From Deferrisomatales bacterium (GTDB lineage: Bacteria > Desulfobacterota > Deferrisomatia > Deferrisomatales > JACRMM01): a stretch of 59,586 bases of DNA. Made by a program: the position numbers and the translations under genes. Below, one piece after another: positions 1 to 59,586 of the stretch. How positions within the stretch are numbered: position 1 is the first letter of the stretch; the number at the start of each line of letters is the position of its first letter. Below the pieces are notes generated by a model. The model worked only from the letters and a program-made list of their open reading frames with translations, was not told the origin of the DNA and ran no database searches. The DNA lies in NCBI GenBank assembly GCA_033551855.1, contig JAWSUI010000020.1:1-59586 (forward strand). The letters run 5' to 3'.

Positions 1-521
1 CCGTAGTGCCTCGTGTTTTCGGTGATGTGTTCGTAGCGCCTGTCAAACTCGGGTGAGAAGTGCCCTCCGGACGTGGGTTGCGTCCTCCTGGGTGAAGTCG
101 TCCCCGACAGCTCGACGCCGAGGGAAGTTACGTGCCCGACTCTGCGCCTGCCGGATCCCACCGATCGGCGCTCTCGGCCACCTGCGCGGCACACGTCTCT
201 TCGGGCAGTTCGAACCCCCCGGCGCAGTCGGACCCATCGCCGCGACAGCGCGGTACCCGAGGTCGCAATGGCACGGGTAGGGGAGAATTCCTTCCTCAAT
301 CCCGCGCTTCCGGAGGCCGGGCACAGGAAGGCCTGGCGGCCCATCCCTCCGTCGAGCAACAGGGTCTCCGTGGTATGGCGGAGGCCGGCTCCAAGACATC
401 ACCCATGCTTGACGGCGGAAGGGCCTGGTGTCATGGGTCGGGGAGATCGCCGATACCGTCACGCCCGGGGCCACGGTCATCCGGCGGTCCGGGCCTCGGT
501 GGGACGAGCATTCCGCGGAAC

Positions 522-537
522 TGTCGAATATCCGACA
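522..537. promoter_or_regulatory. Palindromic putative enhancer-binding-protein site (TGTCG-N6-CGACA)
   Basis: TGTCGAATATCCGACA, ~67 bp upstream of a sigma54-like promoter; a near-identical site occurs at 11926-11941. Confidence 0.55.
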
Positions 538-602
538 TGGGTGTGGGAGGTGACGTGCCGGAAAGCCGCCGGGAGCGGTGTCGGTCAGCGAAATCCGGGG
601 AT

Positions 603-618
603 CGGTACAGCCCTTGCT
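603..618 (+). promoter_or_regulatory. Putative sigma54 (-24/-12) promoter
   Basis: CGGTACAGCCCTTGCT has exact GG-N10-GC spacing and a TTGCT -12 box, and points toward the copper genes. Confidence 0.55.
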
Positions 619-857
619 AACTTGCTAAGCAGTCCGCCGAGGGGTCGTGTACCAACGGAAAAATCATCAGGAGTTGATATGACACCTCGGTGCTGTCGCC
701 CGGTGCAGTGGCGTGGGGCGCTGGGCGGGGGCGTTGCTTTCGTCAGCCTCCGACCACTGCTGTCGAAGACTGGAGAACGTGAGGTCGGGCAGCTGGCGGA
801 GCGGAGTACGATTTCCATGTCTTGGGCTGGCATGCGGCGTTTCATAGCGAATTACCC

Positions 858-965
858 CCCGCTTGCTCCGCAAGCGGCGGAAGGTGGTCAGCAGCATGGC
901 GATGAAAGCTGCCCAAACCTGCGCCTCGATGGCCTTGTGGCTCATGCCCAGGAACGTACTAACCG
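858..965 (-). pseudogene. IS4-family transposase C-terminal fragment
   Basis: Minus-strand frame reads VSTFLGMSHKAIEAQVWAAFIAMLLTTFRRLRSKRG, resembling the IS4-family (I/V)KTFxGTSxNAVxxQIWxALIAxLL motif; an in-frame stop lies just upstream. Confidence 0.55.
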
Positions 966-1046
966 TTGCTTCACCTTTGCGGCGTCAATTCAGCATCCCA
1001 TGGCTTGTGAACCATCGCATTCTTGACAAGAGTGGAGGGCGACCCC

Positions 1047-1262
1047 ATGAACCCGACCCTGCGTATGATTCTCGGCTGCATGTTGCCGCTGTTGGCGATT
1101 TTTGCTTTGCCGCTCTTCGGGATCGACACGGGCTTTACGTTGTTCGTCTTCATCGTCCTGATGTTCGCCTGCCATCTTGGGATGATGGGCCATCACAAAC
1201 GCGGATCGGATCATGGAGGCTCGCGATCAGACAAAGGAGACCGAGATCATGAGCAAACTTGA
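1047..1262 (+). CDS. Small membrane protein with C-H-x-x-M-M-G-H-H tail (DUF2933-like, copper-associated)
   Basis: GGAGG RBS, two hydrophobic segments, LMFACHLGMMGHH motif; overlaps the next gene. Confidence 0.7.
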   Translation: MNPTLRMILGCMLPLLAIFALPLFGIDTGFTLFVFIVLMFACHLGMMGHHKRGSDHGGSRSDKGDRDHEQT

Positions 1263-1527
1263 CGTCAAAGGAACAAGCTGTGCCCTCGGCACGAGCTGTG
1301 CCGTGCTTTATGCAGCGTGCGTCTTCATCATGCTCACGGTCTCAAAAGATGTCGTGATCCGGTTTTTCAACAGCATCATGCACGGCTTGGATGTAACCTC
1401 AGTCATGCGCTGGGACATGCCGTGGTGGGAAGCAGTGCTCGGGACGCTGCAGATGTTCATTCTCGGCTGGCTGGTCGGAGCGCTTTTCGCAGTCCTCTAT
1501 AACCTTGCCGCGGCGACAAAGAAGTAA
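1249..1527 (+). CDS. Two-TM membrane protein (DUF5676-like)
   Basis: AGGAG RBS; two TM helices flanking FFNSIMHGLD; ends ALFAVLYNL. Confidence 0.75.
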   Translation: MSKLDVKGTSCALGTSCAVLYAACVFIMLTVSKDVVIRFFNSIMHGLDVTSVMRWDMPWWEAVLGTLQMFILGWLVGALFAVLYNLAAATKK

Positions 1528-1681
1528 GCGATGTCCTATAATCCTATGGGAACTGGGGCCTGGTCATGACGCTGGTGGCAACGGAGGAATTTTGGGACAG
1601 GAATGCCTCGCTGGCTGTCGGGGAATTGGAGCGACGTCTTCGCCACGTCGTGGACGCCAGGGAGCACAAGGAGGCGGTTTG

Positions 1682-2302
1682 ATGCACGTGGGAATGTGGG
1701 GCCTTGCGGCCATCGTCATCGTGATCGTCTCGTGGCTGATGTACCGCTATCTGGCGCCGCAAAGTTGGAAAGAGTGGGGCCGCACGGGGGTGGTCCAGGC
1801 ATTTATCATTGCCTTCTACGCCGAGATGTATGGGTTTCCTCTGACCATCTACTTCTTGTCCCGCTTTTTCGGGCTCGATCTCGCGTGGGCCCAGGGAGGC
1901 AACCTCTGGGCCCAGCTCTTTGGCACGCCGATAGCGCACATAGTTGCCATGGCAATCGGCTATGCCATCGTGTTCAGCGGAGCAACGCTGGTCGCGGAAG
2001 GGTGGCGCAGGGTCCACCGGGCGAGGCGTGAGGAGCGGCTCGTGACCGACGGGGTCTATGCTCGCGTGCGGCATCCGCAATACACCGGACTGTTTGTCAT
2101 CGTCTTCGGTGAAGGTATCATGCACTGGCCCACGATCGTATCCGTTGTCGCATTTCCGGTCATCGTGCTCGCCTACACACTGCTCGCGCAAAAGGAAGAA
2201 CTGCAAATGCTCGAGATGTTTGGCGACCAGTATCGCGAGTATCAGCGGCGCGTCCCGGGGTTCATTCCTCGCTTTGGAAGCGGCGACCGACAGGAGACAT
2301 AA
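1682..2302 (+). CDS. Isoprenylcysteine carboxyl methyltransferase (ICMT/PEMT) family membrane protein
   Basis: AFYAEMYGFPLTIY, LVTDGVYARVRHPQY and FGDQYREYQRRVPGFIP motifs; GGAGG RBS before ATG 1682. Confidence 0.85.
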   Translation: MHVGMWGLAAIVIVIVSWLMYRYLAPQSWKEWGRTGVVQAFIIAFYAEMYGFPLTIYFLSRFFGLDLAWAQGGNLWAQLFGTPIAHIVAMAIGYAIVFSGATLVAEGWRRVHRARREERLVTDGVYARVRHPQYTGLFVIVFGEGIMHWPTIVSVVAFPVIVLAYTLLAQKEELQMLEMFGDQYREYQRRVPGFIPRFGSGDRQET

Positions 2303-2428
2303 ATGAGCGCGCAAACCATGACAGTTGTTAGTGGTGTCCTCCTTCTGGTCGTCTTCGTTCTCGTGGCGTGGAACCTGAGACGCCGTCGCGGCCATAGCGC
2401 CGACGACCGTGCAGGGAATGAGGAATGA
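2303..2428 (+). CDS. 41-aa single-TM small protein (absent from the ORF track)
   Basis: ATG directly follows the previous TAA, with AGGAG upstream; MSAQTMTVVSGVLLLVVFVLVAWNLRRRRGHSADDRAGNEE is a TM helix followed by an Arg cluster. Confidence 0.5.
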   Translation: MSAQTMTVVSGVLLLVVFVLVAWNLRRRRGHSADDRAGNEE

Positions 2429-2628
2429 CTGCTGGTAGCTGCAGTGGCTGGAAACTTTCGAAGGGCATCAGGCGCGGCCGCGCGGGAGGGCTGGCGGCTG
2501 GCTGATAACGCCGTGCAGCGGAAGGCGCTTCGAGCCGCCGCGGACGCCGAGCAGTGGGAGGACACGGAGCGCACTCCCCCGGCTAGCGTGAATCTGTCGC
2601 CCACGACTGGGACTGGAGGGTCTCCACC

Positions 2629-4701
2629 ATGAGCAAGACAACACCCAAACATCACGGGCACGAATCCGACGAGCACGCTGGCCCGGGGACGCATGGGGGG
2701 CACGCCAAGGCCGCCGAGGACCACAGAGGCCACGATCAGCACGAGGGTCACAGCCCGACGATGTTCCGGGACAAGTTCTGGCTCTCTCTCGTCCTCACGC
2801 TCCCGGTGGTGTTCTGGTCGGCACACATCCAGTTGCTGCTCGGCTACCGGGCACCCGAGTTCTCCGGCTCGAACTGGATCGCCCCGGTTCTGGGCACTGT
2901 GGTCTTCCTCTACGGCGGCCTGATCTTCCTCAAAGGGGCGTGGCGCGAGCTCAAGGCCCGCCTTCCGGGGATGATGACCCTGATTTCCCTGGCCATCACC
3001 GTAGCCTTCTCCTTCTCCTGGGTGGTCCAGCTCGGGGTGATCGAGGCGGACGCACTCTGGTGGGAGCTGGCGACCCTGGTGACCATCATGCTTCTGGGGC
3101 ACTGGATCGAGATGCGCTCGATCTCACAGGCCCAAGGGGCGCTCCAGGAGCTCGCGAAACTGCTCCCGGACACCGCGACCCGCGTCACCGACCAGGGAGA
3201 GGAGACGATCCCGGTCAGCGAGCTCCAGGAGGGCGACCTCGTGCTGATCCGCCCCGGCGAGAGCGTCCCGGCGGACGGGATCGTCCGGAAGGGGGAAAGC
3301 GCCCTCAACGAGGCGATGCTCACCGGGGAGTCCAGGCCGGTGAAGAAGAAGGAGGGGGACGAGGTCATCGCCGCGACCATCAACGGCGAGGGCTCGCTGC
3401 GCGTTGAGATCACGGGCACCGGGGACAAGACCAAGCTCTCCGGCATCATGCGGCTCGTGTCGGATGCGCAGAAATCCAAGTCCAGGGCGCAGCACCTAGC
3501 CGACCGGGCGGCCCAGATCCTCACGGGGGTAGCCATCGTCGCCGGGGTGCTCACGCTCGTGGTCTGGCAGTTCCTTGGAGCGTCCGTCGATTTTTCCGTC
3601 GTCCGGGTGGTGACGGTCCTGGTGATCGCTTGCCCACACGCCCTCGGCCTGGCCGTGCCCCTGGTCGTGGCCATCTCCACGACCCTGGGCGCCCGAAACG
3701 GCCTCCTGGTGCGGGATCGGCGGGGGCTGGAGGAAGCCCGGAACCTGAACACCGTGATCTTCGACAAGACCGGAACGCTCACCTTGGGGGAGTTTCGCGT
3801 GGTGGAGACGGCGACAGCGGAAGGGATGTCGGAGGAGGAGGCCCTGCGCATCGCGGCCGGAGTGGAGTCGGAGTCCGAACATCCCATCGCGCGGGGGATC
3901 GTGAAGACGGCGGAGGACCGGAGAATGGATGTGCCCTCGGCAGGCGGATTCAAGGCGATCACGGGAAAGGGCGTTGCCGCCTCTGTGGACGGCACCGACT
4001 ATCACATGGGCGGCCCCGCGCTCCTGGAGGCAGAGGGCGCGCAGGTGCCGGACGCGCTTCGCCAGGCAGCCGAGTCCGCGGCGACCCGGGGGGAAGCCGC
4101 CATCTATCTGCTGCGAGACGGCAAGGCCCTTGCGGTCTTCGCTGTGGCCGACGCCATCCGCGAAGAGAGCCGCGAGGCGGTCCGCGCGCTGCACGACCGG
4201 GGAATCGAGGTCGCGATGCTCACCGGCGACGCACAGGCGGTGGCAGATGCCGTAGCCACGGCGTTGGGCATCGACACCGTGTTCGCCGAGATCCTGCCCG
4301 AGGACAAGGCCTCCAAGGTGAGGGAGCTACAAGCACAGGGAAAGAAGGTGGCGATGGTGGGCGATGGGGTCAACGATGCCCCTGCCCTCGCCACCGCCGA
4401 CATCGGGATTGCGATCGGCGCGGGAACCGACGTCGCGGTGGAAGCCGGACACATCGTGCTCGTGCGGTCCGACCCGCGAGACATCCCCAAGATCGTCGCG
4501 CTGTCCCGCGCCACCTACCGCAAGATGCTCCAGAACCTCTGGTGGGCGGCGGGTTACAACATCGTCGCCATACCCCTGGCCGCAGGCGTGCTCGCCGCGT
4601 GGGGCATCCTCCTCACCCCGGCAGTGGGAGCGGTGCTGATGTCGGCGAGCACGGTGGTCGTGGCGATCAACGCCCAACTCCTCAAGCGGGTGCAACTCTG
4701 A
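2629..4701 (+). CDS. copB: Copper-translocating P1B-type ATPase, CopB (P1B-3) type
   Basis: His-rich N-terminus, TGES, CPH in TM (IACPHALG), DKTGTLT, HP, GDGVNDAPAL, YN and MSAST motifs. Confidence 0.93.
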   Translation: MSKTTPKHHGHESDEHAGPGTHGGHAKAAEDHRGHDQHEGHSPTMFRDKFWLSLVLTLPVVFWSAHIQLLLGYRAPEFSGSNWIAPVLGTVVFLYGGLIFLKGAWRELKARLPGMMTLISLAITVAFSFSWVVQLGVIEADALWWELATLVTIMLLGHWIEMRSISQAQGALQELAKLLPDTATRVTDQGEETIPVSELQEGDLVLIRPGESVPADGIVRKGESALNEAMLTGESRPVKKKEGDEVIAATINGEGSLRVEITGTGDKTKLSGIMRLVSDAQKSKSRAQHLADRAAQILTGVAIVAGVLTLVVWQFLGASVDFSVVRVVTVLVIACPHALGLAVPLVVAISTTLGARNGLLVRDRRGLEEARNLNTVIFDKTGTLTLGEFRVVETATAEGMSEEEALRIAAGVESESEHPIARGIVKTAEDRRMDVPSAGGFKAITGKGVAASVDGTDYHMGGPALLEAEGAQVPDALRQAAESAATRGEAAIYLLRDGKALAVFAVADAIREESREAVRALHDRGIEVAMLTGDAQAVADAVATALGIDTVFAEILPEDKASKVRELQAQGKKVAMVGDGVNDAPALATADIGIAIGAGTDVAVEAGHIVLVRSDPRDIPKIVALSRATYRKMLQNLWWAAGYNIVAIPLAAGVLAAWGILLTPAVGAVLMSASTVVVAINAQLLKRVQL

Positions 4702-4852
4702 CGATGACGATGTTCCGATGCCGCCCAACCCAAGCCACTCGTTCGCCTCCATCGGCACGCCGGAACGCTTGAATTCCCTGCCATGGGTTGCGAACCCATC
4801 TTTCTGGACAAGAGCAGCTCCGAAGGACGTTGGGGCGCAGAAAGAGGAAGCC

Positions 4853-6007
4853 ATGCCCGGAGGCGAGGCGCGCAGAGACGTCTACGTCAAGGTGGCCGCC
4901 GTCGTGGTCGCGATCCTGGCGGTCTCGTTCCTGCACTACGCCACCCAGACGGGCAAGCCGGTGCTCCACGACCTCTACCGCCGCCTGTACTACGTGCCGG
5001 TGGGGTTGGGAGCCGTTTGGTTCGGCCTTCGTGGTGGAGTGCTGGCAGCCGCGGCGGTGGGGCTGGCGTACGGCCCGCACATCCTGCTCCACTGGCAACA
5101 CGAGAGCCGGGAGGTGATCAACCAGTCCATGGAGGTCGTCTTCTACTTCGCCTTCTCCGGGGTCATTGGGTATTTTGCCGATCAGGAGCGGCGGCTCCGG
5201 GTGCGCTGCCAGAGTGCGGCGCTCCGGCTGGACCGATCGTACAAGCAGCTGCGGCGCCAGGCCGATCTCATTCTGGAGATCGAGGAGCAATTGCGCGCCG
5301 CCGACCGGCTCGCCGCCATGGGGCAGCTGGCCGCGGGCGTGACCCACGAGATTCGAAATCCCCTGGGCTCCATCCGGGGGACCGCGGAGATCCTGCGGGA
5401 GGAGTTCCCGCCGGGCCACCCCAAGGCCGAGTTCCTCGACATCCTGGTTCGGGAGACCGAGCGGCTGAACCGGGTCGTGGAGGATTTCCTGGGCTACGCG
5501 CGGCAGGGCCAACAGGCCGAGACCGAGGCCTGTGACCTGGGAAAGGTTGTGCACCAGACCGCGGCCCTCACCGAGGCACAGGCTCGAAAGGCCGGCGTGG
5601 AAGTGCGGTGCGAGGTGCCCGAGGGGCTCACCGTCCGGGGCTCACCCGGCCAGCTTACCCAGGTCGTGTTGAACCTCGTGCTGAACGCCGTCCAGGCGTC
5701 CCCGCCGGGAGGAGAGGTGCGGGTGACGGCCGAGGTGCGCCCCGGCCGCGTGCCGGGACGGGAGTACCGGGAGGTGGAGGGCAAACTGGTCTTCCTGCAG
5801 GTCGAGGACCGGGGACCGGGGCTTCCCGCGGACGTCCTGTCCCACGCCTTTCAGCCCTTCTTCACGACGAAAGAGGAAGGAACGGGCCTGGGCCTGGCCA
5901 TTAGCAAGCGCATCGCCGAGGCCCACGGAGGACGGATCGCGGCGGAAAACCGCCCTGAGAGAGGGGCCCGCTTCACCCTCATCCTGCCCCTGGCGCCGGA
6001 CTCCTGA
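4853..6007 (+). CDS. Membrane sensor histidine kinase (NtrB-like HisKA + HATPase)
   Basis: Several N-terminal TM helices with His residues, HEIRNPL, NLVLNAVQA, DRGPG, FFTTK, GTGLGL. Confidence 0.93.
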   Translation: MPGGEARRDVYVKVAAVVVAILAVSFLHYATQTGKPVLHDLYRRLYYVPVGLGAVWFGLRGGVLAAAAVGLAYGPHILLHWQHESREVINQSMEVVFYFAFSGVIGYFADQERRLRVRCQSAALRLDRSYKQLRRQADLILEIEEQLRAADRLAAMGQLAAGVTHEIRNPLGSIRGTAEILREEFPPGHPKAEFLDILVRETERLNRVVEDFLGYARQGQQAETEACDLGKVVHQTAALTEAQARKAGVEVRCEVPEGLTVRGSPGQLTQVVLNLVLNAVQASPPGGEVRVTAEVRPGRVPGREYREVEGKLVFLQVEDRGPGLPADVLSHAFQPFFTTKEEGTGLGLAISKRIAEAHGGRIAAENRPERGARFTLILPLAPDS

Positions 6008-6037
6008 CCCCCGACCCCTGATTTCTCGGAGCTTCCC

Positions 6038-7414
6038 ATGGCCAAGGTCCTGGTGGTCGACGACGACGCGAGCCTGCGAAGGATCGTGGAGTACAACCTG
6101 GCCCAGGAGGGGCACGCCGTGGGCACGGCGGCGAGCGGCGACGACGCCCTGGCGGCCCTCGCGAAGACCCGCTTCGACCTGGTGGTGACCGACATCAAGA
6201 TGCCGGGCATGGACGGCATGGACCTGCTCCGGCGGGTGCGGGCGGCCGCCCCCGACACTCAGGTCATCATGATCACGGCCTTCGGCACCATCGAGATGGC
6301 CGTGGAGGCCATGAAGGCCGGAGCCTTCGAGTACATCACCAAGCCCTTCAACCGCGACGAGCTCAAGCTCGCCGTGGCGAAGGCCCTGCGGGTGAAGAGC
6401 CTCGAGACCGAGAACGTGCGCCTCCGAAGGGAGGTGACGCGCCGGTACGGCTTCGAGAACATCGTGGGCGACTCGGCCCCCATGCAGCGGGTCTTCCGCC
6501 TCGTGGAGAAGGTGGCCGAGACCGACGCCCCGGTGCTGCTCACCGGCGACAGCGGCACCGGCAAGGAGCTCGTGGCCCGCGCCCTCCACTACCGGAGCCC
6601 CCGGGCCCCCAAGCCGTTCCTCCCGGTCAACTGCGCCGCCATCCCTCGGGAGCTCCTGGAGAGCGAGCTCTTCGGCCACGTCAAGGGCTCGTTCACGGGG
6701 GCGGTTCGGGACCGGCCGGGAAAGTTCGAGGAGGCCGGCGGGGGGACGCTGTTCCTGGACGAGATCGGGGAGCTCCCGGTGGAGCTCCAGGCCAAGATCC
6801 TGCGGGCCCTGCAGGAGAGGGAGGTGACCCCCGTGGGATCGAACCAGGCCGTTCGGGTGGACGTGCGGATCGTGGCCGCCACCAACCGGGACCTGGAGGA
6901 GGAGATCGAGGAGGGGCGGTTCCGAGAGGACCTCTACTACCGTCTCGCGGTGGTCCCCATCCACCTGCCGAGCCTGCGGGAGCGGCCCGAGGACATCCCG
7001 CTCCTGGTGGCGCACTTCCTCAAGGCTCTCGCGCCGGGCGAGAAGGTGGGGTTCACACCCCGGGCCCTGGAGGCCCTCAAGCGCCACCCCTGGAAGGGCA
7101 ACGTGCGGGAGTTGGAGAACACCGTGGAGCGCCTTCTGATCCTTCGGGAGAAGGACGTGCTGGACCTGGAGGACCTCCCCGAGAAGCTGCGTCGCCCCCC
7201 CGAGGAAGGCGCCCAGGCCGAAGGCTTCCAGTTTGTCTTTCCCCCCGAGGGGGTGGGGCTCGAGGAGGCGGAGGGGGCCCTCATCCGGGAGGCCCTGCGG
7301 CGCACGGACTGGAACCAGAGCCGCGCCGCCCGGTTGCTCCGGGTACCCCGTCACATCCTCCTTTACCGGATGGAGAAGTACGGCATCCCGCGGAAACCCT
7401 CGCAGGGCACGTGA
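6038..7414 (+). CDS. Sigma54-dependent response regulator (NtrC family; REC-AAA+-HTH)
   Basis: VVDDD receiver, GDSGTGKE, ESELFGHVKGSFTGA, LFLDEIGE, WKGNVRELEN, C-terminal Fis-type HTH. Confidence 0.96.
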   Translation: MAKVLVVDDDASLRRIVEYNLAQEGHAVGTAASGDDALAALAKTRFDLVVTDIKMPGMDGMDLLRRVRAAAPDTQVIMITAFGTIEMAVEAMKAGAFEYITKPFNRDELKLAVAKALRVKSLETENVRLRREVTRRYGFENIVGDSAPMQRVFRLVEKVAETDAPVLLTGDSGTGKELVARALHYRSPRAPKPFLPVNCAAIPRELLESELFGHVKGSFTGAVRDRPGKFEEAGGGTLFLDEIGELPVELQAKILRALQEREVTPVGSNQAVRVDVRIVAATNRDLEEEIEEGRFREDLYYRLAVVPIHLPSLRERPEDIPLLVAHFLKALAPGEKVGFTPRALEALKRHPWKGNVRELENTVERLLILREKDVLDLEDLPEKLRRPPEEGAQAEGFQFVFPPEGVGLEEAEGALIREALRRTDWNQSRAARLLRVPRHILLYRMEKYGIPRKPSQGT

Positions 7415-7492
7415 CGGCGCCGCAACGGTGTCCCGTCAACCCGGAACCCGCGGGATTCCCCGGAGCCTTGCCGGCGCGCCGGGAACAGCCCC

Positions 7493-8050
7493 TCAGCGCC
7501 GCCCGGAGTCCCGCAGGGCCTCCTCCACCACGCTGTCGGTCTCGGCCAGGGCCTGGGCGATCACGCGCCCCAACACGTCCTCGAAGTCGTAGAGGCCCGC
7601 CCGGGGGACCTCATCCCATCCAACGCTCACTTCCGAGGCGACCGGAAGGTTTCGCTCGACCAAGGTGCTCCCGTCCACTTGAAAGCTCACACGCATCCGG
7701 AGGACCGCGGTCTTGAAGACCCGCTCCGGCCGGAGGTCTGCCACCGAGCCGATGGCCCGAAACCGGGTCGTGAGCTCGTCCACGCGAACCCGAAGGACTC
7801 CCCGACTCTCCCCGCCTCCGGCCTTCTGCCGGCCGTACTCCTCGAAAGCCTCCCGGAGCCAGCCGTTGACCGGGTAGCTCCGATAGGTTTCGATCGGCCC
7901 CGAGAGGACGAAGTACGGGTCCGGAACGGAGGACGCGACCTCGACGGTCAGGAAGAGCGGGGCGGGCCAGACCGCTCCGCCATGGGATACGCCCGGCCCA
8001 AGCGTCAGGGCCGCGGTCAAGAGCACGAGAAAAACGCTTCTCCGCACCAT
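7493..8050 (-). CDS. Hypothetical exported protein
   Basis: GGAGG RBS before ATG at 8050; signal-peptide-like MVRRSVFLVLLTAALTLG; function not recognised. Confidence 0.7.
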   Translation of the reverse strand: MVRRSVFLVLLTAALTLGPGVSHGGAVWPAPLFLTVEVASSVPDPYFVLSGPIETYRSYPVNGWLREAFEEYGRQKAGGGESRGVLRVRVDELTTRFRAIGSVADLRPERVFKTAVLRMRVSFQVDGSTLVERNLPVASEVSVGWDEVPRAGLYDFEDVLGRVIAQALAETDSVVEEALRDSGRR

Positions 8051-8204
8051 GTGAACCTCCTTTCCCCCCCGGAACCGTGCGGGCCGACCGACACCCCGCG
8101 TACGGACCGTCCCACCCTCCCAACGACCCAAACGTAGTCCTTCCCGCCCGCTGCGCAAGTCCGGCCCCGCCCGTTCGGAAACCGGCCCTTCCATGCCGGG
8201 GAGC

Positions 8205-8220
8205 TGCAAGGTACCCGCCG
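8205..8220 (-). promoter_or_regulatory. Possible sigma54 promoter for the 7493-8050 gene
   Basis: Minus strand CGGCGGGTACCTTGCA has GG-N10-GC spacing and TTGCA; the -24 box is weak. Confidence 0.35.
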
Positions 8221-8304
8221 TTCGGGCGGCCGGCAGAACCACAATTTCCCACTCCTCTTGCCGGGAATAACCCCTGGTCCGGAGAGTAAAGTTTACGAAC
8301 CGGG

Positions 8305-8333
8305 TTGACGATGGAAACGGTGAGAGTTATTCT
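8305..8333 (+). promoter_or_regulatory. Putative sigma70 promoter, preceded by palindrome GTAAAGTTTAC (8286-8296)
   Basis: TTGACG-N17-TATTCT upstream of the Cys-rich leader ORF. Confidence 0.55.
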
Positions 8334-8365
8334 GAGAGAGCCGTGGTTTGTTGCCGGGAGATTCC

Positions 8366-8767
8366 GTGAACCCACCGACCCCTCGCCGTCTTGCTGTCTG
8401 GCTCCTGGCCCTGAGCGTGCTGCTCATGGGCGCGGGGTTGCCGTATCACGCGTGCGCCGGGTCCTGCTGCGGCGCGGCGGCAGGGGACGCCTCCCCAGGG
8501 GCCGCGCGGGCGCCCGCCGCCCATTCCTGCTGCTGTGACGCCGAGCCGGTTCCCTGCGATCTCGAGCAGGCCCCGGCGAAGGAGCTCCCGGACTCGGCGG
8601 TGACCGGCGTACCCAGGGTCGACGCGCCAAGTCCGGGACCGATCCTCCAAGTCGGGGCGCGCCTGCCCATGCCGGCCGCCGCCGGAAGCTATCACACCGG
8701 TCGCCCCACTTCCGCCCAGGGACCACCCGGTCCTCTCTACCTCCTCCACCTCGCTCTGCTCTGTTAG
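8366..8767 (+). CDS. Exported Cys-rich protein with C-terminal GPP-x-LYLLHxxLLC tail (DUF2946/CutF/CruR-like leader)
   Basis: Signal peptide, HACAGSCC and HSCCCD clusters, low-complexity linker, terminal SAQGPPGPLYLLHLALLC. Confidence 0.65.
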   Translation: MNPPTPRRLAVWLLALSVLLMGAGLPYHACAGSCCGAAAGDASPGAARAPAAHSCCCDAEPVPCDLEQAPAKELPDSAVTGVPRVDAPSPGPILQVGARLPMPAAAGSYHTGRPTSAQGPPGPLYLLHLALLC

Positions 8768-8781
8768 ACCGCCCTCCCCCA

Positions 8782-8844
8782 GGGGCCTGACCTCGCCCGG
8801 CTGACGCCGGAGACGGCGAGGTGCGCCCCGGACCCCCGTTTTTT
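8782..8844 (+). terminator. Stem-loop plus T-tract between the leader ORF and the DUF2318 gene (attenuator-like)
   Basis: GGGGC..ACCTCGCC / GGCGAGGT..GCCCC pairing; TTTTTT at 8839-8844, about 9 nt after the stem. Confidence 0.4.
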
Positions 8845-8945
8845 CCCCACATCCCGGAAGAGGAACCCAGACCGGCGGGAGCGCCCAGCGCCCCGATCCG
8901 CCGGCAGCGTGCCGGGCGTGCGCCCGAGCCGAGGAGTTGAGACCC

Positions 8946-9509
8946 ATGTCCCACGAGAAACCCACTCCCGAGAAATCCGCAGCCAAGAAGGCTGCTGTTC
9001 TGGGGGCCCGCAAGAAGAGCCGCTGGCCCCTCCTGACCCTCATCGCCGGCGGCGCCGTGCTGCTCGTCGGCGGCGGCGTAGTGCTCCTCGGCCAGGGAGG
9101 CGGCAGCACGGCGCCGGTCGCCGCCGTGCTCACGACGAAGGCCCAGGCCGGAGAGGTGAGCCACCCCGTCGGCGACTTCGACGACGGCCGGGCCCGGTTC
9201 TTCGAGCACCGAGCCGAAGACGGCCTGACGCTGCGCTATTTCGTCCTCAAGAGCTCCGACGGCGTCATTCGCTCGGCCTTCGACGCCTGCGATTCCTGCT
9301 GGCGGGCGGGCAGGGGGTACCGGCAGGACGGGGACGAAATGGTGTGCCAGAAGTGCGGCATGCGGTTTCCGTCGGTCAAGGTGATGGAGGTGAAGGGCGG
9401 CTGCAACCCGGCTCCGCTGCGCAACCAGGTATCGAACGGCCGGGTGGTGATCCGCGTGGACGATCTCCTCTCCGGGCGCGGGTACTTCGACTTCCGGCGG
9501 GAGGGTTGA
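8946..9509 (+). CDS. DUF2318 (FtrD-like) Cys-motif membrane-anchored protein
   Basis: N-terminal TM; AFDACDSC, MVCQKCG and GGCNPAPL motifs. Confidence 0.85.
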   Translation: MSHEKPTPEKSAAKKAAVLGARKKSRWPLLTLIAGGAVLLVGGGVVLLGQGGGSTAPVAAVLTTKAQAGEVSHPVGDFDDGRARFFEHRAEDGLTLRYFVLKSSDGVIRSAFDACDSCWRAGRGYRQDGDEMVCQKCGMRFPSVKVMEVKGGCNPAPLRNQVSNGRVVIRVDDLLSGRGYFDFRREG

Positions 9510-9510
9510 G

Positions 9511-10704
9511 ATGACCCTTCGAGATATCGCGCTCCTCAACCTGCGGCGCCGCCGGGCCAAGGCATCCTTCGTCCTGGCGGGGCTCGTGATCTCGGTGGCG
9601 ACGGTGGTGGGCCTGGTGACCCTCACCCGCGCCATGACCGACGACGTCTACCACAAACTCGACCAGTACGGCGCGAACATCCTCGTGGTGCCCCACACCG
9701 AGAACCTCTCCCTGAACTACGGGGGGCTCTCCTTGGGAGGGGTGGCCTTCGAGGTGGAGGAGATCCGGGAGGAGGAACTGGCGCGCATCCACTCCATCCG
9801 AAACGCCGGCAATCTCGCCGCGGTCGGCCCGGTGGTGCTGGGGGTGGTGCAGGTGCAGGACCACAAGATCCTCCTCGCCGGCATAGACTTCGCCGTGGCC
9901 CACATCTTGAAGCCCTGGTGGCAGATCGAGGGGGAAGCCCCGGCGGAGAACGGGGTGCTCCTGGGGTCCGACGCGGCCCGGCGCCTCGGGGTCGGCGTGG
10001 GGGAGCGGATCGAGGTCGACGGCTGGGACTTCCAGGTCTCCGGCGTGATCCAGGTCACGGGCTCCCAGGACGACCAGATGGTCTTCACCCACCTGGGAAG
10101 CGCCCAGTTCGTGCTGGGCAAGGCGGGCCGGATCTCCATGGCGGAGGTGGCGGCGCTGTGCATGGACTGCCCGGTGGAGGAGATGGTGGTTCAAATCTCC
10201 GAGGTGCTCCCCGGGGCCGACGTCATGGCCATCCAGGCAGTGGTCAAGGGCCGGATGGAGGCCATCGGTCACTTCCAGGCGTTCTCCCTGGGCGTCTCGG
10301 CCCTGGTGGTCCTGGTGGGCGCGCTGGTCGTGCTGGTCACCATGACGGGGAGCGTCCGCGAACGCACCAGCGAGATCGGCATCTTCCGGGCCATCGGCTT
10401 CCGAAAGAGCCACGTGGTGCGCGTGGTCCTCCTGGAGGCGGGCATCGTCTCGGCGTTCGCCGGCGTGGTGGGATACCTGGCGGGCCTGGCGGGGACCCGC
10501 CTCGCGCTGCCCTTCTTCACGGACACCGCGGCCGCCGAGATGCACCACCACGGCGGGCACGCGGCCCTGGGGGGCATTCCCCTCGACCCGGCGCTGGCGG
10601 TGGCGGCGGTGGGGTTCTCGGTCCTCCTGGGCCTCCTTGCGAGCGCCTACCCGGCACTCCTGGCCGCCCGGATGGACCCCAACGAGGCGCTGCGGGCGCT
10701 CTAA
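9511..10704 (+). CDS. ABC transporter permease, FtsX/MacB family
   Basis: LNLRRRRAK start, large periplasmic domain, SVRERTSEIGIFRAIG, terminal AARMDPNEALR; contains CMDC and MHHH. Confidence 0.92.
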   Translation: MTLRDIALLNLRRRRAKASFVLAGLVISVATVVGLVTLTRAMTDDVYHKLDQYGANILVVPHTENLSLNYGGLSLGGVAFEVEEIREEELARIHSIRNAGNLAAVGPVVLGVVQVQDHKILLAGIDFAVAHILKPWWQIEGEAPAENGVLLGSDAARRLGVGVGERIEVDGWDFQVSGVIQVTGSQDDQMVFTHLGSAQFVLGKAGRISMAEVAALCMDCPVEEMVVQISEVLPGADVMAIQAVVKGRMEAIGHFQAFSLGVSALVVLVGALVVLVTMTGSVRERTSEIGIFRAIGFRKSHVVRVVLLEAGIVSAFAGVVGYLAGLAGTRLALPFFTDTAAAEMHHHGGHAALGGIPLDPALAVAAVGFSVLLGLLASAYPALLAARMDPNEALRAL

Positions 10705-10708
10705 CCTT

Positions 10709-10744
10709 GTCGGACGAGTCGGACGCGTCTGACCGGTCCGACCG
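10709..10744. repeat. Four tandem 9-bp GTCNGACNN units (self-complementary)
   Basis: gtcggacga gtcggacgc gtctgaccg gtccgaccg in the intergenic gap. Confidence 0.7.
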
Positions 10745-10757
10745 GAAAGAGGAGAAC

Positions 10758-11462
10758 ATGAGCTACATCGAAGCAACCAACCTGGTGAAGCGGTACGGCG
10801 CCGGAGACGCGGCCGTGTTCGCGGTTCGGGACATGAGCGCCGCCATCGAGGCGGGGGAGTTCGTTGCCGTGATGGGGGAGTCGGGTTCCGGAAAGTCGAC
10901 ACTCCTCTCCATGCTGGGGGCGCTCAACACCCCCACCTCGGGCCGCTGCACGGTGGACGGCATCGACGTCTACGCCCTGGGTCAGGAGCAGCGGGCGGAC
11001 TTTCGCCGCGAGTTCCTGGGGTTCATCTTCCAGAGCTTCCACCTGATCCCCTACCTGACCCTGGCAGAGAACGTGATGCTGCCCCTGGCGGTCGTGAAGG
11101 CGAGCCGCAAGAAGAAGCGGGAGATGGCGTCGGAGGCCCTGGCCCGGGTCGGCCTGGCCGGGAAGGAAGACCGCCTCCCGAGCCAGATCTCCGGGGGGGA
11201 GCAGGAGCGGGTGGCGATCGCCCGGGCGATCGTGAACGAGCCGCCTATCCTGCTGGCCGACGAGCCCACCGGCAATCTGGACTCGAAGACCGGCGCCGCC
11301 GTCATAGCCCTGCTCGAGAAGCTCAACCAGGAGGGGATGACCATCGTCATGGTCACCCACAGCCCCGAGTGCGCCCGCCACGCCCGGCGGGTGCTGCGGG
11401 TCGCGGACGGGGTGATCGTGGAAGAAGACCGGCTGGTGCGAGAGGCCGGAGCGTCCGCATGA
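10758..11462 (+). CDS. ABC transporter ATP-binding protein (LolD/MacB-like)
   Basis: GESGSGKST, ISGGEQERVAIARA, ILLADEPTGNLD, VTH; GAGGAG RBS. Confidence 0.95.
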   Translation: MSYIEATNLVKRYGAGDAAVFAVRDMSAAIEAGEFVAVMGESGSGKSTLLSMLGALNTPTSGRCTVDGIDVYALGQEQRADFRREFLGFIFQSFHLIPYLTLAENVMLPLAVVKASRKKKREMASEALARVGLAGKEDRLPSQISGGEQERVAIARAIVNEPPILLADEPTGNLDSKTGAAVIALLEKLNQEGMTIVMVTHSPECARHARRVLRVADGVIVEEDRLVREAGASA

Positions 11463-11490
11463 GCGGCCGCCGACGGAAGGGAGGGTGCCC

Positions 11491-11898
11491 ATGAAGTCCC
11501 TGTCGTGGAGCGTGGGGGCACTGGCGATCCTGGCGGTAGCCGTGGGAGCGGGCCTCGCGGTCCGGGGCTTCGCCGGGTCGGGGGCGGCGGAGGAACCCTC
11601 CGGTCCTTCCCAGACCCTCCTGCTGGGAGTGGAGCGGATGACCTGCGGGAGCTGCGAGGCCAGAATTCGCCAAGCACTGGAGGAAAGGCCCGGTGTCACG
11701 GCCGTGGCCGTCGACCTGGCGAGCCGCACCGTAGCGGTGGAGTACGCGGCCGGAACCGCCGACCCCCGGGTGTTGGCGGAGGCCGTGACCCGGGCCGGGT
11801 TCCCCGCCCGTTTCCTCGGGCTCGGGGACGGACCCTTGCCGGTCCGGCCGAAGGCAGCCGCCGGGAAAGGGTGCGCCGGCGGCTGCTGCCCCGGCTGA
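11491..11898 (+). CDS. Exported or membrane-anchored heavy-metal-associated (HMA) domain protein
   Basis: N-terminal hydrophobic segment, MTCGSC motif, C-terminal CAGGCC. Confidence 0.88.
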   Translation: MKSLSWSVGALAILAVAVGAGLAVRGFAGSGAAEEPSGPSQTLLLGVERMTCGSCEARIRQALEERPGVTAVAVDLASRTVAVEYAAGTADPRVLAEAVTRAGFPARFLGLGDGPLPVRPKAAAGKGCAGGCCPG

Positions 11899-11901
11899 GG
11901 A

Positions 11902-11941
11902 GGTGAAGAAAATTCACCAACCGGCTGTGGAGTATTCGACA
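11902..11941. promoter_or_regulatory. Tandem palindromic putative enhancer sites
   Basis: GGTGAA-N5-TTCACC (11902-11918) and TGTGGAGTATTCGACA (11926-11941); the latter matches the reverse complement of the 522-537 site at 13/16 positions. Confidence 0.55.
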
Positions 11942-12002
11942 GCAAGACGCGCCCGGCGATTTCTGACTCCGGAATCGACCGGCAGGCAGGCGTTTCGACT
12001 CC

Positions 12003-12018
12003 GGGCACGACCCTTGCT
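12003..12018 (+). promoter_or_regulatory. Sigma54 (-24/-12) promoter of the cus-like operon
   Basis: GGGCACGACCCTTGCT closely matches TGGCACG-N4-TTGCW. Confidence 0.75.
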
Positions 12019-12135
12019 CTTGGGGAGCCGGCCGCCATGGGAAAGGAACCAGGTCTACTGGTATTTCCGGCGGCAGTCGTTACGCTGGCCGGAAGCGGCG
12101 ATCGGAACGGCACCCTCAACGACGGGAGTCACGTG

Positions 12136-13482
12136 ATGAAGCGCTTTTCCCTGACCGCAGCGGTCCTGGGCCTGGTGGTCTCCACGGGAACCGCGGTCCG
12201 GGCGGGCGAGAGCCCGGACCTAGCGGAGCTCGAGGCGAGGATTGGGCGGAGCCCCACCATTTCGGATCTCGTGGCCTACGCCTACGAGACCAACCCCGAG
12301 ATCCGTGCGGCTCGGGCGGGGTGGCGGGCCGTGGTGGAGCAGTACCGGGTCGCCACGGCCTACCCGGACCCACAGCTCATGGTGACCTACTTTCCCAAGC
12401 CCATCGAGACCCGCTTGGGGCCCCAGGACTGGAACGCGACTCTCTCCCAGGGGATCCCGTTCCCGGGAAAGCTGTCCAAGGCAGGAGACCTGGTGCAGGC
12501 GGACGCCCGGATCGCGCGCCTGGAGCTCGACAAAGCCGTCCGGGAGGTGGTCGTGAACATCCGGGAGTCGTACCACGAGCTCCTCTACATCCGGCAGGCC
12601 AAACAGGCCGTGAAGCAGAACGGGGAGCTCCTCGACCATCTGCGGAAATTGGCCGAGACCTCTTATGCACAGGACCGGGCCGCGTTCGTGGACGTGGTGA
12701 AGGCCCAGTCCCAATCGGCACAGCTCCAGTATGACTCCATCCTCCTGGAGGAGCTCGAGGAAACCGAGATCGCCCGACTGAACGCTCTGCTCAATCGTCC
12801 CCCCGCCGAGGGGATCGGACCGGTGCAGCCGGTGACTCTCCCTTCCCTGGCCTACGGGCTCGACGAGATCTACCGTCTCGCCGAGGCCAACCAGGAAGAA
12901 ATCCGGATGGCCGAGACAAGGCTGGAGAAGGCCGTCGACAAGGTCGCCTTGGCCCGCTACCAGAATTTGCCCGACTTCAGGGTGGGGGTCTTCTACGCCG
13001 GCATCGGCGACCCCGACGTCGCCGTGCCCCCCAAGGACGCGGGCCGAGATGCCCTAGGCCTCCAGGCCGGCGTGTCCATCCCCCTTTGGGCGGGGCGCAA
13101 CAAGAGCAGGGTCGCGGGGGCCCGGGCCGAGGTGGAGCGGGCCCGATCGATGAAGGCGATGCGGGTCAACGAGACCCACGCTCAGATCCGAAGCCTCTTC
13201 TTCAGGCTCCGCAACGCGGAACGGCTGGTGCACCTCTATCGGGACAATCTCCTGCCGCAGGCGGCCCAAGCCGTGGAGGTCTCGGAGACCTGGTTCCAGC
13301 AGGGGGAGGGGAGCTTCTCGGATTTCGTGGAGACCCAGGCCGTCTGGTACAACTTCCAGCTCTCGCTGGCCCGTGCCCAGGCGGACTACGGCAGATTCCT
13401 GGCGCGGCTCGAGCGCCTCGCGGGAAGGAGCCTCACCGAGAAGGAAGAAGAGAAACCGACCTCCGGGGAGGAACCAGGATGA
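12136..13482 (+). CDS. TolC-family outer membrane efflux protein (CusC-like) 1
   Basis: Signal peptide; NPEI, PDPQL, SQGIPFPGKL, LPDFRVG, SIPLW motifs. Confidence 0.9.
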   Translation: MKRFSLTAAVLGLVVSTGTAVRAGESPDLAELEARIGRSPTISDLVAYAYETNPEIRAARAGWRAVVEQYRVATAYPDPQLMVTYFPKPIETRLGPQDWNATLSQGIPFPGKLSKAGDLVQADARIARLELDKAVREVVVNIRESYHELLYIRQAKQAVKQNGELLDHLRKLAETSYAQDRAAFVDVVKAQSQSAQLQYDSILLEELEETEIARLNALLNRPPAEGIGPVQPVTLPSLAYGLDEIYRLAEANQEEIRMAETRLEKAVDKVALARYQNLPDFRVGVFYAGIGDPDVAVPPKDAGRDALGLQAGVSIPLWAGRNKSRVAGARAEVERARSMKAMRVNETHAQIRSLFFRLRNAERLVHLYRDNLLPQAAQAVEVSETWFQQGEGSFSDFVETQAVWYNFQLSLARAQADYGRFLARLERLAGRSLTEKEEEKPTSGEEPG

Positions 13483-15032
13483 AGACGACAGGCCTGCTGG
13501 CCCTCCTGTGCACGATGGCGCTGACCGGGCTCCCCGCGATCGCCGGCTACCGGAGCCTGGTGGATTCGCTGGAAACCTACGCACCTCCGCCCCTCTACCA
13601 GACCTATGCTCGGCCGGCCCCGGCCGTCGAGGTCGCGCCACTCGAACCGAACGACTTCCGAGAGCAGGTCCGGCGCCTCCAGGCGGCAAAGGCGGCTTGG
13701 GAGACGGCCCTGGACGCGGCGCCTCCGGAAGGCGCCTTCTTCGCCCCGGATCCCGCACGGTTCGAGGCCCTGAAGCGGGGCACCGAGACGGACGTCGCAG
13801 AAGAGGCGCTGCGGGGCCCCTATTCCCTGGAGACCCTGGAAGTCCTGGCCCTGATCCGAAACCCGGGGGTAAAGGCGGCCGAGCGCACCTTCAGGGGGAC
13901 GTTGGAGCGGTACAACCAGGCGTGGAATCTGGACGAGGTCCTTCGCCAGTACTCGGCGTTCACCGAGGCGCTCATGACCGGGGTCGGGCCCATGGTGGGG
14001 CGGGAGCCGATCGACCTCAAGTTCCCCTTTCCCGGAGTCCTGGCCCTCAAGGGCGAGATCGTGGGCAAAGACATCCAGGTTGCGAAGGCGAATCTGGAGA
14101 TCGCCCGGCGCGCCGCCCTGACCGGGGCGCGAAAGGCCTACTGGAACCTCTCGTTCGTGCACCGCGCCCGGGAGATCACCGGGGAGATGCTGAGCCTCCT
14201 GCAGCATCTGGAGGCGGTCGCAACGTCCCGGTACGAGACCGGCGACACGAGCTTCCAGGACGTGATCAAGGTCCGCATCCAGCGGGAGACCATGGAGGAG
14301 GACCTGGTGACCTTGAGGGAACGGCAGCACACGGCCGAGGCCAAGATTCGCGAGATCCTCAACCTGCCCTTCCCGGGCGCCCTGGGCCGGCCGGAGGAAG
14401 CGGGGCCGTACCGTGAGGTGCCCGAGCTCGAGCCTCTCTACGCGCTCTCCCTGGAGCGCAGGCAGGAGCTTGCGCGGACGCGCGCGATGGTGGGGAAGAT
14501 GGAGCGGATGATCGAGATGGCGGAGACCCGGATGGTCCCGGCCTACAGCCTGAACCTCTCCCTCTATCAGGACGAAGCCGTTACCCAGGTGGGAACATTT
14601 CGCATGAAGGAGCCTTTCCCCGTGACTACGACGGCATCCGTGGGAGCCGGACTCCCCAAGATGCCCTGGTTCGGATCGAGCGACGCCTATCTGAGAGAGA
14701 CCCGCCAGAAGCTGGAAGCCCTGCGGAACGATCTGGACAGAGCCGAGAGCCAGACCCTGTTCGGGGTTCGAGAGGCCTGGTTTCGTCTGGACCAGGCAGC
14801 CCGGGAGGAGGCCCTCTTCGCCCGAAGCATCGTCGACTTGTCCCAGGCGGCCCTCGAGGTCTCCACCCGGGGCTACGAGACCGGAAGGGTGGGGTTTGCC
14901 GACGTGATCTCCTCCTACACCAACTGGCTCAACGCCCACCTCGCGCTGACACGAAAACGATCGGACCTGGGCATAGCCAGGGCCGAGATCGAAGAAGCAG
15001 TGGGCGTGAGCCCCCTCGCAACGAGACCGTAG
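13479..15032 (+). CDS. TolC-family outer membrane efflux protein 2
   Basis: ATGA overlap with the previous gene; signal peptide; KFPFPG, RYETG and GYETG repeats typical of OEP folds. Confidence 0.85.
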   Translation: MKTTGLLALLCTMALTGLPAIAGYRSLVDSLETYAPPPLYQTYARPAPAVEVAPLEPNDFREQVRRLQAAKAAWETALDAAPPEGAFFAPDPARFEALKRGTETDVAEEALRGPYSLETLEVLALIRNPGVKAAERTFRGTLERYNQAWNLDEVLRQYSAFTEALMTGVGPMVGREPIDLKFPFPGVLALKGEIVGKDIQVAKANLEIARRAALTGARKAYWNLSFVHRAREITGEMLSLLQHLEAVATSRYETGDTSFQDVIKVRIQRETMEEDLVTLRERQHTAEAKIREILNLPFPGALGRPEEAGPYREVPELEPLYALSLERRQELARTRAMVGKMERMIEMAETRMVPAYSLNLSLYQDEAVTQVGTFRMKEPFPVTTTASVGAGLPKMPWFGSSDAYLRETRQKLEALRNDLDRAESQTLFGVREAWFRLDQAAREEALFARSIVDLSQAALEVSTRGYETGRVGFADVISSYTNWLNAHLALTRKRSDLGIARAEIEEAVGVSPLATRP

Positions 15033-15053
15033 AGCGGGGCAACCCCGCTCTAC
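15029..15053. repeat. Perfect GTAG-initiated hairpin (REP-like) overlapping the TolC-2 stop codon
   Basis: GTAGAGCGGGG-CAA-CCCCGCTCTAC, 11-bp stem. Confidence 0.7.
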
Positions 15054-15081
15054 CGACAGCGTACGTTCGGGAGCCTTGAAC

Positions 15082-16545
15082 ATGGCCGAAGAGAAACTTG
15101 AAAAGAAGCCGGCTTCCCCCGTCAAGGTCGCGGCGGTGAGCGCCTTGCTCACCCTGGCCGCGGCCGCCGGGGCAGGCTACTGGCTGGGCTACTTCAGCCC
15201 TCACCCGAGTGTTGAAGGGGTGTCAGAGGGGATCCCGGAAGGAGCGGTCGCAGAGGAGGAGACCCTCTACACCTGCGGAATGCACCCCTGGATCGTCTCC
15301 GACACACCCGGCGACTGCCCCATCTGCGGAATGAAGCTCACCCCCATACGGGATCAAGGGGCTGCAGCCGCTCCGGGGGAGCGCAGGATTTTGTACTGGC
15401 GCGCGCCGATGGACCCCATGGAGATCTACGACAGGCCGGGGAAGAGCAAGATGGGCATGGATCTCGTCCCGGTCTACGAGGACGAGCTGGTGGGAGGGGT
15501 GGAGGTCAGGATCGATCCGGTTACCCAGCAGAACATGGGGGTCCGCACCGCCCGGGCAGAAATGGGCCCCCTGGTGCGCAACATCCGGGCCTATGGGCGC
15601 GTCACCTACGACGAGACCCGCACGGCCGAGGTGAGCCCCAAGTTCAGCGGCTGGATCGAGGAGCTCCACGCAGACTTCACCGGCCAGCTCGTCCGGAAAG
15701 ACGAACCCCTCTTCGAGATCTATTCGCCGGAGCTCGTCGCCGCGCAGGAAGAGTACCTGACGGCGCACCGGAACCTGAGCCGAATCGAGGGGCAAGGAGG
15801 CCGGAACCTGCTGGAGTCCGCCCGAAGGAGGCTCTCTCACTTCGACGTGCCCGAGGATGAGATCCGGACCCTCGAGAGGACCGGGGAGGTGCGAAAGACC
15901 CTGAAGATCCGGTCCCCCTTCACCGGGGTCGTCACCCACAAGAACGCGGTGCAGGGGGTATTCATCCGAACAGGGACCACCGTTTACAAGATCGCGGACC
16001 TCTCCAGGGTGTGGGTCGACACCCACATCTACGAGTACGAAATGCCGTGGGTGGAAGTAGGGCAGGAGGCGCACATGACACTCCCCTACCTCCCGGGGAA
16101 GGCATTTCAGGGGAAGGTGAGCTACGTGAACCCCTACCTGCAGCGACAGACCCGAGACGTGGTGGTCCGCTTGGAGTTCGACAACCCGGACCGGATCCTC
16201 AAGCCCGACATGTACGCCGAGGTAAACATCAAGAGCCTTCAGCCCGCTGAGGGGCTACGGATCCCGTCCGAGGCGGTCATCCGCTCCGGGACGCGAGACG
16301 TGGTCTTCGTGACCCGAGGGGACGGCAAGTTCACGCCCCGGGAGGTGAAGCTCGGACTACAGGTGGACGGTGGGAAGGTCCAGGTCCTCTCGGGCGTGGT
16401 CGCGGGGGAGCACGTGGTGACCTCCGGCCAGTTCCTCCTGGACTCCGAGTCCAGGCTCAAGGAGGCGCTGCAGAAGATGATGGAGGCCAGGATGGTCGAA
16501 CCGGAAACCGAGGAGTCGGACGCGGATTTCTTCGAGGACCTGTGA
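15082..16545 (+). CDS. cusB: RND periplasmic adaptor subunit (CusB-like) with heavy-metal-binding domains
   Basis: YTCGMHP..CPICGMKL, YWRAPMDP..GKSKMGMDLVP, IYSPEL..AQEEY, SGQFLLDSE. Confidence 0.93.
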   Translation: MAEEKLEKKPASPVKVAAVSALLTLAAAAGAGYWLGYFSPHPSVEGVSEGIPEGAVAEEETLYTCGMHPWIVSDTPGDCPICGMKLTPIRDQGAAAAPGERRILYWRAPMDPMEIYDRPGKSKMGMDLVPVYEDELVGGVEVRIDPVTQQNMGVRTARAEMGPLVRNIRAYGRVTYDETRTAEVSPKFSGWIEELHADFTGQLVRKDEPLFEIYSPELVAAQEEYLTAHRNLSRIEGQGGRNLLESARRRLSHFDVPEDEIRTLERTGEVRKTLKIRSPFTGVVTHKNAVQGVFIRTGTTVYKIADLSRVWVDTHIYEYEMPWVEVGQEAHMTLPYLPGKAFQGKVSYVNPYLQRQTRDVVVRLEFDNPDRILKPDMYAEVNIKSLQPAEGLRIPSEAVIRSGTRDVVFVTRGDGKFTPREVKLGLQVDGGKVQVLSGVVAGEHVVTSGQFLLDSESRLKEALQKMMEARMVEPETEESDADFFEDL

Positions 16546-16646
16546 ACCGCCCGGCCGGCGGCCCCTGGCCGTTGGTCGAGCGATCCCTCAGGAGTCCCGG
16601 GTTTCCGGTGGGGCACCGATAGCCAGCAACCAAAGGCCGACAGCCA

Positions 16647-19600
16647 ATGATCGAAAAAATCATCGAGTGGTCGATCCACAACAAGTTCATGGTGATCCTG
16701 GCCACGGTGTTCGTGATCCTGGGGGGGGTGTTGGCCATTGCCAGGATGCCGGTGGACGCCATCCCGGACCTCTCCGACGTCCAGGTGATCATCTACACCG
16801 AGTACCCCGGCCAGGCGCCGCAGGTGGTGGAGGATCAGGTCACCTATCCCCTCACCACCGCCATGCTCGCGGTCCCGTACGCGAAGGTGGTCCGGGGGTA
16901 CTCCTTCTTCGGCTTCTCCTTCGTCTACATCATCTTCGAGGACGGGACGGACCTCTACTGGGCCAGATCGCGGGTGCTGGAGTACCTGAACTTCGTATCC
17001 GGGAGGCTGCCCCGGGGCGTGACCCCCAGCCTGGGACCGGACGGCACCGGAGTGGGATGGGTCTACCAGTACGTCCTGAAGGACACCACCGGGAACCACG
17101 ACCTCCAGGAGCTGCGGTCCATCCAGGACTGGTATCTTCGCTACGAGCTCACTGCGGTGCCCGGGGTTTCCGAGGTTGCCAGTGTGGGCGGATTCGTGAA
17201 GCAGTACCAGGTAGAGGTGGATCCCAACAAGCTCCTGGCCTACAACGTGCCCATCCAGAAGGTGAGGATGGCCATCCAGCGGTCCAACAACGACGTGGGC
17301 GGCAAGCTCATCGAGATGGGCGAGACCGAATTCATGGTCCGGGGACGGGGATACCTCCAGGGCGTGGAAGACCTGGAGCACGTGAGCTTGGGCGTAGACC
17401 CCTACGGGGCTCCCATCCTGTTGAAGAACGTGGCTCACGTCCACGTGGGCCCCGAGCTTCGCCGTGGGATCGTCGAGTGGGGCGGCGAGGGGGAGACGGT
17501 CGGCGGAATCGTGGTCATGCGCTTCGGGGAAAACGCCCTCGACGTGATCCACAACGTTCAGACAAAGCTCCGGGAGCTCGAGAAGGGCTTGCCCGAAGGC
17601 GTCGTGATCGAAACCGCCTACGACCGTTCGGGCCTCATCCACCGGGCCGTGGAAACCCTGCGGGAAAAGCTCGTCGAGGAGATGATCGTGGTGGCGCTCA
17701 TCTGCGTCATCTTCCTCCTCCACTTCCGCTCGGCCTTCGTGGCGATCTTCACACTGCCCGTGGGAATCCTGATGGCCCTCCTCGCCATGTACCTCGCGGG
17801 CGTCAACGCCAACATCATGAGCCTGGGGGGCATCGCCATCGCCATCGGCGTGATGGTGGACGCCTCGGTGGTGCTCGTGGAGAACGCCCACAAGCACCTG
17901 GAGCGGGACAAGGGCAAGAAGCCCCACCTGCAGATCATGATGGAGGCCGCCAAGGAAGTGGGACCGGCCCTCTTCTACAGCCTCCTCATCATCACGGTCT
18001 CCTTCCTGCCGGTCTTTGCCCTGCAGGAGCAGTCCGGGCGCATGTTCAAGCCCCTGGCGTACACCAAGACGTTCGCCATGGCGGCGAGCTCGGTTCTGGC
18101 CATCACGATCATCCCGGTACTGATGACCTTCTTCATCCGGGAGGAGACCTTTTCACCCGAGACCACGCGAAGGCGCCGGTTCTGGACCTGGGTCGGCGCC
18201 ATACTGGGCCCGCCGCTCCTCGTGGTCCTGGGCGGGATTTCGGGTCTCCAGCTTCCCGACTGGGCCCTCGTGGCCGCGTTCGCCGTGTCGGCTTTCGCCG
18301 CCGTCTGCCTGGTGCCCCAGAAGATGCTTTCCGAGGCTCGCAACCCCCTCAGCCGGCTCTTCATCTGGCTCTACCTTCCGCTGATCCGTGCCGTGCTCCA
18401 CTGGCGGAAGACCACGGTACTCCTGGCGATCCTGGTGGTGGTGGCGACCTGGTTCCCCTTCACCCGACTGGGGAACGAGTTCATGCCTCCCCTGAACGAG
18501 GGAGACCTCCTCTACATGCCGACGACCCTTCCCGGCATCTCGATTACCAAGGCGAAGGAGATCCTCCAGCAGACCGACAAGATCATCCAGAGCTTTCCCG
18601 AAGTGCACCACACCCTGGGGAAGATCGGCCGGGCCGAGACGGCGACCGACCCGGCGCCTCTCAGCATGATCGAGACCACCATCATGCTCCGGCCGCAGGT
18701 GACCTATGAAGAGATCCCGGTGGAGCGCTGGTTCTCCGGCTGGCCCGGGTGGCTCAAGAAACCCCTCACGTGGCTGTGGCCCGAAGTCGAGCGGGGCGAG
18801 GTGGTCCACGAGTGGCGAAGGAAGCAGGTGGACCGCTTCTTCTCGAGCTGGCCCGGTTGGCTCAAGGGGCCGTTGGCGTGGATCTGGCCCGAGGAGCGTT
18901 ACCTCACCATCGAGGAGTTGGTGGACGACCTGAACGCCGCGATTCGCTTTCCGGGGCTCACCAACGCGTGGACCATGCCCATCAAGACGCGCATCGACAT
19001 GCTCTCCACAGGGATCAAGACCCCGGTGGGTATCAAGCTCATGGGACCCGACCTCCAGACCCTCTCGGACCTGGGGGCCCAGATCGAGGCCGTGGCGAGG
19101 GAGATCCCGGGAACCCTCTCCGCCTACTCGGAGCGAGTCACGGGCGGGAACTATCTCGACTTCGAGATCGACCGAAAGGAGATCGCCCGCTACGGCCTCA
19201 CCGTGGGAGACGTCCAGGACGTCATCATGACCGCCATCGGGGGCATGAACGTGACCTACACCGTGGAGGGACTCGAGCGCTACCCGGTGAACCTGCGCTA
19301 CAGCCGGGAGCTCCGGGACGACATCGAGCAAGTCAGGAGGGTCCTGGTCCCGACACCGACCGGAGCCCAGGTACCCCTGGAGCAGTTGGCAGGGTTGACG
19401 ATCAAGAGGGGGCCGCCGGGGATCAAGAGCGAAAACGCCCGGCGGACCGCCTGGATCTACGTGGACCTGGCGGGAGTGGACGTGGGTTCCTACGTGGAGC
19501 GGGCGAAGACGATCATACACCGGGAGGTGGACTTTCCCCCCGGTTACTCGATCGTGTGGTCGGGCCAGTACGAGTACATGGAGAAGGCCCGCCGGACCCT

Positions 19601-20168
19601 GAACGTGATCGTCCCGATCACCCTGCTCATCATCTTCCTGCTCCTCTACGTGCACTTTCACAGCGTCGCGGAGGCAACCCTGGTCATGGCGAGCCTTCCC
19701 TTCGCCCTGGTCGGGGGCGTGTGGCTCCTCCACTTCCTGGACTACAACAACTCGGTGGCCGTGGTGGTGGGTTTCATCGCCCTGGCCGGGCTGGCCGCCG
19801 AGACCGGGGTCGTGATGCTCGTGTATCTGGACGGCGCCTTCGCGCGCCGGAAGACCGGCGGCCTCATGAAGACCACCGGCGATCTTCGCGCCTCGATCAT
19901 CGAGGGGGCGGTGGACAGGGTGCGGCCCAAGCTCATGACCGTGGCCACGACCCTGATCGGCCTCATGCCCATCATGTACGCGACCGGGACCGGCTCGGAG
20001 ACGATGAAGCGCATCGCCGCCCCGATGGTCGGGGGGCTCATCTCCTCCGCGGTGCTCACCCTGTTGATCATCCCGGCGGTCTACGACCTCTGGAAGCGTT
20101 GGGAGCTCCGGGGAACCCTGGTCCACGGCCCCCACACGGACGTGCATTCAGAGGAGGCGATCCCGTGA
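16647..20168 (+). CDS. cusA: CusA/CzcA-family heavy-metal efflux RND permease
   Basis: VDAIPDLSDVQVI, NIMSLGGIAIAIGVMVDA, EFMPPLNEGDLLYMP, DPAPLSMIET, RIDMLSTG, RVRPKLMT; Met-rich Cu(I)/Ag(I) type. Confidence 0.96.
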   Translation: MIEKIIEWSIHNKFMVILATVFVILGGVLAIARMPVDAIPDLSDVQVIIYTEYPGQAPQVVEDQVTYPLTTAMLAVPYAKVVRGYSFFGFSFVYIIFEDGTDLYWARSRVLEYLNFVSGRLPRGVTPSLGPDGTGVGWVYQYVLKDTTGNHDLQELRSIQDWYLRYELTAVPGVSEVASVGGFVKQYQVEVDPNKLLAYNVPIQKVRMAIQRSNNDVGGKLIEMGETEFMVRGRGYLQGVEDLEHVSLGVDPYGAPILLKNVAHVHVGPELRRGIVEWGGEGETVGGIVVMRFGENALDVIHNVQTKLRELEKGLPEGVVIETAYDRSGLIHRAVETLREKLVEEMIVVALICVIFLLHFRSAFVAIFTLPVGILMALLAMYLAGVNANIMSLGGIAIAIGVMVDASVVLVENAHKHLERDKGKKPHLQIMMEAAKEVGPALFYSLLIITVSFLPVFALQEQSGRMFKPLAYTKTFAMAASSVLAITIIPVLMTFFIREETFSPETTRRRRFWTWVGAILGPPLLVVLGGISGLQLPDWALVAAFAVSAFAAVCLVPQKMLSEARNPLSRLFIWLYLPLIRAVLHWRKTTVLLAILVVVATWFPFTRLGNEFMPPLNEGDLLYMPTTLPGISITKAKEILQQTDKIIQSFPEVHHTLGKIGRAETATDPAPLSMIETTIMLRPQVTYEEIPVERWFSGWPGWLKKPLTWLWPEVERGEVVHEWRRKQVDRFFSSWPGWLKGPLAWIWPEERYLTIEELVDDLNAAIRFPGLTNAWTMPIKTRIDMLSTGIKTPVGIKLMGPDLQTLSDLGAQIEAVAREIPGTLSAYSERVTGGNYLDFEIDRKEIARYGLTVGDVQDVIMTAIGGMNVTYTVEGLERYPVNLRYSRELRDDIEQVRRVLVPTPTGAQVPLEQLAGLTIKRGPPGIKSENARRTAWIYVDLAGVDVGSYVERAKTIIHREVDFPPGYSIVWSGQYEYMEKARRTLNVIVPITLLIIFLLLYVHFHSVAEATLVMASLPFALVGGVWLLHFLDYNNSVAVVVGFIALAGLAAETGVVMLVYLDGAFARRKTGGLMKTTGDLRASIIEGAVDRVRPKLMTVATTLIGLMPIMYATGTGSETMKRIAAPMVGGLISSAVLTLLIIPAVYDLWKRWELRGTLVHGPHTDVHSEEAIP

Positions 20169-20503
20169 AGATGGTCAAAGGCATCATCCGGAGCGAGCGG
20201 GCGAGCGAGGTCCTGAACGCCCTCTCGGAGATGGGCATCTTGAACTCCACCCTGTTCCACGTGCTGGCGGTGGGGCCGCACACCGACCCGGACGCGACCA
20301 AGGTGAGCTTCGAATTCGGGCCGCAGGCCAACCGGATGGTATGCCTCGAGCTCATCTGCCCGGACCGGGACGAAATCCGGATCGTGGAAACCGTGCGGCG
20401 GGCCGCCCGCACCGGCCAGGGGGGGGACGGAGTGATCACGGTGCACAACCTGAACCGCCTGGTGAAGATCCGCACCGGCGCGGAGAGCACCGAGGCCCTC
20501 TGA
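20165..20503 (+). CDS. P-II family protein downstream of cusA
   Basis: GTGA overlap; MVKGIIR..ARTGQGGDGVI..KIRTG resembles P-II termini, but the T-loop is atypical. Confidence 0.82.
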   Translation: MKMVKGIIRSERASEVLNALSEMGILNSTLFHVLAVGPHTDPDATKVSFEFGPQANRMVCLELICPDRDEIRIVETVRRAARTGQGGDGVITVHNLNRLVKIRTGAESTEAL

Positions 20504-20696
20504 TGCCCCGTTTCGTGGCTCTTTGACCGACGGCGGGTGGGAGGGAACTGACAGTCTTTTGGGCAAAGCTGACCAGCGAAACCGTGCCAATCTGCGGCAG
20601 AGCTGTTACACTTCTTTGGTAGGCAATGTTCACTGGAAAGCGCGACCGTAAAATGGATTTAACCCGGGTCGCGAACACCACGAGAGGAGCGACATC

Positions 20697-21221
20697 ATGA
20701 AGAGCATGACGGCTCGGACCCTGTTGGCCCTAGGTGCATCCCTCGCGCTCGCCGTGCCCGGCCTGGCCCAGATGCAACACGGCGGCGGGGCCCACGGCGC
20801 GGGGCACGGCGCTCCGAAGTCCCACGACGTGGACCACCGCGAGCACATGGGCGACGAGATCCACGAGAGCACGGTGGAGGGCTTCGGGTTCTACTACCAT
20901 CTCATCGACAACGTGGCCCAGATGGAGGCGATGAGCGAGCAAATGAAGGAATCCATGAAGGGGCACGACATGAGCCAGATGAAGCCCCACCACCTGATGC
21001 TCTACGTGTTGGACCCGGACGGAAAGCCCGTGACGGACGCCAGGCTGGGTTATCTGATCAGGGGCCCCGGCGAGCAGGAGCAGCGTACCATGGCGGCTTT
21101 CATGGAAGGCGGCTTCGGGGCGGACGTGGACCTCGAGGCGCCGGGCACGTACCAGATCACCACCCGGGTCGTTGCCGCAGGCAAGAATCTCGTCGATACC
21201 TTCGAATACGAGGTGAAATGA
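20697..21221 (+). CDS. Periplasmic His/Met-rich protein (YtkA/FixH-like fold; probable copper-binding protein)
   Basis: Signal peptide, HGGGAHGAGH..HDVDHREHM, MKESMKGHDMSQM, HHLMLYVLDPDGKPV..PGTYQI; GAGGAG RBS. Confidence 0.75.
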   Translation: MKSMTARTLLALGASLALAVPGLAQMQHGGGAHGAGHGAPKSHDVDHREHMGDEIHESTVEGFGFYYHLIDNVAQMEAMSEQMKESMKGHDMSQMKPHHLMLYVLDPDGKPVTDARLGYLIRGPGEQEQRTMAAFMEGGFGADVDLEAPGTYQITTRVVAAGKNLVDTFEYEVK

Positions 21222-21246
21222 GGCTCGTCCGAGGCGGCGGTATGCA

Positions 21247-24200
21247 TCAGGGGCGGGCCGCGGAGCCCGCCCCTTGCCGCTCTGGGGCTCCGTGGCCGGA
21301 CTTTCCCAAACCCGGCGACGGATGACGTCCAGGGGCCGAGCGAACGCGAGAGACCAGCTCCGAGAAGCGGTACGGCTTGGGGATGAAACCGAACGCACCG
21401 GCGCCCAAGGCCCTCTCGGCGGCATCAGCGCCATACCCGCTGGCGACGAGAACCCGGAGTTCCGGTTGAATGCGCAGGAGCTCTTCGAGACACGCCTGCC
21501 CCCCCATCCCGGGCATACCGAGATCCAGGAGCACCAGGTCGACGGCCTCCCGGTGCTCCCGGATGAGGTCCAGGGCCGCCTCACCGGTCGGTGCCGTGAG
21601 CACACCGTACCCCTGACGGTGTAGGGCCGTCCGGGCGAGGGCCAGCACGGCGGGCTCGTCATCCACCACCAGCACCTTGGGGGGGGACGACGGACACGCT
21701 GATGCGGGAGCGTCGACCGGTTCTGCTGCCGGCGCGAGGCCCGCAGAGACGGGTAAGTAGATCTCGAATCTCGTCCCCCGGCCGAGCTCCGACTCAAGAG
21801 TCACCAGGCCCCGGTGCGCCGCCACGATGCCGTAGACCGTGGAGAGCCCCAGCCCGGTCCCCTCTCCGACCTTCTTGGTGGTGAAAAAGGGCTCGAAGGC
21901 TCGACGCGCGGTCTCCGCGTCCATGCCCGCGCCAGTGTCGGCGACCGTGATCCGAACGTAGCGGCCCGGCGCGAGGCCGGGGTACCCCGCACAGAACGCG
22001 CCGTCGAGTACGACGTTTTCCGTCTCCAGCGTCATCGTTCCGCCGCAGGTCATCGCATCCCTCGCGTTGGCGGCCAGGTTGAGAAGCACCTGGGCGAGCT
22101 GGTTGGCATCCGCGTGGACGGGCCATGCGCCGTCTGCCAGGCGGGCCTCGATCCGCGTCATCCGAGGCATCGCGTGCTCCAGGAGGCGGAGGACGTCCCG
22201 GATCTCCCGGTTCGCATCCACGGCACGAAACACGGGGTTGTCTCGCCGCGCGAAGGCGAGCAGCCCTCGGACCAGCTCGGATGCGCGGTCCGCCGCCCGT
22301 GCGATCTCACCCAATCCTTCTCGGGTCTCCCGGGGATGTCCTTCCCGGCTGAGCAGGAAGTCCGCATACCCGGAGATCGCGTGCACGATGTTGTTGAAGT
22401 CGTGGGCGATGCCGCTCGCCAGAGTCCCTACTGCCTCCATCTTCTGGGAGTGCAGGAGCTGGTCACGAAGCCGGTGTTCCTCCGTCACGTCCCGCCCCAC
22501 GGCGATCGCGCCGGAGGGTGCCCCTCCCGTACCGATTAGCCGGCGGGCACTCCAGGAAACCACCCGGTCCCTGCCGTCCTTCCCCCGGACCACCGCCTCG
22601 AACCCTTCCAGCGCCTCCCCGTCCAGGACCGCTCGGGCCTTGGCTTGCAGGGCGGCGCCGTGCTGCGGGCCCGGGAAGAGCCTCTCCCAGGCCGCCGTAA
22701 CCCCGAGGATCTCCTCCCGACGGTATCCGCTGATCTGCTCTGCGGCCCGGTTCCAGAGGACTACACGCAGACTCTCGTCCAGGACGGTGATCCAGACGTT
22801 GGCGTTTTCGATGATCCCCTCCCGGAGCTGATTCAGGCGGTGGAGGTCCGCCGCTGCCGCCTTCTGTTCGGTCACGTCCCGGTTGGTGGAGAGGATGTGC
22901 AGCTTCCCCGCAATCGGCATGACCGCCGCCGAAAGAACCCCCTCGACGACGTGGCCGTCCCGGTGGCGGAAGCGCACCTCGAAATCTCTCACCGCCCCTT
23001 CGACGCGCAGTCGCGCCGTGAGCTCCGCCCGCTCCGACGGGTCCGCCCAGATCCCAAGCTCCTGCGTCGTTCGCCCGATGGCCTCCGCCCGGTCGTATCC
23101 CGTGATTGCCGTGAAGCCGGAGTTGACGTCCACGCACATCCCGTCGTCCAAACGGGTCAGGGTCATGGAGTCGGGGCTCGTGTGAAAGGCGGTCCGGAAT
23201 CTGCGCTCGCTCTCGCGAAGGGCCTCGTCCGCCTCGTGTCGGGCGGTGACGTCCTTCAGCACGGCGATGAACCCGGCGGGACGGCCCGTTTCGTCCCTCA
23301 GGTAGTCCCAGTGGACCTCGACGGTCACTTCCCTGCCGTCCAGCGCAGTGATGCGTCCTAGGTACGGAACCGGCTCGGGTCGTTCCTGGGCCGCTCTGGC
23401 AAAGAACGCCCGCAGCCGTTCCCTCTCTTCCTCGACGGACGGGAACTCCCACACCGACCGGCCGACGAGGGCACCGGCGGGGGCGCCCGTGAGGGCGTGC
23501 AGGGCCGGGTTGGCGTAGCGGATGCTGCCCTCGGGGTCCAACTCCTCGACCCCGAGGGGAACCATCTCGAGGAGGGACCGGTAGCGCCGCTCGCGCGCCG
23601 CACGGTCGCGGAGCCAGCCCCGTTCCTTGCGGTACCACCAGGACAGGGCGACGAGGAGGACGAGGATCGGCGAGCCGAACAGGAGGAGCTCAGCGCGCTG
23701 TCGCAGGAACGAGGCCAAGGTCGGCCGGGGCGGAGCGAGAACCGTGAAGTCCCACCCACTTGCGCCGTCGCGCACCGTCGCACGGCGGTGTGTTCCTCCA
23801 TCCAGCGCGAGCGGGTCTTGGTCGATCGCAAGACCCGGTACCGCGGCACCCTGCCAGCGGGGAAACGACGGCGAGGCGTGGTAGACGACGCCGGCGGCGT
23901 CGTGCACCGCCAGGGACAGGTCCGTGCCCTCGACGAGCTCGCGCCACCGCGTCTCGAGAGGCGAGAAGTCCAGGGACACCCCGAGAACGCCCTCGAACGC
24001 TCCCTCGCCGCCGCGCAGGGCCACGGCAAGACCCGTGACGAGGCGGCCGCTGATAGGCCCCTGGTGGGGCTCCATGACCACCCGCGAAGTCCCGGCAGCC
24101 AGACACCGGAAGAACGGGAGCGCCTCGATGGGCGACGCCTCCGAGAAGCCCGACTTCCCGGAAGCGAAGAACCGGCCCGCGGCGTCGGTGGCTGCGAAGT

Positions 24201-24495
24201 TGACCGCCTCCGGGAACCGGGAGTTGAGGGCTCGCAGCAGCTCGGTGGCCGCCTCCGGCTCGCTCCGGCTGATCGGCCGCACCTCCGAGAGGGCGTCCAG
24301 GACGGCGCCGTGGCGGTCGAAGAACTCCTCCGACGCCCGGGACGCCTCCTCGGCCGCCCGCTGCAGGCGGACCGCTTGCTCGTCCTGGAACTGGCGGTAC
24401 TCGCTCACCACCACCGAGCCGAACAGCGATGCCTGTGTCAGCACGATTCCTACGAGGATCGCGTCGAGGAGACGGCTGCTGCCGAAGCCGCTCAT
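21247..24495 (-). CDS. Hybrid sensor histidine kinase (Cache-like, 3 PAS, HisKA, HATPase, REC)
   Basis: Two TMs around a periplasmic domain, three PAS/PAC units (DVT ends), GIAHDFNN, NARDAM, FFTTK, C-terminal VVDDE receiver; start uncertain (24495 or 24597). Confidence 0.92.
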   Translation of the reverse strand: MSGFGSSRLLDAILVGIVLTQASLFGSVVVSEYRQFQDEQAVRLQRAAEEASRASEEFFDRHGAVLDALSEVRPISRSEPEAATELLRALNSRFPEAVNFAATDAAGRFFASGKSGFSEASPIEALPFFRCLAAGTSRVVMEPHQGPISGRLVTGLAVALRGGEGAFEGVLGVSLDFSPLETRWRELVEGTDLSLAVHDAAGVVYHASPSFPRWQGAAVPGLAIDQDPLALDGGTHRRATVRDGASGWDFTVLAPPRPTLASFLRQRAELLLFGSPILVLLVALSWWYRKERGWLRDRAARERRYRSLLEMVPLGVEELDPEGSIRYANPALHALTGAPAGALVGRSVWEFPSVEEERERLRAFFARAAQERPEPVPYLGRITALDGREVTVEVHWDYLRDETGRPAGFIAVLKDVTARHEADEALRESERRFRTAFHTSPDSMTLTRLDDGMCVDVNSGFTAITGYDRAEAIGRTTQELGIWADPSERAELTARLRVEGAVRDFEVRFRHRDGHVVEGVLSAAVMPIAGKLHILSTNRDVTEQKAAAADLHRLNQLREGIIENANVWITVLDESLRVVLWNRAAEQISGYRREEILGVTAAWERLFPGPQHGAALQAKARAVLDGEALEGFEAVVRGKDGRDRVVSWSARRLIGTGGAPSGAIAVGRDVTEEHRLRDQLLHSQKMEAVGTLASGIAHDFNNIVHAISGYADFLLSREGHPRETREGLGEIARAADRASELVRGLLAFARRDNPVFRAVDANREIRDVLRLLEHAMPRMTRIEARLADGAWPVHADANQLAQVLLNLAANARDAMTCGGTMTLETENVVLDGAFCAGYPGLAPGRYVRITVADTGAGMDAETARRAFEPFFTTKKVGEGTGLGLSTVYGIVAAHRGLVTLESELGRGTRFEIYLPVSAGLAPAAEPVDAPASACPSSPPKVLVVDDEPAVLALARTALHRQGYGVLTAPTGEAALDLIREHREAVDLVLLDLGMPGMGGQACLEELLRIQPELRVLVASGYGADAAERALGAGAFGFIPKPYRFSELVSRVRSAPGRHPSPGLGKSGHGAPERQGAGSAARP

Positions 24496-24619
24496 GAATG
24501 GTACCGCATCGGTGGCGTCATGGGCGGCAACCGGCCGATCCCGTGGCGAAGGACGGGTCTTTGCCCGCGGGTTCGCGCGGAACGAAGCGGTCCCCACCCC
24601 CTGTGGCGGCCCGCGTCAC

Positions 24620-25606
24620 TCAGGCCCCGACGGCTGCGGCCCGGATGCCGGGCAACGAGGGGGAATCCGCGGCCATCGCGGCCAGGAACGCGTCCACGAG
24701 GCGGGCATCCAGGTGGGCCCCCGCCAGGGACCGGACCATCTCACCCACCGTCTCCGGGGAAAACGCCGCTCGGTACGGGCGGTCGGACGCCAGTGCGTCG
24801 AAGATGTCGGCCACGGCCACGATGCGGGCCTCCAGAGGAATCTCGCTCCCCTTCAGCCCGGCCGGGTAGCCCGTGCCGTCCATCTTCTCGTGGTGGTGCC
24901 GGATCACGTGGACCACCGCCGGGGAGAGGCGGGCCTTGCTCGCCACCTCGAAACCCCACTCCGAGTGACGCTTCACGAGCTCGAACTCGTCGGGGGTGAG
25001 CGGACCGTTCTTGTTCAGCACGGCTTCCGGAACGCCGATCTTGCCGCAGTCGTGAAGCCAGCTTCCCCGGCGCAGGTCGACCTTCGCCCGGTGTTCGAGT
25101 CCCAGGCGGTCGGCGATCAAGACCGCGTATTGGGCCACGCGGTCGCAGTGGCCCCGGGTGTGGGGGTCCTTGAGCTCGATGGCCTGGGCCAGGGACAGGA
25201 GCTTTGCCTCGTCCGCATCCTGCATCGCCCGGACGACGTGGTAGCGCTCAGCGGCATCGAGCACGGCCTGCCGGAGCTCATCGTCTTTCCAGGGCTTGGT
25301 CATCAACCGGAAGACCTCTGCGCGGTTGATCGCCGTCAGCGCAATTTCAAGGTCCGCGTAGCCGGTCAGCAGAATCTTGACCGTATCGGGAGCGCTGCGG
25401 CGAAGCCGGCTGAGGAACTCCGTTCCCGCCAAACCGGGCATGCGGTTGTCCGAGACCACCACGGAGACCTCTTCCGTCCGCACCATCTCCAGCGCCTCTT
25501 CCGCGCTGGACGCCTCCAGGAGGCGAAGGGGATCTCCCCGGAACAGGCGCCGAAGCGCTCGGAGGACGTTGGCTTCGTCGTCAACGAAGAGAACGGTCGA
25601 CTTCAT
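24620..25606 (-). CDS. Response regulator with HD-GYP phosphodiesterase domain
   Basis: LFVDDE receiver; KDPHTRGHCDRV, LHDCGKIG, HHHEKMDGTGYP, VADIFDAL. Confidence 0.94.
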   Translation of the reverse strand: MKSTVLFVDDEANVLRALRRLFRGDPLRLLEASSAEEALEMVRTEEVSVVVSDNRMPGLAGTEFLSRLRRSAPDTVKILLTGYADLEIALTAINRAEVFRLMTKPWKDDELRQAVLDAAERYHVVRAMQDADEAKLLSLAQAIELKDPHTRGHCDRVAQYAVLIADRLGLEHRAKVDLRRGSWLHDCGKIGVPEAVLNKNGPLTPDEFELVKRHSEWGFEVASKARLSPAVVHVIRHHHEKMDGTGYPAGLKGSEIPLEARIVAVADIFDALASDRPYRAAFSPETVGEMVRSLAGAHLDARLVDAFLAAMAADSPSLPGIRAAAVGA

Positions 25607-25865
25607 GTCGAGTCCCTGGAAGGAGGGGGGCGGGAGCCGTCGCGACGCCTCCGGTATGCGCCAAGCTGAAGGATCGGCCCTTCTGCGGAGGACTTGAGTC
25701 CGGCCGTCCCGGAACCTCAACCTCGATCTGGGCCGTGCCGATAGATAGCCGGGCTCCATCGCGGAGTCGCCCGTCTCTCGCAGGCAACCGGGGACGGCCG
25801 ATGGAGCCCGCCCCGCTCGCGCCCCCCCGAAACCCGGGTCGGGCCGGTGCCAAGAGGAGAGCCGC

Positions 25866-27989
<2,124 letters not shown>

Positions 27990-28117
27990 GTCGACGTCCG
28001 CGTGCTTCCATTCCGGACCACGGGAGACGCCGCCCTCGGTCCCCCGGGGAGATGGCCGCGGCCGGCCGGGCCACCGACCCTCAGGGACCGCGCCACACCG
28101 CCATCGTGGGAGGACCG

Positions 28118-29233
28118 ATGACCCGTCACACCCTGCTGCTGGTCGACGACGAGGAGAACCTGCTCCGAGCCCTCGCCCGCCTCTTCCGCCGGCTGGGCCA
28201 CCAGATCCTCTCCGCGCGCGACGGCGCCGAAGCACTGCTCGTCCTGAAAGAGCATCCGGTGTCGGTGATCATTTCCGACCACCGCATGCCGGGCATGTCC
28301 GGGGCGGAGCTGCTGCGCGCCGCAGCACAGGTCCAACCCGAGGCGGTGCGTGTCATGCTCACCGGGTACGGAGATCTGCAGGCCGCCACGTCCGCCATCA
28401 ATGAGAGCCGCGTGTACCGCTTCCTGCCGAAGCCTTGGGAGGACGCGGAGCTGCTCCGGACGGTGGAGGAAGCCCTCGCGGACCTGGACCTCAAACGGGA
28501 GCATAGGGCCCTGCGCGAGCGGGTGGCACGCCAGAGCTGGCAGCTTCGCGACCTGAACGAGGACCTGGAGCGGAAGGTGCGGGAGCGAACCGAGGCGCTG
28601 CAAGACGCCCTGGACCACGCCGACCTTCTCAACCGGAACCTGCGTCAGCAGAACCTGGCCACCGTAAAGGCCTTCGCTGGGCTTCTGGACCTGCGCCATC
28701 CCGAGCTCGGCGCTCACTGCCGCCGCGTCGCCGGCCTCGTGGAGCCCGTGTGCTCGCGCCTGGGCGTCACGGACGCAGACAGGGTACAGGAGGTGGTCAT
28801 CGGCGCTCTGCTGCACGATCTGGGAAGACTGGCGCTCCCCGATGCGATCCTCCTGCAGGACGCAGCCCACCTCGGAGACGGGGAGCGAGAAACGGTCATG
28901 CGCCACCCCGTTCTGGGTCAGGGGCAGGTCCAGGTCATCGAGGGCCTGACGGACGTGGCCCTCATGCTACGGCACCACCATGAGAACATGGATGGGAGCG
29001 GCTATCCCGACGGGCTCGCGGGCGACCAGATCCCCTGGGGCGCACGGGTCATCCGGGTGCTCGACGCCTACGACCATGGCACCCCAAAGGACGGCCGGCA
29101 GGGGTGTCGCGACGCCGCCGCGCCGGACGCCATGGACCGACAGGTGGGGCGCCACTTCGACGGGGAGGTCTTCCACGCCCTCCGCGACGTGCTCCGGCGT
29201 CGCGACGAGGCCGGCGAGGGGTCGCCCCCGTAA
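28118..29233 (+). CDS. Response regulator with HD-GYP domain, apparently C-terminally truncated
   Basis: LLVDDEE receiver, coiled coil, HCRRVA, LLHDLG, HHHENMDGSGYP; GGAGG RBS. Confidence 0.9.
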   Translation: MTRHTLLLVDDEENLLRALARLFRRLGHQILSARDGAEALLVLKEHPVSVIISDHRMPGMSGAELLRAAAQVQPEAVRVMLTGYGDLQAATSAINESRVYRFLPKPWEDAELLRTVEEALADLDLKREHRALRERVARQSWQLRDLNEDLERKVRERTEALQDALDHADLLNRNLRQQNLATVKAFAGLLDLRHPELGAHCRRVAGLVEPVCSRLGVTDADRVQEVVIGALLHDLGRLALPDAILLQDAAHLGDGERETVMRHPVLGQGQVQVIEGLTDVALMLRHHHENMDGSGYPDGLAGDQIPWGARVIRVLDAYDHGTPKDGRQGCRDAAAPDAMDRQVGRHFDGEVFHALRDVLRRRDEAGEGSPP

Positions 29234-29406
29234 AGGACTCCCTTGGGCGAGCTTTGGGAAAGCAGGGCCCTCTCCCGGGATCGCACCACGACCTGCGGCA
29301 TCCGCCTCACGTTCCGGCCTGGACGCCGAGCGGTACCCACTGCGAGAAGACCCGCACCCTCGCCAGTGCCTGCGCCACGGACCCTTGCGCCTACGTCCTC
29401 CGGTGA
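29234..29406 (+). pseudogene. Decayed C-terminal domain of the preceding REC-HD-GYP gene
   Basis: In frame after TAA: RTPLGELWESRALSRDRTTTCGIRL; then in a shifted frame CEKTRTLA..DPCAYVLR*. Resembles the LxELxEGMVLxRDxxTxxGxLL..IEKI tail of this family. Confidence 0.5.
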
Positions 29407-29846
29407 GGGAGCCACCGACCGCGCGACGCCCGGGGAAGGGGCTCACCGAACGCGTTGAAGACCTCCCGCACGGGCACCCGCGTGCGCCTGCCCCTCGTTA
29501 CCACGCGGCGCGGCAGACGCACCGGTCAAGATCCCTCCCGAGGGCCTCCGAAAAGAGGTTCATCCAGGAAATGATCGGGTACTCGTGTCCAGGGACGACC
29601 GGGTGGGTCCGGCCACGCAGGCGGACGGCCGCTCGACGGGAGCAGCCGTTTCGGGAGCCGCGATGCCGTGAGGATTCCGGATGCGGCGCGGGAGCGCACC
29701 TACCGTACCCTCCGGCATCGTCCGCCGGAGGGGCGGGCCCACCCGGTCGTTTACCGGAAGAACCCCAAGAGAGAAGGCGGTCTCTCCATCCCTTGGGCAT
29801 TTCCCTCCACAAAGGGGTTTCCGAACCGTACGATCCCGTGGCACCC

Positions 29847-32800
29847 TCAAGCGCCGCCCTCCGGCGGTGACACCCCGCCCCCCGCCGCTCCTGACCCCAG
29901 CAGATCGCACACCTTGCGGGCCAAGGCCTCCTTGGTGAAGGGCTTTTGGAGAAATGCGAGGCCTGCGTCGAGCACCCCATGGTGGACGATGGCATTTTCG
30001 GTATAGCCGGACATGAGGAGGACCCGGAGTCCGGGCTGCAACACCTGAAGGCGCTCGGCCAACTCGCGGCCGCTCATGCCCGGCAGGACCACGTCCGTGA
30101 GCAACAGGTCCACCTCCCCCCCCACCTGCTCGAAGAGCTCGATCGCCTCGAAGGGGCTGGGGGCCTCGTACACCGTGTGACCCCGTGCCCGCAGCCCGCC
30201 GACCACCGCAGTCCTCACCTGGGCTTCGTCTTCCACGACGAGGAGGGTTCCCCGCGGGGCGTCGGAGAGGGCGACGGCTCCCCCCTCATTCGCCTCCGGC
30301 CGTGCCGCGCCCGCACCCTCGGCACGAGGCAGGTACACCTTGAAGGTGCTTCCCCTCCCGGGCTCGCTGTAGACCCAGATGTTGCCCCCGCTTTGCTTGA
30401 CGATGCCGTACACGGTGGCGAGACCGAGCCCGGTGCCTTGGCCCCGTGCTTTCGTGGTGAAGAAGGGCTCGAAGAGCTGTGCCGCGATCTCGGGGGGCAT
30501 CCCGCCGCCCGTATCGCTCACGGCGAGCATCACGTGGGGTCCCGGAATCACGCCCGGGTGCCTCCTAGCATAGCCCTCGTCGAGCTCCACGTTGCGCGTC
30601 TCCACCGTGAGCCTTCCTCCGGTGGGCATCGCGTCCCGGGCGTTGAGGACCAGATTCATCAGCACCTGCTCCATCTGGCCGGGATCTGCCAGAGTCTTCT
30701 CCAAGGCCGGGTCGAGACGCGCCTCGATGATGATGTCCTCGCTGATGAGGCGCCGAATCATCTTCTCGAAGCCGGACACGAGGTGGTTCAAGTCGAGGAG
30801 CTGCGGCTGGAGCACCTGCCTGCGGCTGAAGGCGAGAAGCTGCCGGGTGAGCCCGGCCGCCCTGCCGGCCGCCTCCAGCAAGTCCATCAAGCCCTCTCGG
30901 CAGGTCTCCTCCGGGGGGAGTTGCTCCAACAGAAGTTCCCCCCGGCCCAGGATGATCTGCAGGATGTTGTTGAAGTCGTGGGCAACTCCCCCGGCGAGCC
31001 GCCCCACGGCCTCCAGGCGGTGCGCCTGCACGAGCTGCTCCTGGCTATGCCGAAGCGCATCACGGGTGCGCCGGGCCTCCAGGCTCTGGGACACCGAACC
31101 AGCCACCCCCGACAGCAGCTCCACCTCCTCGTCGTCGAAGGCGTCGGGTTCCGGTGCGTAGAGGGTCAAGACGGCCACCGTCGCATCCTCCGCACCCAGG
31201 GGAAGAGCCAGCACCGACCCGAACCCCCGTCGCAGGGCTGCTGCCCGCCACGGCGCGAACCCCGGGTCGGCCGCAACGTCTCGCGTCGCACAGGCCCTCC
31301 CCGTTCGAACCGCGGTGCCCGTAGGACCGAGTCCCCGTTCCCCCTCGCCCCACGTAAGCCGCAACGCGTCCACGTACCCCTCGTCCGATCCGGCCCGGGC
31401 GACGGGCCGGATCGTCTTGTCGGGGTCTTCCTCCACGAGGCCCACCCAGGCCATGCGGTACCCCCCCTGTTCCACGACATCTCGACAGACCCGCTGGAAG
31501 AGCACCGTTTCGTCGCCGGCCTCGGCTGCAGAACTCTGGACGGCCGAGAGGGTGCGCAGCGCCCGGTTGGCACGGAAGAGAGAAATCTCGTTCCTCTTTC
31601 GCTCCGTCACGTCGATCACGAGAACGGCCACCTGGAACACCTCACCATGGTCGTCCAGGATGGGCTGGAGGAAGCTCTCCAGGAACCGGCCGTCCTGCGC
31701 TTCCTCGAAGCGCACCGGTCTTCGGGTCCGCAGCGCTTCGGCGAAGCGCTCAGCCCGCAGGGAGGCCGCCTCCGGCCGCAAGAGCTCGGCCGCGTTCCTT
31801 CCGATCATCTCCGCCGGCGAAACGCCCAGGCTGCGCGCCGCCGCTTCGTTGGCCGCTAGAACGGTGCCGGCCGGGTCGAGGAGGAGGAGAGGCTCGGAGT
31901 TGCCGTCGATCAGTGCCCGAAGGGTGGCTTCCCTCTCTCGCAGCTCCCGCTCGCGGCGCGCCAAGTCCTCCGCCATGAGGTCGAAGGCACGCGCCACTTG
32001 GCCCAGCTCCCCCGGGGCGTCGTCCAGGCCCGTCCGGGACGAGAGCCTTCCCTCCCCGAGAGCCCTGGCGGCGCGTGCCAAAGCCCTTGCCGGACGCACC
32101 AAGAGCCTTCCTCCCAGCCACCAGGCTGCGGCGAGGGTCACCAGTATCACGGCCCCAAGCCACCCCAGATCCCGCACGAGGATGCGACGGCTCCCCGCGT
32201 AGGCGACCGCGGAAGGGACTCCCACCGTCACGTAGGCTACTTCACGGCCCTGGGATCGGAGGGCGGCCCCCACGTAGAGGCGCTCCACACCGTCGAGTCC
32301 CCGCACCGTGCGGCCTCCCCCCATCGACTCCAGGGCCGACCGCAAGACCTCGGTCCCGGCGGCGGACTGCCCGAGCCACGGGCCGGCATCCGGGTGCCGG
32401 GCAATCACAGTGCCCGCCCGGTCGAAGATGGTGACCTGCGAACCGGGGGGCAAGTCGGCTTCTGCGACGAGCCGAGCGAGCCACCCGGTCCGGAGACCCG
32501 CAACGAGCACCAGGCTCGCGTTTCCGCTCTCGTCGAGAACGGGAAACCCGAAGGGGAGGACCGCCTCTCCCGTTACGCGCCAGATCAGATACTCGCCCAC
32601 CGCAAATCGGCCGTTTTGGAGGGCTTCTTGGAACATGCTGCGGTCCGCGAGGTTCACCGGTTCCCTCAGCCCGCCGGGCGCGCACGCCACTGTCCCGTCC
32701 GGCTGAAACACCAGGAGCGCCGCAAACTGCGGGAACCGGGAGACGACGGACCCGACGAGCTCCTGGCACTGGGCCGATTCCGGGCGGGACACCGCCGGAA

Positions 32801-33023
32801 CGAGCGAGACAGCAGCCAGCACGTGGTGCGCGGCTTCCACGAGTGCGGCCTGTTGGTCCCGTGCGGTGCGGGCCACGCGCAGCGCCTCTTGGTGGGCGCT
32901 CTCCCGCGAGAGGCGGCGCATGGAGACCCCGTTCCAGGCGATGAGTGCCAGGGCCGGGAGCAAGGCCAGCAGCACGAGGAGGGTGATACGGGTACGCAAG
33001 CTGGAGTAGGCGAACGAAACCAC
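29847..33023 (-). CDS. Hybrid sensor histidine kinase (dCache, HAMP, PAS, GAF, HisKA, HATPase, REC)
   Basis: TM-periplasmic-TM, GELGQVARAFDLMA HAMP, PAS, GYRMAWVG GAF, GVAHDFNN, NARDAM, C-terminal VVEDE receiver. Confidence 0.93.
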   Translation of the reverse strand: MVSFAYSSLRTRITLLVLLALLPALALIAWNGVSMRRLSRESAHQEALRVARTARDQQAALVEAAHHVLAAVSLVPAVSRPESAQCQELVGSVVSRFPQFAALLVFQPDGTVACAPGGLREPVNLADRSMFQEALQNGRFAVGEYLIWRVTGEAVLPFGFPVLDESGNASLVLVAGLRTGWLARLVAEADLPPGSQVTIFDRAGTVIARHPDAGPWLGQSAAGTEVLRSALESMGGGRTVRGLDGVERLYVGAALRSQGREVAYVTVGVPSAVAYAGSRRILVRDLGWLGAVILVTLAAAWWLGGRLLVRPARALARAARALGEGRLSSRTGLDDAPGELGQVARAFDLMAEDLARRERELREREATLRALIDGNSEPLLLLDPAGTVLAANEAAARSLGVSPAEMIGRNAAELLRPEAASLRAERFAEALRTRRPVRFEEAQDGRFLESFLQPILDDHGEVFQVAVLVIDVTERKRNEISLFRANRALRTLSAVQSSAAEAGDETVLFQRVCRDVVEQGGYRMAWVGLVEEDPDKTIRPVARAGSDEGYVDALRLTWGEGERGLGPTGTAVRTGRACATRDVAADPGFAPWRAAALRRGFGSVLALPLGAEDATVAVLTLYAPEPDAFDDEEVELLSGVAGSVSQSLEARRTRDALRHSQEQLVQAHRLEAVGRLAGGVAHDFNNILQIILGRGELLLEQLPPEETCREGLMDLLEAAGRAAGLTRQLLAFSRRQVLQPQLLDLNHLVSGFEKMIRRLISEDIIIEARLDPALEKTLADPGQMEQVLMNLVLNARDAMPTGGRLTVETRNVELDEGYARRHPGVIPGPHVMLAVSDTGGGMPPEIAAQLFEPFFTTKARGQGTGLGLATVYGIVKQSGGNIWVYSEPGRGSTFKVYLPRAEGAGAARPEANEGGAVALSDAPRGTLLVVEDEAQVRTAVVGGLRARGHTVYEAPSPFEAIELFEQVGGEVDLLLTDVVLPGMSGRELAERLQVLQPGLRVLLMSGYTENAIVHHGVLDAGLAFLQKPFTKEALARKVCDLLGSGAAGGGVSPPEGGA

Positions 33024-33419
33024 GGATCACCTCGTCGTCGTTGCAGAGAGGCCCGTCGGAGTGAAGCCCGGGATCCGAGCGGCTCCCCGAAGCTCTGGCG
33101 CTGCGGTGGAACATCCGCCCCAGCCAGTGCCCTGGGACCTTCGCGTGTATGGCACAACCGCACCGGGAAGGCAACACGAAGCCAATACACGACGTCGGCC
33201 CTGGGTTTGCCCGCCGCCGGGACAAAACCCCAGGGACCAAGGCCCCAGAGTTGCCCGACCGCTGGCCACAGGGTACTCTCACAGGCTCCGGTTCGTTGCC
33301 ATGTCTGCCGAGGGATTTCTGCCGATGAGCCGCCCCGGCGATCCACTCCTGCGCGCAGGGTGTACCGAGGCCCGAGGACGACCGGGCCCGAGGGCGCCCA
33401 GGTCACTCGGGACCCGACG

Positions 33420-34862
33420 GTGAACGAGGCCCGCCTCTGGCAGTACGCCACGATCGCCTTCGCCGCGGCACTGATGACGCTCACCTCCGCCCACGTGCTG
33501 CTCCACAAGCGCGACGCGCGGGCCGCCGTGGCGTGGATCGGGTTCGTCTGGCTCGCGCCCCTGCTGGGGGTCTTCGTCTACTGGGCGTTCGGCGTCAACC
33601 GCATCCGCCGCCGTGCCCACCTCCTCTTCGCCGGCCGGGAGACCCCGGAGCTGGCGCCCGGTGACGCGGCGGTCACCCCGTCCCAGGTGGAGGAGCTCCT
33701 GGGGAGCGCGCACCCGGCCCTGGACAATCTGGCCGAGCTGGGGGAGCGGGTCACCTCCCTCCCCCTGATGGCCGGCAACCGGGTGGACCCCCTCGTCAAC
33801 GGCGACGAAGCGTACCCCCGGATGCTCGAGGCCGTCGAGGCGGCGGCCGAATCGGTCTCCCTGTCCACCTACATCTTCGACAACGATGCCTGGGGCCGCC
33901 GGTTCCGGGAGGCCCTCGCCGCGGCGGTCGCCAGGGGCGTCGAGGTGCGGGTGCTGGTGGACGACGTCGGCGCGCGCTACTCCATGCCCTCCATCGTCGG
34001 CGGCCTGCGCCGCGACGGGGTGACGACGGCGCGGTTCATGCGCTCCCTCTGGCCCTGGCGGTTCCGGTACTACAACCTGCGCAGCCACCGGAAGATCCTG
34101 GTGGCCGACGGGCGTGTCGGCTTCACCGGGGGCATGAACATCCGCGCGGGCCACGTCCTTCGGGAAGCCGGCCGCCACCCGGTCAAGGACCTGCACTTCC
34201 GGATCGAGGGCCCCGTGGTGGCCGAGCTCCAGAAGGCCTTCGCCGACGACTGGAAGTTCACCGCGGGCGAGACCCTGGAAGGCCCTCGGTGGTTCCCCCC
34301 CGTGGAGCCCTGCGGCCCCACCATCGCCCGAGCCATCAGCGACGGCCCCGACGAGGACTTCGACAAGCTGCGCCTGATCCTTCTGGGGGCGCTGGCCTGT
34401 GCCCAGCGCTCCGTCCGCGTGGCCACGCCCTACTTCCTGCCGGACAGCGAGCTGGCCGCCGGGCTCCAGGTGGCGGCCCTGCGCGGGGTGCGGGTGGAGG
34501 TGGTCCTGCCCGAGGAGAACAACCTGACCCTGGTCCGGTGGGCGTCCACCGCGGCCCTTGAGGATCTGGAGCCGCGCTGCCGGGTCTTCCTCGTGCCCCC
34601 CCCTTTCGACCACAGCAAGGTCATGGTCGTGGACGACGCCTGGGTGCTCCTCGGCTCTGCCAATTGGGACTCCCGGAGCCTCCTGCTCAACTTCGAGCTC
34701 AATGTCGAGTGCTACGACCCGGACCTGGCGGTGCGCGTGAACCGGGTGCTGGAGTCGAAACTCACCATGGCCCGGGAGGTGACCGCCGCCCAACTGCGGG
34801 CCCGCCCCCTCCCCGCCCGCCTCCGGGACCGCTTCTTCCGGCTCTTTTCGCCTTACCTCTGA
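33420..34862 (+). CDS. cls: Cardiolipin synthase (phospholipase D family)
   Basis: N-terminal TM pair (AAVAWI..FGVNRI); two HKD motifs, HRKILVAD and HSKVMVVD. Confidence 0.92.
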   Translation: MNEARLWQYATIAFAAALMTLTSAHVLLHKRDARAAVAWIGFVWLAPLLGVFVYWAFGVNRIRRRAHLLFAGRETPELAPGDAAVTPSQVEELLGSAHPALDNLAELGERVTSLPLMAGNRVDPLVNGDEAYPRMLEAVEAAAESVSLSTYIFDNDAWGRRFREALAAAVARGVEVRVLVDDVGARYSMPSIVGGLRRDGVTTARFMRSLWPWRFRYYNLRSHRKILVADGRVGFTGGMNIRAGHVLREAGRHPVKDLHFRIEGPVVAELQKAFADDWKFTAGETLEGPRWFPPVEPCGPTIARAISDGPDEDFDKLRLILLGALACAQRSVRVATPYFLPDSELAAGLQVAALRGVRVEVVLPEENNLTLVRWASTAALEDLEPRCRVFLVPPPFDHSKVMVVDDAWVLLGSANWDSRSLLLNFELNVECYDPDLAVRVNRVLESKLTMAREVTAAQLRARPLPARLRDRFFRLFSPYL

Positions 34863-34980
34863 TTGAGGTCCCCCAGGGCAGTGCCTCCCGGGGCCCAAGC
34901 CCGTCTTGAGGCAGGCCCGGGGACTCCCTGGAGGCGGCGTAGGCGGCCGCTTCCGGTGGAACCGGGCAGCTTCGCGCACC

Positions 34981-35008
34981 TTGACAGGGGCTCCCTGCCG
35001 GGTACAAA
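34981..35008 (+). promoter_or_regulatory. Putative sigma70 promoter of the patatin-gntP genes
   Basis: TTGACA-N16-TACAAA. Confidence 0.45.
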
Positions 35009-35145
35009 GCCGTGAGGGCCCGAAACCCGGAAACACGGGTGACGGTTTTGGAAGAGCCACAGGCGCCTGGGTCTCCGGGACGCCCCGACCCGTACTCTTA
35101 CCCGTGCCTCTGGGGGAGGCAACCGGACCGGAGGGAGCAGAGCGG

Positions 35146-36234
35146 ATGCGCAGCAAGGACCCAAAAAAGATAGCCCTGGCGCTCCAGGGCGGCGGAGCCC
35201 ACGGCGCCTTCACCTGGGGGGTGCTGGACCGTTTCCTGGAAGACGAGCGGATCGCCATCGAGGGCATCAGCGGCACGAGCGCCGGGGCCATGAACGCGGT
35301 GGTGACCGCGGACGGCCTGGAGGGGGGCGGGCGGCGGGGCGCGCGGGGCGCCCTCGAGGAATTCTGGGGCGCCATCAGCCGACACGGCTCCTTCAGCCCC
35401 TACCACTCGGGGCCCTTCAACCCCTGGGGGGCCGACTGGACGCCGGCGGCCCTGTGGCTCGACGTGCTCTCGCTCATGGTCTCGCCCTACCAGCTCAACC
35501 CGTTCAACCTGAACCCCTTGCGCCAGGTGCTCGAGGAGACCGTGGACTTCGAGCGGCTGCGCCGGTCGAAGTCCGTCCAGCTCTACGTCTCGGCCACCAA
35601 CGTGCGCACGAACCACCTGCACGTCTTCGACACCCCCCGGATCTCCCTGGAGAGCGTGCTGGCCTCGGCCTGCCTTCCCCAGCTCCACCACGCCGTGGAG
35701 GTGGAGGGGGAGTTCTACTGGGACGGGGGCTTCATGGGGAACCCTGTGCTCGAGCCCCTGGTGCGCCGCTGCCAGAGCTCCGACATCGTCATCGTCCAGC
35801 TCAACCCCACCCACCGGGCCGAGGTCCCGACCACGTCCTACGAGATCGCCGGCCGGCTCAACGAGATCACCTTCAACGCGAGCCTCATGCACGAGATGCG
35901 CGCCATCGCCCGGATCACCCGCATGATCGAGACGGGCCTCCTCCGGGATTCCCGTTACGAGCTGACCTTCCTGCACCTGATCGACGCGGGCGAAGCCCTG
36001 TCCGGCCTCGGGGTCCGCAGCAAGCTCGACACGAGCTGGGCGTTCCTCACCCGCCTGCGGGACCAGGGCCGCAGCGAGGCCGGCCGCTGGCTGGAGGAGA
36101 ACTTCACGCACCTGGGATCCCGCACCACCCTGGACCTGGCCGCCTGGGAACCCCTGGACCGGTCCGAGGCGTCGCGGGCTTGGCCGTCCCCGGGGAGTCC
36201 CCGGTCCGACGGTCCGGAAAGCGGCGCGCCGTGA
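35146..36234 (+). CDS. Patatin-like phospholipase/esterase
   Basis: LQGGGAHGAF, GTSAG and WDGG motifs. Confidence 0.93.
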   Translation: MRSKDPKKIALALQGGGAHGAFTWGVLDRFLEDERIAIEGISGTSAGAMNAVVTADGLEGGGRRGARGALEEFWGAISRHGSFSPYHSGPFNPWGADWTPAALWLDVLSLMVSPYQLNPFNLNPLRQVLEETVDFERLRRSKSVQLYVSATNVRTNHLHVFDTPRISLESVLASACLPQLHHAVEVEGEFYWDGGFMGNPVLEPLVRRCQSSDIVIVQLNPTHRAEVPTTSYEIAGRLNEITFNASLMHEMRAIARITRMIETGLLRDSRYELTFLHLIDAGEALSGLGVRSKLDTSWAFLTRLRDQGRSEAGRWLEENFTHLGSRTTLDLAAWEPLDRSEASRAWPSPGSPRSDGPESGAP

Positions 36235-37691
36235 CCGGAGTGGCGGGCATTCTCGCGGCCCTGGGGCTCCTCATCTACCTCTCCTACCGGGGGGTGAGTG
36301 TACTCCTGGCGGCGCCGCTGACGGCCCTCGCGGCCGCCCTGGTGACCGGGGGGGCGCCGCTCCTGGCAACCTATACCCAGGTCTTCATGCCCGCCCTCGG
36401 GCAGTTCGCGGTGCTCTACTTCCCCCTTTTCCTCCTGGGGGCGCTCTTCGGCAAGCTGATGGACGACTCGGGCGCCGCCGGGGTCATCGCCGAAGGCATC
36501 GTGCGCGGGCTGGGGAGGGAGCGGTCCATCCTGGCGATCGTGGTGGCGTGCGCCATCCTCACCTACGGCGGGGTGAGCCTCTTCGTCGTGGCGTTCGCCG
36601 TTTACCCCATTGCCGTGGCCCTCTTCCGGGAGGCCCGGATTCCCAAGCGGCTCATCCCCGCATCCATCGCTTTGGGCGCCTTCACCTTCACCATGACCGC
36701 ACTGCCGGGCACGCCGGCGATCCAAAACGCCATCCCCATGCCCTACTTCGACACCACACCCTTTGCGGCGCCGGGGCTGGGGATCATCGCCGGGGCCATC
36801 ATGCTCCTCGGGGGCATGCTGTGGCTCGCCCGCCGGGAGAAGGCGGCCCTCCGGGCCGGGGAGGGCTTCGGGGCCGAGGAGGAGCCCCACCGGCCTGAGG
36901 TGTCCAAGGAGCTCCGGGACCGCTCCCTGGGGGAGGGCTACGACCTGATGGAGATCTGCGCCGAGGACGAGCTCGCCTGCCGCCCGGAGCCCGGCTTCGC
37001 GGCAGCCGTTCTTCCCGTGGTGCTGGTGATCGGGTTCAACTACCTGTTCGCGGAGTGGATCATCCCGCGCCTGGAGACCGGCTACCTGGCGCTCCCCCGG
37101 TACGGCTCCACGTCGCTCTCCTCGGTGCGGGGCGTGTGGGCGATCATCTCGGCCCTGGTGCTTGCCACGGCGGTCCTGGTCGCACTGAACCGCCGCAGCC
37201 TCCCGAGCCTCAGGCGCTCCATGGACGACGGGGCCAGCGCGTCGGTGCTGCCCCTCTTCAACACGGCCTCCCTGGTGGGGTTCGGGGCGGTGGTCGCATC
37301 CCTGCCGGCCTTCGCCGTCGTTCGGGACGTGGTGCTCGGGATCGCCCCCCAAAACCCCCTCATCTCCCTCGCCATCGCAGTCAACCTCCTGGCGGGCATG
37401 ACCGGCAGCGCCTCCGGCGGGATGAGCATCGCCCTCCAGACCCTGGGGGGGACGTACCTGGAGATGGGGCAGGCCGCCGGGATCAGTCCCGAGCTCCTCC
37501 ACCGGGTCACCTCCATCGCCACCGGAGGGCTCGATGCCCTGCCCCAGAACGGCGCGGTCATCACCCTCTTGACCATCTGCAAGCTGACCCACCGCCAGGC
37601 CTATGCCGACATCTTCGTGGTGGCCGCGGTGGTGCCGATCGTGGCCCTGGTGGCGGTGGTGGCCCTGGGGACGGCCTTCGGGGCGTTCTAG
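36231..37691 (+). CDS. GntP-family permease (possible 3-hydroxybutyrate/organic acid transporter)
   Basis: GTGA overlap; LFGKLMDDSG, LTYGGVSLFVVAF, FTMTALPGTPAIQNAIP, TGSASGGMSIAL. Confidence 0.9.
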   Translation: MTGVAGILAALGLLIYLSYRGVSVLLAAPLTALAAALVTGGAPLLATYTQVFMPALGQFAVLYFPLFLLGALFGKLMDDSGAAGVIAEGIVRGLGRERSILAIVVACAILTYGGVSLFVVAFAVYPIAVALFREARIPKRLIPASIALGAFTFTMTALPGTPAIQNAIPMPYFDTTPFAAPGLGIIAGAIMLLGGMLWLARREKAALRAGEGFGAEEEPHRPEVSKELRDRSLGEGYDLMEICAEDELACRPEPGFAAAVLPVVLVIGFNYLFAEWIIPRLETGYLALPRYGSTSLSSVRGVWAIISALVLATAVLVALNRRSLPSLRRSMDDGASASVLPLFNTASLVGFGAVVASLPAFAVVRDVVLGIAPQNPLISLAIAVNLLAGMTGSASGGMSIALQTLGGTYLEMGQAAGISPELLHRVTSIATGGLDALPQNGAVITLLTICKLTHRQAYADIFVVAAVVPIVALVAVVALGTAFGAF

Positions 37692-37789
37692 CGGCCCGCC
37701 GCTCTCCGCGGGCCCTGCGCGAGGAAGGGGACACGGGGCGACCTCGGAAAGGCCGACCCGCGGACCGACCCGGAAGGGAAGGGCACACC

Positions 37790-38575
37790 CTGAAGATCGT
37801 CTGGAGCGAGCGGTTCCGACAGCCCTACGACACCGACCCCGCCGCCGCACGGGGCCGCCTGGACCCGGCCCTGGGCGCCCTCGCGGGCTGGGCCGAGCGG
37901 GCGAAGCCCACGGCCGCGGCCGAAGAAGACCTGCTGCGCTGCCACACCCCCGGCCATTTGGAGGCCGTGCGTCGGGAGGGGGTGTACCAGGCGGCCGCCC
38001 TGGCAGCCGGGGGGGCCCTCCTGGCCGCCCGGCTCGCGGAAGAGGAACCCTGCTTCGCCCTGGTGCGCCCCCCGGGCCATCACGCCTCCCGGGAGCGGGC
38101 GTGGGGCTTCTGCCACTTCAACAACGTGGCGGTCGCCCTGGCCGAGCGGCGGGCTGCCGGCCGGGTGCGCCGGGCCCTGGTCCTCGACATCGACCTCCAC
38201 TTCGGGGACGGTACGGCGGACATCCTCTTCGGCGAGGGGTGGGCGGAGCTCGTCAACCCCGGGGCCCACCGCCGCGAGGACTACCTGGCCCAGGTCCTTC
38301 GGGCGCTGTGCGGCTTCTCCGGGGACTGGATCGCCGTCTCCGCAGGCTTCGATCACCACGTCAGGGACTGGGGAGGGCTCCTGGAGACCGAGGACTACGC
38401 CCTCATCGGGCGGCATGCGGGCCTCCGGGCCCGAGCCCTGGGAGCGCGGTGCTTCGGGGTCTTGGAAGGGGGCTACAACCCCGCGAGCCTCGCGGAGAGC
38501 GTTTTCGGCTTCTGCAGAGGGCTGCAGCAGGGGTGGGCGGAAGGGGCCCCCGTCACACCGGCTCCAGCACCGTGA
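37790..38575 (+). CDS. Histone deacetylase family protein (probable CTG start)
   Basis: RPPGHHA, GFCHFNN, DIDLHFGDGT, SAGFD, LEGGY; no in-frame ATG or GTG between the gntP stop and LKIVWSERF. Confidence 0.88.
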   Translation: MKIVWSERFRQPYDTDPAAARGRLDPALGALAGWAERAKPTAAAEEDLLRCHTPGHLEAVRREGVYQAAALAAGGALLAARLAEEEPCFALVRPPGHHASRERAWGFCHFNNVAVALAERRAAGRVRRALVLDIDLHFGDGTADILFGEGWAELVNPGAHRREDYLAQVLRALCGFSGDWIAVSAGFDHHVRDWGGLLETEDYALIGRHAGLRARALGARCFGVLEGGYNPASLAESVFGFCRGLQQGWAEGAPVTPAPAP

Positions 38576-38837
38576 TCTCCTCGGGTCCATCGATCATCGG
38601 CCCCAGGAGCGCCATCGTCCGCGACCGGGCATCCGATGCGACCCAGGCGTCCCACGCCTGCCGGGACGTCCACGTGGAGATGACGATGAATCGCAGGGGA
38701 TCCGCGGCGTCCCTCCAGGTCTCCCCGGAGACATAGCCGGGCCGGTGCACCGCCTCGAACCGCATCTGCCGCAGGGCCAGCAGGAAGTCACCGGCCATCC
38801 CCTCGGGAACCCGCCGCTCGATCAGCACGCGTACCAT
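38553..38837 (-). CDS. Antibiotic biosynthesis monooxygenase (ABM) family protein
   Basis: PGYVSGET..ISTW..AWDAW..S pattern; GGAGG RBS. Confidence 0.85.
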   Translation of the reverse strand: MVRVLIERRVPEGMAGDFLLALRQMRFEAVHRPGYVSGETWRDAADPLRFIVISTWTSRQAWDAWVASDARSRTMALLGPMIDGPEEITVLEPV

Positions 38838-38940
38838 CGGTTGCCTCCTCTCCTCCCCCCGCGTCCCGGCACCGCCGGTACCATACTCCCGCCGGAGCCC
38901 CCGTCAACCGGCCCGAGGCCCTCGCCGGCAGACCCCGCGG

Positions 38941-40071
38941 TCAGGCCGCCAAGGCGTTGCGCAGCCCGTCGCCCAGAGCCTCGAGCTGCCATCCCTTCAG
39001 GAGCCCGGGGAGCTCCCGGGCGGCCTCGCCGGACGGTGCCCGGCACAAGCGCTCGAGAGTGGCGGAATTCACGAGAAGCCCCGCCTCGATGCCGAGCCGC
39101 TCGGCCGCGCCGGCACGGGCCTTCTTGAGGCGCTTCAGGCACTTCTCCTGCTCTCCGGTCAGGGGTTCTCGCGCCGTGAAGGCGGGCCGGGGACACGCCT
39201 CCGGCGCCAACTGCTGGGCCTTGCGAACCGCGGCGAGGAGGTCGTCGGCGAGCCGGGAGAGAATCCCCCGCCCTGCCCGCGGGGTCTCCAGGAACTCCTG
39301 ACGGGAGGCCGGGGGTTGCTGGGCCCAGGCCAACAGGACGTCGTTGGAGAGCACCTTGAAGGGCGGGCGGTCCCAGGCCCGCGCGGCCTCGTCCCGCACG
39401 TCCAGCAAGCCCTGCAGCACCGCGAGCTGCCGCGGGGAGAACCGTCCGGCCCCCTTCACGTCCAGGCACCAGGGCGCCCGGTCCGGCGCGGGGACGACCG
39501 CCTCCAGGAGGCGAAACTCCTCCTCGGCCCAAGGCCGGCGCCCGAGACCCTCGAGCTCCGCCTCCAGCCGCTCCTTGAGCGGCAGCAGGTAGGCCGTGTC
39601 CAGCGCGGCGTAGGACAGGAGCTCCGGTCCGAGGGGCCGAGCAGACCAGTCCGCACGCTGGTACTTCTTGTCGAGCCGGACGGAGAACTCCTGCTCGAGC
39701 AGGGCGGCAAGCCCCACCCGAGGGCGTCCGGCCAACTGGGCGGCGATCATGGTGTCGAAGACGTTGCGAACCGCGAACCCGTACCCCTTCTTCAGGAGCC
39801 GCAGGTCGTAGTCCCCCCCGTGGAAGACCTTCCGGATGCGGGGGTCTGCGAGGATCTCGCCCAACCCCTCGAGGGCACGCTCCCCCGCCAGGGCGTCCAA
39901 CACCGCCGTGCCCGTCGCGGTGGAAACCTGGGCTAGGCAGATCTTCTCGCGGTAGCTGTGGAGGCTGTCGGCCTCGAAGTCCAGTGCCACCAGGGGTTCC
40001 CCTCGGAGGGAGGGGAGCCAGGCGGAGATCCGCCCGGGGTCGTCCAGGAAGACGTAACGTGGAGGTTCCAT
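38941..40071 (-). CDS. rnd: Ribonuclease D (3'-5' exonuclease + HRDC)
   Basis: ALDFEADSLHSY, KVFHGGDYD, FDTMIAA, ADWSARPL, YAALDT, DRPPFKVL. Confidence 0.92.
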   Translation of the reverse strand: MEPPRYVFLDDPGRISAWLPSLRGEPLVALDFEADSLHSYREKICLAQVSTATGTAVLDALAGERALEGLGEILADPRIRKVFHGGDYDLRLLKKGYGFAVRNVFDTMIAAQLAGRPRVGLAALLEQEFSVRLDKKYQRADWSARPLGPELLSYAALDTAYLLPLKERLEAELEGLGRRPWAEEEFRLLEAVVPAPDRAPWCLDVKGAGRFSPRQLAVLQGLLDVRDEAARAWDRPPFKVLSNDVLLAWAQQPPASRQEFLETPRAGRGILSRLADDLLAAVRKAQQLAPEACPRPAFTAREPLTGEQEKCLKRLKKARAGAAERLGIEAGLLVNSATLERLCRAPSGEAARELPGLLKGWQLEALGDGLRNALAA

Positions 40072-40120
40072 GGGGCTCCCTCGTGGGGGTGCTCGCCGAT
40101 TCTCCCACGCGCCTTCGGGC

Positions 40121-40149
40121 TTGCCAACCCCACGGACCGGTCTTAGGTT
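40121..40149 (+). promoter_or_regulatory. Putative sigma70-type promoter of the hsp20 pair
   Basis: TTGCCA-N17-TAGGTT. Confidence 0.4.
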
Positions 40150-40211
40150 ACGGCCGCTTTCGAGGACCCATCCAGCGGTTTCCGCCCCGTGGGCGGAGAA
40201 GGGAGGCAGAG

Positions 40212-40661
40212 ATGGCGGCGTGGGATCCGTTGCGAGAGTTGGAGAGGCTGCGCAGGGAAATGGACCGCATCTTCGAGGGCGTTTCCCCTGCGCGTACCTG
40301 GTCCCTGGGGTTCCTGCCCGGCACGGCGGCCCGTCAATATCCCCGGGTGAACATCGCGGAGGACGCCGACGGGTACGTGGTGGAGGCCCTGGCCCCCGGG
40401 GTCGACCCGACCACGTTGGACCTGAGCGTCAAAGATAACGTGCTCACCATTTCGGGCGAGAAGAAGGCGCCCGAAGGGGTCCGGGCCGAGGCGTTCCACC
40501 GGAGCGAGCGGTCGGCAGGGCGTTTCGTGAGGGCCGTGGAGCTTCCGGACGATCTGAACGCCGAGCAGGTGAAGGCGGCCTACACGGACGGCATCCTCCG
40601 GGTGAACCTGCCGAAGGCGGAGCAGGCCAAGCCCCGGCGGATCGAGATCGACCTCCGTTGA
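40212..40661 (+). CDS. Hsp20/alpha-crystallin small heat-shock protein
   Basis: YPRVNI, LTISGEK, HRSER..GRFVR, AAYTDGIL, KPRRIEI. Confidence 0.95.
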   Translation: MAAWDPLRELERLRREMDRIFEGVSPARTWSLGFLPGTAARQYPRVNIAEDADGYVVEALAPGVDPTTLDLSVKDNVLTISGEKKAPEGVRAEAFHRSERSAGRFVRAVELPDDLNAEQVKAAYTDGILRVNLPKAEQAKPRRIEIDLR

Positions 40662-40681
40662 AGAGGGGGAGGAGACCAGCC

Positions 40682-41080
40682 ATGAACGAGATCGAGAAGA
40701 CCGTGCCGGAGAGCAGAGGCGAGGTGAGCCAGGCCCAGGAGGTGACGAGGCAGCCGGATCGGTACGCCCTGCCGCCGGTGGACATCTGGGAGGAAGAGGA
40801 CCGGCTGGTGGTGCTCGCCGACCTGCCCGGGGTCGACCGAGAGGGACTGTCGGTGCACGTGGAGCAGGGCATTCTCACGATCGAGGGGAGGGTGCGTCGC
40901 GACGTGCCGGGCAACCTGCTCCGGCAGGAGTTCGCCCTGCTGCCCTTCTTCCGGCAGTTCCGGATCACCGAGGAGGTCGACCCGGAGAAGATCCGGGCGG
41001 CGTTGAAGAACGGAGTGCTCCGCCTGGACCTCCTCAAGGCCGAGAAGGCCAAGCCACGGCAGATCCCGGTGGAGGTGTAG
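40682..41080 (+). CDS. Hsp20/alpha-crystallin small heat-shock protein
   Basis: PPVDIWE, ADLPGV, LTIEG, ALKNGVL, KPRQIPV. Confidence 0.95.
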   Translation: MNEIEKTVPESRGEVSQAQEVTRQPDRYALPPVDIWEEEDRLVVLADLPGVDREGLSVHVEQGILTIEGRVRRDVPGNLLRQEFALLPFFRQFRITEEVDPEKIRAALKNGVLRLDLLKAEKAKPRQIPVEV

Positions 41081-41102
41081 CCCCCGGCCCCCTGGCGGCC
41101 CC

Positions 41103-41136
41103 GCGGGGGAGGCGAAGGCCTCCCCCGCTCGTTTTT
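41103..41136 (+). terminator. Rho-independent terminator
   Basis: GCGGGGGAGGC-GAAG-GCCTCCCCCGC followed by TCGTTTTT. Confidence 0.8.
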
Positions 41137-41157
41137 CCGGCACCGTGCGCGCAGGTT

Positions 41158-41186
41158 TTGGCGCGTGCCGCCGGCCCGGGTATCCT
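41158..41186 (+). promoter_or_regulatory. Putative sigma70 promoter of the AsmA-CHAT operon
   Basis: TTGGCG-N17-TATCCT, ~50 bp before ATG 41235. Confidence 0.4.
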
Positions 41187-41234
41187 GGAGCGAGCAGGGA
41201 CCCTTCCCGGGATCCCCACGGCGCCCCAGGGACC

Positions 41235-44200
41235 ATGAACGCGAGCCCACCCTCCACTACCCCTCCGCAGGAAGAGCCCCGGGCGGCGACCCGGCGCCGT
41301 TTCGGGCGTGTGCTCGCCGCCGCCGCCCTCCTGGCCCTGTTCCTCGGCGTGGGCCTGGCCCTCCTTCCCTCTCTGCTCTCGAGCGGTTGGTTTCGGGGGC
41401 TCGCCGCGGGGCGGGCATCGGAGGCCCTTGGCAGACCGGTGGTGGTGGAGGCGTTGCGTCTGGCCTGGTCCGGCCGTATTCTGGTGGAAGGCCTCCAGGT
41501 CGCCGACCTGCCGGAGTTCTCCCCCGAGCCCCTGCTGACCCTCGACCGCCTCGACCTCTCGCTGGCCCCCTGGGGGCTCCTGCGGTCCCGCCTGCGGGTG
41601 GAGGCGGAGCTCTCCGGTCTCCGGGTGCGGCTCGTCCGGAACGAAGCCGGGGGCACCAACCTGGAGGCTCTGGCGGGCCCGCCCCCCGGCCCTGCGCCGG
41701 AGGACCCTTCCCGACCTCGGGAGCCGGGTCGCGCGGCGGGCCCGTTCCCGCGGGAGGTCTCGGTGCGGTTTCGGGTCGACGGCGCCGCCCTGGAGGTGGA
41801 GGACCGGGCTGCGGGGCGGCAGGCGGCGCTGCGGGAAGTGGCCGTCTACCTCGACCTGCCGGCCCTGGGCGCGCCCCTGACCGCCTCGATCTCGGGGAAC
41901 CTGGAGGCCGGCGGTGGTGCCCCCCTGCCGGCGAGCGCCCGGGTTCTCCTGGAACGGTGGTGGGACCCTCACGGGGAGTTGGACCTCGCGTCGGCCTCGG
42001 CCCGCGCCGAAGCGCGCTTCCCGGGACTGGAGGCAGACCTGGAGGCAGACCTCGCCGCCGGCGCGGCCCGCGGGGGACTCCGCGTGGACCTCGCCCGGGT
42101 GCTGGCTGCGGCATCGCCCTTCCTGCCCTCCGGCCTCGCCCCGAAGGCGCTGGAGGGCACCCTGGCTGCCGACCTCCGCGCCGTCGGCCGCGCCGGAGAG
42201 GAGCTTGCCTTCGAGGCCGCCCTGGAGGGAGACGGCCTCCGGGTGGAGGGCCCCCCGCTCGGGGCGGGAAGGGCCGTGGGGCCCCTGCGGGTGCGGGCGG
42301 ACCTCCGGGGGCGCGCGGACCCCGCCCGCGGGGTCGCGGAGGTCGGGGAGGGGGTTCTCTCCCTCCAGAGGGGAACGCGCCTCGTCTGGCGGGGGCGAGC
42401 AGAGGGAATCGGCTCGCCGGAGGCCCGGTTCGAGGCCGCTCTGGGACCCTCCGAGGTGGACCTGGGCGAGCTCCTGACCCTGGGGAGGGACTTCCTGCCG
42501 CCGGGGCTGGACATCCGGCTCACCGGCGGGCGGGTCCGACTGACCCGGGCGGCCGCAAGCGGCCCCGTGCCGGGAGCGGGTGTGGAGGGCTTGACCCACG
42601 TGGTCGCCGTGGGGGGGTTGGAGGTCGCCGCGGAGGCCTTCGAGGCCGCCGGGGCGGGGGTGCGCACCCGGGGGCGGCGCCTGCTGCTTTCCCTCGAGAG
42701 CCTGGAGGCCGCCCTCGAGGACTTCCGGCCCCGGAGCGCTGCAGTGGAAGGGTCGCTCTCCATCGACAGCCTGGACGTCCAGGAGCCCGAGCACTTGCGC
42801 GTGGAGGGGTTCCGGCTCGGGGAGCTCCGGGGAGCCCTTTCCGAGGTCGCCTGGGGTCCCGAGGACATCATGGCCCGGGGGGAGCTTCGCCAGACCCTCC
42901 GGGCAGACGCCCTGGAGCTTCCCGGGCGGGCCCGGCTGGCCGGGGTGGAGCAGGGAGTCGACCTCACCTTCGCCCTCGGCCCCGGCGGCGCACTGGAGGC
43001 GACCCTGGAGGACTTCGTGCTCCGGATCACCGCCGCCGAGGCGACGCAAGACGGCGCCGCCGCCGTCCTCGGGGGGGACGGGGCACCCCCCGGCCTGGCC
43101 TTGACCGCGCGCCGGGCCCGGGTCTCGGGCTCCCTGCTGGCGCCGGGCCCCCCAGCCGCCGAGGCGTCGCTGGACGGGGCCGAGCTCTCGGCCGGGGCGC
43201 TGCGGGCCACCTCGGGCGACACCTCGGCCCGGGTGCGCGGCCTGAGCGCGGCCCTGGACGGGGTGCGGGTCTCCCTGCGGGAGGGATTCCCCGAGCGGGC
43301 GGCCCTCCGGGCCCGGGCTAGGGCCGCGGAGGTCTCCCTGACGGGTCCGACCGAGGCTGTCGTCAGAGACCTCGCCCTTTCCGGGCTTTCGGTGGAGGCC
43401 GGCGGGCTCCGGCCGACCGAGGGCGCCCTCCTCGGCGTGGCGGGCTGGGTGACGCTGGACCAGCACGTGTCCGTAGGGGAGGCAGCGGCGGCGGGCCGCG
43501 GGCGGGTGGAGGGCCTCCGGCAGGAACTCCGCACGGAGGTCCGCCTGGACGCCGGGCCTACGGCGGAGGTCTCCGGGGGGAGCTTCTCCCTCGCGGCCGA
43601 CCGGGTCGACACACAGCTCCCCGAGGACCCCGTGGGTGGCGTGCCCCTCCGGGCCGAGGCCCGGTGGGAGGCGGTGCGCCTCTCGGCGAAGGGCCCCGGG
43701 GAGCCCCTCAGGGTGGACGTCGAAGGACTCCGCGCCGAGGCGGAGACCGGGGCGTTCCTGAGGGCCGCCCTCCGGGCCGACGCCCGGGACCTGGGTGCGG
43801 AGGGTTTGGAGGCGTCCGGCGAAGTGCACTTGGACCTGGCTCGGGCGGCACAGGCCCTGCCGTCGAGACGCGGCCCGGGCACGCTCACGGGGAGCGCCGC
43901 CGCCAGCGGGGAGGTGGAGGGCCGCCTCCCGGCCCCGGGGGAGCTCGAAGCCCTCCGGCACCGGCCGGAAGCCTGGGCGGAGGCCCCGCTGCCCTTCCTG
44001 ACCCGAGCCGCCGTTCAGTTGCGCCTCGAGGGGCTGGGGGCCGACCTCCCCTTGGGAGGAACGGGAGGCCGGGCGGCGGGTCGCCTGGCCTTCGCGGGGG
44101 TCGAGACCCTCGAGCCCGTCTGGGTCCGCGTCGAGGACCGCGGCCGCACGCTGGCCCTGGGGGGAGAGCTCGTGGGGAGGGTCGAGGCCCTGCCGGTGGC

Positions 44201-45500
44201 CGGGGACCTCCCGGATCGCCTGGGGGAGCCCCTGCGATTGCGCCTCGGTCTCCGGGCAGCGGGCGCAGCCGACGGCAGCCTGGAGGCCCGGCAATTCCTC
44301 GAGGCCGAGCCCCTGGCGCTGCGCCAGGAGGCGGAGCTCCGTGTCCTGGGGCTCGACCGGTGGCTTCGCCAAGGCCTTGGCCGGCCCCCCGCCCTGGCGC
44401 TCGGACTCCTGGAGGGCCGCGGGGGGATCCGGGTGAGCCTGGGAGGGGATCCCGCCACCTCCGGTCCGGCCCCGGGAGGGGCGTCCCTGCACGGGCCCCT
44501 GGAGGCCGGGGCCGAGGCGACCCTGCTCCGTGGAGAAGAGCTCGCCGCCACGGCCTTTCTCCGGGCCGGCGGCGCCTCCCTCCGGTGGGGGGAGACGGCG
44601 GCAGACGGCCTGTTCGCGGATGTGACCCTGGAGAAGCGCTACGCCCTGGCCCGGGTCGCGGCGGACGCCCCTCCCTCGCCTCCCTGGCTCTCCCGGGCGG
44701 TCCTCGGAGCGCTGGACCAGGACCTCGGCGGGGCCCCCTCGACCCAGCGCGCCCCGCCGAGGCCGGCCCGGTTCGCGTCCACGAGCCGGATCGGCCTGGA
44801 CCGGCTGCGCTGGGGGGGCGGGCCCGTATCCCTGGAGGCCCGAAACCTGCAGTTGGAGGTCGGCTTGCCCGACGGCCTCCCCTGGGTCGAACGGATCGAG
44901 CTCGGCCTACTTGGGGGCTCCGCGGTCGGCGCCGTCGGGGCGCGGGGAGGCCGGGACGGCGAGCTCCAGGCGGTGGCCCGCTTCGCCTTCACGGGCCTCG
45001 ACGCAGCCCTCCTGGCCCCCGGGGCCCTGGGGCCGGTGGGCGGGGACGAAGACGGCGAGCTGAGCGGGCGCTTTTCCGTGGCCCTCCCCCTGGAGTCCGA
45101 CGCGGAGGCCTTCCTGGGGGCGGCGCAGGCGGAGCTCGCGCTCACCCGCATCGGCTCCCGGGTGCTCGAGCGGGCCCTGTACGCCCTGGACCCGGGGGAG
45201 AGCAACGAGGCGGTGGTGCGCCAGCGGCGGCTGGTGCGCCTGGGAGGCCCCCGGTGGGTGCGGGCCCAGGTACGCGACGGGAACCTCTCCGTCGAAGGGG
45301 AGGTGGAGGCGGGGGGCGTCCGTCTGGCGCTTCCCCGCCTGGAGCGCCTGCGGGTGTCCCAGCTCCCCGGGCTCGAGGGGCTCGGGGAGGCCCTGGAGGC
45401 TTTGTTGCCTCTGCGGGGGGCCTTGGAGGCGGTCCGAGCGGACGTGCTGACGGTGGACGACGCCGGAATCCTGCGGTTCGAGAGAGGAGGACTGCCGTGA
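41235..45500 (+). CDS. Large AsmA/TamB/YdbH-superfamily (bridge-like) protein, 1421 aa
   Basis: N-terminal TM anchor followed by AsmA-type ASEALGRPVVV..LQVAD..LVRNEAGGTNL; long alternating beta-strand-like sequence; followed by a DUF1318-type gene. Confidence 0.7.
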   Translation: MNASPPSTTPPQEEPRAATRRRFGRVLAAAALLALFLGVGLALLPSLLSSGWFRGLAAGRASEALGRPVVVEALRLAWSGRILVEGLQVADLPEFSPEPLLTLDRLDLSLAPWGLLRSRLRVEAELSGLRVRLVRNEAGGTNLEALAGPPPGPAPEDPSRPREPGRAAGPFPREVSVRFRVDGAALEVEDRAAGRQAALREVAVYLDLPALGAPLTASISGNLEAGGGAPLPASARVLLERWWDPHGELDLASASARAEARFPGLEADLEADLAAGAARGGLRVDLARVLAAASPFLPSGLAPKALEGTLAADLRAVGRAGEELAFEAALEGDGLRVEGPPLGAGRAVGPLRVRADLRGRADPARGVAEVGEGVLSLQRGTRLVWRGRAEGIGSPEARFEAALGPSEVDLGELLTLGRDFLPPGLDIRLTGGRVRLTRAAASGPVPGAGVEGLTHVVAVGGLEVAAEAFEAAGAGVRTRGRRLLLSLESLEAALEDFRPRSAAVEGSLSIDSLDVQEPEHLRVEGFRLGELRGALSEVAWGPEDIMARGELRQTLRADALELPGRARLAGVEQGVDLTFALGPGGALEATLEDFVLRITAAEATQDGAAAVLGGDGAPPGLALTARRARVSGSLLAPGPPAAEASLDGAELSAGALRATSGDTSARVRGLSAALDGVRVSLREGFPERAALRARARAAEVSLTGPTEAVVRDLALSGLSVEAGGLRPTEGALLGVAGWVTLDQHVSVGEAAAAGRGRVEGLRQELRTEVRLDAGPTAEVSGGSFSLAADRVDTQLPEDPVGGVPLRAEARWEAVRLSAKGPGEPLRVDVEGLRAEAETGAFLRAALRADARDLGAEGLEASGEVHLDLARAAQALPSRRGPGTLTGSAAASGEVEGRLPAPGELEALRHRPEAWAEAPLPFLTRAAVQLRLEGLGADLPLGGTGGRAAGRLAFAGVETLEPVWVRVEDRGRTLALGGELVGRVEALPVAGDLPDRLGEPLRLRLGLRAAGAADGSLEARQFLEAEPLALRQEAELRVLGLDRWLRQGLGRPPALALGLLEGRGGIRVSLGGDPATSGPAPGGASLHGPLEAGAEATLLRGEELAATAFLRAGGASLRWGETAADGLFADVTLEKRYALARVAADAPPSPPWLSRAVLGALDQDLGGAPSTQRAPPRPARFASTSRIGLDRLRWGGGPVSLEARNLQLEVGLPDGLPWVERIELGLLGGSAVGAVGARGGRDGELQAVARFAFTGLDAALLAPGALGPVGGDEDGELSGRFSVALPLESDAEAFLGAAQAELALTRIGSRVLERALYALDPGESNEAVVRQRRLVRLGGPRWVRAQVRDGNLSVEGEVEAGGVRLALPRLERLRVSQLPGLEGLGEALEALLPLRGALEAVRADVLTVDDAGILRFERGGLP

Positions 45501-46129
45501 TCGGAATCCCCCGACGGAATGGCTGGCGGGGCCGGGCCCGGCCGGCCGTCGCCCTTGCCCTGGCCCTCGCCCTGGGATCCGGCGGCGGGTGCACCCTGGC
45601 GCGGGTCCAGGTGGACGTCGTGAGCGAGCGGACGGCCCTGGAGAACCAGATCCTCGGAAGCTACAACGCCCTCGACGCCGAGATGCACCTCGTCGCCTCG
45701 GTGCGGGGGGTGGACTCCTCCGGGCGCATCCGGGAGCCCCCGCCCCGGAGCCGGGAGGCGCGGGACGCCACCCTGGCGCTCCAGGTGATGGCTTTCCACG
45801 AGGACGACGTGGCGGCCTTCAAGCGCCTGGGGTGGGCCGGCGAGGGCTTCGACGGGCTCCTGGCGGCCTTCCCCGCGGAGCGGGGTGCCGCCCCCTCCGA
45901 CCTCGAGGACTTCGCCGCCCGCACCTCGGAGGAGGAGCTCCGAGCGGTCCTGACCGAGGTCAACCGCGCGCGGGAGGCCGTGATGGAGAGGATCGTGCAG
46001 ATCAACGAGGACCTGACGCCGGAGGACCTGCCCATGGTGCGCAGGGTCTTCGGACGCCTCAACGCCGAGGGCGCTCTGCCCGGCGAGCGCGTCCAACTCG
46101 ACGACGGTACCTGGACGGAGAAGCCGTGA
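45497..46129 (+). CDS. Lipoprotein with DUF1318 (YdbL-like) domain
   Basis: GTGA overlap; lipobox-like GGG-C32; GWAGEGFDGLL..EVNRAR..ALPGERVQLDDGTWTEK matches the YdbL pattern. Confidence 0.75.
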   Translation: MIGIPRRNGWRGRARPAVALALALALGSGGGCTLARVQVDVVSERTALENQILGSYNALDAEMHLVASVRGVDSSGRIREPPPRSREARDATLALQVMAFHEDDVAAFKRLGWAGEGFDGLLAAFPAERGAAPSDLEDFAARTSEEELRAVLTEVNRAREAVMERIVQINEDLTPEDLPMVRRVFGRLNAEGALPGERVQLDDGTWTEKP

Positions 46130-49100
46130 GTGCCCGGTTGCCCCTTCTCCCCCTCCTCGCGGCGGCCGGCCTCGCGGCGCTGGCCCTCACCCCGACCGCC
46201 CCACGAGCAGAGCCCGCCGACCCGCCCCGGACCGGCGCCGGGCGTCTGCCCCTGGCCGTGCCGGTCCACGAGCCGGTCCAGGTCACCGCCGAAGCCGACC
46301 CGATCGCAGGCCTCGCGGTCTCCCCGGACGGCCGGTGGCTCGCCTACGCCGCGGGCTCACCGGGGAGCCGGGACCTGTGGCTGCGATCCGCCGACCCCAA
46401 CCGCGTGGTGCTCCCCCGCCGCCTCACCTCCGCCCCCGGGGACGAGACCGCGCCGGCCTTTTCCCCGGACGGGCGGAGCCTCGCCTACGTGGGGACGAGC
46501 CACGACGCCCGGGGAGACCTCTTCCTCCTTGCCCTGGACGGGGACGGGTCCCCTGCGGGGGAACCCCGGCGCCTCACGGGCAGGGAAGCCGGCGCCGGCT
46601 CCCCCGCCTTCGCCCGGGACGGCTCGGCCCTCTTCTTCCACCGGGCCCACCCCGGCGAGATGGAGCCCACGCTGGCGGTCCTGCCCCTGGGCCGGGGCGG
46701 TCCCGGTGCGAGCCCGGAGGCTGGCCCGCCCCGGGACCTGGAAGACTCGGGGACGGGCCGTCCGGTCCGGGGGGCGTCCCCGTCCGTCTCCCCCGACGGC
46801 AGCCGGCTCGCCTTCGTGCACCGCACGCCGCACCCCGGGGGAAGCATCTCCCTGCTCGACCTGGCGACCGGGCAGGTCTTCCCCCTCACCGAGGGTCCCG
46901 CCCTGGACTCGGCCCCGGCGTGGACGCCCGAGGGCGACCTCCTCTTCGTGCGCCGGGAGCTCGACACGGACGGGGACGGCTGGGTCACGCCCGAGGACCA
47001 CGGCGTGCTGATGCGGCTCGCCCGGGGCACCCTGCCGGGAGGGCCGTCCCCGGTCCACCCCCGTCCGGGCGCCGACCGCCTCCCCCGCCCCTACCCCTTG
47101 ACCCCCGCCACCTACGGGGCCGACCTGCCGGCGTTGCCCGCCGCTCCGGCCGAGCGGCATCTGTTCTTCGTCTCGGGGCAGCGCGGGGCCGCCAACGCGT
47201 GGAGCCTCCCGCGAGAGGGGGCGGTCCCCCACCGGATCGGCCCGGCGGATCAACTCGCGCTGGCGGAGGAGATCGATCGGGAGCTGTTCCCCCCCGCCCC
47301 GCTCCTGGCGGCGGCAGCCTACGAGAAGGTGCTGGAGCGCTTCGGCGGAGCCGGTCGTCCGGCAGCCCGTGCGGCGCTGGGGGCCGGGCTCGCCTACCGG
47401 GCAGCGGGTCTTTCCGGAGCCGCCGAGACCGCTTTCGCCCGGGTCGCCGCCGATCACCCCGGGGTGGAACCGGAGGCCTCCCTCGCCCGGGTCCGGCTGA
47501 CGGCCCTCACCGCTCGGCGGAAGGAACGGGAAGCCCGGGAGCGGGGGGACGCCGGCGGCGCCCGGGCAGCCCTGGAGGAGGGGCTGCGCGCCCTCGAGGC
47601 CGACGCCGCCGGGGGCGGACCCGAGGTGGTTTCCGCCCGGGCAGGCGTCGAGGGCGCCCGCCTTCTCCTCGACCTAGGTCGCGATGCCGACTCCCTCCTG
47701 GCGGCCCTGGCGGCGGCGGACCGGGTGGCCCGGGACTTCCCGGGCGCGCGGTTCGAGGCCGCCGAGGCCCTCTTCCTGCGGGGAGAGGCTTTCGGCCGGG
47801 TGGGCCGGCCCGAGGCAGTGGAAGGGGCCTACCGGCAGGTCCTCGAGCGCTACCCCGAGGTGGACGAGTGGGGAGACAGGGCCGTGGAGCGGCTCCTCGA
47901 TCTGATCGCGGCCGGCGCCGGGGAGTCCCTCGACGCCCGGGTGGCGGCGCTCCGCCAAGCGGCGGCGGAGGCCCGGGAGCGCCACCCGCGTCTCGCCATG
48001 GGGGCGCTCAACCGCGCCGGGGACCTCCTCTTCGCCGGGGACGAGTGGGCCCGGGCCAAGGCCGCCTACCGGCAAGTGCTCGACGAATTTCCGGAAGTGG
48101 CCACCCAGACCGCGGCAGCCCGGCTCTCGTTGGCCGAGATCCTCTACCGGGAGGAGCGCTTCCGGCAGGCCCTGGAGCTGTACGAGGCCGAGCTGCACCT
48201 GCGCCCACGGGAAGACCGCATCTACCGCCTGGCCCACCGGGGCTACCTGCGCCGCACCGCCGAGGCAGGGGCGGCCCTGCTGCGGACGGGGGAGGCCGTC
48301 TCGGCCCGCAGCCTCTTCCGTGACCTCCTCCGGTATGACAACCGGGCCGTAGAGGGCCACCGGGGGTATGTCCAGGCCTCAGCGGCCCTGGGTGGTCTGG
48401 AGCCGGTGCTCGCCGAGTACCGGGCCCGGGCCCACGCCGACCCAGGGGATGCCGTCGCCCTCTACGCCGTGGGCCTCGCCCTCACCTACCGGGAGACGCG
48501 GGGGGCCCTCGAGGAGGCTCGGGACTGGCTCGTCCGGGCGATCGGGCGCCAGGGGCAGGTGGAGTACTTCCACCAGACCCTGGGGTACGTGAACGAGGTC
48601 CTGGAGACGGTCCACGGGGAACGGGGCGGGCTGGAGCGCGCCCTGGAGGCCTACCGGCGGGCCGCCTTCCTGAACGACCCGGAGGCGAACCCCCCCAACG
48701 CCGCCCACCTCCTCCTCAACCAGGGCAATGCCGCCTTCCTCCTGGGCCAGTATTCCGCCGCCGACCGCTCCTACGCCGCGCGCCGGGCGTCAGGGATCCC
48801 CTTCGACCTCCCCGACGCCGAGCTCCTCTTCTACCGCCGCTTCGGAGAGGCCGCTTTTCAGGTGCGAGACCCCTCCCGGGCGGCCGAGCTCTACGCCCGG
48901 GCCTTGGGGCTCCTGGAAGAGCGGGCCGACCCCCGGGCCGCCTCCCGAGCCTACGACCGCCTGGTGCGGGCGGTCCTGGAGCGCCACCTGGGGCCCCCCG
49001 CCCCCGGAGCCCCCCTGGACGAGGCGTCTCGGCGGCTGGCCGAGCGGCAGTCCGGGCTCCGGGAGCGCCTCTTTCTCCTCACGCGGGCCGCGCCCGCTTC

Positions 49101-52100
49101 GGGGAAGGACGTCCCCTCCCCCCGCTGGGAGGTTTATCGGGCCGGGGTCGAGGCGCTGCTCGCGGAGCAGGAGGTCCTCCATCGGGATCTCGCGGCCCGG
49201 GAGACCCGCAGGAGCGCCGAGGGTGGCCGGGAGCTACGGGAGTCGCTGGCCCACCTCGCCCGGGGCGTCCGGGACTCCCTGCGGGCGCCCCTTCGGTTCG
49301 CGGAGCTGCGGGCCGAGCTCTGGGACCGCCTGGCCCTGGCCCGCCAGGAGGCCGGTCAGTGGGGGGCGGCTGCCGAGGCCTTCGGGGAGGCCTTCGGGGC
49401 CAACCGGCGCCTGGGTCGGGAAGAGAACCTCGGGCGCAACCGCCGCTCCGAGGCCTACTGCCTGTATCAGCTCGCCGCCGAGGGGTCCGGGAAAGAGCGG
49501 ACCGCCCTGCTCGAGCGGTCCGCGGAAGGCTTCCGGGAGGCCCGGGAGCTGGTGCGTCGCCACGGCGTGCCGGCGCACCGGGGGGACCCCGGGGGGCGGG
49601 CCCTGGTGGACCTGCGGCTGGAGGTGCCCCTGGACCCCGCCGGGGCCACCCAGGCGGCCTTCGGGTTCTCGGCCGAGCAGGAGGAGCGTCTGGCCGAGGC
49701 TTTCCTGGCCCGCATCGCGCTGGAGCTGGGGGAGCTCGGGGAAGCCGAGGCCGGCCTCGGCCTCCAGCTCGCTCGGTACCCCCCGGGGGACCCGGTGGCC
49801 GAGGGCGACCGCTTCGGTGTCTCGCTGCTGGCCCACCGTGCGGGGCTGCTGGCCTACGCGCGGGGGGAGCTCACCGAGGCCTTCGAGCGTTTCGCGCGCT
49901 CCGCGGACCTCTCCCGGGGGGCGGGGGGGGCGGTCAGTACGGCGCTCAACGTCGCGGGGATGACCCGCGCCCTGGGCCGCCTCCCCCAGGGGCACCCCGG
50001 GCGGGGGGCCCTGCTGCGGGAGCTCGAAGCCCAGGACCGGCGGGCCTCCGCCGCCCTCCGGCACGACCCGGTGGCCTCCGGGCAGCCCCTCACCGTCTTC
50101 TTCCACACGGCCCTGGGGCTCTTCTGGCTCGGCGAGGGTCTCCCGCAAGCGCCCGGCGGGGCCGGGCTCGAGGTGGGGGCCGCTCGGGGCCGGGCTCTGG
50201 CTCGGGCCGCGGTCCACTTCTACGCAGGGCTTCGGGCCGCAGGAGACGGGGAGCTCTTGCTGGAGCGAGGCAGCCGCGAGGCCCGGGCCCGGGCAGCCCG
50301 CCTCCACCTGGCCCTGGCCCGGACCCTGGAGGGCCTGGGGGATTCGGGTGAGGGGCATGACACCCGCGCCTTGGAGCTGGCCCGGCGGGGCCTGCTCCCC
50401 GACCTGGAGTGGAGGGCACTGGCGGGCTTGGGCCGCCTCGCCGAGGCCCTGGCCGCCCTCGAAACCGTCACCCCCCTGCGGGCCCACGCGGCGCCGGGGG
50501 AGATCCCCGGCACCTTCGCCCCTCTGGTGGAGGCCCTGTGGGAGACCGGGGACCCGGAGGCCGCCTTCGACCTGGCGGAGCGCCTGGCCGAGCTGGAACG
50601 GGTGCACCGGCTCTCCCCCTTCACGGCAGGGGCGCTCACCGGACCGGAGCGGGAACTGGCCCGGGCCTCGTACCCGCGCCTCCTGCGCGTGGAAGAGCTT
50701 CGCGCCCAGGCGGACGCGTCCCGGGGCGAGGAGCGCGCCTACCGGGCGGAGATGCTCGAGCGGGAACGGCGCCTCCTGGAGGCCCAGCTCGGGCCGGAAC
50801 GGGAGGGGCTCCCTGCGCTGGCGGCGGCCCAGAGCCGGCCGGACCTCCAGGAGGCGGTCCTCGTCCTCCTGGGGCTCGCGGTCCACGCCGAGGAGGCGGC
50901 AGAGGCAGCCTCCCGCGCCCTGGACCCGGGGGAGGCCGCCCGGAGGCGGGCGGAGCACCAGGAGCTCGTGGAGCGGTTTTGGCGGCTGCGGGCGGCAGGG
51001 GCGGCACTTCGCGAGGAGGGCCAGGCGCCGGGGGCGCTGGCCCTGCTGGGCCCCGAGCCGGCCACGGCCGCCGAGCTCGTGGAGACCCTGCCCGAGGGCA
51101 CGACGCTCCTTCGGGCCGTGGCCCGACCGGGGGGGGGATTCCTCCTGTTCCGGCTCGGCGCCGACGCCTTCGACCTGGAAGAGGTCCCGTCCCTCGACCC
51201 CTCCCTGCTGCCCGCCCAGGGAGCGGTCGCGGCGTTCGAGAACCCCGAGGCGGTGCTCGCGTGGGCGCGGGGCCCGGCCCCCCAGCCGGGGGGAGCGGCC
51301 GCCGCCCTGAGCGCCACCCACTGGCTGCGCTCCCACCAGGCCCGCAAACCCCTGCGCCGCTCCCTGCTGGTGGGGGGAGAGGTGCCGGTGGACACCCCGG
51401 CCGGCTTCTCTCCGGTACCCCTGCCCGCGGCGCCTACCCCGGGAGACGTCCTGGGCGCGGCCCCGTCGGCCCACACCCTGTCGCTCCCCGGCCCGGTGCG
51501 CCTGGCGTCTTCCGTACCCACCCGCGCCGGGGAGACGGCCCGGGCCTTCCCCGGCGCCGACCTCCCGGGGGGCCGGAGCGTGCCGCTGGCAGGCTTCGTC
51601 GGCCTGCTGGACCGGGCCTCCCTGGCAGTTCTCGGGGTGGTCGAAGAGGAGGCGGTCTACCCGGCCGCCCACCTCCTCAGCCTGGCGGGGTGCCCCTCGG
51701 TGGTCGTCCCGGCGGCCTCCCCTGGGGACGGCTTTCCCTCCCCCGAAGCCTTCCTCCGGGCCTACGCCCAGGCCTCGCCCGAACTGGCCGCCGGGACCCC
51801 TTGGGGAATCCTGGGGTTCGGGGGGCTCTCGCCCGAGGACGCCCGGGAGCTCGCCCGCTCCCAGTTCCTCCGGTACGCGGCGGCCGCCCAGGCCGCCCTC
51901 CGTGCCGGGCGGGCGGCGGGGGCCTTGCGGGCCGCCGAGGACGCCCTGTGGGTCACGGAGGAGATCCCGGACCTGCAGGTCCACCGTGCCGAACTCCACC
52001 GCTTCGCCCGGGAGGCGGCCTGGGCCGCCGGGCTCCCGGCGGACGCCGAGCGCCACGCCCAGGCCCTGGTCGACGCCGCTCGGGAGGTGGCCCCCTACTC

Positions 52101-54708
52101 CCCCGCCCACGCCGACGCCCTGCTCCGGCTCGGGCTCGTGCAGGCCCGCCTCGAGCGCTACGGAGAGGCGCTACCGGCCCTGGAGGAGGCGGCAGAGATG
52201 CTGGCGAACCTCGAGCTCGGGCCCGAGGAGGTCGAGGCCCTGGCCAGCCTGGGGGCCGTGCTCGAGGAGGCCACCCGGTACGAGCAGGCCCTGGGAGTCT
52301 TCCAGACCGCCGCCGAGCGCAGCCGGGACCTGGGACAGGCCGCCCTCCTGGCCGCCCAGCACGCGAGCCTGGGACGGGTCTACGACCTGCGCCTCAACCG
52401 CTGGGCCCGGGCGAAGCAGAGTTACGAGCAGGCCCTGGAGCTCTCCGACGCCGCCGGCGACCTCCACGGGGTCGTCCAGGCGCTGGTGGACGTGGGCCGG
52501 TGCGAGCGCTTCCTCGGGAGCTTCCCCGCGGCCGAGGAACGCTACTCCCTGGCCCTCGAGCTCCTGGACGAGGATCCCGACCCGGTGCTGCGCGCCAAGG
52601 TGCTCATCGAGCAGGCCAACAACGCCTGGTTCCAGGCCCGCTACCAGGAGGCCTTCGACCTCCAGCGCGAGGCCCACGGCCTGAGCCGCGAGAGCGGGTG
52701 GGCCCTCGGGGAGGTCGTGGCCCTCAACACCTCCGGCCTCACCTGGTGGACGTTGGGGGACCACGAGCGGGCTCTCCGGGAGCTCACTCGGGCCCTGGAC
52801 CGGGCACGGGAGCTTCCCGGCCGCGACGACGAGGTGGCCACGACCCTCAACAACCTGGGTCTCGTCTACCGGGAGACGGGGCGCTTCGACGACGCCCGGG
52901 GCGTCCTGGAAAAGGCCCTGGCGATCGACCGGCGCCTCGGGTCCCGCTGGGCCGTGGCCTACGACCTGCGAAACCTCGGGCTCACCCACCTGCGGGAGGG
53001 AGACCCCGGGACGGCGCTGCCGCTCCTGCGCGAGGCGGCCGCGCAGGCGGGGGACATCGGCGACCGGGTCCACGAGGCCAAGGCCCGTCTGGCCCTGGGC
53101 GAGGCCCTGGCCGCAGGGACGGAGGGCTCCAACGACCGCGAGGCCCGGGAGGCCTTCGAGGCGGCCCTGGAAGGGGCCCGGTCCCTCTACCTGCGGGAGG
53201 TGGAGTGGAGGGCCCTCCACGGCCTGGGGCTGCTGGAGCGGTCCGCGGGGCGCCTCGGGGAGGCCCGCCGGCTCCTGGCCGAGGCGGTCGACGTGGTGGA
53301 GGGGGTTCGCGCCGAGATCCGCCTGGAGCAGCTCCGGGACGGCTTCCTCACCGACAAGATGGCCGTGTACGAGGCGCTGGTCTCGGTGCTCGTGGCCCTG
53401 GGTGACCCGGCGGGTGCGTTCGAGGTGGCGGAGCGGTCCCGCGCCCGCAACTTCATCGACCTCCTGGGCAACCAGCGCCTCACCCTGAAGGGGGCCGTGG
53501 AGCAGGCGCTCTACGACCGGCAGGCGGAGCTCAAGGCCCGCCTGGACGAGCAGCTCGCCCTGGCCGCCCAGGCGCCCGAGGGGGAGGAGCGCGCCGCCTA
53601 CGAAGCCGCGGCGGCGCGCCTGCGCGACGAGCACCGGGACCTCCTCCTGGACATCCAGGCGCGCCACCCGGAGCTCGCGTCCCTCGTCTCCGTGCAGCCC
53701 CTGGGGGAGGCCGAGGTGCGGGCCCAGCTGGAGCCCGGCGTCGCCCTGCTGGCCTACTACCTCTTGGAAGACGAGGTCCTGTGCTGGATCGTCCGACCCG
53801 AAGGGCTCGCCCTGGTGCGCACCCGGGCGGCACGGGGGGTCCTGGAGGAGGACGTCTTCGCCTACCGGCGGCTCATCCAGAACCTGGAGCCCGTGGAAGC
53901 GCTCTCCCGCGCCCTCCACGGCCTTCTCGTCGATCCCGCAGCCCCCCACCTGGAGGGGGTTCACACCCTGGGAGTGATCCCCCACGGCGCCCTCCACTAC
54001 CTGGCCTTCGCCACCCTCTCTGGCCCCGAAGACCACGTGGCCGACCGCTGGCCGCTGTTCTACCTCCCGAGCGCGAGCGTGCTGCGCTACTCTCTGGAGC
54101 GCCGAGACCCCGACGCCAACCGCCGGGTGCTCGCCATCGGCAACCCCGACCTGGGCGACCCGGCCCTGGAGCTCCCGTTCGCCGAGCAGGAGGTGGGCAC
54201 GATCCGCTGGAACTTCCCGGAGGTCACGGTGCTCACAGGGGAGCGGGCCACCGAGACCTGGGTGACCGAGAACCTGGGAGACTTCGGGATCCTCCACGTG
54301 GCTTCCCACGGCGAGTTCGACCCCCTCAACCCCCTCTTCTCGGCACTGAAACTCGTCCCGGACTCCCACAATGACGGGGACCTCCAGGCCGCCGAGGTCT
54401 TCGCCCTGGAGCTGCGGGCCGATCTGGTGGTGCTGAGCGCCTGCCAGACGGGCCTCGGCACCGTGACCCGGGGAGACGACGTGCTCGGCCTCAACCGCGC
54501 CTTCCTCTACGCGGGAACCCACACGGTGGTCTCCAGCCTCTGGCGGGTAAGCGACGTCTCCACGGCAGTGCTGATGAAGCACTTCTACCGCCAGTACGCG
54601 GTGCGCAACAAGGCGGAGAGCCTGCGCGCGGCCCTCCTCCACGTGAAGACCCGTTACCCCCACCCCGGCTACTGGGGGGCCTTCACGCTGGTCGGGGACT
54701 GGGAGTGA
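46126..54708 (+). CDS. Giant exported TolB-like propeller/TPR/CHAT (caspase-like) protein, ~2860 aa
   Basis: GTGA overlap at 46126; signal peptide; PD40 repeats (SPDG..LAY); many TPRs; C-terminal CHAT with LHVASHG (His codon 54307), LSACQTG (Cys codon 54442), VSSLW and HPGYWGAF. Confidence 0.9.
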   Translation: MSARLPLLPLLAAAGLAALALTPTAPRAEPADPPRTGAGRLPLAVPVHEPVQVTAEADPIAGLAVSPDGRWLAYAAGSPGSRDLWLRSADPNRVVLPRRLTSAPGDETAPAFSPDGRSLAYVGTSHDARGDLFLLALDGDGSPAGEPRRLTGREAGAGSPAFARDGSALFFHRAHPGEMEPTLAVLPLGRGGPGASPEAGPPRDLEDSGTGRPVRGASPSVSPDGSRLAFVHRTPHPGGSISLLDLATGQVFPLTEGPALDSAPAWTPEGDLLFVRRELDTDGDGWVTPEDHGVLMRLARGTLPGGPSPVHPRPGADRLPRPYPLTPATYGADLPALPAAPAERHLFFVSGQRGAANAWSLPREGAVPHRIGPADQLALAEEIDRELFPPAPLLAAAAYEKVLERFGGAGRPAARAALGAGLAYRAAGLSGAAETAFARVAADHPGVEPEASLARVRLTALTARRKEREARERGDAGGARAALEEGLRALEADAAGGGPEVVSARAGVEGARLLLDLGRDADSLLAALAAADRVARDFPGARFEAAEALFLRGEAFGRVGRPEAVEGAYRQVLERYPEVDEWGDRAVERLLDLIAAGAGESLDARVAALRQAAAEARERHPRLAMGALNRAGDLLFAGDEWARAKAAYRQVLDEFPEVATQTAAARLSLAEILYREERFRQALELYEAELHLRPREDRIYRLAHRGYLRRTAEAGAALLRTGEAVSARSLFRDLLRYDNRAVEGHRGYVQASAALGGLEPVLAEYRARAHADPGDAVALYAVGLALTYRETRGALEEARDWLVRAIGRQGQVEYFHQTLGYVNEVLETVHGERGGLERALEAYRRAAFLNDPEANPPNAAHLLLNQGNAAFLLGQYSAADRSYAARRASGIPFDLPDAELLFYRRFGEAAFQVRDPSRAAELYARALGLLEERADPRAASRAYDRLVRAVLERHLGPPAPGAPLDEASRRLAERQSGLRERLFLLTRAAPASGKDVPSPRWEVYRAGVEALLAEQEVLHRDLAARETRRSAEGGRELRESLAHLARGVRDSLRAPLRFAELRAELWDRLALARQEAGQWGAAAEAFGEAFGANRRLGREENLGRNRRSEAYCLYQLAAEGSGKERTALLERSAEGFREARELVRRHGVPAHRGDPGGRALVDLRLEVPLDPAGATQAAFGFSAEQEERLAEAFLARIALELGELGEAEAGLGLQLARYPPGDPVAEGDRFGVSLLAHRAGLLAYARGELTEAFERFARSADLSRGAGGAVSTALNVAGMTRALGRLPQGHPGRGALLRELEAQDRRASAALRHDPVASGQPLTVFFHTALGLFWLGEGLPQAPGGAGLEVGAARGRALARAAVHFYAGLRAAGDGELLLERGSREARARAARLHLALARTLEGLGDSGEGHDTRALELARRGLLPDLEWRALAGLGRLAEALAALETVTPLRAHAAPGEIPGTFAPLVEALWETGDPEAAFDLAERLAELERVHRLSPFTAGALTGPERELARASYPRLLRVEELRAQADASRGEERAYRAEMLERERRLLEAQLGPEREGLPALAAAQSRPDLQEAVLVLLGLAVHAEEAAEAASRALDPGEAARRRAEHQELVERFWRLRAAGAALREEGQAPGALALLGPEPATAAELVETLPEGTTLLRAVARPGGGFLLFRLGADAFDLEEVPSLDPSLLPAQGAVAAFENPEAVLAWARGPAPQPGGAAAALSATHWLRSHQARKPLRRSLLVGGEVPVDTPAGFSPVPLPAAPTPGDVLGAAPSAHTLSLPGPVRLASSVPTRAGETARAFPGADLPGGRSVPLAGFVGLLDRASLAVLGVVEEEAVYPAAHLLSLAGCPSVVVPAASPGDGFPSPEAFLRAYAQASPELAAGTPWGILGFGGLSPEDARELARSQFLRYAAAAQAALRAGRAAGALRAAEDALWVTEEIPDLQVHRAELHRFAREAAWAAGLPADAERHAQALVDAAREVAPYSPAHADALLRLGLVQARLERYGEALPALEEAAEMLANLELGPEEVEALASLGAVLEEATRYEQALGVFQTAAERSRDLGQAALLAAQHASLGRVYDLRLNRWARAKQSYEQALELSDAAGDLHGVVQALVDVGRCERFLGSFPAAEERYSLALELLDEDPDPVLRAKVLIEQANNAWFQARYQEAFDLQREAHGLSRESGWALGEVVALNTSGLTWWTLGDHERALRELTRALDRARELPGRDDEVATTLNNLGLVYRETGRFDDARGVLEKALAIDRRLGSRWAVAYDLRNLGLTHLREGDPGTALPLLREAAAQAGDIGDRVHEAKARLALGEALAAGTEGSNDREAREAFEAALEGARSLYLREVEWRALHGLGLLERSAGRLGEARRLLAEAVDVVEGVRAEIRLEQLRDGFLTDKMAVYEALVSVLVALGDPAGAFEVAERSRARNFIDLLGNQRLTLKGAVEQALYDRQAELKARLDEQLALAAQAPEGEERAAYEAAAARLRDEHRDLLLDIQARHPELASLVSVQPLGEAEVRAQLEPGVALLAYYLLEDEVLCWIVRPEGLALVRTRAARGVLEEDVFAYRRLIQNLEPVEALSRALHGLLVDPAAPHLEGVHTLGVIPHGALHYLAFATLSGPEDHVADRWPLFYLPSASVLRYSLERRDPDANRRVLAIGNPDLGDPALELPFAEQEVGTIRWNFPEVTVLTGERATETWVTENLGDFGILHVASHGEFDPLNPLFSALKLVPDSHNDGDLQAAEVFALELRADLVVLSACQTGLGTVTRGDDVLGLNRAFLYAGTHTVVSSLWRVSDVSTAVLMKHFYRQYAVRNKAESLRAALLHVKTRYPHPGYWGAFTLVGDWE

Positions 54709-54847
54709 AGGGCCGGGGTTCGGGGTTCGGGCCGCCGTTTCGTGGCGCGCCGGGGCGAGACCCCGGGAGCAGGTTGCGGTACACTGGGCACGGCAGACGG
54801 GCCGCCGCCGCACCGGCGTTCCCGACGAACACCCGGAGGACACCCCC

Positions 54848-55363
54848 ATGAGAAGACGTTTCCCCCTCCTCCTGGCCCTGCTGGCCGCGGCCGCCGGCGG
54901 CGCCGCGCTGGCCCAGACGACCCTGTGGGTCTCCTCGACGGGAACCAAGCTCAAGGCCGACACCCGGGCCACCTCGGCGACGGTCGCCGACCTCCCCCTG
55001 GGGGCCGAGCTCCGGGTCCTGGAGGCCCGGGACGCTTGGTACCGGGTCGCCGGCCCCGGCAGCGCAGAGGGCTGGATCTACCGGGGCAAGGTGACCGAGA
55101 CGCCCCCGGGCGCGGCTCCGGCCGAGGGGGGGGGGCTCCTCGGCGGCCTCACCGGCCGGAGCACCATCCAGGCGGCCTCGGCGGACACCTCCCGGAGCAT
55201 CCGGGGCCTCTCGCCGGAGACCACGCAGTACGCGGACGGCGCCGGCACACCCCAGGAGCACCGGGAGGCCCTGGACCGGGTCCTCGCCCTGACGGTCTCG
55301 GAGGACGAGCTCGAGCGGTTCCTCCAGGACGGCCGCATCGGCGAATACGCGATGGGGAGGTGA
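54848..55363 (+). CDS. Exported bacterial SH3 (SH3b) domain protein
   Basis: Signal peptide; GAELRVLEARDAWYRV..EGWIY; C-terminal SIRGL..ELERFLQDGRIG. Confidence 0.8.
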   Translation: MRRRFPLLLALLAAAAGGAALAQTTLWVSSTGTKLKADTRATSATVADLPLGAELRVLEARDAWYRVAGPGSAEGWIYRGKVTETPPGAAPAEGGGLLGGLTGRSTIQAASADTSRSIRGLSPETTQYADGAGTPQEHREALDRVLALTVSEDELERFLQDGRIGEYAMGR

Positions 55364-55368
55364 CGACC

Positions 55369-56319
55369 GTGAAGACCGCAACCCGCCTCCTCGCCCTTGT
55401 CCTGGCCGCCCTCCTGCTCCCCGCCGCCGCGGGGGCCTTCCTGGACCGCCTCGGCCGGGGCGTCCTCCAGGAGCTCGCCCCCAAGCCGGCCGAGGCCCCT
55501 CCGCCGGCACAGCCCGACGACAAGGCCCCCGCGGAGCCGTCGAGGCGTCAGGACCGCACCGGCCTGATCCTCGGCGGGGTCACGGACCTCCTGGCCGGGG
55601 CCGCCGAAGTTCCCTACGAGACCGAGGTGGTCATCGGCGAGAGCCTCGCGCTGGAGGGCTTCGCCCGCTATGGCCGGCCGGTGGAGGACCCGGACCTCCA
55701 GCGCTACGTCAACCGGGTGGGCAACGCCGTGGCGCGGAACTCGCCGCGGCCCGAGATCCCCTACCGTTTCGTGGTGGTCCAGGGCGAGTTGTACAACGCC
55801 TTCGCCTGCCCGGGCGGGATCGTATTCGTCAGCTCCCAGCTCGTCCGCTCCATGGGGGACGAAGCGGAGCTGGCCGCGGTCCTGGCCCACGAGGTGGGCC
55901 ACGTGGCCCACCGGCACGCCCTCCAGTCCATCCGCCGGGCGCAGTTCTTCTCCGGGGTCGGACAGCTCACCGCCGCCACCATGAGGGGGGAGAAGGGCAG
56001 GGAGTTCCAGGGGATGATCGGCGACCTCCAGGGGGTGCTCTTCGACCGGGGCCTGGACCGGAACATGGAGTTCGAGGCCGACGCCACGGGGATGGAGACC
56101 GCCTACCGCACCGGCTACGACCCGGCCGGGATGGTGCGGGTGCTCGAGATGCTCCAGCGCAACGAGGCCACCGCCCGGAAGGGCGGCTCGTGGTTCTCCA
56201 CCCACCCGCCCCTGGGCGAGCGCCTCTCCCGGCTCCGCACCCAGCTCGCCCAGTACCCCGACGCCGCCTCCCTGGCCCGGGTGCCCGAGCGCTTCGCCCC
56301 CTACTCCGCACGGCTCTGA
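55369..56319 (+). CDS. M48 family zinc metalloprotease (BepA/YfgC-like)
   Basis: Signal peptide; YNAFACPGG, ELAAVLAHEVGH, EFEAD, STHP. Confidence 0.92.
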   Translation: MKTATRLLALVLAALLLPAAAGAFLDRLGRGVLQELAPKPAEAPPPAQPDDKAPAEPSRRQDRTGLILGGVTDLLAGAAEVPYETEVVIGESLALEGFARYGRPVEDPDLQRYVNRVGNAVARNSPRPEIPYRFVVVQGELYNAFACPGGIVFVSSQLVRSMGDEAELAAVLAHEVGHVAHRHALQSIRRAQFFSGVGQLTAATMRGEKGREFQGMIGDLQGVLFDRGLDRNMEFEADATGMETAYRTGYDPAGMVRVLEMLQRNEATARKGGSWFSTHPPLGERLSRLRTQLAQYPDAASLARVPERFAPYSARL

Positions 56320-56363
56320 CGGGCACCGGCACGTCCGGCCCGCCGCTCACGAAAGGAGACGAG

Positions 56364-56552
56364 ATGCCGACCCTGACGATCGAAGGGCCCCCGATCCCGG
56401 ACCTGGGGAGGAAGAGGGCGCTGGTCAAGGCCGCCACTGCCGCCGCCGTCGAGGCCTACGGCCTGCCGGCAGAGATCATCGTGGTGGTCATCAAAGAGAA
56501 CGCCCCCGAGAACGTCGGCGTCGGGGGTCACCTGATCGCCGATCGCGACTAG
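56364..56552 (+). CDS. 4-oxalocrotonate tautomerase family protein
   Basis: Starts M-P (catalytic Pro1), 62 aa, ENVGVGG motif; AAGGAG RBS. Confidence 0.88.
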   Translation: MPTLTIEGPPIPDLGRKRALVKAATAAAVEAYGLPAEIIVVVIKENAPENVGVGGHLIADRD

Positions 56553-56609
56553 CCGGCCGGGGGAGGCGTCGCCGCTTCCCGCCCCGGGGAACAAGGCGTA
56601 TATACCACC

Positions 56610-56977
56610 ACCGTCCCCCGCGTCGGCCACGCGGGGGGCGACACCACGCCTTCGCGTGCGAATCAGACCGCGCAAGTTTCAATCCACGCCCCCCACGCGG
56701 GGGGCGACGTGTCACCGCCGCCCGTCTTTTTCATTGCCGGGAGTTTCAATCCACGCCCCCCACGCGGGGGGCGACGCGGGGCAGCCCGGAGATGGCCGAC
56801 CGGATCGCGTTTCAATCCACGCCCCCCACGCGGGGGGCGACAGCCCAACGTCGTGATTGCGTGTTGACCCGAACCTGTTTCAATCCACGCCCCCCACGCG
56901 GGGGGCGACTGGAGCCGGTCGAGGTCCACGAGGGCTAGGGGCACGTTTCAATCCACGCCCCCCACGCGGGGGGCGAC
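56610..56977 (-). CRISPR. Type I-C CRISPR array: 5 intact 33-bp repeats, 1 degenerate distal repeat, 5 spacers of 33-35 bp
   Basis: Plus-strand repeat GTTTCAATCCACGCCCCCCACGCGGGGGGCGAC at 56676, 56743, 56809, 56877 and 56945; degenerate copy ends at 56642; transcribed orientation is GTCGC..ATTGAAAC. Confidence 0.98.
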
Positions 56978-57154
56978 GACCCTTGCGTAAGTGCTTGCTG
57001 TGGCGTCTGTTTCAACACCGAATTCGCGAACCGCAGTTCAGACCCCCGTCAGCGGTTGGACTTTTGCCCGAAGCCAAACCGAACACCCGCTGCCCCACTC
57101 GAAAAACACTCTCTGCGAACCCGCCCGGTGCTCGCTGTGAGCTTGGGGTTCGCG
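56978..57154 (-). promoter_or_regulatory. CRISPR leader
   Basis: Non-coding stretch between cas2 and the first repeat, containing GCGAACC/GGTTCGC motifs typical of I-C leaders. Confidence 0.75.
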
Positions 57155-57445
57155 TCAAAATACCAGGGGGCCTTCCGGGTCGAGGGAGGGCTTCGCCCCC
57201 ACGTGCTCCACCCGGTGCCGCCAGTTGTTCCCCAGGAAGTAGAACCGCAGGCTGTCCTTCTCCGGGTCCATTACGTCCATCAGGCGGGCACGCAGGGCAA
57301 CCCACTTGGCGTGGTCCACCAGGCACTCGAACACCGAAAACTGAACCCGCTGCCCGTGGTTCACGCAGATCTTCGCGATCCGCCGCAGGCGGGCTCGGCC
57401 CTCCTTGGTCTCGGTGTTCACGTCGTAGCTCACGAGCACGAACAT
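57155..57445 (-). CDS. cas2: CRISPR-associated endonuclease Cas2 (I-C)
   Basis: MFVLVSYDV, GQRVQFSVFEC, DSLRFYFLG. Confidence 0.97.
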   Translation of the reverse strand: MFVLVSYDVNTETKEGRARLRRIAKICVNHGQRVQFSVFECLVDHAKWVALRARLMDVMDPEKDSLRFYFLGNNWRHRVEHVGAKPSLDPEGPLVF

Positions 57446-57487
57446 GGCCCTCACCGTGTCCTTCGCGCCGCCGAAACAGGCGGCCGC

Positions 57488-58522
57488 TCAGCGCGGAATG
57501 TAGGGGGGATACCCGTCCAGATCCCCTCGCAGGTGGCGCGCCAGCAGGAGGGCCTGGGTGTGCCAGAGCAGCCCCACCGGCATTTTCTCCTTCAAGAATG
57601 GATGCTCCACGACTTCCTGTTTGCGCTTCTGATAGGCGACGATCACCTCCTTTCTGGCCTCGTCCTCCAGGAGCACGGCGCCGGACTCCAGATTCCGGAA
57701 GCCGCGGGCCTTCACCTGCCCGAGATTGACCAACGACAGCACCAACCGGTCGGCGAACACCGGCCGAAACTCCTCCATCAGGTCCAGGGCAAGGCTCGGC
57801 CTACCCGGGCGGTCGCGGTGGAGGTAGCCGACGGCCGGGTCGAGCCCCACGCACTCCAGCGCGGACCGCACGTCGTGGACGAGGAGGGTGTAGACGAAGG
57901 AGAGCAGGCAGTTGACGGGATCCAGCGGAGGCCGCCGGTTCCGGCCGGTGAACCGGAAGGCCGCGTCCTCCGACGTCACCAGGTCGTCGAAGGCCCCGAA
58001 GTAAAGGTTCCCCGCCTCCCCCTCGATGCCGCGGAGCTCGTCCAGCGACAGACCCTCCGCCTGCAGTCTCTCGAGGCAATCGGCGAGCCGTGCCCCCTGA
58101 TACCGCAGCCGGTCTCCCCTGCCGTCGCCCCCGTGGTCTCGCGCCGCCCGCAGGATGACACTTCTCGAGTTGGCAAGCTTGCCCGTCAGCACGAACCGGG
58201 CCACCGCCGCGCTCCGGGCCGGGTCGTCGGCCCAGCGGTATTGCTCGCGCCGCAAGAGCACGTTGCCGGAGACCGGGCCTTGAACCCTCGCCAGGAACCG
58301 ACCGTTCTCCGAGAGGAACGACACCCCCACGCCGTGCTCGGCACAGTGGGCCATGAGTTGAGGGCTCAGGGACACCTGCCCGAAGCAGACGACGCCGCCC
58401 AGGGTGTGGATGGGGATGCGGGCCTTGTCTTCGCGCTCCACCCGGATCAGCACGCACTCGCCGTCCTTGGCGAGGTAGCTGCCCTGAGTGGTAACGAAGA
58501 GGGTGTTGAGGTGCTTTTTCAT
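57488..58522 (-). CDS. cas1: CRISPR-associated endonuclease Cas1 (I-C)
   Basis: MKKHLNTLFVTTQG, GNVLLRREQYR, LRGIEG, RNRRPPLDPVN, SLALDLMEEFR. Confidence 0.97.
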   Translation of the reverse strand: MKKHLNTLFVTTQGSYLAKDGECVLIRVEREDKARIPIHTLGGVVCFGQVSLSPQLMAHCAEHGVGVSFLSENGRFLARVQGPVSGNVLLRREQYRWADDPARSAAVARFVLTGKLANSRSVILRAARDHGGDGRGDRLRYQGARLADCLERLQAEGLSLDELRGIEGEAGNLYFGAFDDLVTSEDAAFRFTGRNRRPPLDPVNCLLSFVYTLLVHDVRSALECVGLDPAVGYLHRDRPGRPSLALDLMEEFRPVFADRLVLSLVNLGQVKARGFRNLESGAVLLEDEARKEVIVAYQKRKQEVVEHPFLKEKMPVGLLWHTQALLLARHLRGDLDGYPPYIPR

Positions 58523-58638
58523 GGCCATTCCATACGGCCGGCAAGGCCGCCCGCCTCTTGCTCCGAGCCCCGGGTCGGAGTAGGGTTCGGCGAGGACGCT
58601 GCCGACCTGCTCCCCCCGCAAAGGACAGAGGCGATCCG

Positions 58639-58878
58639 GTGACGCCGACGGTGTTCACCGACAAGGGCTTCCGATTCCTCTTCTTCTCCCGGGAAGAAGC
58701 CCGGCCGCACGTTCACGTGCAGGGGGCCGAGGGCGAGGCAAAGTTCTGGATCGAACCCCGCGTTGCACTCGCTCGCAGCACGGGCCTGTCGAGCCGCGAC
58801 CTTCGCGTGATCGAGCACATCGTTGAGGAGCGCAGGGATGAGATCGCACGCGCTTGGCACCGACACTTCTCCCGCTGA
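58639..58878 (+). CDS. DUF4160 domain protein (putative type II toxin)
   Basis: PTVF..GFRFLFFSREE..PHVHV..EAKFWIEP..AW..HF pattern. Confidence 0.85.
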   Translation: MTPTVFTDKGFRFLFFSREEARPHVHVQGAEGEAKFWIEPRVALARSTGLSSRDLRVIEHIVEERRDEIARAWHRHFSR

Positions 58879-59134
58879 GGTGACCAACATCTCGAGGCAC
58901 GGCCTTTGGCTGCTGGCCGACGGCGAGGAGCTGTTCCTGCCCTTCGAGGACTTCCCGTGGTTCCGCGATGCCCGGGTCTCGGCCCTGCTCCACGTCGAAC
59001 AGCCCGCTGCCGACCATTTCCGCTGGCCCGAGCTCGATATCGACCTCACCCGCGACGCCATTCGCCACCCAGAACGGTATCCTCTTGTCGCCCTGGGCGA
59101 TCGCACAGCCGTCCACGAGCCCGAGTCCGACTGA
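58838..59134 (+). CDS. DUF2442 domain protein (putative antitoxin)
   Basis: EVTNISRHGLWLL..LPFEDFPWF..WPELDIDL..HPERYPL; overlaps the DUF4160 gene. Confidence 0.85.
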   Translation: MRSHALGTDTSPAEVTNISRHGLWLLADGEELFLPFEDFPWFRDARVSALLHVEQPAADHFRWPELDIDLTRDAIRHPERYPLVALGDRTAVHEPESD

Positions 59135-59143
59135 CCACTTCGG

Positions 59144-59269
59144 TCACTCCCCTGGCGCCGCATCCAGAGCCCGCCTCAGATACCGCCCGACCCGCCCCCG
59201 GGCGGACGGCCCCAGCTCTTTCGGGCGGCAGATCGCCAGGAGCGAGCAGCTCTCGCACTTCTTCGCGTC
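59144..59269 (-). pseudogene. cas4: 3' fragment of cas4
   Basis: Minus-strand frame DAKKCESCSLLAICRPKELGPSARGRVGRYLRRALDAAPGE* carries the Cas4 CxxCSLxxxCxP Fe-S motif; the rest of the gene is missing. Confidence 0.8.
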
Positions 59270-59556
59270 TTGCGCAGTGGACCGCCGTAGTTCGTGGTGT
59301 AACGCTGAAATCGGACACGGCCGCCGGGTTCGCCCACTCGGCGGCAGATCTCGACCCTCGTAGGGCAGAACCAGGCCGCACCGTCCGAGAGGAACGCGAT
59401 GGACTCAAGGATGCCTTTCGCTGCCGACCACGTTGGCAGCGGATAGGACGTGGGTGTTCCGCCTGTGTCCGGCCTTGCGAACATCGCCAGTGGGCCAGCA
59501 ACCTCCAGATTCACAAAGTACCGACCGCTGTTAGACGGAAGTTCTGGTGCAGAAAT
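59176..59556 (-). pseudogene. cas5: Truncated Cas5-like (RAMP) gene
   Basis: YFVNLEVAGPLAMFARPD..SYPLPTWSAAKGILESI is a Cas5 N-terminal signature. Similarity ends at YGGPLRK (~59270), where the frame runs out of frame into cas4 DNA. An AAGGAGG RBS precedes ATT at 59556; GTG at 59514 is an alternative start. Confidence 0.7.
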
Positions 59557-59586
59557 CGTCTAACCTCCTTGAATAGCTGAAGGTTT

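What the first reader, a model, noticed from the sequence alone, without database searches (positions are those of the whole stretch)
41235..56552. Envelope-bridge plus exported caspase-like protease operon (AsmA/YdbH-like, YdbL lipoprotein, propeller/TPR/CHAT giant, SH3b, M48)
Seen: six co-oriented genes. The first three are coupled by GTGA overlaps (45497-45500, 46126-46129), SH3b and M48 are nearly abutting, and five of the six carry signal peptides or membrane anchors. Known: E. coli ydbH-ynbE-ydbL encodes an intermembrane AsmA-superfamily bridge, CHAT domains are caspase-like Cys proteases, and M48 (BepA-type) proteases act in envelope quality control. Inference: a YdbH/YdbL-type bridge is here wired to a periplasmic CHAT protease scaffold and a second protease. 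This could be an uncharacterised envelope-spanning proteolytic signalling, lipid-transport control or contact/defence machine. I know of no characterised system with this combination.
Basis: partly seen in the sequence, partly recalled or inferred. Interest (0 to 1): 0.88.

Follow-up and report, generated by a model that had tools for sequence, protein, structure and literature searches.

The report
Lipid bridge with dedicated caspase-like protease
Five neighbouring genes, kept together in several bacterial phyla, join a membrane-to-membrane lipid-bridge protein and its lipoprotein partner to a giant exported caspase-like protease, and the lipoprotein carries a conserved arginine motif where its ordinary relatives carry a signal-peptidase-like cutting site, which suggests, untested, that the protease switches the bridge on.

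Summary
g1 (AsmA/YdbH-like), g2 (DUF1318 lipoprotein) and g3 (2860 aa: propeller, TPRs, a dead CHAT copy, TPRs, an intact CHAT) co-occur strictly: the same 8 of 301 sampled genomes have g1 and g2, and all 8 have g3. Split loci keep the missing genes elsewhere. SH3b and M48 form an accessory pair, fused in some genomes. The genome also has an ordinary AsmA-plus-DUF1318 pair, so this is a specialised paralogue. New here: ordinary fused DUF1318 lipoproteins carry an internal A-x-A signal-peptidase-like motif before the YdbL domain (36 of 37). CHAT-linked ones carry S-x-R-small at that place instead (120 of 120 scored), and the SH3b protein has the same motif. Best reading (0.45): g3 cuts after this Arg and frees the YdbL cap from the membrane-anchored part. 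Against: one locus keeps the motif with a dead CHAT, Arg specificity is not shown, g1's groove fold was not matched to a solved bridge, and no complex could be modelled. I found no description in the papers searched. This scan noted the operon before on other DNA; one word look-up found no note of the motif.

The parts
41103..41138 (+). Terminator-like hairpin (11 pairs) with T run, between the upstream hsp20 pair and g1
   Evidence: a consensus match only (7 sites found against 4.8 expected in the region)
41235..45500 (+). g1: AsmA/YdbH-like protein, 1421 aa; N-terminal membrane anchor near residues 22-53, long beta-meander, about 180 extra residues (481-660) missing from most homologues, conserved C-terminal motif (1300-1375)
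45497..46129 (+). g2: lipoprotein (Cys32 invariant), strand + helix, linker with S68-V69-R70-G71, then YdbL (DUF1318) domain
45698..45709 (+). Codons of S68-V69-R70-G71 in g2, candidate cut site after R70
   Evidence: cleavage is inferred
46126..54708 (+). g3: exported giant, 2860 aa; PD40 propeller (about 45-365), TPRs, dead CHAT copy (about 1640-1900), TPRs, intact CHAT (about 2520-2860; His2728, Cys2773)
51043..51825 (+). Internal pseudo-CHAT of g3, without His-Gly and Cys
54848..55363 (+). g4: exported SH3b protein with linker motif S117-I118-R119-G120 and a C-terminal helical part; fused to M48 in five Desulfovibrionaceae-type loci
55360..56319 (+). g5: exported M48 zinc protease (HEXXH and downstream Glu), without BepA's length
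56364..56552 (+). g6: 4-oxalocrotonate tautomerase (DmpI); co-oriented bystander, not part of the system

Best explanation
A specialised YdbH-type envelope bridge that is opened by its own protease. g1 is anchored in the inner membrane and spans the periplasm (inferred from domain hits, model and neighbour). g2 is a one-chain stand-in for YnbE plus YdbL: a lipid-anchored strand and helix that would finish g1's groove, tied to a YdbL domain that caps it (YdbL domain shown; YnbE role inferred from position and layout). In ordinary fused relatives the tether has an A-x-A signal-peptidase-like motif, so the cap is probably cut off by default (motif shown; cutting inferred). In this type the motif is S-x-R-small, and g3's intact CHAT domain cuts after the Arg once its propeller, TPR arms or dead CHAT copy sense a cue or dock on g1/g2 (inferred). 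The freed anchor can then join g1. The SH3b protein carries the same motif and would be a second substrate, whose cutting releases or activates the M48 protease at the cell wall (inferred, weaker). I put functional coupling of g1, g2 and g3 at about 0.9, recognition of the motif by g3 at about 0.6, and cutting as the switch at 0.45.
For: Order g1-g2-g3-g4-g5: g1 upstream in 69 of 74 loci, g3 downstream in 67 of 77, g4 after g3 in 29 of 44, g5 after g4 in 27 of 27; again in another phylum. Separated genes are kept elsewhere: g3 10 of 10, g1 4 of 5, g4 14 of 15. Same 8 of 301 genomes for g1 and g2, all with g3; 66 genomes with only ordinary DUF1318 lack g3. Distant group: giant within 3 kb in 36 of 51 loci. 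His and Cys kept in 75 of 76 giants. A-x-A in 36 of 37 ordinary fusions and S-x-R in 0 of 37; S-x-R in 120 of 120 scored CHAT-linked ones, at a like distance from the YdbL core. Where YnbE and YdbL are separate genes, YdbL has its own signal-peptide-like start (12 of 40 loci, read by eye). Of 61 conserved Arg columns in g1-g5 only g2 R70 and g4 R119 have Ser at -2 and a small residue at +1. The motif has decayed in one subgroup whose other features persist, so the fold does not need it. In E. coli, excess YdbL blocks the bridge and YdbL is a DegP substrate in vitro.
Against: L219 has lost the catalytic His but its g2 keeps S-A-R. Earlier scan notes report lineages with dead CHAT domains (unchecked). 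Arg specificity of g3 is not shown: conserved acids E2689 and D2810 fit it, but by my recalled alignment the separase P1-binding Asp falls on Ala2814. The wider SH3b-M48 family has A-A-R-G-[LF] without g3, so the g4 motif may serve M48. g2's N-terminus aligns with YnbE no better than controls. g1's model matched only generic beta-sheets. One g2 has Tyr after the Arg. In E. coli YdbL also helps docking, so release need not be activating. Several carrier genomes supplied rows to the search alignments, and kin are not independent.
Confidence: 0.45

Rival explanations
1. g3 is mainly a scaffold or assembly factor for the bridge. The S-x-R motif docks in a CHAT or pseudo-CHAT pocket without being cut, and protease activity, where kept, acts on other targets.
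For: About 2500 of 2860 residues are non-catalytic, and the TPR block 630-910 is among the best-conserved parts. One CHAT copy is already dead. L219 has no catalytic His yet keeps the trio. Earlier notes report double-dead giants (unchecked).
Against: Dyad kept in 75 of 76 giants. The ordinary type has a peptidase-like site at the same place, which points to cutting.
Confidence: 0.3
2. The M48 protease, not CHAT, cuts the Arg-Gly motifs of g4 and g2.
For: SH3b and M48 are always paired (27 of 27; 14 of 14) and fused in five loci. The wider family keeps A-A-R-G-[LF] beside M48 without g3.
Against: g2 keeps the motif in G023 and G064, where no g4 orthologue was found, and in the distant group, where no g4-g5 pair is adjacent.
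Confidence: 0.1
3. g2 is still cut by signal peptidase I, after the Ser of [VILT]-x-S, and the Arg is incidental; g3 acts on something else.
For: Ser at -1 and Val/Thr at -3 are allowed by the general signal-peptidase rule (own knowledge); Ser is kept in 68 of 82 distant sequences.
Against: The 15 residues before it are acidic and not hydrophobic (mean hydropathy -0.1, charge -1.7); Arg is kept better than Ser (76 of 82).
Confidence: 0.07
4. A defence or contact-sensing machine like DdvA or Craspase, in which envelope damage triggers CHAT cleavage and a response.
For: Closest structures are DdvA and Csx29. Distribution is patchy: absent from the 9 sampled genomes of the same family and order. 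A CRISPR array and cas1 follow in this window.
Against: No cas1 hit in 264 loci; no recurring neighbour family beyond the five genes across lineages; g3 has no cytoplasmic N-terminal domain; the genes are kept when scattered, like housekeeping parts.
Confidence: 0.08

Closest known systems
E. coli YdbH-YnbE-YdbL intermembrane bridge (PMC11126948, passages read; bioRxiv 10.64898/2026.03.16.712125, passages and Discussion read; PMC12447247, passages read)
   Same: AsmA-like inner-membrane protein followed by an outer-membrane-type lipoprotein and a YdbL (DUF1318) domain; control through YdbL level and proteolysis (DegP in vitro).
   Different: g1 is 1421 aa against 869; no separate ynbE, one fused lipoprotein instead; a dedicated 2860-aa CHAT protein and an SH3b-M48 pair are tied to it; the genome also has an ordinary paralogous pair.
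DdvA of Myxococcus xanthus (PMC11506125, passages read)
   Same: Periplasmic TPR-CHAT with His-Cys dyad; top structural match of g3's internal copy (8rw5); proposed signal-induced cleavage of a linker.
   Different: DdvA is a transmembrane anti-sigma factor of a defence island; g3 has an N-terminal propeller, two CHAT copies, no cytoplasmic domain and sits with a lipid-bridge module.
Craspase Csx29 and separase (PMC10317155 and PMC4626109, passages read)
   Same: TPR-controlled clan CD protease; separase cuts after Arg in unstructured linkers.
   Different: Both are cytoplasmic or nuclear; g3 scores 40.8 against a Csx29 cut-off of 300; P1 preference of g3 is untested.
BepA / LoiP M48 proteases
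   Same: Exported M48 domain with HEXXH.
   Different: g5 is 319 aa, scores 101 against a BepA cut-off of 570, and is paired with or fused to an SH3b protein.
SH3b-M48 pair beside a CHASE2 adenylate cyclase (G049; no paper found)
   Same: Same two-gene pair and an Arg-Gly linker motif.
   Different: Motif is A-A-R-G-[LF], and that genome had no g1, g2 or g3 match.

Membership tests
YdbH-YnbE-YdbL bridge | N-terminal membrane anchor and AsmA-type N-terminal domain | tested here: met
   Hydrophobic segment; DUF748/AsmA below cut-off in g1, AsmA above cut-off in two homologues
YdbH-YnbE-YdbL bridge | Repeating beta-groove fold | tested here: inconclusive
   Model of residues 250-1421 is a long beta-meander, pLDDT 79.5, pTM 0.61; Foldseek and VIA-align gave only generic curved sheets
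YdbH-YnbE-YdbL bridge | YdbH-like C-terminal region (PF11739) | tested here: inconclusive
   No Pfam hit; 15 of 30 Atlas feature hits for residues 900-1421 are YdbH-like clusters, best 0.93, a lead only
YdbH-YnbE-YdbL bridge | Separate YnbE lipoprotein gene | tested here: not met
   g1 and g2 overlap directly; no room for another gene
YdbH-YnbE-YdbL bridge | YnbE-like segment within g2 | tested here: inconclusive
   Lipidated-Cys, strand-like and helix-like layout, but profile comparison no better than controls and no PF13617 hit
YdbH-YnbE-YdbL bridge | YdbL (DUF1318) domain | tested here: met
   Above cut-off in g2; 40 of 40 homologues hit; E. coli YdbL structure 28oj at E 0.1
YdbH-YnbE-YdbL bridge | Supports outer-membrane lipid homeostasis | not testable with these tools
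   Needs genetics
TPR-CHAT (clan CD) proteases | CHAT domain with His-Gly and Cys after TPRs | tested here: met
   PF12770 E 1.4e-59; His2728 and Cys2773 kept in 75 of 76
TPR-CHAT (clan CD) proteases | Proteolytic activity and P1 preference | not testable with these tools
   Only conserved acids near the pocket could be listed
Craspase Csx29 | Csx29 model above cut-off, cytoplasmic protein | tested here: not met
   40.8 bits against 300; N-terminal export segment
DdvA anti-sigma | Cytoplasmic anti-sigma domain before a membrane helix | tested here: not met
   g3 starts with a hydrophobic leader and a propeller
BepA | BepA model above cut-off, about 480 aa | tested here: not met
   101 bits against 570; 319 aa
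Peptidase M48 | HEXXH and third zinc ligand Glu | tested here: met
   PF01435 E 8.6e-37; motif in the homologues long enough to show it, two fused forms (L006 cut by the locus end, L058) gave no match
TolB | TolB model above cut-off | tested here: not met
   60.7 bits against 343, propeller part only

The most novel reading that the evidence does not exclude
A caspase-family protease works in the periplasm as the on-switch of a lipid bridge: it cuts a one-chain YnbE-YdbL precursor after Arg, where other bacteria use an internal signal-peptidase site or two genes, and through the SH3b protein it also triggers a second, wall-bound protease. This would be a proteolytic cascade that gates inner-to-outer-membrane lipid flow.
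Probability: 0.35. Interest if true: 0.92.

Novelty: new variant of a known kind. Interest (0 to 1): 0.76.

Why it matters
How bridge-like lipid transport between the two membranes is switched on or throttled is open, and the only control described for YdbH is YdbL dosage with possible DegP turnover. Here the comparison of three natural layouts (two genes; one chain with an A-x-A site; one chain with an Arg site plus a dedicated protease) makes a sharp prediction: YdbL must be cut free, and one multi-phylum clade has put that cut under a caspase-like enzyme. It names a substrate and a bond for a bacterial CHAT protease outside defence, which two point mutants and one gel can test. The A-x-A finding also bears on the many ordinary fused DUF1318 lipoproteins.

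Tried and rejected
Expression: no RNA holder listed. Fold searches for g1 listed no TamB/YhdP-type chain; this does not exclude the fold. Profile comparison of g2's N-terminus with YnbE: no better than 33 control windows. Profile comparison of the internal and terminal CHAT in close homologues was weak (E 0.0045 over 54 columns); the model and distant homologues settled it. Separase-type S1 Asp as proof of Arg specificity: dropped, the position does not clearly match. Identity matrices of g1-g4 correlate (rho 0.35-0.87), which shared ancestry explains, so not used as evidence. Tree of YdbL domains: quick tree only, S-x-R type on one side of a branch at 96, groups partly defined by the searches. 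Plasmid searches with g4 and a g2 relative: no match. Sigma-70 scan: no promoter for the unit. Look-alikes near this place in earlier notes: none. Literature: searches found no paper on the combination (only DdvA for TPR-CHAT with periplasm); one search found none for recalled Leptospira locus tags; most subscription papers and preprint supplements were not searchable. Tautomerase, hsp20 pair, RNase D and CRISPR-Cas were rejected as members. I had no way to fetch the loci of the motif-less subgroup.
Full report
1. Observation. Six frames run on + from 41235 to 56552, all with GC3 of 0.90-0.96; g1/g2, g2/g3 and g4/g5 overlap by GTGA, and 139 bp separate g3 from g4. Pfam and NCBIfam give: g1 DUF748 and AsmA at the N-terminus, below cut-off; g2 DUF1318; g3 PD40, TPR, CHAT; g4 SH3_3, below cut-off; g5 M48; g6 tautomerase DmpI. 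Hydropathy shows N-terminal hydrophobic segments in g1-g5. g3 is the genome's only CHAT match. The tautomerase had no hit in 264 fetched loci, so the unit has five genes.

2. Conservation. A g2 alignment found relatives in 264 places of the GTDB collection; the best 80 were fetched. Named records are mostly Desulfobacterales and Desulfovibrionales types, with NC10 and others. g1 is directly upstream in 69 of 74 loci with room, g3 downstream in 67 of 77 (one of these, L024, is only a short piece; L068 is a 68th by its open frame), g4 after a full g3 in 29 of 44, g5 after g4 in 27 of 27, and all five are seen in 24. g4 and g5 are one protein in L006, L027, L028, L039 and L058. Where the operon is split the parts remain: g3 in 10 of 10 genomes, g1 in 4 of 5, g4 in 14 of 15, each time with M48 beside it. 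In 301 genomes drawn from the phylum, full-length g2-type matches (E below 1e-50) and g1 C-terminal matches fall in the same 8, the window's own included; g3 is in these 8 and in two less complete genomes (86% and 79%); g4 is in 6 of the 8. Another 66 genomes have only a weaker DUF1318 match and no g3-level match. The 9 sampled genomes of the same family and order have none of the parts. Some carriers supplied rows to the alignments, and kin are not independent. A distant subgroup from metagenomes (query about 30% identical to g2) has the same giant within 3 kb in 36 of 51 loci with at least 1.5 kb downstream, often with an AsmA-like gene upstream, and no adjacent g4-g5 pair. The whole five-gene order recurs in G444, from another phylum. 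Atlas clusters nearest to g2 are led by Spirochaetota, Thermodesulfobacteriota and Bdellovibrionota. The window's genome also has an ordinary pair, a 1061-aa protein without Pfam hit followed by a DUF1318 lipoprotein, so the locus studied is a specialised paralogue.

3. Anatomy. g3: His2728 and Cys2773 are kept in 75 of 76 complete terminal domains. Residues 1380-1930 model well (pLDDT 91.6, pTM 0.92) and match DdvA, Craspase TPR-CHAT and separase (best E 7.5e-6, with low TM-scores of 0.25-0.36). In 15 distant giants this inner domain still hits a profile of the active one (E to 3e-39); it lacks His-Gly and Cys in 44 of 44 close sequences. g3 is thus a tandem duplication: propeller, TPR, dead CHAT, TPR, live CHAT. 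g1: the model of 250-1421 is one long beta-meander (pLDDT 79.5); fold searches gave only generic sheets such as ApoB100 and porins, which is inconclusive. Two homologues pass the AsmA cut-off, and half of the Atlas hits for the C-terminal part are YdbH-like clusters. g2: invariant Cys32, a strand-like and a helix-like segment, a linker, then the YdbL domain. Kinship of the N-terminal segment with YnbE could not be shown; it is inferred from layout and from the missing ynbE gene.

4. The linker. DUF1318 loci come in three layouts. In 12 of 40 further loci YnbE-like and YdbL are separate genes and YdbL has its own leader. In ordinary fusions an A-x-A motif followed mostly by Gln, Glu or Ala lies 29-40 residues before the YdbL core motif in 36 of 37 scored sequences (four more were missed by my pattern), and none has S-x-R. 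In the CHAT-linked type S-x-R-small lies 34-42 residues before the same anchor in 120 of 120 scored (30 of 150 could not be anchored); a looser count found the motif in 80 of 80 close and 80 of 80 distant loci. A loose A-x-A pattern hit 35 of the 120, mostly on the motif's own letters. Among 82 distant representatives Arg70 is kept in 76 and a small residue follows in 78. g4 has an invariant Arg in S-I-R-G between its SH3b and helical parts (31 of 31). Of 61 well-conserved Arg columns in g1-g5, only these two have Ser at -2 and a small residue at +1. One subgroup of g2 has lost the motif while keeping the rest, so it is not needed for the fold. That A-x-A is a signal-peptidase I rule is my own knowledge; no cleavage was shown.

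5. Mechanism. In E. coli YnbE joins the last strand of YdbH, YdbL binds YnbE's C-terminal helix, excess YdbL is lethal when the bridge is needed, and DegP degrades free YdbL in vitro (PMC11126948, passages; bioRxiv 10.64898/2026.03.16.712125, passages and Discussion; PMC12447247, passages). A fused YdbL would be a permanent cap unless cut off. I infer that ordinary fusions are cut by signal peptidase and that this clade handed the cut to g3, which makes it conditional. Shown: co-inheritance, intact dyad, motif swap. Inferred: periplasmic location, lipid transport, cleavage, the enzyme responsible, the trigger. Confidence 0.45.

6. Against. L219 lacks the catalytic His while its g2 keeps S-A-R, and earlier notes of this scan describe lineages with dead giants (unchecked); one note on a look-alike of a motif-less g2 describes a dead giant, which would fit joint loss but is only a lead. 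P1 preference is open: E2689 and D2810 are kept in 75 of 76 and clan CD enzymes bind P1 Arg with acids in these regions (PMC4626109 and PMC10317155, passages), but by my recalled alignment separase's key Asp falls on Ala2814. The wider SH3b family has A-A-R-G-[LF] (50 of 65 by pattern) and pairs with M48 without g3, so the g4 motif may belong to M48. No complex could be modelled and no RNA data were available. Rivals: scaffold with docking only (0.3), M48 as the cutter (0.1), defence or contact sensing (0.08), signal peptidase at the Ser (0.07).

7. Known systems and novelty. It works like YdbH-YnbE-YdbL but is not a plain member: no separate YnbE, and a protease partner. g3 is a TPR-CHAT but neither Csx29 nor DdvA; g5 is an M48 but not BepA. 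Six paper searches found no description of the combination; the only paper with TPR-CHAT and periplasm was DdvA (PMC11506125, passages). Most subscription papers and preprint supplements were out of reach. The scan has noted this operon before in other genomes; one word look-up found no note on the linker motif. Verdict: real, multi-phylum, a new variant of a known kind, with a named bond to test; interest 0.76.

Noticed in passing
L088-L098, L104, L105, L225-L264; own genome G000:C62:4846-5448: Ordinary fused YnbE-like/YdbL lipoproteins keep an internal A-x-A signal-peptidase-like motif 29-40 residues before the YdbL core motif (36 of 37 scored), as if YdbL's signal peptide survived the fusion. 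Not found in the one paper search aimed at it.
   Followed up: partly
window 56618-56978; 57488-58621 (-); 59176-59514 (-): CRISPR array of five full 32-nt repeats plus a degenerate one, cas1, and a short 112-aa cas5-like frame; DUF4160 and DUF2442 genes (58558-59134, +) lie between cas1 and cas5 on the other strand.
   Followed up: partly
window 40212-41080; L162, L177, L191, L197-L199, L201, L210, L219: An hsp20 pair precedes g1 here, behind a terminator-like hairpin; hsp20 also lies a few kb upstream of the AsmA gene in 9 distant metagenome loci but in none of the 80 closer loci.
   Followed up: partly
L082 and L128 (G041): One genome has both a fused SH3b-M48 in the operon and a second, unfused pair elsewhere; fused forms have S-S-R-S instead of S-I-R-G.
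   Followed up: partly
L063, L071, L074, L077-L079, L131: Several M48 homologues start with twin-arginine-like leaders (read by eye).
   Followed up: no
L130 (G049): A distant SH3b-M48 pair sits between a CHASE2 adenylate cyclase and a FadL-like barrel.
   Followed up: partly
P0270, P0344, P0346-P0353, P0355, P0356: A g2 subgroup has lost the S-x-R-small motif.
   Followed up: partly
L018, L023, L031: Three loci have a TPR-CsgG-like lipoprotein and an fn3 protein upstream of g1.
   Followed up: no
window 41235-45500, residues 481-660: About 180 extra residues of beta-rich sequence, modelled with low confidence, that most homologues lack; may lengthen the bridge.
   Followed up: no
window 2629-20168: P-type ATPase, two-component pair, ABC permease and CusABC-like efflux cluster; ordinary heavy-metal genes.
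   Followed up: no
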